DNA of 64,000 nt from an uncultured Bacilli bacterium (lineage in GTDB: Bacteria > Bacillota_I > Bacilli_A > RF39 > UBA660). A model generated the notes under the pieces. The model did no database searches. It worked only from the letters and a program-made list of their open reading frames with translations, and was not told the DNA's origin. The stretch lies in contig CANQQR010000002.1 in NCBI GenBank assembly GCA_947626035.1, positions 37,175 to 101,174 of the forward strand. The letters are read 5' to 3'. Below, piece after piece: positions 1 through 64,000 of the stretch. How positions within the stretch are numbered: position 1 is the first letter of the stretch; every line of letters starts with the position of its first letter. The position numbers and the translations under genes are program-made.

Positions 1-297
1 AAATCCTGATAAGCCATTAAATTGTCTTAGTGTGTCAAAGTATTTAGCACGTCCTGTTAGGATTTTGTGTACGTAACTTTGGTGTGAGACGTCAAATATT
101 ATTTTGTCTTTGGGTGTATCAAATACTTTGTGTAGTGCTATGGTTAGTTCTACTATACCTAGGTTACTAGATAAGTGTCCTCCAGTTTTAGATATTTTGT
201 CTATTAAAAATTCTCTTATGTCTTTACTTAGAGTTGTTAATTCTTTGCTACTTAGTTTTTTTATAAATTTTGGGTTTTTAATTTCTTCTATTTTCAT
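1..297 (-). CDS. dxs: 1-deoxy-D-xylulose-5-phosphate synthase, 5' portion only (gene continues beyond window start)
   Basis: Minus-strand translation from the ATG at 297 gives [11 protein letters not shown]...[45 protein letters not shown]...GLSGF. This is the hallmark DXS N-terminus (GGHL..NLG, DVGHQ/SHQ.Y.HKILTGR). An AGGTGA ribosome-binding site lies upstream. A consensus promoter TTGACG-17-TATAAT lies on the minus strand at 317..345. The gene is absent from the ORF track because it runs off the window edge. Confidence 0.8.
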
Positions 298-362
298 TTC
301 TTCACCTGTAGATTTGATTATAGTTTATTTTATTTGATACGTCAAATTTTAGGTTATGTTTT

Positions 363-1355
363 TTAGATTTTATAATACATTTGTTTACTGCTATTTGGTT
401 TATTTGGTATGGTTTGTTTAATTAGGCCTTCTTTAATAGCGGGATGTAGATATTTGTTTCTTAATGTGTTTTTAGATTTTATATTTAGTTTTTCCATTAT
501 TTCTTTAGCGCTTAGTGGTACATTTTTTTCTAAGCAATTTAGTAATTTATTTATGTTTATTGCATCTTCAACAATTAATGTATTTGGTATTTTTAATGCT
601 TCGTCTAGTGTTTCGTCTATTATTTTTAGCATAAATTCAATAAATTCAGTGGAATTACCTAAGTTATTACAGTCATTAATTGCTTCGTAGTACCCTTTTT
701 GATATTTATATATTTGTGATTCAATTGGTAGATATTCAAATATTTTTTTCCAGTTATAAAGTAAAATGTTTTGCCATAGTCTTACGGTTCTTCCGTTTCC
801 ATCGCTAAATGGATGAATAAATACAAATTCATAGTGAAATACACTTGATAATATTAATGGATGTATTTTATTTTTATTTTCTTTTGCCCATTTTAGAAGT
901 TGTTTTATTAGATAGTCAACATTTTCAGGTGGTGGACACATAAATATGCAGTTTTTACCGTTAAATACGCCCTCGTTTCCTTTTCTGAATTTACCAGAGT
1001 CTTTTACTGTTAAATATGTTATTATACCATGGGCTTTTTTTAAGTCTTTAATACTATATGGGTTAAGATTATTTATCATTTCATAAGCATTGTAGGCGTT
1101 TTTTACTTCTTGAATGTCTTTTTTAGGGCCTAGTACTAATTTACCATCTATAACATCTTTTACTTGGTCTTTTGTTAGTTTGTTGTTTTCGATTGCAAGT
1201 GAAGAATGAATAGAATTTATTTTTGTTTGTTTTCTTAAATATGGTTTTTTATTTAGATTTGTATAGTTATCAAGTTTAGTTATTTTTTCAGAAATATTAG
1301 CTACTCTGTTTAATATGAGTTCTGTTATTTCATATGGTGGATTATATTTTTCCAT
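363..1355 (-). CDS. Fic/DOC family protein (AMPylator-type), class II with internal inhibitory motif, C-terminal wHTH-like region
   Basis: Canonical Fic motif HPFSDGNGRTVR (HPFx[D/E]GNGRxxR). An upstream SLAIEN segment matches the [S/T]xxxE[G/N] auto-inhibitory helix motif. 330 aa. Confidence 0.85.
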   Translation of the reverse strand: MEKYNPPYEITELILNRVANISEKITKLDNYTNLNKKPYLRKQTKINSIHSSLAIENNKLTKDQVKDVIDGKLVLGPKKDIQEVKNAYNAYEMINNLNPYSIKDLKKAHGIITYLTVKDSGKFRKGNEGVFNGKNCIFMCPPPENVDYLIKQLLKWAKENKNKIHPLILSSVFHYEFVFIHPFSDGNGRTVRLWQNILLYNWKKIFEYLPIESQIYKYQKGYYEAINDCNNLGNSTEFIEFMLKIIDETLDEALKIPNTLIVEDAININKLLNCLEKNVPLSAKEIMEKLNIKSKNTLRNKYLHPAIKEGLIKQTIPNKPNSSKQMYYKI

Positions 1356-1383
1356 TACTAATCACCTCAGATTTCTTAGATTT

Positions 1384-1448
1384 ATTGTACTATGTTTTAG
1401 TGTAATAATCAATATGACTTGCTCAAGACTTGCTCAAGACTTGCTCAA
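1384..1448 (-). promoter_or_regulatory. Putative fic promoter (TTGATT-17-TACAAT, minus strand) immediately preceded by 3 perfect tandem copies of an 11-bp direct repeat (TTGAGCAAGTC on the minus strand; 1416..1448)
   Basis: Read directly: gacttgctcaa x3 at 1416-1426, 1427-1437 and 1438-1448. The -35 (aatcaa reverse-complemented) is at 1407-1412 and the -10 (attgta reverse-complemented) at 1384-1389, with a 17-nt spacer. Confidence 0.5.
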
Positions 1449-1483
1449 AAAAAGACTAATATTTTTAGCCTTTTAATATGTTT

Positions 1484-2620
1484 TTAATTTTTAACTAAAG
1501 TTAAGCACAATCCTAATATAATTATAATTATAATTATAAAGATAATATCAATTATGCGTGATTCTATCTCTTTCTTGCTTAGTTTCTTTTTCTTTTTAGG
1601 TTTTTTGTGTTCTTCGTTGCTGTAAGCAGACATAAAAAAACTTGTATATGCTAGTATTGCTGGAATTATTGTCCATTCTCCTTTGAGGAAGAAGAATAGA
1701 ATTATTCCGGAAATATATAATATTATACTAATTGTATGAATTATTATATAGTCTTTGCGTAGATTAAGCTTGATAATTTTGTCTTTTTTAGTTGTAGTAG
1801 ACTTTGGTTTTTCTTCTGTTGTGTTTTGTAATATCGTGTATTCTTTAGGATTAAGTTTCATTATATAGATAAAACTATCTCTCATATATTTATAAGTAGA
1901 TTTAGATGTTGAATCGTTTTGCTTATGTACGTAAAGTGATTTGGTATTTAATTCTATTCCTGCTGGTAAGATATTGAATGTTGGTTCAATTAAACAATTA
2001 GTGAATAGATATTCTTTAAAACTTTCTGTACTATTGTCTACTATGATAATCATTTTAACGGATAGGTCTTTAGTAGTTATATTGTCTATTACATCTTGTA
2101 AGTCATTATTTATTTCTTCTTTTTCTATATATTCTTTCATTCTTATTATTGCATATAATTCTTTATAACCTAGACTTATCTTTTTTTCATAGATGTTTAG
2201 TTCTTCTTCATTATCATATTTCTTTTCAAGTATTAATTTATATTTTTGCTCGGTTAATTTGGTAACAATATCATTATAAACAGTTGAATAATTACTACTA
2301 TTTATTTTAAATTTGTATGCGTCTGCTTTTTTAGTTTTAAATATATCTGATTCTGATTTAACATTTAAAGTAATTAAATGCATGTGAATGTATATAGATG
2401 TTATGCCTAATATTAAATCGCCAATAAGCAAATAATCATAAATCTTTTCATAAATTTCAGTTGGTATTATAAATGGAAAAAAGAAAAATAAAGCAAATAT
2501 CATAATTCCGCTGAATATTATTAGTCCAACTATAAATATTATAATTTTGTTGAAAGTTTTTTCTTTCATGATTACCTCTTTCATAGAAATATGTTTATTC
2601 TTTAAATTTATATTTATCAA
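1484..2620 (-). CDS. Hypothetical membrane protein, paralog A of a tandem pair (N-terminal and C-terminal transmembrane segments, soluble middle domain)
   Basis: 378-aa ORF. Hydrophobic N-terminus (IIIFIVGLIIFSGIMIFALFFFFPFII) and hydrophobic C-terminal segments. It is near-identical over long stretches to the ORF at 2684..3832. Confidence 0.6.
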   Translation of the reverse strand: MININLKNKHISMKEVIMKEKTFNKIIIFIVGLIIFSGIMIFALFFFFPFIIPTEIYEKIYDYLLIGDLILGITSIYIHMHLITLNVKSESDIFKTKKADAYKFKINSSNYSTVYNDIVTKLTEQKYKLILEKKYDNEEELNIYEKKISLGYKELYAIIRMKEYIEKEEINNDLQDVIDNITTKDLSVKMIIIVDNSTESFKEYLFTNCLIEPTFNILPAGIELNTKSLYVHKQNDSTSKSTYKYMRDSFIYIMKLNPKEYTILQNTTEEKPKSTTTKKDKIIKLNLRKDYIIIHTISIILYISGIILFFFLKGEWTIIPAILAYTSFFMSAYSNEEHKKPKKKKKLSKKEIESRIIDIIFIIIIIIILGLCLTLVKN

Positions 2621-2683
2621 ATTTTTTTTGATTTGTCTGGTTCTATAGTTTAATCTGCCTATTAATACTAGATAAAATCAGGA

Positions 2684-3832
2684 TTAATGGTAAATTTTAT
2701 CTTGAATTATAACGTATATAATAGCTCCGATAAAATATGCAATAAATATAAAATAAATTACATTCATTACTTTTTCTCCTATACTTAATTTTCTTTTTTT
2801 AGGTTTTACTTTTTTCTTTTTTGTAAATTTACTTGAGTCTACATTTTCATAAAAATTAATTGCAAAACCCATTTCAGAAAGTAAAAGCGGAAAAGTTGCA
2901 TTTTTATATATCGGTGTCATTATTAAACCTGAAAAGTATAGTATTGTACTTATAATGTGTGCTACTATATAATCTTTACTTATTTTTAGTTTGATAATTT
3001 GGTCTGGATTAGATGGGTTTGATTTTTCTTCTGTTGTATTTTTTAAAATTGTGTAGTTTTTAGGGTTAAGTTTCATTATATAGATAAAGCTATCTCTCAT
3101 ATATTTATATGCAGATTTAAACATTGAATCGTTTTGTTTATGTACATAAAGTGATTTAGTATTTAATTCTATTCCTGTTGGTAAGATAGTTAACCTTTCT
3201 TCAATTAAGCAATTTGTGAATAGATACTCTTTAAATCTTTCAGTACTTTTATCTACTATGATTATTATTTTAAGTGATATGTATATTGAATTTAATGTTT
3301 CTATTAAGTCATGTAAGTCATTATCTATTTCTTCTTCTGTTTTATCTTTAAATTCTTTCATTCTTATTATTGCATAAAATTCTATGTTGCTTATACCTAA
3401 ATTTTTTTCATAGATGTTTAGCTCTTTTTCGTTATCATATTTCTTCTCTAATGTTAATTTGTATTTTTGTTCTGTTAATTTAGCAACAATATCATTATAA
3501 ACAGTTGAATAATTACTACTATTTATTTTAAATTTGTATGCGTCTGCTTTTTTAGTTTTAAATATATCTGATTCTGATTTAACATTTAAAGTGCTTAAAG
3601 TAACATGAATATATATAGCAGTTATGCCTAATATTAAATCGCCAATAAGCAAATAATCATAAATCTTTTCATAAATTTCAGTTGGTATTATAAGTGGAAA
3701 GACTAATAAAATTGCAAATAACATAATTCCACTGAATATTATTAGACTAACTATAAATATTATAATTTTGTTGAAAGTTTTTTCTTTCATGATTACCTCT
3801 TTCTTTAATATATTTTTATTCTTCAAACTCAT
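2684..3832 (-). CDS. Hypothetical membrane protein, paralog B of the tandem pair
   Basis: 382 aa. It shares long identical blocks with paralog A (e.g. PTEIYEKIYDYLLIGDLILGIT, SESDIFKTKKADAYKFKINSSNYSTVYNDIV, NCLIE..., SLYVHKQNDS, YKYMRDSFIYIMKLNPK), but the central and C-terminal parts diverge. Confidence 0.6.
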   Translation of the reverse strand: MSLKNKNILKKEVIMKEKTFNKIIIFIVSLIIFSGIMLFAILLVFPLIIPTEIYEKIYDYLLIGDLILGITAIYIHVTLSTLNVKSESDIFKTKKADAYKFKINSSNYSTVYNDIVAKLTEQKYKLTLEKKYDNEKELNIYEKNLGISNIEFYAIIRMKEFKDKTEEEIDNDLHDLIETLNSIYISLKIIIIVDKSTERFKEYLFTNCLIEERLTILPTGIELNTKSLYVHKQNDSMFKSAYKYMRDSFIYIMKLNPKNYTILKNTTEEKSNPSNPDQIIKLKISKDYIVAHIISTILYFSGLIMTPIYKNATFPLLLSEMGFAINFYENVDSSKFTKKKKVKPKKRKLSIGEKVMNVIYFIFIAYFIGAIIYVIIQDKIYH

Positions 3833-4850
3833 ATTTATCTAGTCTTTTTTTAATTTTATCTAGTTCTTTTTTTCTTTCGTCATAGTATTTTGTTGTTTCC
3901 CAATATTTTAAATCTCCCTCTATAGCTTTATAGCCTAGGCTTTTAAGATTTGGTGTTAATTTTTTAACTCTTAATAATTTGTCTACTAGTACTAGGTAAA
4001 GTATAATTCCATCCGTTACGTTTGCATATTCGCGAACATCATCAGTTAATTTATTTAATATTTGTCTTCCAGTTTTATTTTTATCATATATTTCGTTGCA
4101 AACACTTTTTACATATAGTGCTATATCATTATCATATAATTTTGGACCCCAACCATATGAGTAATGTCTACCCTCTTTTTGTCTTTTTAATACTATCTTA
4201 TCTCCTCTTTCTCTTTTATAGAGTTTATTCATAATTCTTTCGTTAAATTTTTCAGTTTCTTTTATTCCTCTTTTTGTGTATTGTTTTCCTTTTTTTAGAT
4301 TAAATGTTTCATAGCTTTCTAATAATTCATTTACAAATTTGTCTGAATTAATTGTGCTTATAAATAAGCTTTCTTTAATAAATTCTTCCTCTTCTGGAAT
4401 TTCTATTTTAAAGTTACCTATATATTTAAATTCAGGACAGTAGAATTTTTTTGGTAAAATAAATATTCTGAAAATATAAGTGTATATAAGTCCATATTTA
4501 TCAGGTTTAACTTTTATATGCTTTTTACTTTCTATTAATTCTTCTACAGATTGTTCCATCGGCTTATCTCCAAGTCTTAAATTATATGGACCTCCATAAT
4601 ATTTTATTAGTTCCAGTTTGTCAAATTCTTCTTGGGTAGTAGGGATTGTCTCGTCTTTTGTTATTTTTGCACGAAAATATTGAAATTCTGGGTATTTTGG
4701 GTCAGTTTTAATGTTTTCATTTTCAAATTTAGTGAGTAATAAATATCTTCCATTATATTTTTTAAATTCTTTATTATCGGTTTCAATTTTAACTGCGAAT
4801 GTATCGCCTGGTAGCCAATTTTTTTTAAATTTTTTATTTCCTTTTATCAT
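3816..4850 (-). CDS. Orphan paralog of the RHS-toxin immunity protein (putative immunity protein)
   Basis: 344 aa. It is strongly similar to the ORF at 6765..7811, which sits immediately downstream of the RHS toxin. The N-terminal ~90 aa and C-terminal ~60 aa are near-identical, and the 5' ~160 nt of DNA is ~95% identical. It has its own extended -10 promoter TGATATAAT (minus strand, 4882..4890) downstream of a terminator. Confidence 0.6.
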   Translation of the reverse strand: MIKGNKKFKKNWLPGDTFAVKIETDNKEFKKYNGRYLLLTKFENENIKTDPKYPEFQYFRAKITKDETIPTTQEEFDKLELIKYYGGPYNLRLGDKPMEQSVEELIESKKHIKVKPDKYGLIYTYIFRIFILPKKFYCPEFKYIGNFKIEIPEEEEFIKESLFISTINSDKFVNELLESYETFNLKKGKQYTKRGIKETEKFNERIMNKLYKRERGDKIVLKRQKEGRHYSYGWGPKLYDNDIALYVKSVCNEIYDKNKTGRQILNKLTDDVREYANVTDGIILYLVLVDKLLRVKKLTPNLKSLGYKAIEGDLKYWETTKYYDERKKELDKIKKRLDKYEFEE

Positions 4851-4907
4851 TCATTGCACCTCACTTGATTTTGTTATTTATATTATATCACAGTTTGTAC
4901 TTGAACA

Positions 4908-4943
4908 TGAAAAAAAGGTTAGCACTTTTTTTAAGTGCTAACC
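4908..4943 (-). terminator. Intrinsic terminator (9-bp stem ggttagcac/gtgctaacc, U7 tract) ending the RHS operon; overlaps the stop codon of the ArpU-like gene
   Basis: Perfect inverted repeat at 4917-4925 and 4935-4943, followed on the minus strand by UUUUUUU (reverse complement of aaaaaaa at 4909-4916). Confidence 0.7.
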
Positions 4944-5537
4944 AATTATTATGTTAAGATTTTCATTACTTTTTAATTCTAAGTATGTTTTTACTAGACA
5001 ACTCTTTTTAATCTTTTGTAAAGTAAATCTACTTATATTCAATATTTCACTTATTTCTTCTTCAGTTTTATTATTAAAGAATGTGTTTACTAAATAATAT
5101 GTTTCACTGTATGTTAATTTAGTAGATAGGCTCATTATAGTATCATAAAAATCTTTAGCCCATATTTGTTTATCTATTTTACTTGCTATGTAATTGCTTA
5201 TTTTGTCTTGTTTGTTTTTATTTTTAGTTATTTCTTTACCATATATTGGCGATATGTTTATGTAGTCTTTATCAATATATTTGGCGTCATTAAAAGTAGT
5301 GAAACTTTTTAATAAATCTTTTCTTAGATTTGTGTAGTAGTATGCTTCTATTACTTCATTGCTTAAAAGATTTCTGTAAGTTTCTTTCTTATTTTCTAAG
5401 TTTTCTAAAATTTGTTTTGGTAATTCAAAAAAATTATTATCGTTTCTCATATTATCTACTTCGACTTTCCCCCTCACATTTAATTTTTTTCTGTTTATAT
5501 TAGTCTTTTTTTGTTTAAATGTCAAGATTTTTTTCAC
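4938..5537 (-). CDS. ArpU-family / sigma-70 region-4-like phage late transcriptional regulator
   Basis: 199 aa. The C-terminus (TEEEISEILNISRFTLQKIKKS) looks like a region-4 helix-turn-helix. The overall size and layout fit ArpU-type phage late regulators. It overlaps the holin gene by 23 nt. Confidence 0.5.
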   Translation of the reverse strand: MKKILTFKQKKTNINRKKLNVRGKVEVDNMRNDNNFFELPKQILENLENKKETYRNLLSNEVIEAYYYTNLRKDLLKSFTTFNDAKYIDKDYINISPIYGKEITKNKNKQDKISNYIASKIDKQIWAKDFYDTIMSLSTKLTYSETYYLVNTFFNNKTEEEISEILNISRFTLQKIKKSCLVKTYLELKSNENLNIIIG

Positions 5538-5925
5538 TTCCTTTTAAATTATTAAATATATCGAATAGTTTTTTGGGTAATGGTAGGTTCATTAAGGCCC
5601 AGTTTTCAAGTATAGATATGGCTTCATTAGATATAAAAAAGTATAAAACTATAGTCCTTATAGCGCCACTGCTTTTTAATATTATTTTATCTAATAATGA
5701 TACTAATATAATTATTAATATATAGCCTATTTTTTTGATTATTCCTTTTATTCCTATGTTGCTATTTAATTCTTTTATGTATATTGCTTTACATATACCT
5801 GTTATGTAATCAATAATCATAAATATTAATAATATTTTAAGAAGAGAGTCTAAGCCTCCTAACAAGTATGTTATGAGGCTTAGTATACTATTACATATTA
5901 TTTCTAATTTTTTCAAAATTTTCAC
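5515..5925 (-). CDS. Holin, TcdE / Phage_holin_4_1 family
   Basis: 136 aa with three predicted transmembrane segments. The central block GGLDSLLKILLIFMIIDYITGICKAIYIKELNSNIGIKGIIKKIGYILIIILVSLLDKII and the C-terminal ISILENWALMNLPLPKKL closely resemble the C. difficile TcdE holin (..D.LLG..SAIK...FNSSFGIDGGIRKV...VD.. and SILKNM.L.GLPVPKRL), recalled from memory. Its start overlaps the stop of the M23 gene (ATGA). Confidence 0.75.
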   Translation of the reverse strand: MKILKKLEIICNSILSLITYLLGGLDSLLKILLIFMIIDYITGICKAIYIKELNSNIGIKGIIKKIGYILIIILVSLLDKIILKSSGAIRTIVLYFFISNEAISILENWALMNLPLPKKLFDIFNNLKGSEKNLDI

Positions 5926-6740
5926 CTCTTTATATATAATTGTTGACCTGGGTATATTAACCCTGGGTCTGGTCCTATTGTGTCTTTGTTATCTTCATAG
6001 ATTTTAGGCCAAGTCGTGTTATATTTGTTTGCAATATCATATAATGTATCTCCTGATTTTACTGTGTATGTTATGATGTTTGAATTGTTAGTTTGATTAG
6101 GAATACGTATTGTTTGACCCGTGATTATTAGATTAGGATTTTCTATGTTATTGTATTTTGCTAAATCTATATAATTCATATTATATAAAGAAGCAATACC
6201 ACTTAAGGTATCGCCACTTTTAACTATATATGTGATATCAGTATTATTACTTATGGCATTATTTGTTTCTAAATATTCTGGAATTGTTTTTATTCCTAGT
6301 AAATAATCTTTAGGGTCAACCCATGCATTGTTTACTTCTACACCAAAATGTAGATGTGGGCCAGTTGCATAGCCAGTAGCTCCTTTTATTCCGAGTAGTT
6401 GTCCTTTTTTTACTATATCGCCTACTTTAACTTTGATACTGTTATATTGCATGTGATAATAAACTGTATATATGTTATTTCCGTGATATAGAATAACATG
6501 GTTACCACTACCATAGGTAGTGGTATAACCTGTTATATTATCTCTTATGTCTGTAACTATTCCACTTGATACTGCTACTATTTCTGTACCGCTTGTCATG
6601 TCTATTCCGTTGTGGAAGTTACTATCATATTTATTAGTTACTTCATTATAGAATGTTCTATAACCGAAGTCTGAAGTTATATAAGAAAAATCCAATCCTT
6701 TGAAAGGACTGGATTTAATATTATTTAATGTATAACCCAT
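5922..6740 (-). CDS. Peptidoglycan hydrolase: M23 (LytM-type) metallopeptidase domain followed by two LysM domains
   Basis: 272 aa. It has the HxxxD motif (HNGIDM) and the HxH motif (GPHLHFGV) of M23 peptidases. Two C-terminal LysM repeats are present (YIVKSGDTLSGIASLY... and YTVKSGDTLYDIANKY...). No signal peptide is evident. An AGGAGG ribosome-binding site sits 8 nt upstream. Confidence 0.85.
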   Translation of the reverse strand: MGYTLNNIKSSPFKGLDFSYITSDFGYRTFYNEVTNKYDSNFHNGIDMTSGTEIVAVSSGIVTDIRDNITGYTTTYGSGNHVILYHGNNIYTVYYHMQYNSIKVKVGDIVKKGQLLGIKGATGYATGPHLHFGVEVNNAWVDPKDYLLGIKTIPEYLETNNAISNNTDITYIVKSGDTLSGIASLYNMNYIDLAKYNNIENPNLIITGQTIRIPNQTNNSNIITYTVKSGDTLYDIANKYNTTWPKIYEDNKDTIGPDPGLIYPGQQLYIKR

Positions 6741-6764
6741 TTTATTACCTCCTGTTATTAGTTT

Positions 6765-7811
6765 TTATTCTTTGAACTCATATTTATCAAGTCTTTTTTT
6801 GATTTTGTCTAGTTCTTTTTTTCTTTCGTCATAGTGTTTTGTTTTCTCCCAGAATTTTAAATCGTCTTCTATGGCTTTATAACCTATTTTTTTTAGTCCA
6901 GGTGTTAATTTTTTTACTCTCATTAATTTGTCTACTAATACTAGATAAAATCTGGGTCCATCTGTTTTGTTTATATATTCATGAGCTTCTTCATATAGTT
7001 CTCTAAATATTTGCTTTCCAGTTTTGTTTTTATCGTATATATCGTTGTAAACATTTTCTACATTTATTGATACATCACTATCATATAGTTTTGGACCCCA
7101 TCCGTATGAGTAATGAAATTCTACTTTACCTTCTTTTATCATTTTTAATATTAGCTTATCTTCTCTGTCTTTTTTATAGTAGTTTTTCATAATTCTTTCA
7201 TTGTTTTCTTCTGTTTCTTTAATTCCCTCTTTTGTATATTCTTTACCTTTTTTAAGATTAAATGTTTCATAACTTTCTAATAATTTGTTTATAAATATGT
7301 CTGAATTAAGTAGGCTTATAAATGAGCTACTTTCTTTAATAAATTCTTCTTCTTCTGAAATTTCTATTTTAAAGTTGTTTATGTATTTAAATTCTGGACA
7401 GTAGAATGTTTTTGGCGAAATAAATATTCCAAAAATATAAGTGTATATAAGTCCATATTTATCAGGTTTGACTTTTAAATGCTTTTTACTTTCTATTAAT
7501 TCTTCTACGGATTGTTCCATATGCTTATAGCCATATCTTACATTATTTGGACTTCCATAAAATTTTATTAATTCTTGTTTGTCAAATTCTTCTTGAGTAG
7601 TAGGAATAGTCTCGTCTTTTGTTATTTTTGCCCGAAAATATTGAGATTGTGGGTATTTTGGGTCAGTTTTGATGTTTTCATTTTCAAATTTAGTAAGTAT
7701 TAGATATCTTCCATTATATTTTTCAAATTCTTTATTTTCGGTTTCAATTTTAACTGCGAATGTATCGCCTGGTAGCCAATTTTTTTTAAATTTTTTATTT
7801 CCTTTTGTCAT
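6765..7811 (-). CDS. Putative immunity protein cognate to the RHS toxin C-terminal domain
   Basis: 348 aa. Its start overlaps the RHS stop (7808..7811). This is the usual position for an RHS immunity gene. It is a paralog of 3816..4850. Confidence 0.65.
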   Translation of the reverse strand: MTKGNKKFKKNWLPGDTFAVKIETENKEFEKYNGRYLILTKFENENIKTDPKYPQSQYFRAKITKDETIPTTQEEFDKQELIKFYGSPNNVRYGYKHMEQSVEELIESKKHLKVKPDKYGLIYTYIFGIFISPKTFYCPEFKYINNFKIEISEEEEFIKESSSFISLLNSDIFINKLLESYETFNLKKGKEYTKEGIKETEENNERIMKNYYKKDREDKLILKMIKEGKVEFHYSYGWGPKLYDSDVSINVENVYNDIYDKNKTGKQIFRELYEEAHEYINKTDGPRFYLVLVDKLMRVKKLTPGLKKIGYKAIEDDLKFWEKTKHYDERKKELDKIKKRLDKYEFKE

Positions 7812-10800
7812 TCATTGCACCTTTCTAAATATTTGCTTACATCATAATAGTTTTGGCCAGTTGTAAACTTATCCATTAATATATCATAATCTGGCCTGTT
7901 TGGATTTAAACCGTGAATTTGGTTTTTTGTTTTATTCTTTCTAGTGACATCAAGAGTACAATATTCTATCATGTACCATTCTTCTCTAGTACGAGCTTGT
8001 TCATAAGTTAAATTTTCTTCAACGGGAACAAGATTAAGGTGAGCTCTGTAAGGATTATTTCTATGTCTATTTTTAGTAGCTATTTTGTTATTTGTTCTTC
8101 CAACATAATATTTTCCACATAGTTTACTATTTTTTTCCCATTGGTCTTCAGTACAATCAGTTAAAACATATACTAAATTATTTGTTTCTTCTTTCTTGTC
8201 TTTTTTCTTTTTCTTTTTCTTACTACTATTATTATTAAAATCTGGTATATCAATTGAATATGCTATGCTATCGTTATTTAAGTGAGATAATGCTACTAGT
8301 GCACAAGCTATTGTTGCTACAACTTTTATTGCGTTTTCAATAGCTTGCTCCGTAGCGATTGCTTCCATAATAAATTCACCAGTTATATCTTTATGATTAA
8401 TAGGGTTATTTGTACAGTATGTGAAGATATTATATGTTGTTACTACTTCTTCGTGACCGAAGAATTTATCAGCATTAATAAATCTTCCCCATTCTGGATT
8501 ATAGTATCTAGAATTTAAATAATATAATTTAGTTTCTTCGTCATAGTAATAACTTCTGTATCTAAATGGGTTAATAATTGCAATGTTATTTTTGTCAGTT
8601 ATTTCGTTATTTAAATTATCTTTTATTGATAGTATGTTACCATATGGGTCATATGTATAAGTAGCTATTAATTCATAGTTGCTGTTATATATTCCTATGA
8701 TGTCATTTTGTGAGTTTTTCTTATAGTAGTATGTTTCTCTACTGTTGTATTTAAATCCAATTAAATCTTCATTGCTGTTGTATATATAGTTTAGCATAAT
8801 GTTAGGCTTTTCTTCAAGTATAATTAAGTTATTTTCTAATTTGTAGTTAGTTATTATACCATCTACTTCTTTTGAAGTTCTTATTCCACTTAGGTCATAT
8901 GTGTATTTATAGTCGTTGTATGAAGATAGTTTTTTACCTTTTTCCCAAGTTAGAGTGTCATTTCCTATTGTTAATGGGTTACCTATAGTATCGTATGTTA
9001 TTTCTTTGTCATTGTATTTTGTTAGTAAATCTTCCCAATTTGAGTCATTATATTCAAATGTATCTGTTTTTAATAGTAAATTATTTAGGTTGTATGTTTT
9101 CTTTTCTGTGATGTTACCTTCTTTGTCATATACGTATTTGTATAGCAAATTATTTTGATAATCTTTTGCAGTTATTAATTCGTTAATGGTATCATATTCA
9201 TATTCATTTGCTATTTCTTCGTTTATGTATATTCTTGTAACATTATATAAATCGTCGTAGTGATATTTGTATGTATCATTATCTATTGTTATTTTGTTAA
9301 TGACTAGAGAAGTTTTGTTACCGTTAGACATATATTCGTAATCTATTTTTAAATTGTTGTTTATGTTTGTATTAGTTAGTCTGCCTAGGTTATCGTAAGT
9401 ATAATTTATTTCGTTTTCGTCTATTATTACTTTTACTAGGTTGTCGTCTTTGTCATATTCATATGTTATATTTTGGAATTCAATGTTATCTTTACTGTAT
9501 TTTTTATTTTGTATGTTGTTGTTTATATCATATGTGTATTTTATGTCAAAGTTGTTGCTTATGTATTTTTGTAGTCTTCTAGCAACGTCATAGTTATATA
9601 TGTGTGTTTCTTTATCATTTATTATTTTTGCTACATTACCAAAATTATCATATAGGAAATTATAGATGTTGTCATTTTTTGTTAATGTACTTATTCTGTT
9701 TAAAGAATCGTATGTATAAGATTCTTTAAATCCGTTACCATATGTTTTACTTTTTAAGTTACCATTGTTTTCTTCATATTCATATGATATTAATGTGTTA
9801 TTATTTATTTTTATTTCTTTAGTGTTTAGGAATTCGTCATATTCTATTTTGTAGTTTTTAGTTCCACTTTTTATGTTAGTTAAGCTGTCTAGGTCGTATG
9901 TGTATTCTATTGATTTGTTGTTATTTGTTACTTTTATTAGTTCTTCTCTATCATTATATTCTAGATATGTTGTGTCTCCTTTAGCATTTGTTATAGAATT
10001 TGTTAATCCGTTTTTTGTATTTATATCATATTTTGTTTCTTTACCTAAAGTGTCAACTACACTTGTTATGAATTTTCCATCTTCTGTATAGAATGATTTG
10101 CTTTCTATATATTCTTTTAATTCAGGGTCTTCTATGTAAAATTGATTATTATATAATTTTACATCTTTATCAGTAATAGTTAGTATTCCATTTTGATTTG
10201 ATAGATTTTTAAATACATCACTTTTTGTTATGAATGAATAACTACCATTTTCATTAGGATTTAGTATGTATAAAGAATAGTCGCTATTTTTTGTTAAAGT
10301 TATGTTGTTGTTATTTTCTTTTATAGCTTTACTACCTATTTTTAATTTATAGTATGTTTCATTGTCTATTTCTTCTTTTTCTAATTTAAATGCTGCTTTG
10401 TTACAATCTCCTGGTGCAAATTTGAATATATTTTCTTTTGGGTCGAAGTATAGATATTCATTTGTTCCTTTGCTTCTTATATTGTAGTTATGATTTTCTA
10501 TAATTTCATTATCTTTTAGTGTGTTTTTAATTATGGTATTAGTTGGGTTACCAAATGAGTCATATTTTATTTGATTAGTTATTCCTGTATCAGTTATTCC
10601 ACTTAAAATTCTGTTTGGTACTTTGTTATCATATTCGTATTTGAAACTATTTCCTTTAGGATTAAATTCGCTTATTAGTTGGTTTTTATCGTCATAGTTA
10701 AATTCACTTGAGTTGTTGTTTAGTCCTGTTGTTTTTATTACATTACCATTTTTGTCATATTCAAATATGTATGTTCTAGGGTCTTTTATTACCATTATGT

Positions 10801-13800
10801 CAGTTATGTATAGTGAGTTACATTCATTTAATGATAGTATTGTAAGATTTGCTGATTCAAAGTCTGCATTTGCTACAAATGTTGCATTAAAGTAAGTCCA
10901 TTCTTCACTACTTTGTTTTAGTCCTGTAAGAGGTGCACATGTTCCAAGTTCCCCATTTACGTGGTATAAGTTCATAAGTACGCTGTTGCCTTGTGATTCG
11001 TGAACATCTTTATATGGTGTAATTCCCTCGTTTTTGTACCAAAATGATACTCTAAATGTTTCTCCTTTTTTGCCAAATAGGTGGAAGTTATAACTTGCTG
11101 TAAATTGTTCTTCAGGATGGCTGTTAATTTTTAATGCTTTTTCTTCTTCATTTATGTTTACTACTTCATAAGTACAATAATTACTATTATTGAATGTCCA
11201 ACCTGTTGTTCTGTTAGTGAAGTCTGAATTTTCTACTAGATTTCTTTCATTTGCTACTTGACCAGTTTCTAATTGCATTTCGTCAATGAAGAAGAATGAT
11301 GCTGGAACTGCATCAAAAACGATTTTTAATTTTGAGTTAGCATGGAAGTAGCCAGTAAATGTGTATTTATCAAACTCTGTTATTTGTCCAAGATTTGGAA
11401 CTGTTCTTATGTAATATTTATCTACTTCTGTTTCTACGTCGTCAAGCACTTCTATTAATCTTATATCTACATAACCGTCATAAGGAAGGTCTGGTCTTAT
11501 GTTAAGAGATAATGTGTAATAATTACTTTCTGTTATGTTATATGTAATATAAGCTTTTCTTGCTATGTGTAGACAATAGTTTTCGTCATTTGGGTATTTG
11601 CTTTGTCGACCATATGTTCCAAATATATCGAAGTTACATTCTTCAAGTGGTCTTTCAAAGTCGCTATTTATAAGAAGATTGTTTGTGTATTTAATGAATG
11701 GTGCATTTTTAGTTGGTTTATTTTTTAAATTTGTATTTTCACTTGTAACATATTCATTATAATAATCTGTTGATTCATAATATGCTTCTTTTATTTTATT
11801 TGTATTTTTAGTGTATATTGTTTTTCCAGTACTATTACCATTAGCATTAAAGGTATAAACTGATTTAATTCCTAAATTGTTTATGATAGTTGTATTTGTG
11901 TCGTTGTAAGTAAATGATAATGACATTCCATCATTATTATTGATGCTTTTTTCAGTTACTTTTTTAATTTTATAAGGAGATGCATCATAATATTCAAAAT
12001 CAAAAGATAAGTTATCAATGTCTGTTATTTTTGTTATTATATTGTTTTCGTTATAAGTAGATTTAGTTATACCATCTAATACTTTGATACTTGTTAATTT
12101 ATTGTTATCTATTGTGATAGTTGATGTTTCATAGTTACTAGTAATGGTTATATTGTTAGTACTATATGTTATATTTATTTCTTCATTGTTTCCGTCTGTG
12201 ATTTTTGATATTAGGCCATTTTCATATGCAATATTTATTTCGCTGTTTTCTGTATTTACAATTTTTGTTAAACGGTATTTATCATTTATGTTTGTATATA
12301 CTTTTTTGTTTCCTATTTTATCTGTTAGAGTATATTCATTGTTTTCATAAACAATGTCCATATTCATACCATCTTCGTCATGGTATTTGTTTTCTTCTTT
12401 TTTGTAAAAGTAATAACTTGCTCCAGTATCACTAGTTAATCTTAAATACTCTAATGTATCTAGTTGTTCTTTTTCTATGGTTTCTTCTAAACTAAATTTC
12501 CAACCTTTGCATATTCCTGATTCAGTGTTCATGATTACATTTTGCGTATTATAAATAACATTTAAAGTTACTGGGAATTTTCCACTAATTGTTTGGTTAA
12601 CATAAAATAAAGATGTTAGGTTTCCTGTTTTATTGTTTACATAACAATCTCCATTACTTAGTGCTACATTCGCATAATCAATATAGTCAAGTAGACCATT
12701 TTGATCTCTATATGTAATTGTTAAGTATGGTCTTCTTGGGGTTTCTTCTACTTCTAAATAGTCATGATATTTTGAATAACATTCATATTCGTTGAAGTTT
12801 TCGTCTATTGTTTCTGTTACCCATTTTAGCATTATTCCATTGTTTTTTGAACCTGCATACCATTTTTTTACAATTGATGTTATATCAAAGGTAGTTGTAT
12901 TTGCTAATACTTGTGTTCTTGATGGGTAAAAATATGTTTCATATTTTTTATTATAGTTTTCACTCATGTTGTTCCAAGTAGCAGTTGTTTCATCCCATTC
13001 AGTTGTTATTTCATGTACTGCGATTTTTCTATCTATTCCGTATAGTGGTCTATTTGGAAATGAGTATAGATTTACTTGTGCATTAACGATGTCAAAACTT
13101 GTACCAATTGTAGGTAGTATGAATTTTAGTAGTGCTCGGTAAATTACATTTTCTTTTGAACAACCGATTATAAGTTTATAATTTCGGTCGAAGTTATTAT
13201 TTGGTTCTGCATTTGATATAAATGTGTCATATACATTTTCGCCGTTTTTAGTAATTGTTGGGTCTATAGTTACTGGGTATATTATTTGTTCTTCCATTAG
13301 CCAGTTTGTATCTAGGTTTAATGTTAAAAGATATGTGTTATTTGGTTCTTTTTCTAAAGTATAGAATATGTTTTTATTTATTTTGTTTTGTTTATCTATC
13401 ATAAATGGTGCTTCTATTGTGAATATTATTTCATTATTATTTGTTGCTTCTATAGTTTTATTTTCTTTTAATGATAGATTTAAATCAGTTTCAATTATAA
13501 ATTCTAATTTTTCTTTTATATCGTTTTTGTTATGTAGTATAATGTTTTCTTTTAATTTTGAAGATATTACTTTATAATTTATATCTATGTTTTTAAATAC
13601 ATCTTTATATGTTATATTTTCTTTATCTTTAATTAAGTTTAAGTTGTTATTGTTTTTGATGTATGTTTTTATGAAGTGATTATCATTAGTAAGTGTTACT
13701 AATTCATTATTATTTTTATTGAATTTTGTTTTAAAACTATTATATTTGTTTTCAAAATATTCGCCTTTATCTACTAATGTGTTATCTATTTCTCTATAAA

Positions 13801-13912
13801 CACCATTATTTAAATAGTGGATGTCATTGTTATATATTTGTGCTGTTATTGTTCCATCTTCATTTAAATAATGTTTTACTTTTCTTTCTCTTAATGTTTT
13901 TAATTCTTTCAT
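7808..13912 (-). CDS. RHS / YD-repeat polymorphic toxin (2034 aa) with a variable C-terminal toxin domain (possibly GIY-YIG/URI-like nuclease)
   Basis: Dozens of YD repeats (YDxxGN..., YTYDxxxRL..., YEYDxxNxL). The RHS-core end motif is present (PFRYRSYYYDEETKLYYLNSRYYNPEWGRFINADKF). A K-rich linker (SSKKKKKKKDKKEE) precedes a ~150-aa C-terminal domain with GIY-YIG-like spacing (VYVLTD...KYYVGRT...NRHRN...E...E..YMIEY...N). No N-terminal signal peptide, transmembrane segment or LXG motif is seen. Confidence 0.9.
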   Translation of the reverse strand: MKELKTLRERKVKHYLNEDGTITAQIYNNDIHYLNNGVYREIDNTLVDKGEYFENKYNSFKTKFNKNNNELVTLTNDNHFIKTYIKNNNNLNLIKDKENITYKDVFKNIDINYKVISSKLKENIILHNKNDIKEKLEFIIETDLNLSLKENKTIEATNNNEIIFTIEAPFMIDKQNKINKNIFYTLEKEPNNTYLLTLNLDTNWLMEEQIIYPVTIDPTITKNGENVYDTFISNAEPNNNFDRNYKLIIGCSKENVIYRALLKFILPTIGTSFDIVNAQVNLYSFPNRPLYGIDRKIAVHEITTEWDETTATWNNMSENYNKKYETYFYPSRTQVLANTTTFDITSIVKKWYAGSKNNGIMLKWVTETIDENFNEYECYSKYHDYLEVEETPRRPYLTITYRDQNGLLDYIDYANVALSNGDCYVNNKTGNLTSLFYVNQTISGKFPVTLNVIYNTQNVIMNTESGICKGWKFSLEETIEKEQLDTLEYLRLTSDTGASYYFYKKEENKYHDEDGMNMDIVYENNEYTLTDKIGNKKVYTNINDKYRLTKIVNTENSEINIAYENGLISKITDGNNEEINITYSTNNITITSNYETSTITIDNNKLTSIKVLDGITKSTYNENNIITKITDIDNLSFDFEYYDASPYKIKKVTEKSINNNDGMSLSFTYNDTNTTIINNLGIKSVYTFNANGNSTGKTIYTKNTNKIKEAYYESTDYYNEYVTSENTNLKNKPTKNAPFIKYTNNLLINSDFERPLEECNFDIFGTYGRQSKYPNDENYCLHIARKAYITYNITESNYYTLSLNIRPDLPYDGYVDIRLIEVLDDVETEVDKYYIRTVPNLGQITEFDKYTFTGYFHANSKLKIVFDAVPASFFFIDEMQLETGQVANERNLVENSDFTNRTTGWTFNNSNYCTYEVVNINEEEKALKINSHPEEQFTASYNFHLFGKKGETFRVSFWYKNEGITPYKDVHESQGNSVLMNLYHVNGELGTCAPLTGLKQSSEEWTYFNATFVANADFESANLTILSLNECNSLYITDIMVIKDPRTYIFEYDKNGNVIKTTGLNNNSSEFNYDDKNQLISEFNPKGNSFKYEYDNKVPNRILSGITDTGITNQIKYDSFGNPTNTIIKNTLKDNEIIENHNYNIRSKGTNEYLYFDPKENIFKFAPGDCNKAAFKLEKEEIDNETYYKLKIGSKAIKENNNNITLTKNSDYSLYILNPNENGSYSFITKSDVFKNLSNQNGILTITDKDVKLYNNQFYIEDPELKEYIESKSFYTEDGKFITSVVDTLGKETKYDINTKNGLTNSITNAKGDTTYLEYNDREELIKVTNNNKSIEYTYDLDSLTNIKSGTKNYKIEYDEFLNTKEIKINNNTLISYEYEENNGNLKSKTYGNGFKESYTYDSLNRISTLTKNDNIYNFLYDNFGNVAKIINDKETHIYNYDVARRLQKYISNNFDIKYTYDINNNIQNKKYSKDNIEFQNITYEYDKDDNLVKVIIDENEINYTYDNLGRLTNTNINNNLKIDYEYMSNGNKTSLVINKITIDNDTYKYHYDDLYNVTRIYINEEIANEYEYDTINELITAKDYQNNLLYKYVYDKEGNITEKKTYNLNNLLLKTDTFEYNDSNWEDLLTKYNDKEITYDTIGNPLTIGNDTLTWEKGKKLSSYNDYKYTYDLSGIRTSKEVDGIITNYKLENNLIILEEKPNIMLNYIYNSNEDLIGFKYNSRETYYYKKNSQNDIIGIYNSNYELIATYTYDPYGNILSIKDNLNNEITDKNNIAIINPFRYRSYYYDEETKLYYLNSRYYNPEWGRFINADKFFGHEEVVTTYNIFTYCTNNPINHKDITGEFIMEAIATEQAIENAIKVVATIACALVALSHLNNDSIAYSIDIPDFNNNSSKKKKKKKDKKEETNNLVYVLTDCTEDQWEKNSKLCGKYYVGRTNNKIATKNRHRNNPYRAHLNLVPVEENLTYEQARTREEWYMIEYCTLDVTRKNKTKNQIHGLNPNRPDYDILMDKFTTGQNYYDVSKYLERCNE

Positions 13913-13927
13913 ATGTTCTCCTTTCGT

Positions 13928-14554
13928 TTATGCTGTTCTTTTCCAAATGTATACGGCTAGGTATGGTGGCATATTGTTGTGTTCTTTATTACCACCTGTT
14001 TTACCTGTTCCTACATTTTCGCCTGTATAATTGTATCTAGTTCCACTAAAGAATTTACCAGCTGAGGTTCCGTTTCCTTTTCCTCCAAGTAGTGTGTATG
14101 GTACCGGATTTCCTGTATCGTCGATTATTTCGTCGTGTAAATGTGATGGCATTTCGTCAATAGTTAGTTTATGATTTTTTTCTCCACCTGTTTTTTCTAA
14201 TTCATTAAAGTCGGTATCGTCTTCGTCGATTCCAACTAAGGTTCTACCTTTAGCAAATCTTTCCCATGTTCCACCAAATAAGGTACTAGGGTTAATATTA
14301 TTTGCAGTAAAATAAATAGAGCCTACTGGGTATATTGCATCAAAGTCAGTATTTCCAGTAGAACTCTCGCTTGTTGTTAGTACACTATTACAGGTAATGT
14401 TACCCATCGAGTCAATTCTAAAGTTACCTGTTGTACTACTTAAACATTTTGCTTTTAATTCATTAAATTCAGCATTTATTCCATCGCCAGTTTCAGTAAA
14501 ACAATCTTTAAAATAAATGTCGTCTAGTGTTAATATTTCTTTATTTTCTTCCAT
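13928..14554 (-). CDS. Phage tail-collar domain protein (MdpB-like), paralog 2
   Basis: 208 aa. IYPVGSIYFTANNINPSTLFGGTWERFAKGRTLVG...EKTGGEKNHKLTIDEMPSHLH matches the phage tail collar (Collar) domain pattern P.G.I....GW...DG........L.GR...G....G.E.H.LT..EMP.H.H. The N-terminal 62 aa are identical to the upstream paralog. It is followed 15 nt later by the RHS start. Confidence 0.75.
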   Translation of the reverse strand: MEENKEILTLDDIYFKDCFTETGDGINAEFNELKAKCLSSTTGNFRIDSMGNITCNSVLTTSESSTGNTDFDAIYPVGSIYFTANNINPSTLFGGTWERFAKGRTLVGIDEDDTDFNELEKTGGEKNHKLTIDEMPSHLHDEIIDDTGNPVPYTLLGGKGNGTSAGKFFSGTRYNYTGENVGTGKTGGNKEHNNMPPYLAVYIWKRTA

Positions 14555-14572
14555 TGTTTTTTTTCCTTTCGT

Positions 14573-15157
14573 TTATGCTGTTCTTTTCCACATGTAACAA
14601 GTGATGTATGGTTGTAAGTTACCTGAGTCTCCTGTTCCTGAGTTATCAACATAGCCGTGATATGTATTTGATGCGCTTTCTGGCATAACGTCATATTTTA
14701 ATCTCATTACACCATCAACCCATTCAGCTTCGCCATCAGGACTTCTATAAAAGTGGTGGTTGTGTTTTTGTAAGTATTTACTTCCGCCTGTTTTTTCTAC
14801 TTCATTAAATTCTGTTTGGTTTTTGTCTACCCCTACTAAGGTTCTTCCTATTGCGAATGATTCCCATGTTCCACCAAAGTAAGTGCTAGGGTTAATATCA
14901 TTTATTGATATATAAATAGAACCTACTGGGTATATTGTGTCAAAGGTAATACCTGTGCCTGTAGGATTATCACTTGTTGTTAGTACACTATTACAAGTAA
15001 TGTTACCCATTGAGTCAATTCTAAAGTTACCTGTTGTACTGCTTAAACATTTTGCTTTTAGTTCATTAAATTCGGCATTTATTCCATCGCCTGTTTCAGT
15101 AAAACAGTCTTTAAAATAAATGTCGTCTAGTGTTAATATTTCTTTATTTTCTGCCAT
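14573..15157 (-). CDS. Phage tail-collar domain protein (MdpB-like), paralog 1; first gene of the operon
   Basis: 194 aa. It has the same collar-domain signature (IYPVGSIYISINDINPSTYFGGTWESFAIGRTLVG...EKTGGSKY). An AAAGGAGG ribosome-binding site is present. The downstream intergenic segment with its ribosome-binding site (tcctttcgtttatgctgttcttttcc) is duplicated after both paralogs. Confidence 0.75.
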   Translation of the reverse strand: MAENKEILTLDDIYFKDCFTETGDGINAEFNELKAKCLSSTTGNFRIDSMGNITCNSVLTTSDNPTGTGITFDTIYPVGSIYISINDINPSTYFGGTWESFAIGRTLVGVDKNQTEFNEVEKTGGSKYLQKHNHHFYRSPDGEAEWVDGVMRLKYDVMPESASNTYHGYVDNSGTGDSGNLQPYITCYMWKRTA

Positions 15158-15221
15158 TTTTGTTCCTCCTTTTTTTGAAAATAAATTTTTGTTTTGTTTT
15201 AAGTTTTCATGTGTTCCACCT

Positions 15222-15269
15222 CCAAAATAAAAAATGAATTAATCTCTTCTTTCGATAATTAATTCATTT
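15222..15269 (-). terminator. Intrinsic terminator (11-12-bp perfect stem aatgaattaat/attaattcatt, 14-nt loop) downstream of the oxidoreductase-like gene
   Basis: Inverted repeat at 15233-15243 and 15258-15268. It is followed on the minus strand by UUUUAUUUUGG. Confidence 0.6.
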
Positions 15270-15316
15270 TACTACATTATAAATCATGTATTTTTAAAGT
15301 AAATATTATTTTTGTT

Positions 15317-17026
15317 TTAGTTTTGTATTAATTTGTTTAGTAAAGTTATTACTTTTATATTTTTTAAGTTTATGATTAGAGATAATACTTTAAAATATAA
15401 TGTTATTAATAATTTGTTAGATTTGCTTTTATATAGTAAAGGTGTTACTATTTCTTTAGTTTTGTTATCTTTTATGTATAGATATGTTTCATATAAATCA
15501 TTTTTGTCTATGTGATTTAGTATTATTCCATATTCCATGTTTAGTTTATTTGTTTCATATACGTCTAGTAGTGTTCTTTCTTCATTTTTATTTATTTTTG
15601 TTATGTACATTTTTAGATATTCTATATATTTGTTTTTATTTGCTATTTCTATGTTTATGTCTTTATGTTTTACTGTGCTTAACATGCAGCTTGTTAGGAT
15701 GTTTATGTTTTCTTCTTCTCCATCTAGTGTTCTTATTTTTGTGTCTTTTAGAAATTCTTTTATCATTTTTTCTCTTGATAATTCATTGTAGCCTTGCATG
15801 TTTTGTTTTTCTTTTTCAGTATATAAGCTACCTAATGTTATTCTTTCAAATGGTTTACCTCCGATTATGTCTGTGTTTCTATAGATGTCTATATCAAAGT
15901 GTTCTAGTCCTCCTGTTGTTTCTTCGTTATCAGTTCTGTCTTTTATTTCTTTTGATTGATAACTATGTATTTGTATGTTTAGAAGTGTTCCTACTTCTAT
16001 GTTTATTCTTTCGTGTCTTACTCTACCGTTTTTTTTGTAAAATTCACGAGTTTTAATCCATCCTCTTCTAGAAAAACCATAGTGAAGTAAGTTTAGTGTG
16101 GCGGTTGTTATTGTTTTGTTATTATTATTTTTAAATGTTAGTAAGCCATAAAAATTTTTTTCTCCCATTTTTTTAAAGGATTTGTGTTTTGTTTTATAGT
16201 AATCTGGTATTTCTTGGTCTTTAAATATGTTTTCTATATCTTTGTATGTACATATTGCAAGTTCGTCTTCTGGTGTGAATGTTTCTGATTTTACGTAACC
16301 TTTTGTTATTTTTTTATTTTTATCTTTTATTAAGTCATTTATTTTTAAGAAGTCACTTAGTAAGTCAATAAAGTGGTAGCCACTGTGGAATAGTTTACCA
16401 TATTGATATTTGTATGGATGGTTTTCTTTTAGCATGTCGTGAGGTAATTCCCAAGCTCCATCACAGTGGAATATATCTATATAAGTTATAGGTATTTGGT
16501 ATTTTTCTACTACTTCTTTTAATATTTTTTTTACGTATATGTACCCGCGATGGTATCTTCTTTGACATAGTACTGTGCAACTGGTGTTACTTTGATTTTC
16601 TAATTTTAGTAAGTTTTGATATTCTTTTTTTACTTTTTTTATCTTTTTTATGTTGTGCATTTTTTTGTTTACTGTTAGTGGTTTATCAGTTAGTACTTTT
16701 ATTTTGTTTTTTAAAGCAAATTCTATGTACATGTTGTGTGCTTTTGGTTCTGTTGATATTATTATGTGTGTTATGTTTTCTTTTTCACATATGAAAGATA
16801 AGTTATTGTAGTCATATTTTTTTAAGTGAAGATTATCTTTGTATTTGTCTTTGATTAAGTATATTTTAGTGTTTTTGAATCCCTCCTCTTTTAAAAAGTT
16901 TTCTATTTCTTCTTTTTTAGAATATAAATCAATTATTAATTTTAGATTGATTTTGTATTTTTTTATGTAATTAATATATATTCTTTTTGCATGTGGTCCT
17001 AGACCGATTAATGCAATATTTGTCAT
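15317..17026 (-). CDS. Large protein with N-terminal Gfo/Idh/MocA-type NAD(P)-binding oxidoreductase domain; C-terminal ~350 aa of unknown function
   Basis: MTNIALIGLGPHAKRIYINY... Rossmann motif (GxGxxA/G) typical of Gfo/Idh/MocA. 569 aa. Its ribosome-binding site (aaggagat) is embedded in the 3' arm of the upstream terminator hairpin. Confidence 0.55.
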   Translation of the reverse strand: MTNIALIGLGPHAKRIYINYIKKYKINLKLIIDLYSKKEEIENFLKEEGFKNTKIYLIKDKYKDNLHLKKYDYNNLSFICEKENITHIIISTEPKAHNMYIEFALKNKIKVLTDKPLTVNKKMHNIKKIKKVKKEYQNLLKLENQSNTSCTVLCQRRYHRGYIYVKKILKEVVEKYQIPITYIDIFHCDGAWELPHDMLKENHPYKYQYGKLFHSGYHFIDLLSDFLKINDLIKDKNKKITKGYVKSETFTPEDELAICTYKDIENIFKDQEIPDYYKTKHKSFKKMGEKNFYGLLTFKNNNNKTITTATLNLLHYGFSRRGWIKTREFYKKNGRVRHERINIEVGTLLNIQIHSYQSKEIKDRTDNEETTGGLEHFDIDIYRNTDIIGGKPFERITLGSLYTEKEKQNMQGYNELSREKMIKEFLKDTKIRTLDGEEENINILTSCMLSTVKHKDINIEIANKNKYIEYLKMYITKINKNEERTLLDVYETNKLNMEYGIILNHIDKNDLYETYLYIKDNKTKEIVTPLLYKSKSNKLLITLYFKVLSLIINLKNIKVITLLNKLIQN

Positions 17027-17054
17027 ATAAAAATCTCCTTTCCGACAAGGAGAT
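17024..17054 (-). terminator. Intrinsic terminator after the LysR gene (8-bp stem atctcctt/aaggagat, loop tccgac, U-tract) that also contains the SD of the downstream gene
   Basis: Read directly at 17033-17054. The U-tract (uuuuaua) runs into the ATG at 17026. Confidence 0.55.
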
Positions 17055-17145
17055 ATTATATTTTAATTATTGTGATTTGTATAATATAAGTTTTTTATGT
17101 CACTATACGTTTACGTATTACTAATCTTGTTGTTTATACGTATAG

Positions 17146-18030
17146 TTATTTTTGTATGTCATTTATTTCTAAGACTAAATCTACGAATTTTTTGCCAATA
17201 TTGCTTAGTGTTTTTTGATAGTATATTATACCAAAGTTGTTTATTGGCATTTGTTTATCTAGTTCTAGTTTGACTAAATCATATTCTTTTATTTCGTCTT
17301 CTATGAAGTACCCGATGTAATCTCCTTCTTTTACTATTTCAGCCATTAGTTTAGAGTCAGGCATTTCTAGTATAGGTTCAAAGTCTATGTTGTTTTCTTG
17401 TGTTAGGTTATCTAATATTCTTTTTCTTCTAGATTTACCTGGTATTATTAAATTGTATTTTTTTAAGTCATTTATTGTTTTGATGTTATTTTTTTCTTTT
17501 TTGTAAAATTCTTTTGAACAAGCGAAGTAAGTTTTAAAACTATCTATTTTTTGTATACTTAATCCATCGGTTTCTTCATGAGGTAAGTAGTCTATTAGTA
17601 CGTCTATAGTGTGTTTAAATAGTCTTTCGTTTAAATTTGCTTCATGGTCTATCCATATTTTTATTTTTACATTTGGGTATCTTAGATTAAATAGTCTTAT
17701 GTATGTGTGCAGTCTATTGTCTGCAATGTTACGTGTTGTTCCAATTGTGAGTGTTCCATTTATATTGTTGTTATCTAGTATATAGTCTGTTATGTTTCCG
17801 AATATTTTGTTTAGTTTGTTATATAGTTCTTCTCCGTCGGTTGTTAATTCTATTCCTTTGTTTGTTCTTTTTATTAGTATTAGTTTTAGTTTTTCTTCTA
17901 AGTATTTGATGTTTCTGCTTAGGTTTGGTTGTGATACGTTGTTTTTTTGTGCTGCTTTACTGAATCCTTTTTCTTGAGCGACTATGAAGAAGTCATATAA
18001 AAGTGGTAAGTCGTTTCTTATTTCTATCAT
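17146..18030 (-). CDS. LysR-family transcriptional regulator
   Basis: N-terminal helix-turn-helix (FFIVAQEKGFSKAAQKNNVSQPNLSRNIKYLEEKL) and a LysR substrate-binding domain. 294 aa. It is divergent from the 149-aa ORF. Confidence 0.85.
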   Translation of the reverse strand: MIEIRNDLPLLYDFFIVAQEKGFSKAAQKNNVSQPNLSRNIKYLEEKLKLILIKRTNKGIELTTDGEELYNKLNKIFGNITDYILDNNNINGTLTIGTTRNIADNRLHTYIRLFNLRYPNVKIKIWIDHEANLNERLFKHTIDVLIDYLPHEETDGLSIQKIDSFKTYFACSKEFYKKEKNNIKTINDLKKYNLIIPGKSRRKRILDNLTQENNIDFEPILEMPDSKLMAEIVKEGDYIGYFIEDEIKEYDLVKLELDKQMPINNFGIIYYQKTLSNIGKKFVDLVLEINDIQK

Positions 18031-18136
18031 TTTGCGTCTCCTTTTGGAATGTTATTTTACTATATTTGTTAAATATTGTAAAGTTAATTGACTATTAGTT
18101 TTTTCTTTTGTAATATATTTGTTGGAGGTTTAGATT

Positions 18137-18586
18137 ATGATAGATTATACAGATTTTAATACTTTTTTTGGACCTAAGTTAAGTGTTAGGTATGGAGAGG
18201 TTAATGCTATTGCTACTTCTAGTGAGCCAAGTGATGATACTTGTTTTGCTAGGGTTACTCAGTCATTTGCTTTTGTTAGTCCTGATGCTTATTTTACTAC
18301 TTCTAATGTTGTTACTTTTAATTATTATGTTGGTAAGGAAAGAAGTATTGCGGATTTAGTTCAAGAGTATTCTGATTATAGAGATAAGCTTACATCTTTA
18401 GTTAGTATTGCTTCTAGTGGACAAAAGACATGTGCTGAGGTTAATATGGGAGGCACTGTTAGATTTTATTCTATTGGAGATAATGATAGAGTTTTTGATA
18501 GTTTAGAAGATATGCTTGAAGCTATTAATGATGTTAAGGTAAGTTGGAACGCAATGTTAGGTAAAAAATATGTAATTAAAAAATAG
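18137..18586 (+). CDS. Hypothetical protein (149 aa) divergently transcribed from the LysR regulator
   Basis: Clean ORF with a GGAGG ribosome-binding site (ttggaggtttagattATG). Its composition is richer in A/S/T/V/D than its neighbours. No recognisable motif. A bidirectional terminator lies at 18577..18610. Confidence 0.5.
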   Translation: MIDYTDFNTFFGPKLSVRYGEVNAIATSSEPSDDTCFARVTQSFAFVSPDAYFTTSNVVTFNYYVGKERSIADLVQEYSDYRDKLTSLVSIASSGQKTCAEVNMGGTVRFYSIGDNDRVFDSLEDMLEAINDVKVSWNAMLGKKYVIKK

Positions 18587-18596
18587 CAAAAAGATG

Positions 18597-21545
18597 CTAT
18601 TTTTTTATTTCTTCTAGTTTTACGCTTACTAGTTTACTTACACCACTTTCTTGCATTGTTACGCCATAGAGTAAGTCTAGGTAACTCATTGTTTCTTTTT
18701 TGTGTGTTATTGTTAAGAATTGTGTTTTACCTCTATAAGAGTTTATGTATTTACCAAATTTTGCTACGTTTTCTTCGTCTAAAGCGCTTTCTACTTCGTC
18801 TAGTACTACAAATGGTACGTTTTTAAGGTTCATTATTGCAAATAGTAAACTTATAGCAGTAAGTGTCATTTCTCCGCCTGATAGTTGAGTTAGTGCACGA
18901 ACTTGTTTTCCTGCTGGGTTTGCTATTATTTCTACACCAGTGTTTAGTAAATCGCTTGGGTCTGTTAGTTCTAGGTGGGCTTCTCCTCCATTAAATAGAC
19001 TTTTAAATACATTACCAAATTCTATGTTTATTTTACTGAATGTTGTGCTGAATTTTTCTTTCATACATTCGTCCATTTCTTGTATTATGTTTAGTAAGTT
19101 TTCTTCACTTTCTTTTAGGTCTGTTTTTTGAGTGTTTAGAAAAGTAAATCTTTTGTTTATTCTATTATATTCTTCTATACTAGATAGGTTTACTTCTCCA
19201 AGAGATTTTATTGTTCTTTTTAGGTCTGTTATTATGTTTCTTGCTTCTGTATCTTCTATTTCTAGAGTATACTCGTTTCTTGCTTTTTCGAATGTCATGT
19301 TATATTCTTCACTTAGTCTATTTAGTAGTGCGTCTAAGTTCATGTTTAGACGTGTTTCTTTTATTTCTAAGTTGTTTACTTTTTCTGTTAGTTCTTTGTT
19401 TTCTTTGTCGTATTTTTTTATTATGTTTTCTAAAGCTTCTATTTCTTCTATTATTTCTTTTCTTGTTTTGTTTAGTGTGTTTACTTTTATGTCTAGGTTG
19501 TTTTTCTTTTCTTCTTCTTTGTAATATTCTTTTGTTATTTGGTCTAGTTCTGTTGTTTTTTCATTATTGTTGTCTAGTGATTTTATTTCTTCTGTTAAGT
19601 TTTCTAGTGTTTGTTTTGTTATGTTAAGTGTTTCTTGTTTTTGGTTTATTGTTTCGTTTTGTTTTACTATTTCTAGGTTTAAGTTGTAGATGTTATTTTT
19701 TAGTATGTCTTGGTTGTAGTTTTTTTCTTTTATTGTTTCGTTTTTGTTGTTTAGTTCTTGTTCTATTATTTTTAAGTTTTTTGTTATTTGGTCTAGTTCT
19801 GTTTTTTCGTTTAGTCTACTGTTATTATCTTTACTTCCGCCTGTTAGTGAACCGCCTACGTTTATTATGTCTCCTTCTAGGGTTACTATTCTGTATCTTG
19901 ATGCTATTTTTTTAGATATTTTTAAGGCTTCGTCTAAGGAAGAAGAAACTACTATGTTACCTAGAGTGTTCATTATTACGTTATAATATTCTTCGTTATA
20001 TGTTACTAGTTTTGAGGCTATATTTACAAATCCAGGAGAAGACTTTATTATTTCTAGAGTACTTGGGTCTATGCTTTTTGGTTTTATTAGGTTAAGTGGG
20101 AAGAATGTTACTCTTCCTTTTTTTGTTCTTTTTAGATATTCAACTGCTTCTTTTGCGTCTCTGTCTGTTTTTGTTACTATGAAATTTAGGCTTGCTCCTA
20201 GTGCGGTGTTGATTGCAGCGCTGTATTCTTCTTTTACTGTTATTAGGTCTTCTATTCTACTTATTATACCGTTTAGACTTGGGTTATTTAGTATGCTTTT
20301 TACTGCAAATGGAATTTTACTCATGTTTTCTATGTTGTATTCTAGTATGTCTTTTTTGCTGTTTAGTTCATATTTTTTTCTTGTTAAATCGTTTAGTTCT
20401 GCTGTTAGTAGGTTTAGTTCTTTTGATAAGTTATTCCATTCTGTAGTTATTGTTTCTAGTTTTTTTTCTAAGGTTTCTTTTTCTTCTAGTAGTGTTTTGT
20501 AGTTTTGGCTTCCTTTTTCATATTCGTTTTTAATTTTTAGTTTTTCTTCTTTTAGGTTAGTTAGTTTGTTTATTATTTCTGTGCTGTTTTTATCGTATTT
20601 GCTTCTTTCTTTTAGTAGTTCTTTTTTGCTGTTTAGTTCGTTTAGTTCTTCTGTTTTTTTCATTAGTTCTAGTTGTACTTCTGTTATTTCGTTATCTAGT
20701 TTTGATCTTTTTACTTTTAGTACTTCTAAATCTACTTTTTCTTTTGTGTCTTTGTTTGTGGTTTCTATTAGTGTGTTACTTAGGGTTTCTTTTTCTTTTT
20801 TTGTTAGTATGTATTCTTCATTTAGGCTAGAGATGTCTTTTGCTAGCAAAGCTACTTCTATGTTTTCTAGTTTTTCTTTGTTTTCTTTGTATATTTTTGC
20901 TTTGTTTGCTTGTTCTTCTAGTGGAGATAGTTGGTCTTCTAGTTCGTTTATTATCATGTCTATTCTTTCCATGTTTTCGTTTGTTTTTTCTAGTTTTTTT
21001 AGTGTTTCTTCTTTTCTTTTTTTGTATTTTAGTACACCTGCTGCATCTTCAAATATTCCTCTTCTGTCTTCTGGTTTTCCGTTTAGTATTTCTATTACTT
21101 TTCCTTGTGGGATTATGCTTAGTGATTCTTTTGAACTAAATGAGTCTAGGAATAGGTCTGTTATGTCTTTTAGTCTTACTTTTTCTTTGTTTATGTAGTA
21201 TTCGTTTTCGTTTGTTTTGTAGACTATTCTTTTTATTTCTATTTCGTTATAGTCTAGTGGAAGACTTTTGTCGGTGTTATCTAGTACTAGGCTAACTGAT
21301 GCAAATCTTGCTGGAGGTCTACTAGCAGAGCCATTAAATATTACGTCTGTCATGTTGTTTGTGCCACGAAGTGATTTTATGGATTGTTCTCCCATTACCC
21401 ATTTTAGTGCGTCTACTATGTTACTTTTTCCACTTCCGTTTGGGCCTACGATGCCGGTTGAGAATTTGTTTAGTTCTAGGTTTACTTTGTCTGCAAAACT
21501 TTTAAATCCATTTATTTTTATTTCTTTTATATACATATTTACCAC
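18597..21545 (-). CDS. smc: Chromosome segregation protein SMC
   Basis: N-terminal Walker A (GPNGSGKSN). Long coiled coils and a hinge are present. The C-terminal ABC signature LSGGE and Walker B (VLDEVESALD) are present. Conserved rnc-smc synteny. 982 aa. Confidence 0.9.
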   Translation of the reverse strand: MVNMYIKEIKINGFKSFADKVNLELNKFSTGIVGPNGSGKSNIVDALKWVMGEQSIKSLRGTNNMTDVIFNGSASRPPARFASVSLVLDNTDKSLPLDYNEIEIKRIVYKTNENEYYINKEKVRLKDITDLFLDSFSSKESLSIIPQGKVIEILNGKPEDRRGIFEDAAGVLKYKKRKEETLKKLEKTNENMERIDMIINELEDQLSPLEEQANKAKIYKENKEKLENIEVALLAKDISSLNEEYILTKKEKETLSNTLIETTNKDTKEKVDLEVLKVKRSKLDNEITEVQLELMKKTEELNELNSKKELLKERSKYDKNSTEIINKLTNLKEEKLKIKNEYEKGSQNYKTLLEEKETLEKKLETITTEWNNLSKELNLLTAELNDLTRKKYELNSKKDILEYNIENMSKIPFAVKSILNNPSLNGIISRIEDLITVKEEYSAAINTALGASLNFIVTKTDRDAKEAVEYLKRTKKGRVTFFPLNLIKPKSIDPSTLEIIKSSPGFVNIASKLVTYNEEYYNVIMNTLGNIVVSSSLDEALKISKKIASRYRIVTLEGDIINVGGSLTGGSKDNNSRLNEKTELDQITKNLKIIEQELNNKNETIKEKNYNQDILKNNIYNLNLEIVKQNETINQKQETLNITKQTLENLTEEIKSLDNNNEKTTELDQITKEYYKEEEKKNNLDIKVNTLNKTRKEIIEEIEALENIIKKYDKENKELTEKVNNLEIKETRLNMNLDALLNRLSEEYNMTFEKARNEYTLEIEDTEARNIITDLKRTIKSLGEVNLSSIEEYNRINKRFTFLNTQKTDLKESEENLLNIIQEMDECMKEKFSTTFSKINIEFGNVFKSLFNGGEAHLELTDPSDLLNTGVEIIANPAGKQVRALTQLSGGEMTLTAISLLFAIMNLKNVPFVVLDEVESALDEENVAKFGKYINSYRGKTQFLTITHKKETMSYLDLLYGVTMQESGVSKLVSVKLEEIKK

Positions 21546-22187
21546 CTATGCTTGTTTTTTTATTGCTTCTTTTGCAGCATGTTGTTCTGCTTCTTTTTTA
21601 CTGCTTCCTTTTCCTGTTCCGTATACTATTCCGTCTACGCTTACATTTACTACAAAATATTTTTTGTGTGCAGGACCTCCTTCTTTTATTACTTGGTATT
21701 CTACACTTTTCTTTTCTGTTTGTACGAGTTCTTGTAGTGTGCTTTTGTAGTCCATTAAAAAGTCTGTGTCACTTTCTATGTATGGGACTATTAGTTTGTT
21801 AAATAGGTTTGTTACTTTTTCTAGACCAAGTTCTAGGTATATTGTTCCTATTACTGCTTCAAATACGTCGGCTATTACTGTTTTGTTTGCTTCTTTTATT
21901 CCGTTACCTACTTTTATGTATTTTTGTAAGTCTATGTCTTTAGAATATTCATATAGAGCATTTTCGCATACGTATAGGCTTCTTTTTCTACTCATTTCTC
22001 CCTCGTTATATTTGCCTTTTTTGTATATGTAGTCACTGCATACTAGTTCTAGTACTGCATCTCCTAGAAATTCAAGTCTTTCATATGATTCTAGGTTGTG
22101 TTCGTTAGCGTATGATGTGTGTGTTAGTGCAACTTGAAGTAGTTTACTGTTTTCTAAATTGATACCGTATTTTTCTAAAGTTTTCAT
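21546..22187 (-). CDS. rnc: Ribonuclease III
   Basis: RNase III signature ERLEFLGDAVLE. A C-terminal dsRBD is present (GPAHKKYFVVNVSVDG...GKGSSKKEAEQHAAKEA). Confidence 0.9.
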   Translation of the reverse strand: MKTLEKYGINLENSKLLQVALTHTSYANEHNLESYERLEFLGDAVLELVCSDYIYKKGKYNEGEMSRKRSLYVCENALYEYSKDIDLQKYIKVGNGIKEANKTVIADVFEAVIGTIYLELGLEKVTNLFNKLIVPYIESDTDFLMDYKSTLQELVQTEKKSVEYQVIKEGGPAHKKYFVVNVSVDGIVYGTGKGSSKKEAEQHAAKEAIKKQA

Positions 22188-22296
22188 TTTATCACCTTTT
22201 TTTATTATACTGGATTTATTTAAAAAAGTAAATTAATGAGGCGATTTTTGTATTTTTATTTATTTTTTGTTTATTTTTTAGTATAATTGTTTATAT

Positions 22297-22518
22297 ATGA
22301 AAAATATATTGATTAAAATTATTGAGTTATATCAAAGAACGCCTTTCGGGGGCCACTTTAGTTGTAAGTTTTTACCTACTTGTAGTGAGTATACTAAGGA
22401 ATGTATTAGGCGGTATGGGTCTTTTAAGGGCGTGTATTTAGGTTTTAAGAGAATTATTAGGTGTCATCCTTTTAGTAAAGGCGGGATTGATTTGGTACCT
22501 ATAAAGGAGGAAGAATGA
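22297..22518 (+). CDS. yidD: Membrane protein insertion efficiency factor YidD
   Basis: 73 aa. Conserved PTCSEY and RCHPF..GG.D.VP motifs. Confidence 0.85.
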   Translation: MKNILIKIIELYQRTPFGGHFSCKFLPTCSEYTKECIRRYGSFKGVYLGFKRIIRCHPFSKGGIDLVPIKEEE

Positions 22519-23384
22519 AAAAGTTATTTATTTTATTTTGTGGGTTGTTTTTGATTAGTGGGTGTGATAAGGACGAGATACATTATGATACGGTTACTTA
22601 TACTACATATTACCCAATTGAGTATGCTACTGATTATATGTTTGGAGATTATTCTGATATTAAGAGTGTTTACCCGAGTGGAGCTGATACTAGTAATTAT
22701 GAGTTAACTAGTAAGCAAAAGGAAATTTATTCTGATGCTGATTTGTTTATTTATGCTGGGGCTACTAAGGAAGTTAATTGGGCAGTTGATTTTCTTAATC
22801 AAAATCCTAAACTTACTATTATAGATGCTACTAAGGATGTTTCTAAAGAAGTTATTTCTACGTATGGTGTGCCCGCATTATGGCTTGACCCATCTAATTA
22901 TTTGATGGTGGCTAGGTATATTAAATCTACTTTGGTTGATTATGAAGATAATGTTTATAATCAAGAGAAAATTGAAGAAAAGTATAAAGAGTTAAAGGTT
23001 CTTATTAGTGAGATTGATGTTGATCTTACTATGATGGGTAAAAAGAAAAGTAAAGATAGTATTTTGGTTACTAATGATGTGTTTTTATTCTTATCTAAGT
23101 ATAATATTAATGTTATTTCTATTGACCCTAATAATGAGAATTTGACTAAGTCTTATAGTGATGCTAAGAAGCTTATTGATTCAGGAGATATTAAGTATGT
23201 GTATTATATGACTAATGATAAGTTAAGTGATGATGTTAATAAGTTTATTGATGATAATAATTTAGAGAAGTTAGAGATTTCTTCTTTAGATACGTTAAGT
23301 GATGAAGAGAGAAAGAATGGCGAAGATTATCTTTCAGTTATGTCTTCAAATATTACAAAATTTAAAACAGAACTTTTCCGTTAA
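22515..23384 (+). CDS. Lipoprotein, TroA/ZnuA-like substrate-binding-protein fold (degenerate)
   Basis: Signal peptide plus lipobox (LFLISGCDK). The overall pattern resembles cluster A-I metal substrate-binding proteins, but the metal-binding histidines are not evident. It overlaps the yidD stop (ATGA). Confidence 0.5.
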
Positions 23385-24379
23385 AGCTCTGTTTCTTTTC
23401 TTTTTTTTAGGTAGTCATATGTTTTTTCTGTTACTGTTCTACCTCTTATTGTTCTTTTTATAAAACCTTCTTGTAATAGGAATGGTTCGATTACGTCTTC
23501 TATGGTTGTTTGTTCTTCTCCGATTGAAGCGGCTATGCTTTCTATTCCTACTGGGCCTCCATTAAATTTGTGTATTAAGCTTTCTAGATATTCTATGTCA
23601 GTACTGTCTAGACCAAAGTCGTCTACGTGTAGTCTTTCTAGTGAGTCATTTGTTATTTCTTTTGTTATTATACCTTCTCCTTGTACTAAAGCAAAGTCAC
23701 TTACTCTTTTTAGTAGTCTATTTGCTATTCTTGGTGTTTTTCTACTTCTTCTTGCTATTATTTCTGCTGCATCGTCGTTTATTTCTATATTAAATACTTT
23801 TGCACTTCTTTTTACTATTTCACTTAGTTCTTCTGTTGTGTAGTAGTTTAGTTTACAGGTTATTCCAAATCTGTCTCTTAGTGGACTTGATAAGTCTCCT
23901 GCACGTGTTGTTGCACCTACTAGAGTGAATGGTGGTAAGTCTATTTTTATGTTTCTACTTTGTCCATCGTTACCCACTATTATGTCAAGTTTGAAGTCTT
24001 CCATCGCACTATAGAGGATTTCTTCTATGTACTTAGGTATTCTATGGATTTCGTCTATAAATAGTACGTCATATGGCTCAAGGGTGCTTAGTATTGCTGC
24101 TAAGTCTCCACTTTTTTCTATTGTAGGCCCACTTGCGGTTTTTATGTTTACACCTAGTTCGTTTGCTATTATGTGTGATAATGTTGTTTTTCCTAATCCT
24201 GGAGGGCCATATAGCAGTACGTGGTCTAATGATGTTTCTCTCATTGTTGCAGCTTTTACAAATACTTTTATGTTTTCTTTTACGTCAGCTTGTCCAATAT
24301 ATTCGTCAAAGTTAGTTGGTCTTATTGCTTTTTCAAATGAGTCTCCCTCTTGATATTCGCTTCTTGTTATTTGTTCCAT
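23381..24379 (-). CDS. ruvB: Holliday junction branch migration helicase RuvB
   Basis: Walker A (GPPGLGKTT), Walker B (LFIDEIHR) and sensor motifs are present. 332 aa. Confidence 0.95.
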
Positions 24380-24390
24380 TATTTAGCCTC

Positions 24391-24948
24391 CTATCTTACA
24401 AATAATTTTAATGCTTCTTTTATTTGTTCTTCTATAGGTAGTGTGTTATCTATTTCTACTACTACTTTCTTTATATCAGGTTTTTTGTAGCCTAAACTTT
24501 CTAAGACACTTTCTAATTCTTCATTTACTACTTTTGTTTCTTTATTTTCAATTAGTTTTCCTTTTAAGTCTAGGATTATTTGTCTTGCAAGTTTTTCGCC
24601 TACTTTAGGGAATTTTTTTAGGTATAGTATGTTACCTCTATCTATCGCGTCTATTACCCCTGTTACACTTCCTGTAGCTAGTATTGGTAATGCAACTTTT
24701 GGTCCTAGTCCTTTTACGCTTAGAAGTTTTATAAAAAATTCTCTTTCTTCTTTTGTTTTAAATCCATATAGGCTATATTCGTCTTCTCTTATATGGTTAT
24801 ATAAATATACTTTAGTTGTTTCATGTTCTTTAAATACATATGGATTTGGTGTGTATATTTTAAAACCTATTCCATTTGTCATTATTACTATATATGAGGA
24901 TGTTATTTCTTCTACTTTTCCCTCTATTAAGTCTATCATTTTTATCAC
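24391..24948 (-). CDS. ruvA: Holliday junction DNA helicase RuvA
   Basis: 185 aa. An OB domain is followed by an HhH domain (LLSVKGLGPKVA). It sits immediately upstream of ruvB. Confidence 0.85.
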   Translation of the reverse strand: MIKMIDLIEGKVEEITSSYIVIMTNGIGFKIYTPNPYVFKEHETTKVYLYNHIREDEYSLYGFKTKEEREFFIKLLSVKGLGPKVALPILATGSVTGVIDAIDRGNILYLKKFPKVGEKLARQIILDLKGKLIENKETKVVNEELESVLESLGYKKPDIKKVVVEIDNTLPIEEQIKEALKLFVR

Positions 24949-25044
24949 CTAATTACATTGTATAATAAAACTATATATAAAACAAGTGTTTTGTTATTTT
25001 TTTTGATTTTTTATTCTAAAATACTTTTATTTCTTATGAGATAT

Positions 25045-25170
25045 GTGTTACAATATGATTGTTGGGAAGTTATTAAATTATTCCCAATAAGAAATGTTGC
25101 TTTTAGTGTATACTGGAGCCCCAGAAGAGCCATAGGCTGTTTAAATTATAAAAGCAACATTTTTTCTTTT
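25045..25170 (+). ncRNA. Candidate small RNA: extended -10 promoter (TGtTACAAT, 25045-25053) followed by two hairpins and a U-tract
   Basis: Hairpin 1 is ttgggaa/ttcccaa (25061-25086). Hairpin 2 has a 13-bp stem, aaatgttgctttt (25091-25103) paired with aaaagcaacattt (25149-25161). Its 45-nt loop contains GC-rich ggagccccagaagagccataggctg. It is followed by ttttttctttt. The terminator polarity fits only the plus strand. Confidence 0.35.
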
Positions 25171-25199
25171 GGTCTTAATTTATGGTAAAAGCACTCTAT

Positions 25200-25397
25200 T
25201 TATTCTTGAGTGCTTTCTAATCCTAATTCTTTTTTTCTTCTTTTTAAAAATTCTCTTAAATCTTTATGGAACTTATCACAAAATTCATTACTCTCATCTT
25301 CATCTTTAAATTCCATTTTCATTTCTTTTTTAAAGTGTTCACTATACTTTTTATCAATTTCTTCCATTAATATTTTTTCTTTTTCTTCTTTAGTCAT
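25200..25397 (-). CDS. Small acidic hypothetical protein (65 aa)
   Basis: ORF of highly charged (K/E-rich) sequence between dtd and ruvA. No motif. It could be real or spurious. Confidence 0.3.
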   Translation of the reverse strand: MTKEEKEKILMEEIDKKYSEHFKKEMKMEFKDEDESNEFCDKFHKDLREFLKRRKKELGLESTQE

Positions 25398-25406
25398 TTT
25401 AACATC

Positions 25407-25856
25407 CTAAAATAGTTCTTTACTATCTAATATTATTGTGACTGGACCATCGTTTTGTATTTCTACAAACATGTCACTACCGAATATACCTGTTTCTGTT
25501 TTTATGTTTAGGCTTTTTAGTTTTTCGTTCATGTAGTCATATAGTTTGCTTGCTTCTTCTGGGTTTAGAGCATCTACAAAGCTTGGACGTCTTCCGTTTT
25601 TACAGTTTGCGTATAGTGTGAATTGACTTATGTTTAGTATGCTACCATTTATGTCTATTAGGCTTAGGTTCATTTTACCGTTTTCGTCTTCAAATATGCG
25701 TAGGTTTATGATTTTATCTATCATTTTGTCTACTGTTTTTTTGTCGTCTTCTTTTGTGAAACTTGATAATAGTACGTAACCTTTTTCTATACTACCGTGA
25801 ACAGAGTTATTTATTGTTACTTTACTTTGTTTACTTCTTTGTATTACTACTTTCAT
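25407..25856 (-). CDS. dtd: D-aminoacyl-tRNA deacylase
   Basis: 149 aa. MKVVIQR... N-terminus and C-terminal NDGPVTI motif. It is immediately downstream of relA, the conserved relA-dtd arrangement. Confidence 0.85.
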   Translation of the reverse strand: MKVVIQRSKQSKVTINNSVHGSIEKGYVLLSSFTKEDDKKTVDKMIDKIINLRIFEDENGKMNLSLIDINGSILNISQFTLYANCKNGRRPSFVDALNPEEASKLYDYMNEKLKSLNIKTETGIFGSDMFVEIQNDGPVTIILDSKELF

Positions 25857-25860
25857 ATGT

Positions 25861-27990
25861 TTACCTTTCTACACTGTTTATGAATTTTAGATTAGATAAT
25901 TCTGTCATGAATTTTTTTAGTGTTTCTTTGTTTTTTACTTTGCATATTATTTCGTATATGTCATTGTTTTTGTTGTTTCCTTTGTGATTTATTGATTTAA
26001 TACCTATGTCTTGTTTTGTTGCTAGAGTTAGTATGTCTATTAAGTGGTCGTTAGTTTGATCTAGGTTGATTTTTATGCTTGTTATGAATTTGTCTATTGT
26101 GTCTATGTTCCAGCTTGCATTTATTATTCTTTTGTTTGTTAGGTCTACGTTTTTACAGTCTTTTCTGTGTATTAGTACGCCATTACCTTTTGTTATGTAA
26201 CCTACTATGTCGTCTCCTGGTACTGGAGAACATTTTGGACAAATTGTTGTTAGTATGTCTGTGAAGCCTGCGATTATTATTTTTCCGTTTTCTTTGTTTT
26301 CTATTATGTTTTTGTTTTCTAGTAGTTTTTCTACTAGTGTATCTTTTTTAGGTTCTGTTATGTCAATTAGTTTGTTTATTATTATGTTTGGTGTGTATTT
26401 TAGTGTGGTTATGCCTATACATAAGTCTTCAAAGTTATCTGCTTTTAGAGTTCGCAAGCATTCGTTTATTGTTTCTTCTTTTAGTAGGTCTTTTTCGTTT
26501 AGTTTTCTTTTTTTGATTTCTTCTAGTAGTATTTCTTTACCTGTTTCTATACTTTTATCTTTTTCTTTTTTGTTAAAGTATGATTTTATTCTACTTTTTG
26601 CTCCATCTGTTTTTACAAATTTTAGCCATGATTTACTTGGATTTTTTCCTTTTTGTGTTTTTAGGTCTACTATGTCGCCATCTTGTAGTGTGTAGTTTAG
26701 GCTTACTAGTTTTCCGTTTACTAAAGCACCTACTAAGGTGTTACCTATTTCTGAGTGGATTTTGTAGGCAAAGTCAACTGGTGTTGCATCTACTGGTAGT
26801 TCAATTATGTCTCCTTTTGGTGTAAATATGTATATTTCGTCTTTTGATAGGTTTCTGTTTAGGTTTTTAAAGAAGTCTTTGTTGTCTTCTTTGTCGTTTA
26901 CTTCTATTAGTGTTCTAAATGCTGCTAGTTTGTTTTCTAGTTCACTTGTTTTTGAACCATCTGTTTTTTCTTTATAGCTCCAGTGAGATGCTACACCATG
27001 CTCTGCTATTTCGTCCATTTCATGGGTTCTTATTTGTATTTCAAATACTGTTCCGTCTACACCAAAGATGGTTGTGTGAAGACTTTGGTACATGTTTCCT
27101 TTTGGGTTTGCAATGTAGTCTTTAAATCTTTTTGGAATTGGTCTATATTTTGAATGGATTAGTCCGATTATTAGGTAACATTCTTCTGTTTTGTCTACTA
27201 ATATTCTAAGGCCTAGTAGGTCATATATTTGATTCCATTTTTTCCCTGCTTTTAGTTTGTTATATATTCCTCTTACACTTTTTACTCGGTAGGTTATGTC
27301 AAATTTTATGTTGTGAGCGTTTAGTAAAGTGATTAGTTCGTCTCTCATTTTGTATAGAAGGTTTTCTAGTTCTGTTTTGTCTTTGTTTATTTTGTTTAGT
27401 ACTTCTAGATAACCCTCTTTATCGCTGTTTCTTAAGCATAGGTCTTCTAGTTCACTTTTTATTTTTTTTATTCCTAGTCTATGTGCGATTGGAATAAATA
27501 CTTTTTCTGTTTCGTCTATTACATCTAATATGTGTTCTTTATCATGAACTTCTATTGTTCTTAGGTTATCTAGTCTATCTGCTAGTTTTATGAATAAACT
27601 TATTGGGTTTTCAGATAAACCTACTACTATTCTTCTGTATCTATCTGTGTCGTTACTTTTTTTGAATGTTCTTTTTAAGTGACTTAGTTTGCTTATTTGT
27701 TCTAGTATTTTTGCACTGGTTTCTCCAAATTGTTCTTCTACTTCTTCGTATGTTATTTTGTTTAGTGTTATTCCCTCGTGTATTAGTGCACATCCTATTG
27801 TGGTTGTGTCCATTTTTAGTTCAGCTAGTATTTTTGCCACTCTTATAGGGTGGTTTATGTAGTCTTCATTGGTTAGTCTTAACATGTCTTTGTATATTTT
27901 TAAAGCTACGTCATAGTATTTATCTATTTCAATTAAGTTTTTTTTAGTCATGTAGTGTGATAATTCTTCTTTAAGTTCTTGATATTCCAT
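25861..27990 (-). CDS. relA: Bifunctional (p)ppGpp synthetase/hydrolase RelA/SpoT (Rel)
   Basis: HD hydrolase domain (HPIRVAKIL...), synthetase domain (YRPIPKRFKDYIANPKGNMYQSLHTTI), TGS domain and C-terminal ACT domain. 709 aa. Confidence 0.9.
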   Translation of the reverse strand: MEYQELKEELSHYMTKKNLIEIDKYYDVALKIYKDMLRLTNEDYINHPIRVAKILAELKMDTTTIGCALIHEGITLNKITYEEVEEQFGETSAKILEQISKLSHLKRTFKKSNDTDRYRRIVVGLSENPISLFIKLADRLDNLRTIEVHDKEHILDVIDETEKVFIPIAHRLGIKKIKSELEDLCLRNSDKEGYLEVLNKINKDKTELENLLYKMRDELITLLNAHNIKFDITYRVKSVRGIYNKLKAGKKWNQIYDLLGLRILVDKTEECYLIIGLIHSKYRPIPKRFKDYIANPKGNMYQSLHTTIFGVDGTVFEIQIRTHEMDEIAEHGVASHWSYKEKTDGSKTSELENKLAAFRTLIEVNDKEDNKDFFKNLNRNLSKDEIYIFTPKGDIIELPVDATPVDFAYKIHSEIGNTLVGALVNGKLVSLNYTLQDGDIVDLKTQKGKNPSKSWLKFVKTDGAKSRIKSYFNKKEKDKSIETGKEILLEEIKKRKLNEKDLLKEETINECLRTLKADNFEDLCIGITTLKYTPNIIINKLIDITEPKKDTLVEKLLENKNIIENKENGKIIIAGFTDILTTICPKCSPVPGDDIVGYITKGNGVLIHRKDCKNVDLTNKRIINASWNIDTIDKFITSIKINLDQTNDHLIDILTLATKQDIGIKSINHKGNNKNNDIYEIICKVKNKETLKKFMTELSNLKFINSVER

Positions 27991-28006
27991 TTTTTTCCTT
28001 TCTTTT

Positions 28007-30199
28007 TTAAGAATTAATTCCTTTTATTAGTTTTTCTTCTAGTTCGTTATCGTCTTTTGTTTCTTTTTTAGGATGTTTAATTCTGTTTTTTTCTAGTAGT
28101 AACCATAAGTTAGGTGCTAGTAAAAGGGATGAGAATGTACCTGATGTTAGTCCTATTAATACGGTTATGTTAAATTCTTTTATACCACTCATGTTCATTA
28201 TTAATAGTACTATTATTGCTGTTAGTGTTGTTACTGATGTTATTATGTTTCTTTTTAGTGATAAGCTTATGCTTTCTTTTACTATTTGTTTTAGAGAGTC
28301 CAAGTTGTTTTGGTCTTTTAGTTCTTTCATTTTTTCTCTTATTATGTCAAATACTACTATTGTGTCGTTTATTGAGTAACCTATTATTGTTAATATTCCG
28401 GCTATGAATATGAAGTTTATTTCTATGTTTAGTATTAAAAATACAGATATTGTTATTAGTACGTCAGAAAGTATTGCTATTATGCTTGCTATTGCAAAGT
28501 TTTTTGTGAAACGAATTGTTACGTATATTAGTACACATAAACTAGCAATTATTAGGGCTTTTATAGCATTTTTTGTTAAGTCTTTTTTAACTATGTTACT
28601 TATTACTGATATGTCTGTTTTGTAGTTATATTCGTTTAGTTCTTCTTTTAGTTCTTTTATTTCATTTTCTTTTAATTTTTCTTCTAGTTTGTAGTATATT
28701 TCAAATTCACTTATGTTTTCTTTTTCTACTACGTTATAGTTATTTATTATTTTGTTTATTTCGCTTTCTTTTATTTTTTCTTCACTTTTTATAAGTAGTG
28801 TGCTTCCACCTTTAAAGTCTATTCCTAGGTTAAAGCCTTTAGTTAGTGAAAATATTAGGCCTAGAAGTAGTGTTATAAGTAGCGTTATGATGTATATTTT
28901 TGTTACTGTGATGTTTTCTCTTATTTTTGTTTTTTTGATTTTTCCTAGAAGTAGTGTTTCTTTATTGTCAAAGTGAGTGCTTAGTATTAGTTTATTCATT
29001 ATGTATCTATTTAATAGTATCATAGCTACTACAGTCATTAGTATTGTTATTATTAGCATTGTTGCGAAACCTTTTACACTACTTTCTCCAAATATGAATA
29101 GTACAATTGCTGCGATTAGTGTTGTTATGTTAGCGTCTATTAGTGATACTAAGCTACGTTTGTTTCCATCAAGGTATGCTGTTTTTAGTTTTTTTCCTTG
29201 TGATAATTCTTCTTTTATTTTTTCTAGTGTTATTACACTTGAGTCTACGGCCATGCCTATTCCTAGTATTAAGGCTGCTATTCCAGTTAGTGTTAGTACA
29301 CCATCGATACTGTTAAATACTATAAATACTAGTACTGCATAGAAAAGTAAACATATACTAGATATTAGTCCACTTATTCTGTAGAAGAATATCATTATTA
29401 AGGCTATTATTATAAATGTGATTATGCCAGCAATTCCTACGTTAGTTAGTGTGTTAGCTCCAAATGACGCGTCTACTGTTTTTGTGCTTATTTCTGTTAG
29501 TTTTGTAGGAAGACTTCCTGAATTTATTAAGTCTACTAGTTCTTTTGCTTCTTTTTCTGTAAATGAGCCTTCAATTATTACGTTGTTTGCAAATCCTTCT
29601 GGAACAGTAGCTGCACTTATACATTTTGTGTTACTTTTTCCACATTCATTTTGATTAAATGTGTCATTTTCTTCATAGTCAAGCCAGATTACTATTAATT
29701 GGTCAGTACTTTCTGATATGCTTTTTGTTACTCTATAGAATGTGTCGTTATCTTTGATGCTTAGTGCGACTACTGGTTCTCTTTTACTGTTATAGTCTAG
29801 TTTTGCTCCAGGAGAGTCTAGTACACTTGAAGTCATTAATTCTTCGTTTTGTGAGTTTCTAAATGTTAAAACTGCTGGTGTGCTCAAGCGTTTTCTTGCT
29901 TCTTCTTCGTCTGTTACGCCAGGAAGTTTTACTCTTATTTTGTTTCCCTCTAGTGATATTTCTGGTTCACTTACGCCTAGAGTGTCTATTCTGTTTCTTA
30001 TTGATTTGTATGTGCTTGTTATGTCGCTGTTTGTTACTTCTTTTCCGTCTAAACTTTCTACTAGGTATAGTACTTCAAATCCACCTTTTAAGTCTAGTCC
30101 ATAGTTTATTTTGTTTATTATTGGTTTTATTAGTAGTAAACTTATTACTATTAATAGTATGCTTACTATTATTCCGCTTGTTAATTTTTTATTTTTCAT
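28007..30199 (-). CDS. secDF: Protein translocase subunit SecDF (fused)
   Basis: 730 aa. Two six-helix membrane bundles, each with a periplasmic loop. SecD/SecF family motifs are present (e.g. GLDLKGG, GIDFKGG). Confidence 0.9.
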   Translation of the reverse strand: MKNKKLTSGIIVSILLIVISLLLIKPIINKINYGLDLKGGFEVLYLVESLDGKEVTNSDITSTYKSIRNRIDTLGVSEPEISLEGNKIRVKLPGVTDEEEARKRLSTPAVLTFRNSQNEELMTSSVLDSPGAKLDYNSKREPVVALSIKDNDTFYRVTKSISESTDQLIVIWLDYEENDTFNQNECGKSNTKCISAATVPEGFANNVIIEGSFTEKEAKELVDLINSGSLPTKLTEISTKTVDASFGANTLTNVGIAGIITFIIIALIMIFFYRISGLISSICLLFYAVLVFIVFNSIDGVLTLTGIAALILGIGMAVDSSVITLEKIKEELSQGKKLKTAYLDGNKRSLVSLIDANITTLIAAIVLFIFGESSVKGFATMLIITILMTVVAMILLNRYIMNKLILSTHFDNKETLLLGKIKKTKIRENITVTKIYIITLLITLLLGLIFSLTKGFNLGIDFKGGSTLLIKSEEKIKESEINKIINNYNVVEKENISEFEIYYKLEEKLKENEIKELKEELNEYNYKTDISVISNIVKKDLTKNAIKALIIASLCVLIYVTIRFTKNFAIASIIAILSDVLITISVFLILNIEINFIFIAGILTIIGYSINDTIVVFDIIREKMKELKDQNNLDSLKQIVKESISLSLKRNIITSVTTLTAIIVLLIMNMSGIKEFNITVLIGLTSGTFSSLLLAPNLWLLLEKNRIKHPKKETKDDNELEEKLIKGINS

Positions 30200-30480
30200 A
30201 ATAATGCTCCCTCATTTGTTATTGTTCTATCTTGTTTTTTTATTAAATCTAATACGTATGACGTTATTTCGTCTTCTTTTAAGTCCATTATTGTACTTAC
30301 CATTAGTGAGATAGTAAGTTGATCAGTTTTTTTCCATACATTTATACTAAGGTAATTCCAGATATCTTCTTCTTTTACGTAGTCTATACCTTTTCTTTTT
30401 AGTTCTAATACTTTTGAATATAATGCAGGTTTTATTCTGTTATATAGTTCTTCTAGACTTTTAAATTCTATATCAGACAT
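30196..30480 (-). CDS. ComN/YrzD-like post-transcriptional regulator (small protein upstream of secDF)
   Basis: 94 aa. Its position overlaps the secDF start (ATGA), matching the B. subtilis comN-secDF arrangement. Sequence similarity is judged only loosely. Confidence 0.4.
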   Translation of the reverse strand: MSDIEFKSLEELYNRIKPALYSKVLELKRKGIDYVKEEDIWNYLSINVWKKTDQLTISLMVSTIMDLKEDEITSYVLDLIKKQDRTITNEGALL

Positions 30481-30537
30481 ATTATCACCCAGTTAAAGTA
30501 TACTACATTTTGTTTGTTTTGAAAAGTAAAAGACTTG

Positions 30538-32637
30538 TTAAGTGTATCTTTTGTATGTTTTTATTTTGTAGTTATTTTTTATGGTTATTTCTATTGTGCC
30601 ACTGTATGCAGTGTTTAAGACTTGGCTATAACTTGAAAGACGGTTTACTACTTCTTTGTGTGGATGATTAAAGCTGTTGTTTTCTTTTGACATTATTATG
30701 CTTATTTTAGGTTTTATTTTGTCTATAAAATTACTACTTGAACTTGTTTTGCTTCCGTGGTGTGCGACTTTTAGTATGTCTACTTCTTCTAGGTTATAGT
30801 TTTTTAGTATGTCACTTTCTACTTTAGTGCTTATGTCTGCTGTAAACAAGAGTTTAGTTTTTTCTATTTTTAAAAGTAATACTATTCCGTTATCGTTTTC
30901 GTTATTATATATTTTGTTATTTAGTGATTTAATAGTGATGTTATCTATTTTAAAGTTTTCTTTAGTTATTGTTTGAGCGTTTTTTATGGAGGACTCTAGT
31001 GAGTTTATTTCGCCTTTATTTATTATTATGTTTTTGATTTTGAAGTTTTTTATAAGTGTGCTTGCTTCGCCTAGGTGGTCGTAGTCTCCGTGGGTTAGTA
31101 TTAGGTAGTCTATTTTTGTTATTCCTAAATTTATAAATAGCGGGATTAGTGTGTCTTTTCCTAGGGAATATTCATTATTAGTTAGTGCCCATTTTTCTTT
31201 TTTGTAAGGCTTTATACCACCTGTATCTATAAGTATTACTTTTTTTAAGTGAGGCGTTACTATTAAGCTTGAGTCGCCTTGGCCTACATCTATAAAGTAT
31301 ACTTTTGTTTCGTTATTTAGGTATGGTTTTATTTTTAGTGTTATTAGTAAGATTATTAGTAGTATTATTGCTTTTTTGTTTTTAGTTTTTATTATTATGT
31401 ATAAGAGTATGTAATAAATAAGTACACATATTTTGTTTATGTGAGGAAACATGATTATTAGTTTTATGTTTGTTAGTAATAGTGAAAGGTTTTCTAGTAT
31501 ACTTGTTGATATATTAAATAGTACTCTAAAGGGTGGGAAGATAAATGATATTATTGATAAAGGAAATACACAAAATGTTACTAGTGGAACAAATATTAAG
31601 TTTAGAAATATACTTATTAGGTTTATTTTGTTAAAGTAATATAAAGATAAAATTAGGCTTCCAAGGAATGCTACTATTGATACTTTTAGTAGTGATATTA
31701 TGTAGTTTTTACTACTAATTAAGTCACTACTTATTACTAGGAAATATGTTGTTATAAATGAAAGAAGAAAGCTTATGTCATATATTATGAATGGGTTTAG
31801 GATGGTAAGTATTATTAGTACTAGGTATAGTATGTTTTCTGTTTTTATATAGAAATAAAATACTTTGTTTATTCCAAGTAAAAAGAATAGTAAGCTTGCT
31901 CTTAGTATTGAGGGGCTAAAGCCAGTTATGAATGAGAATATGAGAAGAAATATGAATATTATTATGTAAGTTAGTAGTTCGTTTGTTTTAAGTTTTTTTA
32001 GTATTTTTAACAAAATCATACTAAATATAGATACATGGAGACCAGATAAAGCAAATAAGTGACTTATTCCATTTGTTCTATAGCTTTCTAGTACGTTTTC
32101 TTTTATTTTATAGTTTTTTCCTAGTATGAATGTGTAGTAGTAACTATTTTTGTTATTTATTTTTTTATATAAGTAGTTTTTTAGTTTATAGAGTATGTTT
32201 GTTTTTTTGTTTATTAGTTTTATGTTTTCGATGTTTAGGGTGTAATATATTTTTTTATAGTAAAGATATTTTTTGTAGTTAAAGCCATAGGGAATTGTGT
32301 TGTTATTTGGTTTTTGTAATGAGCCTTTTATTTCATATGTTCCGCCTATTATTAAGTTTTTTTCGTAATATTCTTTTTCTTTTTGTGTTTTTAGGTAGTA
32401 AGTGGCATTTAGTTTTTCTTTACATGATAAGTTTAGTGAGAGAACATTTCCGTCTATTTCATAGTCTTCTATTTTGCATTTAAATAGTGTGGTTGTTTCT
32501 TCGTATTTGCTTTTAAATTTTATACAATTTGTGAATATTAATGCAAGGGTTATTATAATTAGGACTATGTATTTATATAATTTATCTTGTAGTAATATTT
32601 TCCTTAATTTTAGCATATACACTTTCGCCGATACCAC
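30538..32637 (-). CDS. comEC: DNA internalization competence protein ComEC/Rec2
   Basis: 699 aa. A polytopic membrane domain is followed by a C-terminal metallo-beta-lactamase domain (LTHGDYDHLGE, VAHHGS). Confidence 0.85.
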   Translation of the reverse strand: MVSAKVYMLKLRKILLQDKLYKYIVLIIITLALIFTNCIKFKSKYEETTTLFKCKIEDYEIDGNVLSLNLSCKEKLNATYYLKTQKEKEYYEKNLIIGGTYEIKGSLQKPNNNTIPYGFNYKKYLYYKKIYYTLNIENIKLINKKTNILYKLKNYLYKKINNKNSYYYTFILGKNYKIKENVLESYRTNGISHLFALSGLHVSIFSMILLKILKKLKTNELLTYIIIFIFLLIFSFITGFSPSILRASLLFFLLGINKVFYFYIKTENILYLVLIILTILNPFIIYDISFLLSFITTYFLVISSDLISSKNYIISLLKVSIVAFLGSLILSLYYFNKINLISIFLNLIFVPLVTFCVFPLSIISFIFPPFRVLFNISTSILENLSLLLTNIKLIIMFPHINKICVLIYYILLYIIIKTKNKKAIILLIILLITLKIKPYLNNETKVYFIDVGQGDSSLIVTPHLKKVILIDTGGIKPYKKEKWALTNNEYSLGKDTLIPLFINLGITKIDYLILTHGDYDHLGEASTLIKNFKIKNIIINKGEINSLESSIKNAQTITKENFKIDNITIKSLNNKIYNNENDNGIVLLLKIEKTKLLFTADISTKVESDILKNYNLEEVDILKVAHHGSKTSSSSNFIDKIKPKISIIMSKENNSFNHPHKEVVNRLSSYSQVLNTAYSGTIEITIKNNYKIKTYKRYT

Positions 32638-33337
32638 TTACATTTTTTATGTCTTCTATTTCTTCAAATGGACCATTTTCTTCTCTATATTTTATTATGC
32701 TTTCTGCTTTTTCTTTTCCTATACCTTCTAGGGTCATTAGTTCTTCTAGTGAGGCTTCATTAATATTCACAACTGTGTTCAATTCTTCTGCTAATTCTTT
32801 GTTTTCTTTGTTAGATGCTTCTACGTCATTAGTTACTAGATCTTCATTTTTTATGCATGCATCATTTTGTGCTGTACATATTATTTCAGTTTTTTGGTTT
32901 AGTATTTCTTCTATTTCACTAGTACTATTTATGATTATTACGTTTTCGTCTTTTAGTATTTGGCTTAGGTTTATGTATTTTGTGTATGCATCTGGTAGTA
33001 ACCCTCCTGCTTTGTTAATTGCGTCTATTACTCTAGAACCTTTTTCTAGTTCATATACACCTGGGTTTACTATGCTTCCCTTTATGTCTATTTTTATTGT
33101 TTCTTCATTAGTGTTTAGTTCTACATTAGTAGGTCCAGTTAGGTTTTCAGTTGTTTCTTTGCTGTTTTCTGAAGACTTTTTTTCTACTTCGGCTAGGAAT
33201 GTTTCGTCAGATGCGTCTTTGTTTGCATTTATTATTATTAGAGAAGAAAATATTACAAGTAGAAGACCCATGTATAGTGTTATTCTTTTTTTATGTAGTT
33301 CAAAGTAGTTTTTTATTTTATCAGTCACTTTATTCAC
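32582..33337 (-). CDS. comEA: Competence protein ComEA (helix-hairpin-helix DNA-binding)
   Basis: N-terminal membrane anchor. The C-terminus is a tandem HhH (NINEASLEELMTLEGIGKEKAESIIKYREENGPF...VSGIGESVYAKIKE). It overlaps the comEC start. No comEB lies between them. Confidence 0.8.
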   Translation of the reverse strand: MNKVTDKIKNYFELHKKRITLYMGLLLVIFSSLIIINANKDASDETFLAEVEKKSSENSKETTENLTGPTNVELNTNEETIKIDIKGSIVNPGVYELEKGSRVIDAINKAGGLLPDAYTKYINLSQILKDENVIIINSTSEIEEILNQKTEIICTAQNDACIKNEDLVTNDVEASNKENKELAEELNTVVNINEASLEELMTLEGIGKEKAESIIKYREENGPFEEIEDIKNVSGIGESVYAKIKENITTR

Positions 33338-33389
33338 CTCCTCTCATAATGACAATAGCATATATTTTTTAATGTGTCAAAGGTGGTAA

Positions 33390-33525
33390 ATTTTTAATTT
33401 TTGATGGTTAATTTTTAAGTTTGTTAGGGGTTTTGGTGTTCAATTTTAAATTTTGGTTAATTTTTTCTATTTTTTGTATTTCAATTTTAAGTTTTGGATG
33501 TTAAAAAAAATATAAGAATTTTTAT
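33390..33525. repeat. Degenerate ~20-bp periodic A/T-tract array (ggtNaatttttaaNtttt-like units x5-6) upstream of comEA
   Basis: Read directly: ggtaaatttttaattttt / ggttaatttttaagtttg / gttcaattttaaattttg / ggttaattttttctatttttt / atttcaattttaagtttt / ggatgttaaaaaaaa. Confidence 0.4.
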
Positions 33526-33530
33526 CTTTC

Positions 33531-36428
33531 TTATACTTTTTCTATTTTGTTTGCAATTATTTGGTAGTCGTTTATTCTTCTTTCTACTTTACCAGTTACT
33601 TTTATTATGTCTCCTTTTTTTATTCCGAATGATGTTTTGTATGTGTTTGGGAAAGCTACAACACTTATTTTGCTATATTCGTCACTTGCTGTTATAAATG
33701 CCATTTTTTCGTTGTTTTTTGTGGTTACTTCTTTTATTACGTCTATCATTACTAGTGTGTTTATTACTTTGTCAAAATATAGTTTTATGTCTTTTAGTAA
33801 GCATGTGTTTGTTCTTTTGTATTTTGTTACTGGATGATTTTTTAAGTAGAAGCCAAATAGTTCATATTCTTTTTTTAATAGTTCATTTTCACTTAGTTCT
33901 GGGTAAATTATTATTTCAGGTATTTCTACTAGGCTTTTGTCTAGACTTTCACATAGGGTTGCATAGTTTAATCCCTCGGTTAAGTTTTTTAGCATTGTGT
34001 TTCTATTTAGTTTTAAACTGTCTAATGCTCCACTTAATATTAAGCTTTCTATTACTTTTGTGTTTGTTTTTGCGCTGTAGACACGACTTAGAAAGTCAAA
34101 GTAGTTTTTGTATGGGCCACCTTTTTGTCTTTCTTCTGTTATGTGATTAACAGCTTCTTTTCCTACTGATTTTATTATTGTAAGTGGCGGGTATATTGTG
34201 TTATTTATTAGTTCATATTTATCTTTACTATAGTTTATGTCTACACCTTTTATTATTAGGTTAAATGTTCTTGCTTCGTCTATATATTCTTTTGTTTTTA
34301 TTTCGTTACCTATTACCATGTCTAGTTCATTCATCATGTAATATTCTGTAAAGTGTGCTTTTAAAAAGGCCATTTGATATGCAACTAGAGCGTATGCTAC
34401 TGAGTGGGATTTGTTAAAGCCATAGTTTGCGAATTTTAGTACTAAGTCATATATTAAGGCAGCATCTTTTATATTACATCCATTTAATGCAGCACCGTTT
34501 AAAAATTCACTTCTGTATTTTATTATTACATCTTCTTTCTTTTTGCTCATTGCTCTTCTTATTATGTCTGCTTTACTATAGGAAAATCCACCTATTCTTT
34601 TTAGTATTTCTATTATTTGTTCTTGATATATTATTATTCCGTTTGTGTCTTTTAGTATGCTTTCTAGTTCTGGGATTATGTAGTGAGGCTTTTTTTTCTT
34701 TTCTCTTACACTTATGAATTCACTTATCATGCCTCTTGGACCTGGTCTATATAATGCAATCGCGGTTATTATGTCGTTAAATGTTTCTACTTTTAGGCTT
34801 CTTAGGAAAGACATCATACCTTCACTTTCAAATTGGAATATTCCTGTTGTGTCTACGTCGTAGAATATTTTTAATGTTTTTTGGTCGTTTAGTGGTATTT
34901 TGTTTATGTCTATGTAGATGTTTTTTTCTTCTTTTATTTTGTTTATTATCATTTTTATTGTTGTTAAGTTTTTAAGTGCTAGAAAGTCCATTTTTAGTAA
35001 GCCTATTAGTTCAAGATATTCCATTGTGTAGCCGGTTAAAATGTTGTTTGCGCTTTTATATAATGGTACTTTATTCATTAGGGGTTCACTAGATATTATT
35101 ATACCTGCTGCATGGATGCTAGTGTGTCTTTTTAAGCCTTCTAAGTGAGTTGATATTCTTATTAGTTTTTGATATTCATAGTCGTTTTTAATCATTTTTA
35201 TAAAATATTCGTTTCTTTTTAAGTCCATGAATGTTTCTTTGTCTTTTATTGTTTTAGCTAGTGCATCGATTTTTTCTTGTGGTATTTTTAGTACTCTTCC
35301 TACGTCTCTTATTACTTGTTTTGGAAGAAGTGGAGAGAATGTTATTATGTTACTTACTTTGTCTTTTCCGTATTTGTTTTTTACATATTCTACTAGTTCG
35401 TCTCTTTTTAGGTGTTCTATGTCGATGTCTATATCAGGCATGGTAATTCTGTCTTTGTTTAAGAAACGCTCGAATATTAGGTTATATTTTATTGGGTCTA
35501 TTTGTGTTATTCCAACTGCATAGCTTACTAAGCTACCTGCTGCACTTCCACGGCCTGGGCCTATCATTATGTCGTGTTTTTTTGCATAGAGTATAAAGTC
35601 ATAGACTATTAAGAAGTAGTCACAAAATCCCATGTCTATTATTACTTTTAGTTCTTCTTCTAGTCTTTTTTTATATTCTGGTGTTACTTTACCGTTTAAT
35701 CTTTTGTTTAGGCCTTTGTTACAAAGGTATGTTAGTAGTTCTATTTTGTTTTTTGAGTATTCTGGTAATTTGAAATGTGACTCTTTTAGTTCTAGGGTTA
35801 TTTGTTTTACGAAGTCAAATGTTGTTTTTGCGTCTATTTCGTCTATTTCTTTATTCATGTGATTATTGTAGTTATAATCATTTATATCGTCTATTAGTTT
35901 TCCATCACGTATCATGTTTAAGTATATTAAATATTCTTTGTCACTTTCTTCTATGTATAAAGTTTCTTTTATGTATACTATTTTGTCTGTTATGGTAAGA
36001 GACTCTGTTCTTTCTTCTTTGGTTTCGTATGATAAGTAAACGCTTTCATATATTTCTTTATATTTTAGATAGTTTTTGTAGTCTTTTGTTACACATATTA
36101 AGTCTTCTTTATGTTCTTTTATTGTTTCTATTGTTAGGTTACTTGTGTTTCTTATGCTTACTAGGTTTAGTAAGTTTACATAGCCGTTATAATTTTTTGC
36201 ATATATTAAATAGTTTAAGTCATTTATTTTTATTTCTATACCTATTATGGGTTTTATGTTTTCTTTTTTTGCAAGTGTCATAAATTCTATTGAGCCAAAC
36301 ATATTAGAGTCAGTTATTCCAACACTTGGTATGTTTTGTTCTTTTATGAATTTTATTAGTACATCTATTTTTATTAGACTACTTAATAATTCATAATGTG
36401 TTTTTACGTTTATAGGTATATAATTCAT
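33531..36428 (-). CDS. dnaE: DNA polymerase III alpha subunit DnaE (short form, 965 aa)
   Basis: N-terminal PHP domain, the polymerase core and a C-terminal OB fold (FITASDEYSKISVVAFP). Confidence 0.9.
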   Translation of the reverse strand: MNYIPINVKTHYELLSSLIKIDVLIKFIKEQNIPSVGITDSNMFGSIEFMTLAKKENIKPIIGIEIKINDLNYLIYAKNYNGYVNLLNLVSIRNTSNLTIETIKEHKEDLICVTKDYKNYLKYKEIYESVYLSYETKEERTESLTITDKIVYIKETLYIEESDKEYLIYLNMIRDGKLIDDINDYNYNNHMNKEIDEIDAKTTFDFVKQITLELKESHFKLPEYSKNKIELLTYLCNKGLNKRLNGKVTPEYKKRLEEELKVIIDMGFCDYFLIVYDFILYAKKHDIMIGPGRGSAAGSLVSYAVGITQIDPIKYNLIFERFLNKDRITMPDIDIDIEHLKRDELVEYVKNKYGKDKVSNIITFSPLLPKQVIRDVGRVLKIPQEKIDALAKTIKDKETFMDLKRNEYFIKMIKNDYEYQKLIRISTHLEGLKRHTSIHAAGIIISSEPLMNKVPLYKSANNILTGYTMEYLELIGLLKMDFLALKNLTTIKMIINKIKEEKNIYIDINKIPLNDQKTLKIFYDVDTTGIFQFESEGMMSFLRSLKVETFNDIITAIALYRPGPRGMISEFISVREKKKKPHYIIPELESILKDTNGIIIYQEQIIEILKRIGGFSYSKADIIRRAMSKKKEDVIIKYRSEFLNGAALNGCNIKDAALIYDLVLKFANYGFNKSHSVAYALVAYQMAFLKAHFTEYYMMNELDMVIGNEIKTKEYIDEARTFNLIIKGVDINYSKDKYELINNTIYPPLTIIKSVGKEAVNHITEERQKGGPYKNYFDFLSRVYSAKTNTKVIESLILSGALDSLKLNRNTMLKNLTEGLNYATLCESLDKSLVEIPEIIIYPELSENELLKKEYELFGFYLKNHPVTKYKRTNTCLLKDIKLYFDKVINTLVMIDVIKEVTTKNNEKMAFITASDEYSKISVVAFPNTYKTSFGIKKGDIIKVTGKVERRINDYQIIANKIEKV

Positions 36429-36506
36429 AACTTTCTCCTTTATAACAATTATATACTAATTATTTTGAAATTACTAGGCGAACAAAAAAAGAAGAATTAA
36501 TCTTCT

Positions 36507-36977
36507 TTAGCTATCTAAACCTGTTATTTTACCATCAGCATCGCAACTGATACCTGCTGTTTTATCTTTTGGAACGTCTTTTACATTTTTTGAATTTAAT
36601 GTGTTTATTGTAAGAGGTTCTTGACCAGTACTATCAAAATAATATGTTCCATCTGTTACTAATATTTTTGAAATTGTTCCTTTTGATGCATCAACTGATA
36701 CATAATATTTTAATTTTTCGTCTCCATCATAATCTAATTTTGCTGAACCCTCGCTACAATAAGGACCTGGAGTTCCATCTGGATCCATTGCTTCAGTTAT
36801 GTATTGTTGAGAAGCCATTTTCCAAATACTTTGACATTGTGTTACAAATGCATCTTTTCTACCTTCAGTAAATAGTTTTAAGATGTTTGGTGTTACTAAT
36901 AGCATTAATATTGCTAATATTGCTATTACGGCTAATAGTTCTACTAGAGTAAATCCTTTTTTATTTAATTTTTTCAT
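36507..36977 (-). CDS. Type IV pilin-like protein / competence pseudopilin (ComGC-like)
   Basis: Prepilin leader and N-methylation motif KKGFTLVELLAVIAILAIL. 156 aa. It is not part of an evident comG operon. Confidence 0.75.
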   Translation of the reverse strand: MKKLNKKGFTLVELLAVIAILAILMLLVTPNILKLFTEGRKDAFVTQCQSIWKMASQQYITEAMDPDGTPGPYCSEGSAKLDYDGDEKLKYYVSVDASKGTISKILVTDGTYYFDSTGQEPLTINTLNSKNVKDVPKDKTAGISCDADGKITGLDS

Positions 36978-37073
36978 TTTGTATCCTCTCCTTATTTTTA
37001 CTAGATTTATTATATCAAAAAAATATATTAATAGTCAATTATTTAGAATAACAAAATTATAAAAATGTAAAAT

Positions 37074-37295
37074 CTACTCTTTTGTAACATTCATGAATGC
37101 GTTTATTAGGTCAAATCCTGTTCCTATTTTTTCTACTTTGTCTTTAAATCTCATGCCATATCTTTCTTTCATTTCTTCTATCATTTTTTCTAATGGGTAG
37201 CCTCTGTTTAGTAATTTGTACCAGTGTGAGTTTTCTCTTAGGTATTTGAGTAAGTTTGGGTCGTTATAGATTTTTTCTTTTAAATTATAATTCAT
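37074..37295 (-). CDS. Hypothetical small protein (73 aa)
   Basis: ORF overlapping the upstream ORF by 1 nt (ATGA). No recognised motif. Confidence 0.4.
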   Translation of the reverse strand: MNYNLKEKIYNDPNLLKYLRENSHWYKLLNRGYPLEKMIEEMKERYGMRFKDKVEKIGTGFDLINAFMNVTKE

Positions 37296-37666
37296 TAGTC
37301 ATCAAAAAACCTTTCCACTACTGTATTTTTCTTTTTTGGTGTTACTTTTTTTTCTTCTTTTTTTTCACTTCTTAATGATACTATTTCTTCTAAAAATCCT
37401 AGGGCTTTTTGTAGGGACGATATGTTTTCTTCTAGTTTGTCAGTGTCTATATTTTTTATGTTGTTTAGAAGGTTTTTTACTGTTTCTTTTGTACTGTCGT
37501 CTTTTTCTTTTATTTCTTTTTTGTATTTGTTCCAGATTTCTGTGTCGGCACCGTAAATATCATATATTTCGTATAGGTCTTGCCACGTGTATTTACCGGT
37601 TGCTACTAAAGTTACTAGGTATTTGTTGTTTTGCGCGAATGATTTAAATGCTTCTTTTTTGTTCAT
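37295..37666 (-). CDS. Hypothetical protein (123 aa), K/E-rich C-terminus
   Basis: ORF translationally coupled to 37074..37295. No recognised motif. Confidence 0.4.
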   Translation of the reverse strand: MNKKEAFKSFAQNNKYLVTLVATGKYTWQDLYEIYDIYGADTEIWNKYKKEIKEKDDSTKETVKNLLNNIKNIDTDKLEENISSLQKALGFLEEIVSLRSEKKEEKKVTPKKKNTVVERFFDD

Positions 37667-37706
37667 GATATCACCATTAGTATTTTATGCAATTTTAGTG
37701 ATATTT

Positions 37707-38393
37707 TTAATTTTCTTTTTGATTATTTTTTGAATATTCATAGAAACTATAGTAACTATCGTAACTTATTATGATGTGGTCTATTAGCTTTATTCCTAGT
37801 ATTTCTCCTAGGTCTCTTAGTTTTAGTGTTACTTCTATGTCTAAGTCACTTGGGGTTGTGTCTCCACTTGGATGATTATGCATTACTGCAATGTATTTTG
37901 CACTTTCTTTTATTGCTTCTTTAAATATTTCTCTTGGGTGTATGTCAACTTTGTCTAGGGTACCTCTAAAGACTTCTTTTTTCTTTATTAGGTTCATTTT
38001 TGTGTCAAATAGTAGTACGAAGAATTTTTCTTGTGTTTCATATTGGAAGTCATTTCTAAAGTATTCAAAGATGCTTTTTGTGTTGTTTAGTTTGATTTTT
38101 TCTTCTTTAGTGTCGTAAATTCTTTTTCCTAATTCAAAGGACGCGAGTAATATACTTGATTTAGATAGTTTTATTCCTTTTATTTTGTTTAGTTTTTCTA
38201 GACTATATGTGCTTAGGTTTTTTAGGTTTTCTGCTTCTTTTAGTATTCTATTTGATAAGTCTATTACGGATTCGTTTTTGTTTCCTGTTCTTAGTAGTAT
38301 TGCTAAAAGTTCACTATCTGATAAGTTTTCTTTTCCATATTTTTTTAATTTTTCTCTTGGTTTTTCGCTTTCGTTTATTTCTTTAAATTTCAT
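37707..38393 (-). CDS. radC: RadC-like JAB-domain protein (UPF0758)
   Basis: JAMM-like motif HNHPSGDTTPS. N-terminal HhH-like region. 228 aa. Confidence 0.85.
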   Translation of the reverse strand: MKFKEINESEKPREKLKKYGKENLSDSELLAILLRTGNKNESVIDLSNRILKEAENLKNLSTYSLEKLNKIKGIKLSKSSILLASFELGKRIYDTKEEKIKLNNTKSIFEYFRNDFQYETQEKFFVLLFDTKMNLIKKKEVFRGTLDKVDIHPREIFKEAIKESAKYIAVMHNHPSGDTTPSDLDIEVTLKLRDLGEILGIKLIDHIIISYDSYYSFYEYSKNNQKEN

Positions 38394-38497
38394 GTTTTCC
38401 TTTCAGTTTAAAAACATGTGTTTAGAACTAATTTTATATATTACATTATTTTTTTATTTTATTCAAGGAGATTTTGGACCAAAATAAAATTTCTAAT

Positions 38498-38580
38498 TTG
38501 ACATATTTTTTAAAATAGTGTACAATTTAGTTATTAGGTTGGTCTTGACCCGTATGGGTCGGGGTCAACCTATTTTTTAT
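38498..38580 (+). ncRNA. Candidate small RNA / orphan promoter-terminator unit: consensus sigma-A promoter TTGACA-17-TACAAT directly followed by a 15-bp stem (with G-U wobbles valid only on the plus strand) and a U-tract
   Basis: The -35 ttgaca is at 38498-38503 and the -10 tacaat at 38521-38526, with an exact 17-nt spacer. The 5' arm ggttggtcttgaccc (38537-38551), loop gtat and 3' arm gggtcggggtcaacc (38556-38570) are followed by tattttttat. This GC-rich hairpin stands out in the AT-rich intergenic region between radC and rpmF, which are both on the minus strand. Flanking ~30-bp direct repeats ttattcaagNgaNtttttggNcaaaataaaa lie at 38459-38490 and 38578-38609. Confidence 0.4.
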
Positions 38581-38595
38581 TCAAGTGAATTTTTG

Positions 38596-38626
38596 GTCAA
38601 AATAAAAGCTATACTGTTTTAGTATA
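38596..38626 (-). terminator. Intrinsic terminator downstream of rpmF (stem tatact/agtata, U-rich tail)
   Basis: Hairpin at 38610-38626. The minus-strand tail is gcuuuuauuuug. Confidence 0.5.
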
Positions 38627-38641
38627 ACTTCTATATTTTAA

Positions 38642-38854
38642 TTACTTAGTTTCTTCTTTGCTTGTTTTAATTACTTCTTTTCCTTTGTAGTGTCCACATT
38701 TAGTACAAGCACGATGAGGTGCTAGAGGAGCACCACAGTTTTTACAAGTTGCTATAGTAGGAGCATCTTTTTTTAGATGAGTTCTACGCGCTCTTTTTGC
38801 TGTTTTACTTGTTCTTCTAAAAGGTACTGCAAATAATTGTAAATCAAATTTCAT
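38642..38854 (-). CDS. rpmF: 50S ribosomal protein L32
   Basis: [18 protein letters not shown]... plus the CxxC...CxxC zinc ribbon ([18 protein letters not shown]). The true start is probably a non-ATG codon a few residues inside the listed ORF (LFAVPF). Confidence 0.85.
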
Positions 38855-39339
38855 TATTTTCCCTCCATATCTAACATTCTACTTAATTCACTAAGTGGTG
38901 AATTATTTTCTTTTTCATTTTCATCTTTTAAGCTCCAACCATTTCCATCAGTTATAAAATCTGCATCTTCTTTTACAACACGAAGTGGAACTTCCAGTAC
39001 AATATTTTCCCATACAATTCCAAAAATATCAAGAGAATTTTGAAAAATAAATTGTTTTTCGCCAATTTCTACGTCTTTACTTATTGTATTTTCTAGTATT
39101 ATGTCTAAAGGATAGTTTACTTCTTCTAGGCTACGAGCGCATAATAATACCATATTTCCAGTGATATTTAAGGTTAAATTGTATACACTGTCCTCTATTC
39201 TTGTTATTTTTCCTTTTGCATGTATATTTTCTAGTCTTTTTATATCAGTATTTTTTAGTGTTTCTTCGTCAAATGTGATGTCTTCGTCTATTATAAGTTC
39301 TGTTTCTACTTCGCTATTTAATTTGCTAATATCAAACAT
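38854..39339 (-). CDS. yceD: YceD/DUF177 family protein (large-subunit rRNA accumulation protein), upstream partner of rpmF
   Basis: 161-aa acidic protein. The yceD-rpmF synteny is conserved. It overlaps rpmF by 1 nt. Confidence 0.7.
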
Positions 39340-39470
39340 AATTTACCCCTCCTTAACTTAATTATAATATATATGTTGGTAATATGCAAATTTTTAATTT
39401 TGAAGTATCAATTTTTAATTTTGTTTTTAGTTATATTGTGTTAGAATGTTTGTGGAAGTGAGTATATTTT

Positions 39471-40598
39471 ATGAATGTTATAGGTATTGTATCAGAATAT
39501 AATCCTTTTCATAATGGACATGTTTATCAAATTAATAAGGTTAAAGAGATGTACCCTGATTCTATTATTGTTGTTGCAATGAGTGGGAATTATACTGAAA
39601 GAGGAGAATTTAGTGTTATTGATAAGTGGGACAAGACTAGTGTTGTTTTGAGTCATGGTGTTGATGTTGTTTTAGAGATACCTTTTCCCTATTCTAATCA
39701 GTCTGCTGATACTTTTAGTTATGCTGCAATTAAAATGCTTAGTGAGTTTCATATTGATACTTTGGTTTTTGGAAGTGAGAGTGATGATTTGGAAACTCTT
39801 GTTAATACTGCTAGTGTACAGATTAATAATCCTTCTTTTGATAATCTTGTTAAAAAGTATATGAAGCAAAAGAATAATTACCCTACTAGTTTGAGTAAGG
39901 CAATTTATGATTTAACTAATAATAAGGTTACTAGTAGTAATGATTTACTTGCGGTTTCTTATATTAAGGAAATTATTAAGAATAAGTATAATATTAAGTT
40001 AGAGCCGATTAAGAGAAGTAATTCTTTTAAGACACTTACTGGAAGTGGTAATATTATGAGTGCTTATGGGATTAGAGAGTTACTTAAGGAAAAGAAAGAT
40101 ATAAGTAAGTATGTTCCTAATGATACTTTAAATTATATTCGTTATATTGATTATGATAATGTTTTTAAGTTTTTAAAGTATAAGATTATTTCTAGTAAAG
40201 ATTTTTTAAGTTCGTATCATTTGATTACTGAGGGGATTGATAATAGAATTTATGAAGCTGCTTTAAAGAGTAATAGTATGGATGAGTTTATTAGTAATAT
40301 TAAGAATAAGAGAGTTACTGAGAATAGAATTAAGAGAATGCTTATGAATATTTTAGTTGGGTTTAGTAAAAGAGAAGCTTCTTCTTTTAAGTCTTTAGAG
40401 TATATACGTGTACTTGGTATGTCTAAAGCTGGAAGAAATTATTATAAGTCTATTAAAAATAGTACTAGTTTACCTATTGTTACTAAGTTAGAAAGAGGTG
40501 TTACTTCTAGTATTAGTTATAAGAGCAGTTATATTTATTATTTTGTTAATGATTTTGATAATGTAGATGAAAAAAATAAGCATGTTATTTTGAAGTAA
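39471..40598 (+). CDS. tmcAL: tRNA(Met) cytidine acetate ligase TmcAL (YlbM/UPF0348 nucleotidyltransferase)
   Basis: N-terminal IGIVSEYNPFHNGHVYQI (HxGH-type motif characteristic of YlbM/TmcAL). 375 aa. Confidence 0.75.
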   Translation: MNVIGIVSEYNPFHNGHVYQINKVKEMYPDSIIVVAMSGNYTERGEFSVIDKWDKTSVVLSHGVDVVLEIPFPYSNQSADTFSYAAIKMLSEFHIDTLVFGSESDDLETLVNTASVQINNPSFDNLVKKYMKQKNNYPTSLSKAIYDLTNNKVTSSNDLLAVSYIKEIIKNKYNIKLEPIKRSNSFKTLTGSGNIMSAYGIRELLKEKKDISKYVPNDTLNYIRYIDYDNVFKFLKYKIISSKDFLSSYHLITEGIDNRIYEAALKSNSMDEFISNIKNKRVTENRIKRMLMNILVGFSKREASSFKSLEYIRVLGMSKAGRNYYKSIKNSTSLPIVTKLERGVTSSISYKSSYIYYFVNDFDNVDEKNKHVILK

Positions 40599-40605
40599 AA
40601 CTTGC

Positions 40606-41484
40606 TTATTTTTTTGGTTTTGTGTTTACTGTTACGTATCTTATATTTAAATCACTTCTTTTTAGGTCTTGTTTTATTTTCTTTTCTATTTTATATACTT
40701 CTTTTAGAGGTGTGTCTTCTTTCATGAATATGTCTATATAAGACTGGTTGTATGAACCATATTTTAGTATTGTTATTCTTCTTATTTTTATGTTTTTGTT
40801 TCTTTTTATTATTTCTTTTACTGTGTTTATTTTTGTTTCGTCTGTTTCTACTTCTCCTATTACGCTGCTTAGGTTTTCTTTTAGTATTTTTATTCCTACT
40901 TTTAGTGTTAGTAAACTTATTATAATTCCGCCTATTAAGTCTGCATAGCTAAATATTTTGTATTTTTTTCCTATTAGGGATGTTAGGACAAATATAAGTG
41001 ATGCGGAAGAAGCATATGCATCGTATCTACTTTCTGTTCCGTTTGTTTTTATTATGTTGCTGTTTAATTCTTTTCCTTTTTTTAGTAAGTAACTACTTAG
41101 GATGATTTTTAGGATTATTCCTATTATTAAAACTATGACTGCGTATTTATTAGGAGATAATATTTTTCCATTTATTGCGTTAAAAAATGTTGTTATACCT
41201 AGGCTGATTATTAAGAAACTCATTAATATGCTTGTTATATATTCAATTTTTCCGTGTCCAAATGGATGGGCATCGTCTGGCTTTTTGTTTGAGAGTATGC
41301 TTCCTATTAGGCCTATTATGTCTGTTGTCATGTCACTTAGAGAGTGTACACCGTCTGCGACTAGAGTTTTTGAGTTACCAAAAAAAGCACCTAGTATTTT
41401 AAATATGCTTATTATAAAATTTACTAGGAAACTTTTTATTAAAGTTTTTGTTATCAATTTTTCACCTACTTTGCATCGTACCAA
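40606..41484 (-). CDS. Cation diffusion facilitator (CDF) family metal efflux transporter
   Basis: Six transmembrane segments. HSLSDMTTD and H..HGKIEY motifs typical of CDF proteins. A C-terminal cytoplasmic domain is present. 292 aa. It overlaps polA by 19 nt. Confidence 0.85.
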   Translation of the reverse strand: MVRCKVGEKLITKTLIKSFLVNFIISIFKILGAFFGNSKTLVADGVHSLSDMTTDIIGLIGSILSNKKPDDAHPFGHGKIEYITSILMSFLIISLGITTFFNAINGKILSPNKYAVIVLIIGIILKIILSSYLLKKGKELNSNIIKTNGTESRYDAYASSASLIFVLTSLIGKKYKIFSYADLIGGIIISLLTLKVGIKILKENLSSVIGEVETDETKINTVKEIIKRNKNIKIRRITILKYGSYNQSYIDIFMKEDTPLKEVYKIEKKIKQDLKRSDLNIRYVTVNTKPKK

Positions 41485-44051
41485 TTGTCGCCAAAGTCTA
41501 CTTCTACTTTTAAAGGTACTAATAATTTATATGTGTTTTCCATTATGTCTGTTACAAGTTTTGCGACTATTTCTTTTTCTTCTTTTGGTACGGTTAGTAC
41601 TAATTCGTCATGTACTTGGATTATTAATTTTGCTTTTAGATTTCTTTTTTCTAATTCTTTGTCTACTTCTATCATTGCTTTTTTTATTATGTCTGCACTG
41701 CTACCTTGTATTGGTGTGTTTAAGGCCATTCTTTCTCCTGATTTTTGTATTATGTAGTTGGTGTTTTTTAGTTCGTCTATTGTTCTTTTTCTGTTCATTA
41801 TTGTTCTTACGTAGCCTTTTTCTTTTGCTTCTATTACTATTTCGTCCATGTATTTTTTTACACCTGGGTACATGTTTAGGTATTTGTCTATGAATTTGCT
41901 TGCTTCTTTTACGTTTAAGCTTAGGTTTTCGCCTAGACCAAAGCCACTTATTCCGTATACTATTCCAAATATTACTGCTTTTGCTGTTCTTCTCATGTCT
42001 TTTGTTACGTCTTTAGTGTCTACGTCAAATATGTCACTTGCTACTTTTGTGTGTATGTCTTCGTGGTGTTTAAATGCGTCTATTAGTGCGTCACATTTTG
42101 AGATGTGTGCGAGTAATCTTAGTTCTATTTGGCTATAGTCACTTGTTAGGATTACACTATCTTTTTCTGGAAAAAATGCTTTTCTTATTTTTTTACCTTC
42201 TTCTGTTCTTACTGGTATGTTTTGTAGGTTTGGTTCAGCAGAAGATAGTCTTCCTGTTCTTGTTATTGCTTGTTTAAATATTGTGTGGATTTTTCCGTCT
42301 TCCATTATGAATTTGTTTAGACTGTCCATGTATGTGTTCATTAGTTTTGTTAGGTTTCTGTGTTCTAGTATTAGTGGAATTATTGGGCTTGTTGGTATTA
42401 GTTTTACAAGTGCGTCATGGTTAGTTGGGTAACCGTTTCTTCCTTTCTTTTTTCCGTGTGGAAGATTTAGGTGTTCAAATAAGACTTCTCCTAGTTGTTT
42501 TGGACTTGAGATATTAAAAGTCATTCCAGCTAGCTCATATATTTCTTCACTAATTTTGTCAATTTTTGTACTTATTTCTTCTTTCATTTCGTTTATTTTG
42601 TCAGCATGAACATTTACACCAGTCATTTCCATTTTTGCTAGTACGTTTATTAGAGGCATTTCTATGTCTTTAAATAGTTTATACATTTCTTCTTCTGTTA
42701 GTTCTTTTATGTAGTCTTCTTTTGTGTTATATAGGAATATACTTTTTTTTGCAATGTTAGATATGAATGTTTCTTCATTTGTTATTTGTTCTTTTTTTAC
42801 TAGGTTTTCATAAAATTCGATGTCATAGCCTTTTGTATTTGATATGTAACTTATGTCTTCTTTTACGTTGTAGTTTAGTAGGTATGCGGCTATCATTGTG
42901 TCAAAGTCTACGTTTGTTAGAGATATATCATATCTTTTTAGTACTACTATTGCTTTTTTTAGGTCGTATGTTGTTTTTGCGTGTTTAAATATGTCTTTAT
43001 TTTCCATTATTGCTTGTTCGTCTAGGTAGTATAGTTTTTCTCCATCGTATAAAGATAATGCTAGAAGTGAAGACTGATGGTAGTTTTCTTTACTTACTTC
43101 TAGATAGAATGCAAAGTCTTTATCTATGTTTATTTTACCGTTTACTTTTATTATTTCTATGTCTTTTTTTATGTCTTTTTTTGTTTCTTTTTTTATTAGT
43201 GAATAAAACTCAAGTTCTTCATATAAATTCATTAGTTCTTTTTCATTTTTTTCTTTTATTTTGATGTCTTCGAATGTCATGTTTAGTGGAACGCTTTTGT
43301 ATATTGTTGCTAGGTCGTAACTTGAGAATGCGTCCTCTTTTCCGTCTATTAGTTTTTCTTTTGTTTTTCCTTTTATGGTATCTATGTTTTCATATAAGTT
43401 TTCTAGTGTTTGATATTCTTTTAGTAAGTTTATTGCTGTTTTTTCGCCTATTCCTTTTACACCTGGGATGTTGTCACTAGGGTCTCCCATTAGTGCTTTT
43501 AGGTCTATCATTCTTATTGGTTCTACACCATAGTATTCTTTAAATGTTTCTGTGTTCATTAGTATGTAGTCTTTTTGTTTTAGTAGTTTTACGTTAACAC
43601 AGTCAGTTATTAGTTGTAGTAAGTCTTTATCGCTACTTATTATTGTTGCGTCATATTGTTTGTCTAAGTCAGCCATTTTTGCAAATGTACCGATTATGTC
43701 GTCTGCTTCATAGTTATCTATTGCTACTGCTTTTATTCCAAGAGCATCTAGTATTTTGTATGCTACAGGGAATTGTACTAATAGATCGTTTGGTGTTTCT
43801 ATTCTTCCTGCTTTATAGTCTTTGTATTTTTCGTGTCTAAAGTTTTTTCCTTTGTCAAATGCTACTACTATATATTCTGGTTTTTCTTCGTTTAGTATTT
43901 TGTTTATCATGTTTATAAATCCGTATAGGGCATTTGTTGGAAAGTTTTTGGAATTTTTCATTAGGTTACCATTATATGCTGTTGCATAATAGCTTCTAAA
44001 TAGTAAATTATTTCCGTCTATTAGTACTACTCTTTTCATTATCATCACCAT
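41466..44051 (-). CDS. polA: DNA polymerase I
   Basis: 5'-3' exonuclease domain, vestigial 3'-5' exonuclease domain and the polymerase domain with motifs RRTAKAVIFGIVYG and QVHDELVL. The likely true start is the internal MKRVVLIDG (about 44039), which is preceded by a GGTGA ribosome-binding site. Confidence 0.95.
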   Translation of the reverse strand: MVMIMKRVVLIDGNNLLFRSYYATAYNGNLMKNSKNFPTNALYGFINMINKILNEEKPEYIVVAFDKGKNFRHEKYKDYKAGRIETPNDLLVQFPVAYKILDALGIKAVAIDNYEADDIIGTFAKMADLDKQYDATIISSDKDLLQLITDCVNVKLLKQKDYILMNTETFKEYYGVEPIRMIDLKALMGDPSDNIPGVKGIGEKTAINLLKEYQTLENLYENIDTIKGKTKEKLIDGKEDAFSSYDLATIYKSVPLNMTFEDIKIKEKNEKELMNLYEELEFYSLIKKETKKDIKKDIEIIKVNGKINIDKDFAFYLEVSKENYHQSSLLALSLYDGEKLYYLDEQAIMENKDIFKHAKTTYDLKKAIVVLKRYDISLTNVDFDTMIAAYLLNYNVKEDISYISNTKGYDIEFYENLVKKEQITNEETFISNIAKKSIFLYNTKEDYIKELTEEEMYKLFKDIEMPLINVLAKMEMTGVNVHADKINEMKEEISTKIDKISEEIYELAGMTFNISSPKQLGEVLFEHLNLPHGKKKGRNGYPTNHDALVKLIPTSPIIPLILEHRNLTKLMNTYMDSLNKFIMEDGKIHTIFKQAITRTGRLSSAEPNLQNIPVRTEEGKKIRKAFFPEKDSVILTSDYSQIELRLLAHISKCDALIDAFKHHEDIHTKVASDIFDVDTKDVTKDMRRTAKAVIFGIVYGISGFGLGENLSLNVKEASKFIDKYLNMYPGVKKYMDEIVIEAKEKGYVRTIMNRKRTIDELKNTNYIIQKSGERMALNTPIQGSSADIIKKAMIEVDKELEKRNLKAKLIIQVHDELVLTVPKEEKEIVAKLVTDIMENTYKLLVPLKVEVDFGDNWYDAK

Positions 44052-44227
44052 TTAAAGTATAGCATAAGAATTTTTACTTTTAAAGTTACTTTTTCTTTTC
44101 TTTCTACTATTTTTAGGCTATTTTCATGTAGTCACTTGTTTTATGACTGGTGTTTCTATTACTGTTTTTGGTAATTTTTACCATTTTGTTATTATGAATT
44201 ATAATTTTACATTTTGGTTTACATTTT

Positions 44228-44262
44228 TTTGTTTTTAAAAAGAGAAGTTTTGTTCTTCTCTT
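44228..44262 (-). terminator. Hairpin (aagagaag/cttctctt) overlapping the polC stop codon; possible terminator
   Basis: Inverted repeat at 44240-44247 and 44255-44262. The minus-strand tail is uuuuaaaaac, a weak U-tract. Confidence 0.4.
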
Positions 44263-47200
44263 ACATGAATAGGTCTAGACTTAGTTGACTACTTTCAGGC
44301 ATTTCATTAAAGCAGTTTAGGCCTCTTAGTTTGTCTACTATTGCTTGAGAAACTTTTCCTCTTATTTGGAAGTCTTCGATACTTACGTATGGTCTGTTTT
44401 CTCTTTCTTCAACTATTTTTTTAGCGGCTACATCGCCCATTCCATCTAGTACTGTAAATGGTGGGATTAGTCCGGTTTTGTCTTTGTTTATTTTGAACAT
44501 TGTAGCGTCACTTTCTTGTATGCTTATGTTTTCTATGTGGAAGCCTCTGCACATCATTTCGTTTATTATTGAAAGGCTTGATAAGATTGATTCTTCTTTT
44601 TTGGATTTACTAAAGCCTTTTTCTGTTATTCTTTCTATTGAGGCTAGTACTTCACTTCTTCCTTTTATCATAGCATCTATGTCAAAGTCACTTTCTCTTA
44701 TACTTAGGTATACCCTGTAATAGTTTAGTGGATGGTATAGTTTAAACCATGCTACTCTAAAACCGTTTATTACATATGCTGCTGCGTGGGCTTTTGGGAA
44801 CATGTATTTTATTTTTTCACATGACTTTATATACCATTCTGGAACATTATGTTCTTTTAGTAATTTTTTGTGTTCTACCCATGTGTCAGGTTCTTTTGCT
44901 GTTTTTCCTTTACGTATAAATTCACTTATTTTGAATGATTGTCCTTTTTCTATTCCAGCTTTTATTAGGTAGAGCATTATGTCGTCACGACATCCTATTA
45001 CTTCGTCAAATGAGCAAGTTCCATCTAGTATTAGGTCTCTTGCGTTACCGTTCCATACGTCTGTTCCGTGTGATAGTCCTGATATTTTTATTAGGTCTGC
45101 AAATTTTGTTGGCTTTACTTCTTCTAGCATTTTTATTACAAAGTTTGTACCAAATTCTGGTATACCAAGTGTTCCTGTTACGCAATTTATGTCGCTTTCT
45201 TTTACGCCTAGAGCACTTGGGTTATTAAATAAGCTTATTACACCCCTGTCGTCAAGTGGTATGTCATTTATGTCTACTTTTACATCGTCAGAAAGGTATT
45301 TTAGTACTGTTGGATCATCGTGCCCGAGTATGTCTAGTTTTAGTACGTTTTCTTCGATGTCATGATATTCAAAGTGGCTTGTGTACCATGCAGCTTCTGT
45401 GTTTTCTGCAGGGTATTGGTATGGGGTAAAGTCAAATACGTCTTTATAGTCAGGGATTACTATTATTCCGCCAGGGTGTTGGCCACTGGTTCTTTTTACA
45501 CCAGTTATTCCTATTGCAAGTCTTTCTACTTCTGGTTTTCTTAGTGTTATGTTTTTTTCTTCTGCATATATTCTTACGAATTGTTCAGCGGTTTTGTCCG
45601 CGATTGTTGTGACGGTTCCTGCACGGTAGACGTTGTGTTCTCCAAATAAGACTTTTGTGTAGTCATGGGCTTTTGCTTGATATTCTCCTGAAAAGTTAAG
45701 GTCTATATCTGGTGTTTTTTCAGCGTTAAAGCCTAGGAATGTTTCAAATGGTATGTCTTGGCCTTGTCTTTTCATAAGGGTTCCACATTCACATGTTCTT
45801 TCTGGCATATCAAATCCACTTCCGTATTTAAGGTTGTAAGGGGTTCCGTCAGTATCTTCAAAGTAACTTTTTTTACAGTTTGGACATACATAGTGAGGAG
45901 GAAGTGGGTTTACTTCTGTGATACCACAGAATGTTGCTACTAAGCTAGAACCGACACTACCACGGGAACCTACTATGTAACCGTGAGCGTTTGAGTTTTC
46001 TACTAGACGTTGAGCGATTAGGTATATAACATCATAGCCTCCGTTTATGATACCGTTTAGCTCTTTGTCTAGACGTGTTTTTATTAATTCAGGTAATGGG
46101 TCGCCATAGATTTTAGTGGCATTACCATATACTGTGTCTTTTACTATTTGTACTGAGTTTTCCATTCTTGGTGGGTTTAGGCCTGGTTTTACTACTTCTA
46201 CTGTTTCAAACATGTCAGCGACTTTATTAGAGTTAGTCACTACTATTTCATATGCTTTTTCACTACCTAAAAATTCAAATTCTTTTAGCATTTCGTTTGT
46301 TGTCATGAAGTATGCGTTTGGTATGGTTTTTATGCTTGGTCTATATAATGGGTGGAAGCCGCCACCTGGTTGTTTTTGTGTTATTAGTATTTCTCTATAT
46401 ATGTTGTCTTCTGGGTCAAGTGTGTGCACGTCTCCTGTTGCTACTACCATTTTACCTATTTTGTCAGCACATGATACTATTTTATTTATTATGTTATATA
46501 TGTCAGTTTTACTTGATACTTCACTACTTTCAACTAGGTAATCCATGATAGATGGAGGGTTTACTTCTATAAAGTCATAGTATTTCATTAGGTTAGATAG
46601 TTCTTCTTCGTTTACTCTTTTTGCTTGTTCAAATATTTCTCCGTTAACACAACCTGAGCCTATTATTAAACCGTCTCTTAGTTTTGTTAGTAAGCTTTTT
46701 GGAGTTCTTGGGGTTTTATAGAAGTATTTTGTGTTTGCTTCACTTATTATTTTGAACATGTTTTTTAGTCCAGTGTTGTTTTTTGCATATACTGTTACGT
46801 GATATGGTCTATTTACTTTGTAAGCGTTTTCTGGGTCTATTAGTGTTTTTAAGTCACTTATTGTTTCAAAGTTACCTGAAAGACTTGTTATCATTTTGTG
46901 AAATACTAAGGCTGTTGCTTCTGCATCGTAGTCAGCGCGGTGGTGGCCTGTTTCATCAAATTCTATGTTGTATCTTTTTGTTAGTACACTTAGGTTGTGT
47001 TTTTTTGCGTCAGGGTTTTGTGCTTTTGATATTTCCATTGTGTCTATTACTACGTTGTCAAATGAGCCTAGGTTGTATTTATTGTAAGCACTTTCCATAA
47101 ATGATATGTCGAATCTTGCATTTTGTGCGACCATTGGAGACGCGCCAATCCATTCTTTGAAACTTTTTACTACGTCTATTTCGTCACGTTTGTCTTTTAG

Positions 47201-48544
47201 CATTTCGTCTGTTATGTGAGTAAGAGTAGTTATTTCGTTTCTAAGTGGAGCGTGTGGGTTTATTAGTTCGTCAAATCTGTCAGTTATTTTTCCATTTTTT
47301 ATTTTTACGGCTCCAATTTCTATCATTTGATCTCCAGCAGCTGCGTTAAAGCCGGTTGTTTCTGTATCAAATACTACATATTCGCTTTCTAATAGTGGGT
47401 AGTCACTGTTTTTGTTTATTATTAGTATTTCGTCGTCTACTACAAATAGTTCTACACCAAATAATACTTGTATGTCTCCTTTACTTTTGTATACTTTAGG
47501 GAAACATTGTATGCCGTTTTTATCAGTTATTCCTATTGCGCGGTGTCCAAATGAAGATACTCTTTTTAGTAGTTTTTTAGGGTCAATTAGTCCGTCCATT
47601 TGACTCATGGTTGTGTGACAGTGTAGTTCTACTCTTTTTACTTCGGCGTCGTCTGTTCTTTCTTTTGTTATGTGATTAAATGTTTCTATGTCTCTTATGT
47701 TTAGTACTAGGTCTCCTGCAAATGTATCATGTTTTACGTAACCTTTTATTTTGTACCAAGAGCCTTCCACTACTCTTTTTGATAACATTTTTACTTGTTC
47801 TTTGTCTTTTGTGAATATTTTTGCTATTAGTGAGTCTGTTGTGTCGCTTATTTTGTATGTTATTATGTTAAAACCTGATGCTGTTTCTTTTATTTCACTA
47901 CCAAATACAAAGACTTCTACTGTTACATCTGACATTTCTGCTATTATGTTTTTTAGTTCTGTTTTTTTGCTTTTTATTTCATTTCCTAAAATTATACTGC
48001 TTTCTTTTTTTGTTACTTTTATTTCTTCTTCTGTTACATCTTTTTGTTTTATTAGTTCTTTAGCATCTATGCTTGCTTTTTCGTTTATTTCTCCAGTTAT
48101 TTCTAAGTTTAGGTAACCCATGGCTATTAGAAATTCTTTCATTTTAGGTTTTATGTTGTTTATTTTTTCTAGTTCTATGCTGTTTGCTACTTCTATTTTT
48201 ATTATGTTATCATTTACTATTACGTCTGTTTCTTTTATGCTTTTTAGCATAGGACATTTTTCTTGGTAATTTTTAAAGATGTAGTTTACATAGTCACTTA
48301 GTAAGTTTAGTGTGTCATGTTTAAAGACAAAGTATACTTTTTTTACTGTTTTAAGATTAGAAGATAGCTCACATATAAGTTTAAATATTGATACAGGTAT
48401 CATTTCTTTTATTTTCATGTATATTGTCCAGCTTTCTTCATGAGTGTCTACTACTACGTTTTCTAGTGTTGCAGTTTCAAAGTATTTATAATTTTCTTCG
48501 TTTAAATTTATTTTTTTAAAGAATCTTTCTAATCTAGCGTCCAT
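44261..48544 (-). CDS. polC: PolC-type DNA polymerase III (Gram-positive replicative polymerase with embedded 3'-5' exonuclease)
   Basis: 1427 aa. A DnaQ-like exonuclease domain (FDTETTG...) is inserted in the PHP domain. The polymerase core (GSRGSVGSSLVA) and a zinc finger (CPNCK...C.C) are present. Confidence 0.95.
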   Translation of the reverse strand: MDARLERFFKKINLNEENYKYFETATLENVVVDTHEESWTIYMKIKEMIPVSIFKLICELSSNLKTVKKVYFVFKHDTLNLLSDYVNYIFKNYQEKCPMLKSIKETDVIVNDNIIKIEVANSIELEKINNIKPKMKEFLIAMGYLNLEITGEINEKASIDAKELIKQKDVTEEEIKVTKKESSIILGNEIKSKKTELKNIIAEMSDVTVEVFVFGSEIKETASGFNIITYKISDTTDSLIAKIFTKDKEQVKMLSKRVVEGSWYKIKGYVKHDTFAGDLVLNIRDIETFNHITKERTDDAEVKRVELHCHTTMSQMDGLIDPKKLLKRVSSFGHRAIGITDKNGIQCFPKVYKSKGDIQVLFGVELFVVDDEILIINKNSDYPLLESEYVVFDTETTGFNAAAGDQMIEIGAVKIKNGKITDRFDELINPHAPLRNEITTLTHITDEMLKDKRDEIDVVKSFKEWIGASPMVAQNARFDISFMESAYNKYNLGSFDNVVIDTMEISKAQNPDAKKHNLSVLTKRYNIEFDETGHHRADYDAEATALVFHKMITSLSGNFETISDLKTLIDPENAYKVNRPYHVTVYAKNNTGLKNMFKIISEANTKYFYKTPRTPKSLLTKLRDGLIIGSGCVNGEIFEQAKRVNEEELSNLMKYYDFIEVNPPSIMDYLVESSEVSSKTDIYNIINKIVSCADKIGKMVVATGDVHTLDPEDNIYREILITQKQPGGGFHPLYRPSIKTIPNAYFMTTNEMLKEFEFLGSEKAYEIVVTNSNKVADMFETVEVVKPGLNPPRMENSVQIVKDTVYGNATKIYGDPLPELIKTRLDKELNGIINGGYDVIYLIAQRLVENSNAHGYIVGSRGSVGSSLVATFCGITEVNPLPPHYVCPNCKKSYFEDTDGTPYNLKYGSGFDMPERTCECGTLMKRQGQDIPFETFLGFNAEKTPDIDLNFSGEYQAKAHDYTKVLFGEHNVYRAGTVTTIADKTAEQFVRIYAEEKNITLRKPEVERLAIGITGVKRTSGQHPGGIIVIPDYKDVFDFTPYQYPAENTEAAWYTSHFEYHDIEENVLKLDILGHDDPTVLKYLSDDVKVDINDIPLDDRGVISLFNNPSALGVKESDINCVTGTLGIPEFGTNFVIKMLEEVKPTKFADLIKISGLSHGTDVWNGNARDLILDGTCSFDEVIGCRDDIMLYLIKAGIEKGQSFKISEFIRKGKTAKEPDTWVEHKKLLKEHNVPEWYIKSCEKIKYMFPKAHAAAYVINGFRVAWFKLYHPLNYYRVYLSIRESDFDIDAMIKGRSEVLASIERITEKGFSKSKKEESILSSLSIINEMMCRGFHIENISIQESDATMFKINKDKTGLIPPFTVLDGMGDVAAKKIVEERENRPYVSIEDFQIRGKVSQAIVDKLRGLNCFNEMPESSQLSLDLFM

Positions 48545-48624
48545 TGTTACTTCACCACCTTAATTATATCTTAAAGAATTATTTCTTAAAAGTCTTGACT
48601 TTTTTTATTTTTTTGTTTTGTGAA

Positions 48625-48659
48625 TTTTGTGAAAAAATAGTTCTTTTTGGGAACTATTT
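48625..48659 (-). terminator. Intrinsic terminator after the thyA-fusion operon (9-bp stem aaatagttc/gaactattt, U6 tail)
   Basis: Inverted repeat at 48635-48643 and 48651-48659. The minus-strand tail is uuuuuucaca. Confidence 0.7.
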
Positions 48660-48668
48660 TTGGTTATT

Positions 48669-50093
48669 TTATTCTATTTTTAGGCCCTTTTTTAGTTCTT
48701 TGTGACCACCTATTCCAAATCTTACTTTTTCTTCTTCTTTTGGCATGATTATGTGGACGTGTAAGCGCTTAAGTGTGGCGCCTGAAAAGGATGGGTCGCC
48801 AAATCTCATGGAGATTGCTCCTCCGTTTATTTGATATTCTTCTATTAAGTTTAGAGATATTTCTTTTAGTTCAGCCCACATTTGTTCTGTTATGTCTTTT
48901 ATGTCATATATTCCGTATTTTGATATTATTAAGAATTGAAGTTCAGCACCAAGGTAAGGAAATTTGTTTTTTGTTACATACCAGTAATTAGTTACATATA
49001 GTATTTCTTGGTCTATGTGTTCTATTCCTAATGGGTCTATTCCCTCGGCTTCTTTTTTTATCATTATATCAAGTTGTTCTTGTTTTCTTGCGTTTGGCGG
49101 GTAGATGTATTTGTAGCCGTTCATGTCTACTAATGTTTCTACTTCTGTTTTTTCTATTAAAGGGCGCGTGATTATTCCATGTTTTTTTGCTAATGCGTGA
49201 GAGCGTTTGCTCCAGTTTCTTTCTGGGTGGTCTTCTAGATAGTATATTTCTTTTACACCTTTTTCAATTAGTACTTTCATGCATTTGTCACATGGGAAAA
49301 GTGTTGTGTATATAGGTGTGTCTAATACTTGTACTTCGCCTAGTTTTTTTAATAAATTCATTTCAGCATGTTCTGTTAATGCGTAGTAGAGTTCTGTACG
49401 GTTGTTTATGTCATATGCTGGCAAGTTTAAGTCAGTGTGGTTTGTGCCAAAGTGCCATTCGCCATTATAGAAGCATGCAGCAGATACAGGGCAGACTACG
49501 TCAGTTGAGTCTCTTAAGTGGTCTATTAGCATTGTTATGATTTCGTCCATGTCAGAAGTATAGCCTATTCGTTTTTTTAAGTCTTCTATAGCAATACTTA
49601 CTAATTCATTTATTTCTTTTACTTGTTTACCTTTACTAGATATTACTATTTTTCTTATTTTGTCAGATGTTGAGCTTTCTGATTGTCTTGGTAGTATTTT
49701 TATTTCAGTGCAATATTCTTTTAAGGCTTCTATTTGTTCTTTTTTGTAGGTTTCTTTTATTATGATTAGTACATCAGGTTTTACTGATTTTATTAGGTGC
49801 CACTTAGGTTCGTTTACTTCTTTTATTACAACTTCTGAAGCGATGCCTGGTAGTAGTTTTATAAATTCATATCTTTCTTCTTCTGGGATTATTGGTCTAC
49901 CGGATCCTTTTCTTTTTTTTATTTTTTCGTCACTGTCCATAGCTACGATTAGAAAGTCACATTGTTCTTTTGCTTTTAGTAGATATCTTAAGTGGCCTAG
50001 GTGGAATAAGTCCCAAGAGCCTTGAACTATTCCTATTTTTTTACCTTGTTTTCTTGCTTCTTCTACTCTTTTTAAAAAACTTTCGTCAATCAT
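48669..50093 (-). CDS. Three-domain fusion protein: cytidylyltransferase-like (RfaE-II/TagD-type HxGH nucleotidyltransferase) + dCMP/cytidine deaminase (zinc-binding) + C-terminal degenerate HIT-like domain
   Basis: N-terminus: GIVQGSWDLFHLGHLRYL...KGSGRPIIPEEER (CTP_transf_like pattern). Middle: HAEMNLL...PCDKC (CDA-fold zinc ligands H-A-E / PCxxC). C-terminus: LHVHIIMP (partial histidine-triad-like). 474 aa. It starts immediately after the thyA stop. Confidence 0.7.
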   Translation of the reverse strand: MIDESFLKRVEEARKQGKKIGIVQGSWDLFHLGHLRYLLKAKEQCDFLIVAMDSDEKIKKRKGSGRPIIPEEERYEFIKLLPGIASEVVIKEVNEPKWHLIKSVKPDVLIIIKETYKKEQIEALKEYCTEIKILPRQSESSTSDKIRKIVISSKGKQVKEINELVSIAIEDLKKRIGYTSDMDEIITMLIDHLRDSTDVVCPVSAACFYNGEWHFGTNHTDLNLPAYDINNRTELYYALTEHAEMNLLKKLGEVQVLDTPIYTTLFPCDKCMKVLIEKGVKEIYYLEDHPERNWSKRSHALAKKHGIITRPLIEKTEVETLVDMNGYKYIYPPNARKQEQLDIMIKKEAEGIDPLGIEHIDQEILYVTNYWYVTKNKFPYLGAELQFLIISKYGIYDIKDITEQMWAELKEISLNLIEEYQINGGAISMRFGDPSFSGATLKRLHVHIIMPKEEEKVRFGIGGHKELKKGLKIE

Positions 50094-51011
50094 TTATATA
50101 CCTACTGGAATTCCTGTTATTTTGGAATTTGGATGATAGTCTGTAAGGACAAAGTCATCTTTTCTGTAGTCTTTTATGTTTGTGTGTTTGTTTACTAATT
50201 TTAAAGTAGGAAAAGCTTCTGTTTTTCTTTCTAATATTTCTTCTACCCATGGAAGTTGGTTATAGTATAGGTGTGCATCTGAAATCATATGTATAAATTC
50301 ATATGGTTCTAGTTGTAATGTTTCAGCCATTGCTAGTAAAAGGGCTGAGTATTGTGCCCAGTTGCTTACACAGCCAACTAATACGTCACAACTTCTTTGG
50401 AACATTACCATGCTTAGTTTGTTATTTAGTACTCTAAAATGAATCCATCCGTGACAAGGACATACTACTACTTTTTGTGTGTTTTCACTATTTCTTATTG
50501 TATATTCAGGAATCCAAGGCGATATGAAGTGAGTTTTTAATTCTGGTCTTTCTTTTATTTGTTTTACGATTTGTTCAAATTGATCAAATGAAGTGCCGTC
50601 TGGTGTTGGGAAAGACATGAATGCTGCTCCGTATGAACCAGGACCTAAGTCGCCAGTAGCTAGTCCTCTTTTTGCACATTTAGCAGGTGTTACCCATGAT
50701 TTCCACCATTTGCATCCGAATTTTTCTAATTCTTCTTGTGTTCTTGCACCATTTATAAATGCAAATAGTTCGCCGACTGCTGCTTTCCAAAAGCCAGATA
50801 TGTCTCGTTCTGTTATAAATGGTACACCATTTTCTAGTATGTTAAATCTCATTACTGGTGCTCCCATTAAGTCAATTGTATCAATTTCGTTACCATTTGA
50901 GTCTACCATTGGACTTTTTGTTCTTATTCCTTTTTCTAATATTTCTCTTATTAAGTTTTTGTACTGACCGTCAGGCGTACGTTCGATAAATGGTCTATAG
51001 TCCCATTCCAT
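50094..51011 (-). CDS. thyA: Thymidylate synthase (ThyA family)
   Basis: Active-site VCPCHGWIHF (PCH), GDLGPGSYGAAF, DVLVGCVSNWAQYSALL (Asn retained, so dUMP-type specificity) and SDAHLYYNQ. The probable true start is MEWDY at 51011 with a GGAGGT ribosome-binding site 8 nt upstream. The ORF-track start at 51092 is likely an in-frame upstream extension. Confidence 0.85.
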   Translation of the reverse strand: MEWDYRPFIERTPDGQYKNLIREILEKGIRTKSPMVDSNGNEIDTIDLMGAPVMRFNILENGVPFITERDISGFWKAAVGELFAFINGARTQEELEKFGCKWWKSWVTPAKCAKRGLATGDLGPGSYGAAFMSFPTPDGTSFDQFEQIVKQIKERPELKTHFISPWIPEYTIRNSENTQKVVVCPCHGWIHFRVLNNKLSMVMFQRSCDVLVGCVSNWAQYSALLLAMAETLQLEPYEFIHMISDAHLYYNQLPWVEEILERKTEAFPTLKLVNKHTNIKDYRKDDFVLTDYHPNSKITGIPVGI

Positions 51012-51120
51012 ATTTATTACCTCCAAAACTAAAATGCCCCATATTCTTTTAACACTAGTATTTAGTTTAACAAATGAGTCGTGAAAAATCAATTCTAATT
51101 AGTGCCTCTTTTAAATTATT

Positions 51121-52719
51121 TTAATATATTTTTTCTACGGAAGTTATTTTTTTTTCTTTAGAGTAACCTACAGTTAAAGTGTCTCCTGTTTTTAGGTATG
51201 GTAAGTTTTCATTTAATGTTATATTTATTTTGTATTTTTTGTTTTCAGTTGATTCTATGTAAAGGTAAGTTGTACCGCCTATTACTACAGCGTTTATTTC
51301 TTTTACTGTTATGTTTTCTTTAATTATTTCATTTTCGTTTATATCAAATTTTACATTGTTTAGGTAATTTAATGAGGCTTCTTCTATTCCTTTACTTGAG
51401 TCAGTTACTACTACTTTTTGATAGTCTTGTACATCTATAAATGCGTACATTTTTACTAGTCCTTTTTTGTCTTTTAGGCTTACTAAGTAAGTAGGCTTTC
51501 CTTTTAGGTTTATAAGTAGAGGGAATGTTGCGGTGTAGTTCATGTCTTGAACTTGACCTTCGGCACTTGACATCGCGCTGTATTCTTCTGCTCCTGGTAC
51601 TTTATAATATTTAGTTTCTCCAGTTCTCATGTTGGTTAGTACAAATCCTAGGTTGGATTCGTCGTTTACTACACTAGTTATTCCAGTGTATAAATATACA
51701 TCGTCATTCATTACTAGATAATTGTAGCCATCTGTTGTATTTACTACTTCTTTTTGTCCAAATATGCTATTTAAAAATCCGTTTTTGTATGTTCCCCAGT
51801 CGTCTAGTTGTTCTATTAGTAGTTCTGCTTTGTATGCGTTGTCTACCCATTTTGGTATGTCTTTCATTTTGTATTTGTTAGATTCTCCTGTAATTGGGTC
51901 TAGTATTATTACGCCTGTTACTTTTGCTTTTAGTTCTATTCCAGTGTATTTTATTACAGGTACAATCCAGTAAGGGTTACCTTCGTTATCTATTTCAAAG
52001 CTTACTTCTCCAAAATTAGTAAATGGGTAACTAAATCTTAATTTTCTATATAAGTTATCGTTAAAGTACCCACTCATTGTGTATTTCATACCTTTGTTTA
52101 ATTTTATAAGTTTAGTTTCTCCTGTCACACTGTTTACTGTTATGTAACCTTTTACACCATCTTTTCTGTTTGAAATCCATTTTATAAAGCTAGCATATTC
52201 TAGTGGCGTTACTCTTATTATTTCGTCGTTATAGTTTATTTGGTTATATAAAGTTGATACGTTAAATTGGCTTACAAATTCTGACATTTGGCCCATTACT
52301 CTGTCGCCTAGAACAGTGGATGAGGCTTTATCAAGTAGTGGTAGTTTGTTAAAGTCTACTTCTTCTACGTCAGTAGCAAAGTCGCTGCTTTCGTCTACCT
52401 TTATTCTTTCGTGGTAACTTTTTGCATTAAATATTGGGCTACAGATAAAGTTTATTACTAATATGCATACAAATAATGCAGGGATTAAAAATAATGTTAT
52501 TTTAGATAGTTTGTCGTCCATTATTTTTATGTCTATTTTCATTTTGGTTTTGACTCTTTTAATGTTTGTTTGACTTAGTCTTGTTATGTTAAATACTACT
52601 AGTAAAAATATAAGATATGCGTAAAAGCCAGTGCTGTGCAAGTTGATTGCTGGTAGTGTTATATAAAACATTATGAAGCCTACTATTAGTGTTATTATAA
52701 TTGCGCGAATGTTTTTCAT
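51121..52719 (-). CDS. Hypothetical membrane-anchored protein with large extracytoplasmic domain (532 aa)
   Basis: Three N-terminal transmembrane segments. The remainder is rich in beta-type sequence (Y/T/N/G). No recognised catalytic motif. Confidence 0.5.
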   Translation of the reverse strand: MKNIRAIIITLIVGFIMFYITLPAINLHSTGFYAYLIFLLVVFNITRLSQTNIKRVKTKMKIDIKIMDDKLSKITLFLIPALFVCILVINFICSPIFNAKSYHERIKVDESSDFATDVEEVDFNKLPLLDKASSTVLGDRVMGQMSEFVSQFNVSTLYNQINYNDEIIRVTPLEYASFIKWISNRKDGVKGYITVNSVTGETKLIKLNKGMKYTMSGYFNDNLYRKLRFSYPFTNFGEVSFEIDNEGNPYWIVPVIKYTGIELKAKVTGVIILDPITGESNKYKMKDIPKWVDNAYKAELLIEQLDDWGTYKNGFLNSIFGQKEVVNTTDGYNYLVMNDDVYLYTGITSVVNDESNLGFVLTNMRTGETKYYKVPGAEEYSAMSSAEGQVQDMNYTATFPLLINLKGKPTYLVSLKDKKGLVKMYAFIDVQDYQKVVVTDSSKGIEEASLNYLNNVKFDINENEIIKENITVKEINAVVIGGTTYLYIESTENKKYKINITLNENLPYLKTGDTLTVGYSKEKKITSVEKIY

Positions 52720-52744
52720 TTTTTATCTCTCCTTTATTATGTCA

Positions 52745-53743
52745 TTATAGTTTTTTAACTTTTGTGATTAATTCTTGGTAGCTTTCTTTTACAAATTGGT
52801 CTCCAAGTTCATTAACGCCTGTTCCACTTTGGTTATTATGAGTTCTACCTTTCATTATTTCTTGTAGTATATCTATTCCCATGCTTTTTAATAATCCTAT
52901 TTCTTTAGCAGATCTTTTTAGTAAGTCTATTCCGAATAATTTTCTTTGTTTGTAGCCAGTAAAAGGTTCTACACTTCTTTCAAAGTAACTCATGTCGTGC
53001 ATTGGCGCAGGAGAGCCGTCTTCAGCTAATCTGTCCATTGATTTTCTCACGCTTTCTAGTTCTCCTACATAGTACCTAAATATTATTTTAGAGTAACTTT
53101 CTATGTCAAATTCTTCTCCAGTTATACTTTTGTAGTCTTTTATTCCAAGTGGGTAATCTAGTAAGTCTGTTGGTACTGGTATGCTTCCACTTGCCCCTCC
53201 TATACAAGCCATTTGTACTATTTCTGGATGAAGTAAAGCAAATCTTTGCGCAAATACACCAGATGATGAGTAACCGTTTAAGAATATTTTGTTGTTTATT
53301 TTTGCTTTATTTGATAGGTATGATAATACTTCATTAATTATATTTAAAACTTGAATATCAATGCGGAAGTATATATCGTCTTGGGGAAGAGTAAAACATT
53401 CTTTAGAAAGTTGTTGGTAGTATGGCACTAGAGTTTTGGTGCTTGGAAGTATTGGTATTAATACTGGGGCATAAAATTCTTCTAATTTACTTACTAGGTT
53501 ATGTGCAGTTATAAGAGCATTATTTAGTAATTCTTCCTCTTTTTCTTTTTCTAAATTGTTTGCTTCTACTACTAGAGATGCATCTTCACTTATATATTCT
53601 GGCAAAACAAGGATGTACGGAATATTATAATTTTTTTGATTATTTGGGTAATGTATTTCAACTGTGTAATTTTTATTATTTAAGTTATATTGAAAGCATA
53701 GGCCATATTGGGTTTTGTTGTAGTGTTCTGGCATTTTAATCAC
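52745..53743 (-). CDS. Alpha/beta hydrolase fold protein
   Basis: Nucleophile elbow GYSSSG (GxSxG). 332 aa. Confidence 0.6.
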   Translation of the reverse strand: MIKMPEHYNKTQYGLCFQYNLNNKNYTVEIHYPNNQKNYNIPYILVLPEYISEDASLVVEANNLEKEKEEELLNNALITAHNLVSKLEEFYAPVLIPILPSTKTLVPYYQQLSKECFTLPQDDIYFRIDIQVLNIINEVLSYLSNKAKINNKIFLNGYSSSGVFAQRFALLHPEIVQMACIGGASGSIPVPTDLLDYPLGIKDYKSITGEEFDIESYSKIIFRYYVGELESVRKSMDRLAEDGSPAPMHDMSYFERSVEPFTGYKQRKLFGIDLLKRSAKEIGLLKSMGIDILQEIMKGRTHNNQSGTGVNELGDQFVKESYQELITKVKKL

Positions 53744-53818
53744 ATCCTTTTTTAACTCTTTTATAATTTAACTATATCATACATATATTCGTTATACAAG
53801 TATTTTTTGTTATAAAAG

Positions 53819-55486
53819 TTAGAATTTTTCTACTGTTTCTATTCCTAGTATTTTTAATGCACTTGTTGTAACTTTTAAAATACAATTTAGTAGTCTTAAT
53901 CTTGAAGACTTTAAGATATTATCTTTCTCATTTGTTATGTTTATTTCTTCATATAATTTTGAAAATAGTACTGCGATGTTATAAATATATTTTGTTAGGT
54001 GTGATGGCTCGCTAGATTCTAATAATTCATTAATTACAGATGGGTACAAAGATAGTTCTTTAATTATTTGATTTTCTATATCACTATTAAATTTTATTTC
54101 TTCATATGTTTCTTGTTTATTATTTTTTAATATAGAGTTAATTCTTGCAATGCTATAGAGAATGTATATACCTGATTCCCCAGTGAAGCTTGTAGCACTT
54201 TGTAAATTAAAATTAACTATTTTATTTTTTGATACGTTTAACATAGTAAATTTAATACAAGCGTTCATTAGTTTATTTAAATTACTTTCTGATATTTCAC
54301 TATTTCTGTTTTTAAATTCTTTTATTAATGTTTCTTTTACTTTTTTCATGAAGTCTGTTACTAATACTACTGTCCCATTAGATGTAGACATTTTGTCGCC
54401 GTTTAGTAGTACATAGGAATAGCATATTAGCTTAGGTGCTTTGTAGCCTAAAATATCTAATACTGCTGTTATTTCTTTCATGTATACTTCTTGATCTTCT
54501 CCTAAAACGATAAAATTATTTTTTGGGTTTAATTTGAGTTTGTAGATTGTGTATGCAATATCTCTTATTGGGTATAATGATGTTTTATTTGAACGCGTTA
54601 GGATTAGTATTGGTGTTTTTGTTGGAATGTCATAGTCTTTTAAATCAACATATAATCTGTTTAGTTCGTCTTCGTGTAATTTGCCTGTTTTTTCTAATTT
54701 GTTTAAAATGTCTTCTAGGTAGTTATTGTAAACAAAGTCTGATTCATGAGTAAATACATCAAAATGAATGTTTAGTTCGTTTAATATTTTTAATTGTCCA
54801 TCAACACATTTATCAGTTATTTTTTTAAATTTATTAATCATTTCTGTGTTACCGTTTTCTACTTCTTTTAGGTAATCAAATGCTTTTTGATTTAGTTGTT
54901 CATTAGTGTCTGCTTCTTTGCTAATTTTTACATATGTGTCTAGGACTTCAGAAAATTCATCACTTTTTAATCCATATTTTTCTATGCCAATTACAAGTAA
55001 TGCTATTTTTTTGCCAATATCATTTATAAAATAATGTCTTGTTACATCATACCCAACAAATGCATATAAATTACTCATAAAATCTCCTATTAGACTGTTT
55101 CTACATCTTCCAATGTGAGGTTCAGCATTAGGATTTATTGAGGTATGTTCAATTAGTAATGATTCCCCTTTACCTTGATTATTTGATCCATAGTTTTCAT
55201 TTCTTTCTATTTCTTTGATTATGTTAGGACTATAATTTTGATAATTTATGTAGAAATTTATATAAGGGCCTACTACTTTTATATTTGAAAAATTATTTTT
55301 ATCGTCTATGAATTTTTCTTTAATTAAGTTAGCAATTTCATTTGGATTTTGATATTTTTCATTTCTTAGGTTAGCACATTGTATGCTATAGTCTCCCATT
55401 TCATGTTTTGGTGGTATTTCAATTTTAATTTTTGATTCTTCAATATTAATAATTTCAAGTATTTTTTTAGTTATATATTTTTTCAT
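53819..55486 (-). CDS. argS: Arginine--tRNA ligase
   Basis: Class I HIGH motif (PNAEPHIGRCRNSLIGD), KMSKS-like DKMSTSNG and a C-terminal DALR anticodon-binding domain. 555 aa. Confidence 0.9.
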   Translation of the reverse strand: MKKYITKKILEIINIEESKIKIEIPPKHEMGDYSIQCANLRNEKYQNPNEIANLIKEKFIDDKNNFSNIKVVGPYINFYINYQNYSPNIIKEIERNENYGSNNQGKGESLLIEHTSINPNAEPHIGRCRNSLIGDFMSNLYAFVGYDVTRHYFINDIGKKIALLVIGIEKYGLKSDEFSEVLDTYVKISKEADTNEQLNQKAFDYLKEVENGNTEMINKFKKITDKCVDGQLKILNELNIHFDVFTHESDFVYNNYLEDILNKLEKTGKLHEDELNRLYVDLKDYDIPTKTPILILTRSNKTSLYPIRDIAYTIYKLKLNPKNNFIVLGEDQEVYMKEITAVLDILGYKAPKLICYSYVLLNGDKMSTSNGTVVLVTDFMKKVKETLIKEFKNRNSEISESNLNKLMNACIKFTMLNVSKNKIVNFNLQSATSFTGESGIYILYSIARINSILKNNKQETYEEIKFNSDIENQIIKELSLYPSVINELLESSEPSHLTKYIYNIAVLFSKLYEEINITNEKDNILKSSRLRLLNCILKVTTSALKILGIETVEKF

Positions 55487-55489
55487 ATT

Positions 55490-55720
55490 CTTCTCCTTAA
55501 AAAGAAAATTCTATAAAATAAGGACGATTTACTCGTGGTACCACCTTAATTCATAGAATTTCTATCTCTTATTCTTTAACGCAGATATACGTATTTGACT
55601 CTAAAGATGCGTTCGTTTAACATTGTCATTTCCTTTCACTAACCGGAAATATCACTAAGACAAGAGGTTAAATTACTATTTCTTTTTCTTTGTCATTTAA
55701 TTTATGTTTTGATTATATCA
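55490..55720 (-). promoter_or_regulatory. T-box riboswitch leader of argS with extended -10 promoter (TGATATAAT, 55712-55720)
   Basis: The conserved T-box sequence on the minus strand, aattaaggtggtaccacgag (plus 55532-55552), matches AAnnnGGGTGGTACCGCG. AGAGA-like stem-I elements are present. No clear U-tract terminator follows. Instead, a hairpin uccuua...uaagga sequesters the argS SD (aaggaga). Confidence 0.6.
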
Positions 55721-55727
55721 TTTTCGT

Positions 55728-57539
55728 TTATTCTTGTAAAGTTTCACTAGTTTTTATATAAATAGAATCTTCATTTATTTCTACCCAGTCATTATCATTT
55801 AACACTTTGGTTGCTTTTTTGCAGCCTACTATGCAAGGAATTTTTAATTCTCTTGCTATTATGCTCGCGTGGCAAGTTATTCCACCTTCATCAGTTATGA
55901 TTGCTGAACATTTTTTTATTAGTGATACAAATTTTGGAGTTGTCATTGGAGTTACAATAATATCTTTTTCTTTAAATTTTTTAAAGTCTTTTTCACTATA
56001 AATTTTGCATACTTTACCTAATGTATTACCAGGATATGCTATTTGTCCTTTTAAAATATTAGTGTCTTCTTCTTCGTCTTTTTTTATTATTATATTATGT
56101 GTTGATTTCCATTTGTTATAGTCGTTTGTCACATATAATTTATCAAATAATATAAAGCCTTTTTTGCGTTTTTCTAGTTCTTCTATTTTTTGATATTTAT
56201 TTTCTAATATTTCTTCTATTTTTAAGTAATTAATATATTTTTTATATTTTTCTGGTATTTTCTCTTTTAATTTTTCTATAAAATATTCACATGATTCATG
56301 ACATAAAGTATCATATTTATATCTAAAATCAAGAAACATTTTTTTAACTCTTTCCGTTATTTTGTCGTAGTGTCCTGCTAGTTGTCCTAAGCTTGTAAAT
56401 GGGTATAGGTTTATGATGGATTTATAAAATTTATTAAAATCTATATTAAGTTTGTTTTTGATAGCATTTTGTAAATATAGAATATCTTCTTTGATAGTAG
56501 TATTATAGTACTCGTTTATTTTATCAAAATTTTCTTCTATGAATGAGTACATTAAATATGGGTCTTCTTCTAAATCATAGTTGTTATAATATATATCAAT
56601 GTTTTGATTTTTACTATTGTATATAAATAATGGTTTAAAGTAGTATAAGTTATTAGTTAAGTTGCTAATTCCTTCATATTCCCCCTTATAATATATTTCT
56701 AGTTCTATGATTTTTAGAGGTCTAGTTAAAGATAAACAATATGATTTCGGAATGCTAGTTATTGAAGTTATTGCTCTTGCTTGTAATATGTAAATTTCAT
56801 TGTTTTTTAATGCATATTCTACATCAACGTATGTTTTATAAAGTTTTTCTATGTTTAAGATTATTTCTTCTAAATTTTTTATAATTTTTTTATCAATATC
56901 TATTGAACCAATATTTAAGTCAATTTTTTTAGTTTGTCTTCTTACTAAAAGTTTTGTAGGTGTTTTTGTTCCAGACACTAGTTGTTCTCCTAGTCCACTA
57001 ACTATTTCTATTACTGAGTAATTTTTTACATCATTTGTAGGATCAATAGAAAATGCAACGCCAGCATAATCAGGGTTTATCATTTTTTGAATTATTACAC
57101 ACATGCCATATAGGTTTTGCTCTTTGGAATAAGATATGACATTATTTTCGTATAAAGAACACCAACACAATTTGATTTTTTCTTCTAATTCAGTTAAGTC
57201 TACGTTTAAATAAGAATTATATTGACCTGCAAAAGATTTTTTTATACCATCTTCATTTAATGCAGAGGAACGTACAGATACTAAATTACAATTTAATTTT
57301 TTATATTCATTCATAATCTTATTTTTTAGTTCATTATTAAATTTAGAATTTATTACTAATTCTTTTATTAATGAATATTTGTTTTGATTTGCTAGTTCTT
57401 TTATTTTGTCATATATAGAGTTATATTTTAAAAATGTTATATATTCATTTTCTTCTATTACAAAAAAGTCAGGAACATTAAAATTGTTTTCTTTTAACTT
57501 AATTAATGAATTTGCTTTACCACCTAAATTTTTATTCAT
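55728..57539 (-). CDS. PEP-utilising enzyme family protein: N-terminal PPDK/PEP-synthase ATP-grasp nucleotide-binding domain + C-terminal swivelling phospho-histidine domain; lacks a PEP/pyruvate-binding TIM-barrel domain
   Basis: N-terminus: GGKANSL..L....VP.FFVI...VSVRSSALNEDG...SFAGQ (PPDK_N pattern). C-terminus: GNTLGKVCKI.....DIIVTPMTTP.....IKKCSAIITDEGGITCHASIIARELKIPCIVG (PEP-utilizers mobile domain with catalytic His). 603 aa. Confidence 0.7.
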   Translation of the reverse strand: MNKNLGGKANSLIKLKENNFNVPDFFVIEENEYITFLKYNSIYDKIKELANQNKYSLIKELVINSKFNNELKNKIMNEYKKLNCNLVSVRSSALNEDGIKKSFAGQYNSYLNVDLTELEEKIKLCWCSLYENNVISYSKEQNLYGMCVIIQKMINPDYAGVAFSIDPTNDVKNYSVIEIVSGLGEQLVSGTKTPTKLLVRRQTKKIDLNIGSIDIDKKIIKNLEEIILNIEKLYKTYVDVEYALKNNEIYILQARAITSITSIPKSYCLSLTRPLKIIELEIYYKGEYEGISNLTNNLYYFKPLFIYNSKNQNIDIYYNNYDLEEDPYLMYSFIEENFDKINEYYNTTIKEDILYLQNAIKNKLNIDFNKFYKSIINLYPFTSLGQLAGHYDKITERVKKMFLDFRYKYDTLCHESCEYFIEKLKEKIPEKYKKYINYLKIEEILENKYQKIEELEKRKKGFILFDKLYVTNDYNKWKSTHNIIIKKDEEEDTNILKGQIAYPGNTLGKVCKIYSEKDFKKFKEKDIIVTPMTTPKFVSLIKKCSAIITDEGGITCHASIIARELKIPCIVGCKKATKVLNDNDWVEINEDSIYIKTSETLQE

Positions 57540-57837
57540 ATTTTTTACTCTCCTATTTGATATTTTTATTATATCATAGATGGTTAATTAATTGATACTT
57601 TATTTAAATTGCAAAATAAAAACTTAGACTATTTATTTTTTATTCTCTAAGTTTTTGTTATATAAGCACGGATGCATATGTAAGCTTTTTTACATTATAT
57701 TTCGTTTCACTTTAATTGTCTTTCTAAATTTTTCAAACAAAAAAATAATTAACGCACGGATTTTAAAAATATAATAAAAGCTTTGTAACTTCTTGTAAAG
57801 AAAGGCGCTTGTGGGGGTTAAAGCACTTATTGATTTA

Positions 57838-58635
57838 TTAAAACATTCTTTGTTTCATTGTCAAAATCTTTTTTCTATCTACTACATAATCATCGCTTAA
57901 ATCAATTACTTCGTCCATATATGGCAAAGCTGGTATTGAGTTGCTTTTATTTATCAATGTATTAGCAATGTTTCGTAAATTTTTTAATGTTTGTATCTTA
58001 TTAGATAAAATATTGTATTGCCTTTTTGTTATTCTTTCTAGTGATTCTCCATACATTATGAGATAGAAAGACAAAATCATAGATAATTTATCTAAATCTT
58101 TATTTATAAATACTTTAGAATGTCTATAATCAATTAAAAACTCTTTTAGTAACATAGAGATAAATGGAGAGGTATGTCTTTTATAGGTGCATCCATCTAT
58201 ATCACAAAATGCAATATTGCCAAAGTTATCAATTAATATATTTTCAAAGCTTAAGTCTTGATATATGATTCCATTATTATGAATATTTCTTAATATTCTG
58301 CTTGCTTTTTCTGTATAAACTAGTAGTTCATTACAATTAAAATATCTTTTTAAAAATTTATCTGATAATGGCATAGAATTTGCAAAATATTTCATTGTGT
58401 AGCCTCTTAGTGTACCTTCTTCAATAATTAAACTTTGTGGCAATATGACACCATCTATTTTTATGCCATCCATATCAAGAAATTTTTTGTATAACTCTCT
58501 TTTTTCGTAAGGAAAAAGGCCATCTAAAAATTTATAGCCTATGATACCGTCAGTGTATATTGTGCTTTGTGTTCCTTGACTTTGTAATTTATGAAGAGTA
58601 GATAAATCTATTTCTTTGAATTTTATTTTTTCCAT
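57838..58635 (-). CDS. Atypical protein-kinase-like / aminoglycoside-phosphotransferase-like fold protein (266 aa from corrected start)
   Basis: Catalytic-loop-like IIYQDLSFENILID (Brenner-type motif with Tyr in place of His) and DFG-like FCDIDGC. The corrected start, MEKIKFK at 58635, is preceded by AAAGGGGGAA 9 nt upstream. The ORF-track start at 58809 is probably an upstream in-frame extension. A TTGCAT-17-TATTAT promoter lies upstream. Confidence 0.5.
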   Translation of the reverse strand: MEKIKFKEIDLSTLHKLQSQGTQSTIYTDGIIGYKFLDGLFPYEKRELYKKFLDMDGIKIDGVILPQSLIIEEGTLRGYTMKYFANSMPLSDKFLKRYFNCNELLVYTEKASRILRNIHNNGIIYQDLSFENILIDNFGNIAFCDIDGCTYKRHTSPFISMLLKEFLIDYRHSKVFINKDLDKLSMILSFYLIMYGESLERITKRQYNILSNKIQTLKNLRNIANTLINKSNSIPALPYMDEVIDLSDDYVVDRKKILTMKQRMF

Positions 58636-58999
58636 ACTAATACTTCCCCCTTTTTTGAAGTTTTTATGTATAATACCACTAAAAGTGAGTTTATGCAATT
58701 TTTTATTAGTTAGTTGAAAAAATAATTCTTTTTTATTAGAATATATAATAATATTTAAAAATCCATTTGTTTTATATTTTAATAAATTAATAAAACTCGA
58801 ACTAAGCATATCATTTGAAAAGTCCGAGTTTAATAATCAATAATATTGGTGCGAGTGACATAGTAATCTACAACTCTATTTCAATAAGTTTTTGTGTTTC
58901 AATATATTTGTAAAAATCATTACAAGAAATGTGTTTTTTCGGTTTTTGATATTCATATAAATACAAATTAGCATTTATTTTAACTTCACTATGGTCATT

Positions 59000-59404
59000 T
59001 CAAAATTTATCTATTACATCTTTTAATAAATATTCTTCATTTATGTATTCATGAATCCCCTTATATTTGCCCCAAGAGTGTTCAAACCAATAGTGTTTAC
59101 CATTTTTTTCAAAAGTTAAAAAAGTATGTGAAGGTAACATATCTTCATCTACTATATAGATAAAATATGTTTTTACTATTATATCATTTTCAGAAAATAA
59201 TTTTCTTTCTAGTTCTACTTGATCCCAACATACACCACATTGTGATTGCATTAATTCCTCTGGCGTTTGTAGATAATAGAAATTTTCAAAATCTTCATCC
59301 CATTTTTGTGGATTGGTATTTATTATATTATTTCCATCTTCATCCTTAAACCCATATTCAATTGAATCCATTAAATTCATTATTTTATCGGCTGTTTCCA
59401 ACAT
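59000..59404 (-). CDS. Hypothetical protein (134 aa) with possible Cys/His catalytic dyad (QCGVCWDQ ... H)
   Basis: Clean ORF with an AGGAG ribosome-binding site. A weak resemblance to permuted papain-like / transglutaminase-like folds was judged by eye only. Confidence 0.4.
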   Translation of the reverse strand: MLETADKIMNLMDSIEYGFKDEDGNNIINTNPQKWDEDFENFYYLQTPEELMQSQCGVCWDQVELERKLFSENDIIVKTYFIYIVDEDMLPSHTFLTFEKNGKHYWFEHSWGKYKGIHEYINEEYLLKDVIDKF

Positions 59405-59448
59405 AAATTCACTCCTATCTAAAAAATTAAATTTTTTATTCTACTAGC

Positions 59449-59610
59449 TTAATTTTTAAAGGTGTCAAATTCGATACCTTTGAAATTTTCATTATTTAAT
59501 TTTTTCCACAATCCTAAATAAGCAATAACATCCAGTTTTGAATGGTATCTTGAATCATCTTCATCAGCATATCTAGCCAAATTTGTAAGAGAGATATATT
59601 CTTTATTCAT
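59449..59610 (-). CDS. Small hypothetical ORF (53 aa) with good RBS (AGAGGAA)
   Basis: MNKEYISLTNLARYADEDDSRYHSKLDVIAYLGLWKKLNNENFKGIEFDTFKN. It is below the ORF-track size cut-off. No motif. Confidence 0.25.
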   Translation of the reverse strand: MNKEYISLTNLARYADEDDSRYHSKLDVIAYLGLWKKLNNENFKGIEFDTFKN

Positions 59611-59700
59611 ATTTTCCTCTTACTAAATTATTTTATCATAAATTATTGAATAAAAAAACTCGTACTTATTAAAATTACTTTGACGGTAATTTTTGAGAGT

Positions 59701-59730
59701 AAAAATATAAAAACCCTTAAAATTAAGGGC
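59701..59730 (-). terminator. Intrinsic terminator after the tRNA pair (stem ccctta/taaggg, U-rich tail)
   Basis: Hairpin at 59713-59728. The minus-strand tail is uuuuuauauuuu. Confidence 0.6.
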
Positions 59731-59744
59731 TTTGTAAACAATAT

Positions 59745-59830
59745 TTGGTGCAGGCGAAGGGACTTGAACCCCCATGGATTGCTCCGCTAGATCCTAAGTC
59801 TAGTGCGTCTGCCAATTTCGCCACGCCTGC
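59745..59830 (-). tRNA. tRNA-Leu (anticodon UAG), long variable arm, CCA encoded
   Basis: Reverse complement: GCAGGCGTGGCGAAATTGGCAGACGCACTAGACTTAGGATCTAGCGGAGCAATCCATGGGGGTTCAAGTCCCTTCGCCTGCACCA. It has a cloverleaf with anticodon loop cuUAGga and T-loop GGTTCAAGTCC. Confidence 0.9.
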
Positions 59831-59840
59831 AAACTTTAGT

Positions 59841-59917
59841 GGTGGACCTTGCAGGACTCGAACCTGCGACCGCCCGGTTATGAGCCGGATGCTCTAACCA
59901 ACTGAGCTAAAGGTCCA
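59841..59917 (-). tRNA. tRNA with CAU anticodon (elongator Met or lysidine-modified Ile2; not initiator, since position 1 pairs with position 72)
   Basis: Reverse complement: GGACCTTTAGCTCAGTTGGTTAGAGCATCCGGCTCATAACCGGGCGGTCGCAGGTTCGAGTCCTGCAAGGTCCACCA. The acceptor stem is perfect and the anticodon loop is CUCAUAA. Confidence 0.85.
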
Positions 59918-60012
59918 TTGCATTTATAATATTACAACATATAATATTAAATTGCAAGTATTTTTATTCTTTTATGTCAAAAAAATGTATAAAAAGAAAA
60001 AAGTAGCCTAAA

Positions 60013-60453
60013 CTACTTATCTTCTAATCTTGATAATAAATCTATTTTAAACATTTCTTTTTGAGCATTTGCTTTGGAAATCATTATTCCTTTATAAGCT
60101 GTTAATTCTGATTTATGTCCATCCATTAAAATTCCCTTAGGCTCAAGTGTATTTAACATTACTACATTTTGTTTTTTATAAACTGTGTAATTTAGTTTTA
60201 CTTTACCATAAACTTTTACAAATAGATTATCTGTAGGAAGTTGTAAATCATATGTTTCTGTTTGTTCATGTTTGTTTATTCCTACTAATTCTCCTAAAAA
60301 TTCTCCTTTTCTTAAACTTGGATAAAAATCAAACATTAATTTTTTATAAGCCATCATGTTATATTTTTTTAAACTTCTTTCTAGTTTCTTAAAGTTATTT
60401 TCATCTAAGTAATCTAATAAATATCTTCCTTTCATAATCAACCTTACCCCCAT
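60013..60453 (-). CDS. Hypothetical protein (146 aa); possible start at internal MKGRYLL
   Basis: Clean ORF between the tRNAs and thrS. A faint RelE/ParE-like C-terminal pattern is not convincing. No partner gene is present. Confidence 0.35.
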   Translation of the reverse strand: MGVRLIMKGRYLLDYLDENNFKKLERSLKKYNMMAYKKLMFDFYPSLRKGEFLGELVGINKHEQTETYDLQLPTDNLFVKVYGKVKLNYTVYKKQNVVMLNTLEPKGILMDGHKSELTAYKGIMISKANAQKEMFKIDLLSRLEDK

Positions 60454-60543
60454 TAACTGTTTAAATTATAGCATATTTTGTACATTTTGTCAATAAAATG
60501 TAATTATAAAAGTACATTTTTGATTTTTAGTTAGAAAAAAGAC

Positions 60544-62289
60544 TTATTGTATTAATAAATCTTTGTTTTCTATTTCTTTATTTATCATGTTTAAGAATTC
60601 GTCATATGTAAGTGTTATTGTTTCTTCACTACCATATTTTCTGTAACTTATTGTGTTATCATCTACTTCTTTTTGTCCTATTATTAATGTGTAAGGCATT
60701 TTTTTCATAACACTTTCTCTTAGACGGTAGCCTAGTTTTTCTTCTCTATCGTCTAGTTCTACTCTTATGTTATCATTTGTTAATTTTTCTTTTATTTTAT
60801 TTGCATATTCTAAGTGATAGTCGTTATTTACTGGAACGATACATACTTGTACTGGGCTAAGCCATAGTGGGAAAGCACCTGCAAAGTGTTCTATTAATAT
60901 TCCTATAAATCTTTCTACTGAACCGAATATTACTCTGTGTAACATTATTGGACGTTTTTTTGTTCCGTCACTATCTATGTATGTTAAATCAAATCTTTCA
61001 GGAAGATTCATGTCTAGTTGTATAGTACCGCATTGCCATTCACGTCCTAGTGAATCTGTTACATGGAAATCTAGTTTTGGGCCATAGAATGCACCGTCTC
61101 CTGGGTTTATTTTGCAAGTGTGTCCTGATATTTTGCATGCGTTTTCTAGTATGCTTTCTGCTTTATTCCATGTTTCTATTTCTCCTATGTATTTTTCTAT
61201 TGGTCTAGTAGATAGTTCTATTGTGTATGGAAGTTTAAATATTTTATAAATTCTATCAATAAAGTTTATAAGTCTTATTATTTCTTCTTCCATTTGGTCT
61301 TCTCTCATAAATATATGAGCATCATCTTGAGTAAAGCAACGTACTCTAAACAAACCGTTTAATGCTCCACTTGCTTCGTGACGATGAACTAGGCCAAGTT
61401 CTCCACATCTTATTGGTAAATCTTTATATGAGTGTAAGCTATTTTTATATATTAGCATTCCTCCAGGACAATTCATTGGTTTTATTGCAAATTCTACATC
61501 ATCTATTGTACTTGTGTACATGTTATCTTTATAGTTTTTCCAGTGACCGCTTAATTCCCATAGGTCTCTATTTAGCATTGTTGGTGTTTTTACGAAAACG
61601 TAACCTTCTTTTGCGTGTTCTTTATACCAGAAGTTTTCTAGTTCATTTCTTAAAATCATTCCTTTAGGTAACCAGAATGGAAAACCTGGACCGTATTCGC
61701 TTATCATGAATAAGTCTAGTTCTTTTCCTAATTTTTTATGGTCTCTTTTTTTGGCTTCTTCTTGCATTTTTAGGTAGTCATTAAGTTCTTCTTCTGTGTT
61801 AAAGCATACACCATAGATTCTTTGTAACATTTTGTTGTTTTTGTCGCCTTTCCAGTATGCACCTGAAAATTTTGTTAGTTTAAAGTATTTTATGTTTTTT
61901 ACACTTTCTACATGAGGTCCACGACATAGGTCAGTGAAGTCTCCTTGAGTATAGCAAGATATTACAGTAGTATCGTCCATTTTGTTTATTAAGTCTAGTT
62001 TGTATGGGTCATTTTTAAATCTTTCTAGTGCTTCTTCTTTTGTTATTTCTTCTCTTATTATACGACTACCATCTTTACTTATTTTTTTCATTTCTTTTTC
62101 TATTTTTTCTAAGTCTAATTCATGTATTACATCGTCGCCTAGGTCAATATCATAATAGAAACCCTCTTCTACTACTGGTCCTACCCAAAATTTTGCTTGT
62201 GGGTATAAGTGTTTTACCGCTTGTGCGAGTAAATGAGCACAACTATGATTTATTGTATTTAAATCTTCTCTTTCTTTAAAATTTATCAT
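60544..62289 (-). CDS. thrS: Threonine--tRNA ligase (N-terminal TGS domain absent)
   Basis: The editing-domain HxxxH motif is at the N-terminus (HSCAHLLAQA). Class II core motifs (FRHEASGALNGLFRVRCFTQDDAHIF, GPKLDFH) and a C-terminal anticodon-binding domain are present. 581 aa, compared with ~640 for the typical form. Confidence 0.9.
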   Translation of the reverse strand: MINFKEREDLNTINHSCAHLLAQAVKHLYPQAKFWVGPVVEEGFYYDIDLGDDVIHELDLEKIEKEMKKISKDGSRIIREEITKEEALERFKNDPYKLDLINKMDDTTVISCYTQGDFTDLCRGPHVESVKNIKYFKLTKFSGAYWKGDKNNKMLQRIYGVCFNTEEELNDYLKMQEEAKKRDHKKLGKELDLFMISEYGPGFPFWLPKGMILRNELENFWYKEHAKEGYVFVKTPTMLNRDLWELSGHWKNYKDNMYTSTIDDVEFAIKPMNCPGGMLIYKNSLHSYKDLPIRCGELGLVHRHEASGALNGLFRVRCFTQDDAHIFMREDQMEEEIIRLINFIDRIYKIFKLPYTIELSTRPIEKYIGEIETWNKAESILENACKISGHTCKINPGDGAFYGPKLDFHVTDSLGREWQCGTIQLDMNLPERFDLTYIDSDGTKKRPIMLHRVIFGSVERFIGILIEHFAGAFPLWLSPVQVCIVPVNNDYHLEYANKIKEKLTNDNIRVELDDREEKLGYRLRESVMKKMPYTLIIGQKEVDDNTISYRKYGSEETITLTYDEFLNMINKEIENKDLLIQ

Positions 62290-62290
62290 T

Positions 62291-62437
62291 TTATCTACCC
62301 TTTCTTTTTTCGTATGCTAGTTTTACTATTTGATCACTTTTCATAGCTGTTTTTATTTCTTTTAGACGGTCTATTAATATACGTCTTTTTAGTCTCCTTA
62401 GCATTTTTCCACGATTTGTTATATTCATTTTTATCAT
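62291..62437 (-). CDS. Small basic ORF (49 aa) immediately upstream of thrS, strong RBS (AGGAGG)
   Basis: MIKMNITNRGKMLRRLKRRILIDRLKEIKTAMKSDQIVKLAYEKRKGR. Its stop is 1 nt before the thrS ATG. It is below the ORF-track cut-off. Confidence 0.25.
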   Translation of the reverse strand: MIKMNITNRGKMLRRLKRRILIDRLKEIKTAMKSDQIVKLAYEKRKGR

Positions 62438-62457
62438 TTTCAAAACCTCCTATTTTT

Positions 62458-62629
62458 CTACTTCATCGTATTTTACTTTTAATTTCCTTATTTCTGAGTT
62501 AATCATTATTATACGTTTTTTTATGCCTAGTTGTTCTTCTACGTTTTTCGTTCGTTTTAAACTTTCGTTTAAAAGTTTTTTTTCAATTACTAGTTTGTTT
62601 ATTGCAATGTCTATTTCTTTTGTGTTCAC
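62458..62629 (-). CDS. Small coiled-coil ORF (57 aa, GTG start, GGAGG RBS); vaguely Spo0E-like
   Basis: V/MNTKEIDIAINKLVIEKKLLNESLKRTKNVEEQLGIKKRIIMINSEIRKLKVKYDEVEK. It lies directly after the T-box terminator. Confidence 0.25.
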
Positions 62630-62640
62630 TATTCGCCTCC

Positions 62641-62888
62641 TAATAGAAAAAAAGCACTTCTTTTTTAAGGAGTGCTAATAAATTTACACGGTACCATCCT
62701 ACCTTTAACTTTATAAACTATAACACGTTTAACTGTAGATTATTAGTCTCTCTAGAAAGGTAGTAATAAATAAGTATTTATATTAACTTCCACCTTTTGT
62801 TAACTCTCTATGATAAAGTCCTTATTTATGTTGTCCTTTTTAATCGATTTACAAGTGTTATTTTAGCATAATTATTGTATTTTAGCAA
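62641..62888 (-). promoter_or_regulatory. T-box riboswitch leader (thrS operon) with promoter TTGCTA-17-TAAAAT and intrinsic terminator
   Basis: The T-box-like sequence aaaggtaggatggtaccgtg is on the minus strand (plus 62687-62706). The terminator is agcacu...agugcu (62653-62676) plus U6. AGAGA motifs occur in the stem-I region. The -10 is at 62860-62865 and the -35 at 62883-62888. Confidence 0.5.
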
Positions 62889-62920
62889 TAGAAAATATTT
62901 GGTGTTTTGTTAAGTTGTTC

Positions 62921-62949
62921 TTTACTTTGTATTTATTTTTTCTTATAAT
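62921..62949 (+). promoter_or_regulatory. Promoter TTTACT-17-TATAAT for the sortase gene
   Basis: The -35 is at 62921-62926 and the -10 at 62944-62949. An AAAGGAGG ribosome-binding site is at 62957-62964. Confidence 0.5.
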
Positions 62950-62967
62950 ACTCTTTAAAGGAGGAAT

Positions 62968-64000
62968 ATGATGGCTCAAGAGGCGGAAGAGAGGAAGAAA
63001 AAGAAATCTAATAGTAGTGTTAAACGTAAGGTTAGTTCTAATAAGAAGACTAAAAAGCAAGATAAAGGTACTAGTAAAGTAGATAAGAAAAAAAGTGCTA
63101 AGGCTAGTAAAAAAAGTGCTTCTGTAAATAGTAGTAAGTCTAGTGCTACTTCTAAAAAGAAAATAAGTGATAAGACTAGTGGTAAAAGTAATGATAAAAA
63201 AATAAAGAAAAAAGCTCTTACTAATCTTGAAGAGAATGTAACAGATAGTAAAAATGAAGATAAGAGTACTGTTAAAGATAATGTTAAAAAGAATAAAGAT
63301 AAAGTTAAGTGTAAGTTTAGTTTAAATAAAAGGTTTGTGTTTGTTATTATTTTTGTAGTAGTTTTAGGGGCATTAGGTTTTTCTTCATTTAAGGTTTATC
63401 AGTATTTTAAAGATACTAAAAAGACTAAGGAAATTATTGATGATATTAATAAAGAAGTAGAGATTAAAGAAGACGATTCGGTTTATACTGAGTATACTGA
63501 GGTTTCAGAAGATAGTCCATATTTTTCTTATATGAAAATGAATATGATTGATGTGGATTTAAGTAATCTTTTAAGTATTAATAGTGAGACTAAGGGTTGG
63601 ATTCAAGTTAGTGGAACTAATATTAATTACCCTTTTGTACAATATAGTGATAATGATTTTTATTTAACACATACTTTTGATTATAGTTATAATGGTAATG
63701 GTTGGGTATTTTTAGATTATAGGAATGATATTAATAATTTAGGAATGAATAATGTTATTTATGCTCATGGACTTAAGAATAAGACTATGTTTGGAACTTT
63801 AAGATATACTTTAAATAGTAGTTGGTTTAATAATAAAGATAATAGAGTTGTTAAAATGAGTACTTTAGGTGGTAATTCTTTATGGCAAGTGTTTAGTGTT
63901 TATCATATTGAGAATGAGAATGATTTTATTAAAGTTAATTTTGGTAGTATACCAGAGTTTAAGAATTTTATTAATATTATTAAAAGTAGAAGTGTTTTTG
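62968..64000 (+). CDS. Sortase family protein (class B-like), N-terminal K/S-rich low-complexity region, single TM; 3' end beyond window
   Basis: After the transmembrane segment (FVFVIIFVVVLGALGF) come IDVDLSNLLSINSETKGWIQVSGTNINYPFVQYSDNDFYLTHTFDYSYNGNGWVFLDYRN and VIYAHG, the typical sortase pattern (..GWI.IP.T.I.YPV.Q..DN.YYL.H.F......G.IF.D.R; ..IYGHN). The ORF is open to the window end. Confidence 0.7.
   Translation, partial: MMAQEAEERKKKKSNSSVKRKVSSNKKTKKQDKGTSKVDKKKSAKASKKSASVNSSKSSATSKKKISDKTSGKSNDKKIKKKALTNLEENVTDSKNEDKSTVKDNVKKNKDKVKCKFSLNKRFVFVIIFVVVLGALGFSSFKVYQYFKDTKKTKEIIDDINKEVEIKEDDSVYTEYTEVSEDSPYFSYMKMNMIDVDLSNLLSINSETKGWIQVSGTNINYPFVQYSDNDFYLTHTFDYSYNGNGWVFLDYRNDINNLGMNNVIYAHGLKNKTMFGTLRYTLNSSWFNNKDNRVVKMSTLGGNSLWQVFSVYHIENENDFIKVNFGSIPEFKNFINIIKSRSVF

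Follow-up and report, generated by a model that had tools for sequence, protein, structure and literature searches.

A gene joining nucleotidyltransferase, deaminase and HIT domains beside thyA in gut Bacilli, and its candidate role in dUMP supply

Synthesis of dTMP, an essential process that has been studied in depth, is targeted by drugs. The dUMP required for it is usually supplied by Dcd/Dut, by ComEB/DCTD, or by RNR followed by Dut. In a 64,000-nucleotide stretch of DNA from an uncultured Bacilli bacterium (hereafter, the window), an atypical thymidylate synthase (TS) gene is followed without any gap by a gene whose product combines a nucleotidyltransferase (NT) domain, a zinc deaminase domain and a HIT-like module. 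What are these three domains doing next to thyA? The question matters since the textbook dTMP step may have an unrecognised variant.

thyA and the gene that abuts it

The features of the locus are as follows.

51020..51024, minus strand: ribosome-binding site GGAGG, 8 nt 5′ of the thyA ATG, read directly from the sequence
50094..51011, minus strand: thyA, 305 aa, an atypical thymidylate synthase
48669..50093, minus strand: tri-domain ORF (NT, deaminase and HIT), 474 aa
48633..48661, minus strand: terminator-like hairpin, an 11-bp stem followed by a U run

At the junction, which reads ...ATA TAA ATG..., the stop codon of thyA directly abuts the start of the 474-aa gene on the same strand, just as the original prediction had described. 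A longer thyA starting from TTG at 51092 was considered and judged unlikely. The hairpin is located immediately 3′ of the stop codon of the fusion gene, between it and the polC promoter region; its predicted folding energy is -8.7 kcal/mol, with a z-score of -8.2 against shuffled sequences, and it was missed by a generic terminator scan because its stem is AT-rich. The gene pair had been placed downstream of polC. By the direction of transcription, however, it is upstream of polC with the terminator-like hairpin in between. thyA and the 474-aa gene would appear, with moderate confidence, to form a two-gene thymidylate operon. Elsewhere in the window, comEA (32582-33337) directly neighbours comEC (30538-32637) and no comEB intervenes, so that the comE operon indeed lacks its deaminase gene, an observation on the side of a dUMP-supplying function for the pair. 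folA is not present in the 64-kb window.

A fusion of this kind might be an assembly frameshift artefact of separate genes. This was ruled out by more than 120 protein clusters (470-500 aa) and 60 species genomes with the same architecture. In those genomes thyA is directly upstream of the fusion gene at all 63 loci, the other neighbours being varied, and folA is directly downstream in four distinct Bacilli loci (L002, L009, L012 and L022). One clade has a natural split, in which NT-deaminase (317 aa) and HIT (153 aa) are encoded by overlapping ORFs. The hosts of the fusion clade are uncultured gut Bacilli of rabbit, mouse and ruminant. When 1.84 billion proteins were clustered at 50%, only a single full-length tri-domain representative was obtained, and no curated family or paper describing the NT-deaminase-HIT architecture was found in the family databases and the literature.

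Three domains with intact catalytic motifs

The domains and motifs of the 474-aa protein are located as follows.

49644..50042, minus strand: N-terminal HldC/RfaE-II/TagD-type HxGH NT domain, aa 18-150
49992-50003, minus strand: NT motif HLGH, aa 31-34
49653-49691, minus strand: NT motif PRQSESSTSDKIR
49146..49556, minus strand: dCMP-deaminase-fold zinc deaminase domain, aa 180-316
49437-49451, minus strand: segment FGTNH, at the place of the canonical allosteric motif G(Y/W)N(A/G)
49356-49370, minus strand: deaminase motif HAEMN (HAE, aa 242-244)
49281-49295, minus strand: deaminase motif PCDKC, aa 267-271
49197-49235, minus strand: family-specific deaminase motif EDHPERNWSKRSH
48672..49121, minus strand: C-terminal HIT-like module, aa 325-474
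49074-49100, minus strand: N-terminal helix of the HIT module with PPNARKQEQ
48795-48824, minus strand: GGAISMRFGD of the HIT module
48741-48770, minus strand: KRLHVHIIMP of the HIT module, the triad motif

The presence of three domains, originally read from the sequence alone, is borne out by Pfam, profile and structure matches well beyond chance: CTP_transf_like and dCMP_cyt_deam_1 are above threshold, and HIT is recognised by profile and fold. AlphaFold models with pLDDT of 87 and 82 gave Foldseek probabilities of 1.0 to dCMP deaminases, to TagD/HldC and to Hint/Rv2613c.

The NT domain matches CTP_transf_like at 60.8 bits (cut-off 21; E 2e-16; aa 23-139), and its structural matches include TagD (1coz/2b7l, TM 0.81-0.86) and HldC (5xf2). 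H31, G33, H34, R136, Q137, S141, T142 and R147 are invariant among 30 aligned homologues. The domain has the fold, the HxGH motif, the SD..K..KG..RP segment and the second (ISTT-like) STS motif, here SSTS, in common with HldC/RfaE domain II and TagD. Unlike them, it belongs to a separate NT clade marked by “PRQ/EPQ...STS”, whose members travel with deaminase, HIT and ThyA genes. It scores under the HldC equivalog cut-off (TIGR02199, 93.5 vs 181.5 bits), and so do its closest relatives, the NTs of the corresponding module of Patescibacteria (CPR).

The deaminase is assigned by Pfam (dCMP_cyt_deam_1, E 2.4e-9, aa 225-286), by a PDB sequence match to human DCTD (E 8.5e-8) and by Foldseek matches to 2w4l, 1vq2, 7fh4 and 2hvw at E 1e-8 to 1e-6, the best matches being human DCTD, T4 Cd, the S. 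mutans enzyme and PBCV-1 bi-DCD. HAE and PCDKC, like HLGH of the NT, are invariant in the 30 aligned homologues, and a basic patch, WSKRSH, is conserved in the fusion. The domain thus resembles DCTD and ComEB in the zinc deaminase fold, HxE and PCxxC, and by analogy it may play the same role upstream of ThyA, near a comE operon that lacks comEB. It differs from them in being fused to NT and HIT domains and in two regulatory or structural elements. The allosteric-site motif G(Y/W)N(A/G) of dCMP deaminases (PMC12088426) is degenerate in this family, F-G-x-N-Q/H, with only Gly and Asn kept. The second, structural zinc of dCMP deaminases is held by an insert between strand 2 and helix 2 (PMC3239186); in the homologue alignment this site is absent, with no conserved Cys or His in DLNLPAYDINNRTELYYALTE. 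The score against the NCBIfam ComEB equivalog is 33 bits (cut-off 219.45), and similarity of the domain to CPR deaminases is weak, 25-31% over 50-90 aa. Family membership leaves the preferred phosphorylation state of the substrate unfixed, because members of the fold acting on dCTP or 5mdCTP exist (bioRxiv 10.1101/2024.12.05.627091; PMC12088426). For example, vertebrate CDADC1, the phage enzymes XP-12 / mSCD-B5 and PBCV-1 bi-DCD indicate that the fold can accept dCTP-level substrates; all of these enzymes lack NT and HIT domains. The variant P0002 has a tandem pair of an inactive and an active deaminase, as in CDADC1.

The loss of the two elements gives some ground for a different view of the protein, namely that it is an ordinary dCMP deaminase in which NT and HIT are non-catalytic sensors of nucleotides such as dCTP or dTTP, replacing the DCTD-type allosteric site. 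We regard this as unlikely, on account of evidence that comes mostly from relatives (see below). Far less probable still is a role in anti-phage defence, with the protein depleting dCTP in the manner of AvcD / dCTP deaminases. The deaminase core does weakly match NF041025, “anti-phage dCTP deaminase”, at 37.8 bits and the PADLOC dCTPase model at 33.7 bits over 48 residues. These scores are, however, far under the cut-offs (400 bits for NF041025), and they come from the shared zinc-deaminase core alone; the N-terminal domain is the HxGH NT, and a P-loop kinase-like domain is missing; and every member of the clade has the gene next to thyA, surrounded by housekeeping genes and not by mobile elements.

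The HIT module is the most divergent part. The window protein alone stays below threshold for HIT (18.2 vs 21.5 bits, E 4e-3) and for DcpS_C (23.1 vs 24 bits, E 1e-4). A profile of the family, however, matches Fhit at E 7e-5, and relatives pass the thresholds: HIT is in the precomputed Pfam list of P0084, P0284 scores 31.8 bits for HIT (vs 21.5), and a HIT-like neighbour in L067 scores 30.7 bits for DcpS_C (vs 24). Foldseek probability is 1.0 to Hint1/2, ecHint and the Ap4A phosphorylase Rv2613c, with TM (target) of 0.6-0.7. The module had been called degenerate for want of the third His. In the alignment of the family profile with the PDB, R443-L-H445-V-H447 is in register with Fhit H94-V-H96-V-H98, so it is the first, not the third, His of the triad that is replaced, by Arg. 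H445, at the nucleophile position, and the third His are invariant in the homologues, and the central His is kept in Bacilli and CPR relatives without exception. The CPR proteins have a full HLHxH (one has HxHxQ), carry a CPFC motif and have an Ap4A phosphorylase as their best match; the CPFC motif may resemble the zinc site of GalT. The fold, the invariant nucleophile and the GG..RFGD...H.H..P core are those of Fhit, Hint and Rv2613c (the GalT/Apa branch), whereas Arg at the first triad position in the Bacilli proteins and an extra conserved N-terminal helix (P.NAR..EQ) are distinctive. Probably, the HIT domain is catalytic rather than degenerate. As its best structural match, Rv2613c, is a phosphorylase, the product could be an NDP and not an NMP.

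Relatives in Patescibacteria and the linked ThyA

Patescibacteria encode NT, deaminase and HIT individually, in clusters that also contain thyA, folA and often tmk. Of 27 metagenomic loci with a length of 8 kb or more, all 27 carry NT and deaminase, 26 ThyA, 23 DHFR and 15 Tmk, and the core of four genes (thyA, NT, deaminase, HIT) is complete in 26. The same four are clustered in six of six other Patescibacteria contexts, where DHFR is separate or fused to HIT and Tmk is sometimes included. Identities of the CPR genes to the domains of the fusion and to its ThyA are 32-42% (NT), 24-42% (HIT) and 34-46% (ThyA). The set that accompanies thyA, folA and tmk across many Patescibacteria is a single protein in the gut Bacilli clade, and the 474-aa protein may well be three functionally associated proteins naturally joined in one chain. 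The original prediction of a novel fused dTMP-synthesis module of unusual architecture gains weight from these clusters and from the constant linkage to thyA.

There are more complicated cases. Free-standing NT and HIT genes are often paired, NT then HIT, in an operon of their own, and HIT is fused to DHFR in P0364 and P0373. A distant relative, P0309, consists of an ATP-cone, NT, NUDIX and dCMP deaminase, and is directly followed by a ThyA-containing protein; judged from its domains, it is a candidate non-homologous displacement of HIT by Nudix. Both HIT and Nudix enzymes free NMP from pyrophosphate-linked nucleotides. These cases bear on the idea that NT and HIT merely sense nucleotides. The ATP-cone of P0309 speaks for it, as regulatory domains are evidently recruited to such proteins. 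On the other hand, an operon of NT and HIT, or a HIT joined to DHFR, is odd for mere regulators of a deaminase, and the fold that replaces HIT in P0309 is again that of a catalytic pyrophosphatase. HxGH with RQ..STS and the HIT nucleophile are moreover invariant across distant lineages; conservation of catalytic motifs does not by itself discriminate, because the same motifs are needed for binding.

The linked ThyA scores 206 bits for Pfam Thymidylat_synt and 154.8 bits for TIGR03284 (cut-off 108.35), and is divergent, with about 127 bits to the best TS in the PDB. Residues were mapped onto E. coli ThyA, whose sequence was verified against the PDB. Cys186 (E. coli C146), Asn217 (N177), Arg206 (R166), Glu81 (E58) and Tyr127 (Y94) are present, and the equivalents of C146, E58, Y94, H147, D169, H207, Y209 and N177 are invariant in 61 members of the family. 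The phosphate-binding arginines are remodelled. R21, R126′, R127′ and R166 have been listed as invariant in ThyA (PMC6005164), of which the Bacilli ThyA keeps R166 alone: Lys159-Thr160 replace R126′-R127′ (K at 126 and T/A at 127 in the family), and the R21 equivalent is absent, the alignment showing a loop longer by four residues there. Arg21 is lost in module-linked ThyAs in general, being Pro in 43 of 43 sequences of one clade and Q or I in others, and insert-type linked ThyAs also lose Arg127′. This systematic loss extends the single natural exception so far reported, Vibrio R127′G. R166, S167 and all other dUMP contacts are retained, and family-specific basic residues occur in an N-terminal extension with an invariant Arg and in a KC.KRGL insert. 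From the loss of Arg21, the true substrate may be other than plain dUMP.

A further conceivable role is that this ThyA homologue makes 5-hydroxymethyl- or other modified pyrimidines, with the fusion processing the modified nucleotides. ThyA homologues beside dCMP deaminases are strongly linked to modified cytosines in phage contigs (70% vs 6%; bioRxiv 10.1101/2024.12.05.627091), and the divergence of the enzyme would fit. Nevertheless, such a pathway is very improbable. The Asn in VSNWAQY, already taken as a sign of dUMP specificity, aligns with N177 and is invariant in 61/61 and 46/46 sequences, whereas Asp marks the dCMP-modifying enzymes (bioRxiv 10.1101/2024.12.05.627091). The TS C-terminus P-V-[GA]-[IV] is conserved. 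Linkage to folA counts against it, since only a reductive methylation calls for DHF recycling, and so does linkage to tmk. The chromosomal context is one of housekeeping genes, polC, polA and argS, or rplK-nusG-secE in CPR. In addition, no relatives were found in the phage or IMG/VR collections.

Candidate routes to dUMP

The reading that we prefer, and hold to be somewhat probable from domains and gene linkage, is that the dUMP used by ThyA is made by the module out of deoxycytidine nucleotides, through deamination and α-phosphate cleavage. For the substrates, the order of the steps and the role of NT, we infer the following. The deaminase (zinc ligands H242, C268 and C271; E244 as proton shuttle) would convert cytosine to uracil. 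HIT, with H445 as covalent nucleotidyl acceptor, would cleave the dC or dU nucleotide (dCTP, dUTP or an NDP-X) at the α-phosphate to give a 5′-monophosphate. NT would bind or consume a nucleoside triphosphate, either making NDP-X for HIT or giving the deaminase triphosphate specificity or gating. The resulting dUMP would be methylated by ThyA, and DHFR and Tmk, clustered in relatives, would complete the cycle. If catalytic as proposed, the module would be a non-homologous route to dUMP from dC nucleotides and would give functions to two generic and widespread families, which now go under the annotations “adenylyltransferase/cytidyltransferase family protein” and “HIT domain protein”. The fusion, one soluble-sized ORF with its own ThyA, is a good entry point for experiments.

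There are precedents for such a supply. The dCTP pyrophosphatase DCTPP1 yields dCMP for thymidylate synthesis (PMC7162842), and phage dCMP deaminases co-localise with TS and PRA-PH NTP pyrophosphatases (bioRxiv 10.1101/2024.12.05.627091). The proposed logic, in which a triphosphate is taken to the 5′-monophosphate, deaminated and methylated, would be that of human DCTPP1-DCTD-TYMS, the T4 set and phage PRA-PH/MazG with deaminase and TS. In those sets, however, the pyrophosphate cleaver has the all-α MazG/DCTPP1 or the gp56 fold and not that of HIT (or Nudix, in P0309), and NT is without counterpart. We take the CPR cluster of HIT, deaminase, ThyA, DHFR and Tmk to be parallel, gene for gene, to T4 gp56-Cd-Td-Frd-gp1. 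It is hard to see where NT would fit into a simple dCTP → dCMP → dUMP series, for which one pyrophosphatase would suffice. Like bifunctional DCD-DUT, and the Dcd and Dut route, the fusion might by analogy lead from dCTP to dUMP within one polypeptide and avoid free dUTP. It is not homologous to DCD-DUT, there being no Pfam matches to the dUTPase fold or dCTP deaminase in the fusion, and the chemistry here would be zinc-dependent.

A more elaborate scheme would give every domain a catalytic job and would fit the N-to-C order of NT, deaminase and HIT. NT would join a dC nucleotide to a phosphorylated carrier as dCDP-X; the deaminase, and possibly ThyA, would act on the conjugate (dCDP-X to dUDP-X, possibly to dTDP-X) or on an enzyme-His-linked nucleotide; and HIT would come last, freeing dUMP or dTMP, or dTDP by phosphorolysis, so that free dUTP and dUMP never accumulate. 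NT-deaminase-HIT with Arg21-less ThyA would then be an unrecognised thymidylate pathway, common among Patescibacteria and present in a gut Bacilli clade. Such a pathway would explain why the deaminase is never found without an NT that forms NDP-X and a HIT (or Nudix) that cleaves it. HldC-type NTs produce NDP-sugars, and GalT/Apa-branch HIT enzymes cleave or transfer exactly those. The CPFC motif and the Ap4A phosphorylase match of the CPR HIT relatives are in line with it, and an altered 5′ group would explain the remodelled 5′-phosphate pocket of the linked ThyAs. We nonetheless consider this scheme improbable. It is inferential throughout, with no known candidate for X; clustered tmk and the retained dUMP contacts of ThyA fit plain dUMP and dTMP; substitution of R127′ is tolerated with TS activity retained (PMC6005164); and the basic extension and insert of ThyA could compensate for the lost arginines. 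Among known fusions, bifunctional NadM-Nudix (NMN adenylyltransferase / Nudix hydrolase) may be comparable to the module as an HxGH NT fused to a nucleotide pyrophosphatase; it has an NT of another clade, no deaminase and no ThyA linkage.

The thyA-fusion locus and the domains of the fusion

In the window, thyA is followed by the gene for a 474-aa protein (hereafter the fusion), which combines an HxGH nucleotidyltransferase of the HldC/RfaE-II/TagD type (NT), a zinc deaminase of the dCMP deaminase fold and a histidine-triad-type (HIT) domain. The relevant features are:

51011 (ATG) to 50094-50096 (stop), minus strand: thyA, ORF of the 305-aa ThyA
50093 (ATG) to 48669-48671 (stop), minus strand: ORF of the 474-aa fusion
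Directly past the fusion stop, before the polC start at 48544: hairpin of an 11-bp stem, then a U run (direct folding, dG -8.7 kcal/mol, z -8.2)
32582-33337: comEA, adjacent to and overlapping comEC
30538-32637: comEC, adjacent to and overlapping comEA

Read on the minus strand, the junction of the two ORFs is ATA TAA ATG, with zero gap between stop and start, just as the original prediction had described it, and a GGAGG is located 8 nt upstream of the thyA ATG. A generic promoter/terminator scan gave nothing useful in this AT-rich region, but direct folding did reveal the hairpin. Because of the GGAGG, the abutting ORFs and the hairpin, thyA and the fusion gene look like a self-contained bicistronic unit. 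The pair had been placed downstream of polC, but with respect to transcription it lies upstream of polC. The window has a G+C content of 28%, and its genes, including polC, dnaE, polA, argS, thrS, ruvAB, relA, secDF and comEA-comEC, indicate a housekeeping chromosomal region of a Firmicute. The comE operon indeed lacks comEB, as was noted from the sequence, and no folA is present in the 64-kb window. The window also carries an ORF of 2034 aa (7808-13912, minus strand), a separate HIGH_NTase1-family nucleotidyltransferase of 375 aa (39471-40598, plus strand), and a 603-aa protein with PPDK_N and PEP-utilizers mobile domains (55728-57539), for which Pfam gives no match between the two domains or for a C-terminal catalytic domain. 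A contig of a rabbit gut MAG (L004, CANPXI010000004.1) is syntenic with the window (identities: polC 89%, polA 83%, upstream 532-aa protein 80%, fusion 73%), and the two organisms probably belong to the same genus-level lineage.

The predicted three-domain architecture is borne out. Pfam detects CTP_transf_like at aa 23-139 (E 2e-16) and dCMP_cyt_deam_1 at aa 225-286 (E 2.4e-9), and DcpS_C and HIT at aa 360-456 (E 1e-4 and 4e-3) fall just under the Pfam threshold; a profile of the C-terminal module matches Fhit with E 7e-5. The nearest NCBIfam entry of the NT domain is RfaE domain II, at 93.5 bits, well under the 181.5 bits required of an equivalog. The AlphaFold model, for which 30 homologues were used, reaches a mean pLDDT of 87 and a pTM of 0.41, so that the domains are confident individually and their mutual arrangement is not. 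With this model, Foldseek against PDB found dCMP deaminases (human, T4, PBCV-1 bi-DCD and S. mutans), TagD/HldC and also Hint-type HIT proteins, all with probability 1.0. When the C-terminal 156 residues are modelled on their own (pLDDT 82, pTM 0.79), the top structural match is the Ap4A phosphorylase Rv2613c of M. tuberculosis, followed by Hint1/2 and E. coli Hint.

In the profile alignment, R443-L-H445-V-H447 of the fusion corresponds to H94-V-H96-V-H98 of Fhit. R443 therefore occupies the place of the first His, and the earlier statement that the third His is lacking was a register error: neither the nucleophile position nor the third His is missing. Among 30 full-length homologues, H31, G33, H34, R136, Q137, S141, T142 and R147 of the NT domain, H242, A243, E244, P267, C268 and C271 of the deaminase domain, and R443, H445, H447 and P451 of the HIT domain are invariant, so that all three active-site signatures are under selection. 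A riboflavin/FAD reading, that is, a RibD-like deaminase with a RibL-like NT, was rejected: the RibD family is far weaker (TIGR00326, E 0.037), RibG ranks under the dCMP deaminases in Foldseek, and the ThyA/DHFR/Tmk context of the relatives described below points to pyrimidine deoxynucleotides instead.

Distribution of the fusion and the related gene cluster in Patescibacteria

Among 5.8 billion proteins, homologues aligning end to end at 52-67% identity form at least 120 clusters (470-500 aa), and when each GTDB species was represented by one genome, a scan detected 60 loci carrying the fusion, most of them in gut MAGs from rabbit, ruminant and mouse hosts labelled uncultured Bacilli, Bacillales, Tenericutes or Erysipelotrichaceae. 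Among 1.84 billion representatives at the 50% identity level, exhaustive searching with HMMER turned up one full-length tri-domain representative together with split or fragmentary forms, so that the fusion is confined to one tight clade. A large mouse-gut set of loci carries the label "Candidatus Saccharibacteria," which looks doubtful. In this subclade of 44-48% G+C (L025-L063, e.g., L037 6001-7412), the protein is about 62% identical to that of the 28% G+C window, AraC-type regulators are found among the neighbors, and the gene is naturally split: a 317-aa NT-deaminase ORF overlaps a 153-aa HIT-like ORF by a few codons, which shows that the HIT module exists as a protein of its own. The fusion is thus genuine, and a frameshift or assembly artefact of three genes is ruled out by the continuous ORF kept in at least 120 clusters and 60 genomes; the only split version consists of two in-register genes and is shared by a whole clade. 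In a fusion variant of 652 aa from a JGI metagenome (P0002), the deaminase is present as a tandem pair whose first copy is inactivated (HAE to YAE, PCxxC to PGDRS) and whose second copy is intact, resembling the vertebrate dCTP deaminase CDADC1, where an inactive and an active copy are likewise combined.

A phage or mobile origin of the fusion was rejected, as searches of 50,697 phage records and of IMG/VR gave no tri-domain or NT-deaminase relatives. A role in anti-phage defence through dCTP depletion is hardly credible in view of the genomic context and of the PADLOC and NCBIfam scores, the matches being confined to the deaminase core, and a defence system was rejected on this ground.

The fusion is tightly coupled to thyA. 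An atypical ThyA (57-84% identical) is encoded immediately upstream on the same strand in 63 of 63 related loci, and the wider neighborhood differs, for example polC in the window, scpAB in L001 and ftsW/murG in L002; folA directly follows the fusion in L002, L009, L012 and L022. Furthermore, a profile search with the HIT-like module recovered distant relatives, including the DHFR-HIT fusions P0364 and P0373. All six genomic contexts examined for these relatives (L068, L070, L072, L073, L074/75 and L076/77) are of the Patescibacteria (CPR) type and lie beside rplK-nusG-secE, and in each of them an NT (180-200 aa), a HIT-like protein, ThyA, a dCMP-deaminase-family protein (280-300 aa) and DHFR are encoded separately; the HIT-like component of L068 is a DHFR-HIT fusion, and L070 has a Tmk gene in addition.

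Identity of the CPR proteins to their counterparts in the window
NT to the fusion NT domain: 32-42%, E down to 5e-34
HIT to the fusion HIT domain: 24-42%
ThyA to the window ThyA: 34-46%
Deaminase to the fusion deaminase domain: 25-31%, core only

A metagenome scan with a CPR-only HIT alignment gave 80 loci, which were annotated by HMMs from the CPR and fusion sequences. Of the 80, 27 span 8 kb or more; NT and deaminase are each found in all 27 of them, ThyA in 26, DHFR in 23 and Tmk in 15, and ThyA, NT, deaminase and HIT are all present in 26. The usual layout has tmk and folA on one strand, NT then HIT, and the deaminase gene preceding thyA. Some CPR genomes pair NT then deaminase and HIT then ThyA, and others NT then HIT and deaminase then ThyA; since both pairings occur, they were dropped as a clue to the order of steps. 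Of about 140 best non-fusion representatives matching the fusion profile, 61 share 45% or more identity with an NT of the CPR module; the fusion NT domain belongs to this clade and is not a true HldC. The central His of the HIT domain is invariant across Bacilli and the distant relatives, with R or H at the first position and H or Q at the third.

Other architectures combine the same parts. P0220 is an NT plus a deaminase (on a contig of small ORFs, L066), and P0193 (L067) has an unknown domain between the two and a HIT-like neighbor. In P0309 (561 aa; L064 846-3975 and L065), an ATP-cone is followed by NT, NUDIX and dCMP deaminase domains, and its gene overlaps the start of that for a 486-aa protein composed of MtrA, a thymidylate synthase (TS) domain and a pterin-binding domain (PterinBD-DUF4346). 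The latter could be a TS linked to pterin, from an archaeon-like organism; literature on DUF4346 with TS was looked for and not found. By Rosetta-stone and domain-displacement arguments, NT, deaminase and a pyrophosphate-cleaving HIT or Nudix domain form a functional unit tied to thymidylate synthesis.

Several further observations were made on these proteins and loci. An N-terminal C-P-F-C motif, possibly a zinc site comparable to the one in GalT-branch HIT transferases, is invariant in an alignment of CPR HIT-like proteins; it is gone from the Bacilli fusion, with D-P-L at that position. CPR deaminases and some NT-deaminase fusions (P0193, P0208; L073 2089-2982) have an extra domain of about 150 aa before the deaminase core with the motif PV/AL-H-x-G-Y-x-x-F, for which Pfam gives no match and PDB only a non-significant one to anthranilate phosphoribosyltransferase (E 0.075). 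The argS gene (53819-55486) is located two genes upstream of thyA in the window, and the arginyl-tRNA synthetase gene directly adjoins the thymidylate cluster in three CPR loci (L068, L072, L076); this arrangement may be fortuitous, or it may be what is left of a block that was shared or transferred.

The atypical ThyA partner

The window ThyA scores 206 bits with Pfam and 154.8 bits with TIGR03284 (cut-off 108), and only about 127 bits against the best solved TS. Residues are numbered after E. coli ThyA, whose sequence was confirmed to be identical to PDB 1aob. E58, W80, W83, Y94, C146, H147, Q165, R166, S167, D169, N177 and H207 are kept in all 61 members of the Bacilli ThyA family, Y209 is kept in 59 (Phe in the other two), and the C-terminus is P-V-[GA]-[IV] throughout. 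The Asn taken in the original prediction as a sign of dUMP specificity is N177 and is thus fully conserved. Base hypermodification, also raised there, is very improbable given the invariant Asn177, the preserved TS C-terminus, the linkage to folA and tmk, the housekeeping surroundings and the lack of relatives in phage collections.

The phosphate-binding arginines are different. In the Bacilli family, Lys takes the place of R126' and Thr or Ala that of R127' (61/61), and no Arg corresponds to R21, where a loop is four residues longer and the alignment is less certain. The comparison at Arg21 covered the module-linked ThyAs of the window and of L068, L070, L072-L076 and L078-L157. Insert-type CPR ThyAs (L068, L072, L073, L076) have Thr at R127' and Gln or Ile at R21, and the otherwise canonical ones have Pro at R21 in 43 of 43 in a gapless alignment (GDPQG vs. 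NDRTG), with R126', R127', R166 and N177 invariant. A PeerJ study counts the four phosphate-binding arginines among the invariant TS residues, and according to it a Vibrio TS with R127'G, an active enzyme whose Km is raised, is the first case in nature in which one of them is missing (PMC6005164); against this background it is unusual that ThyAs linked to the module systematically lack R21. Possibly, basic residues particular to the family, in an N-terminal extension with an invariant Arg and in a KC.KRGL insert, compensate; or a relaxed affinity is made tolerable by substrate channeling; or the substrate has a different 5' group. A pathway through a conjugate ("handle") would explain NT, HIT and the remodelled phosphate pocket together, but we regard it as quite improbable.

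Proposed function

The catalytic sites of the three domains are identified and intact, the genomic coupling to thyA is obligatory and extends to folA and tmk in relatives, and HIT and Nudix are interchangeable. Enzymes of the dCMP deaminase fold deaminate dC nucleotides; HIT enzymes attack an alpha-phosphate, forming a nucleotidyl-His intermediate from which NMP, or by phosphorolysis NDP, is set free; and HxGH transferases consume NTP and release PPi. The fusion very probably supplies ThyA with its pyrimidine substrate. The core of the original prediction, a fused dTMP-synthesis module, holds. The fusion would convert a dC nucleotide with a pyrophosphate bond, most plausibly dCTP, to dUMP for ThyA, and we lean slightly toward this scheme of deamination and alpha-phosphate cleavage. 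The two steps may run in either order, with cleavage first (dCTP to dCMP to dUMP) or, by analogy with DCD-DUT, deamination first (dCTP to dUTP to dUMP). It is known that dCTP pyrophosphatases feed dCMP into thymidylate synthesis (PMC7162842), phage deaminase-TS pairs co-localize with NTP pyrophosphatase domains (bioRxiv 10.1101/2024.12.05.627091), and members of the dCMP deaminase family acting on triphosphates exist (bioRxiv 10.1101/2024.12.05.627091; PMC12088426).

The NT domain is the least explained part: it could make an NDP-X that is cleaved by HIT, recognize the triphosphate or gate the deaminase, or be regulatory. A purely regulatory role of both NT and HIT would fit the degenerate allosteric motif of the deaminase, and is nevertheless unlikely in the light of free-standing NT-then-HIT operons, the HIT/Nudix swap and the invariant catalytic residues. 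The deaminase-to-ThyA logic is already known; what is new is that NT and HIT are obligatory partners and that the ThyAs are Arg21-less. That the module represents a pathway different from the known thymidylate routes seems rather unlikely. The architecture had been called unusual, and neither the tri-domain protein nor the CPR cluster has a curated family in NCBIfam or Pfam or a description in the searchable full-text literature, NCBI naming the fusion members only "adenylyltransferase/cytidyltransferase family protein." The scope goes far beyond one odd fusion to a widespread, uncharacterized thymidylate module.

Module-type NT domains are also fused to an N-terminal region of about 300 aa, without a Pfam match, in proteins of about 480 aa (P0187, P0189, P0200 and similar). 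This region of P0200 contains an HDxGK-like motif recalling HD phosphohydrolases, which, if real, would be a third hydrolase superfamily partnered with the module NT.
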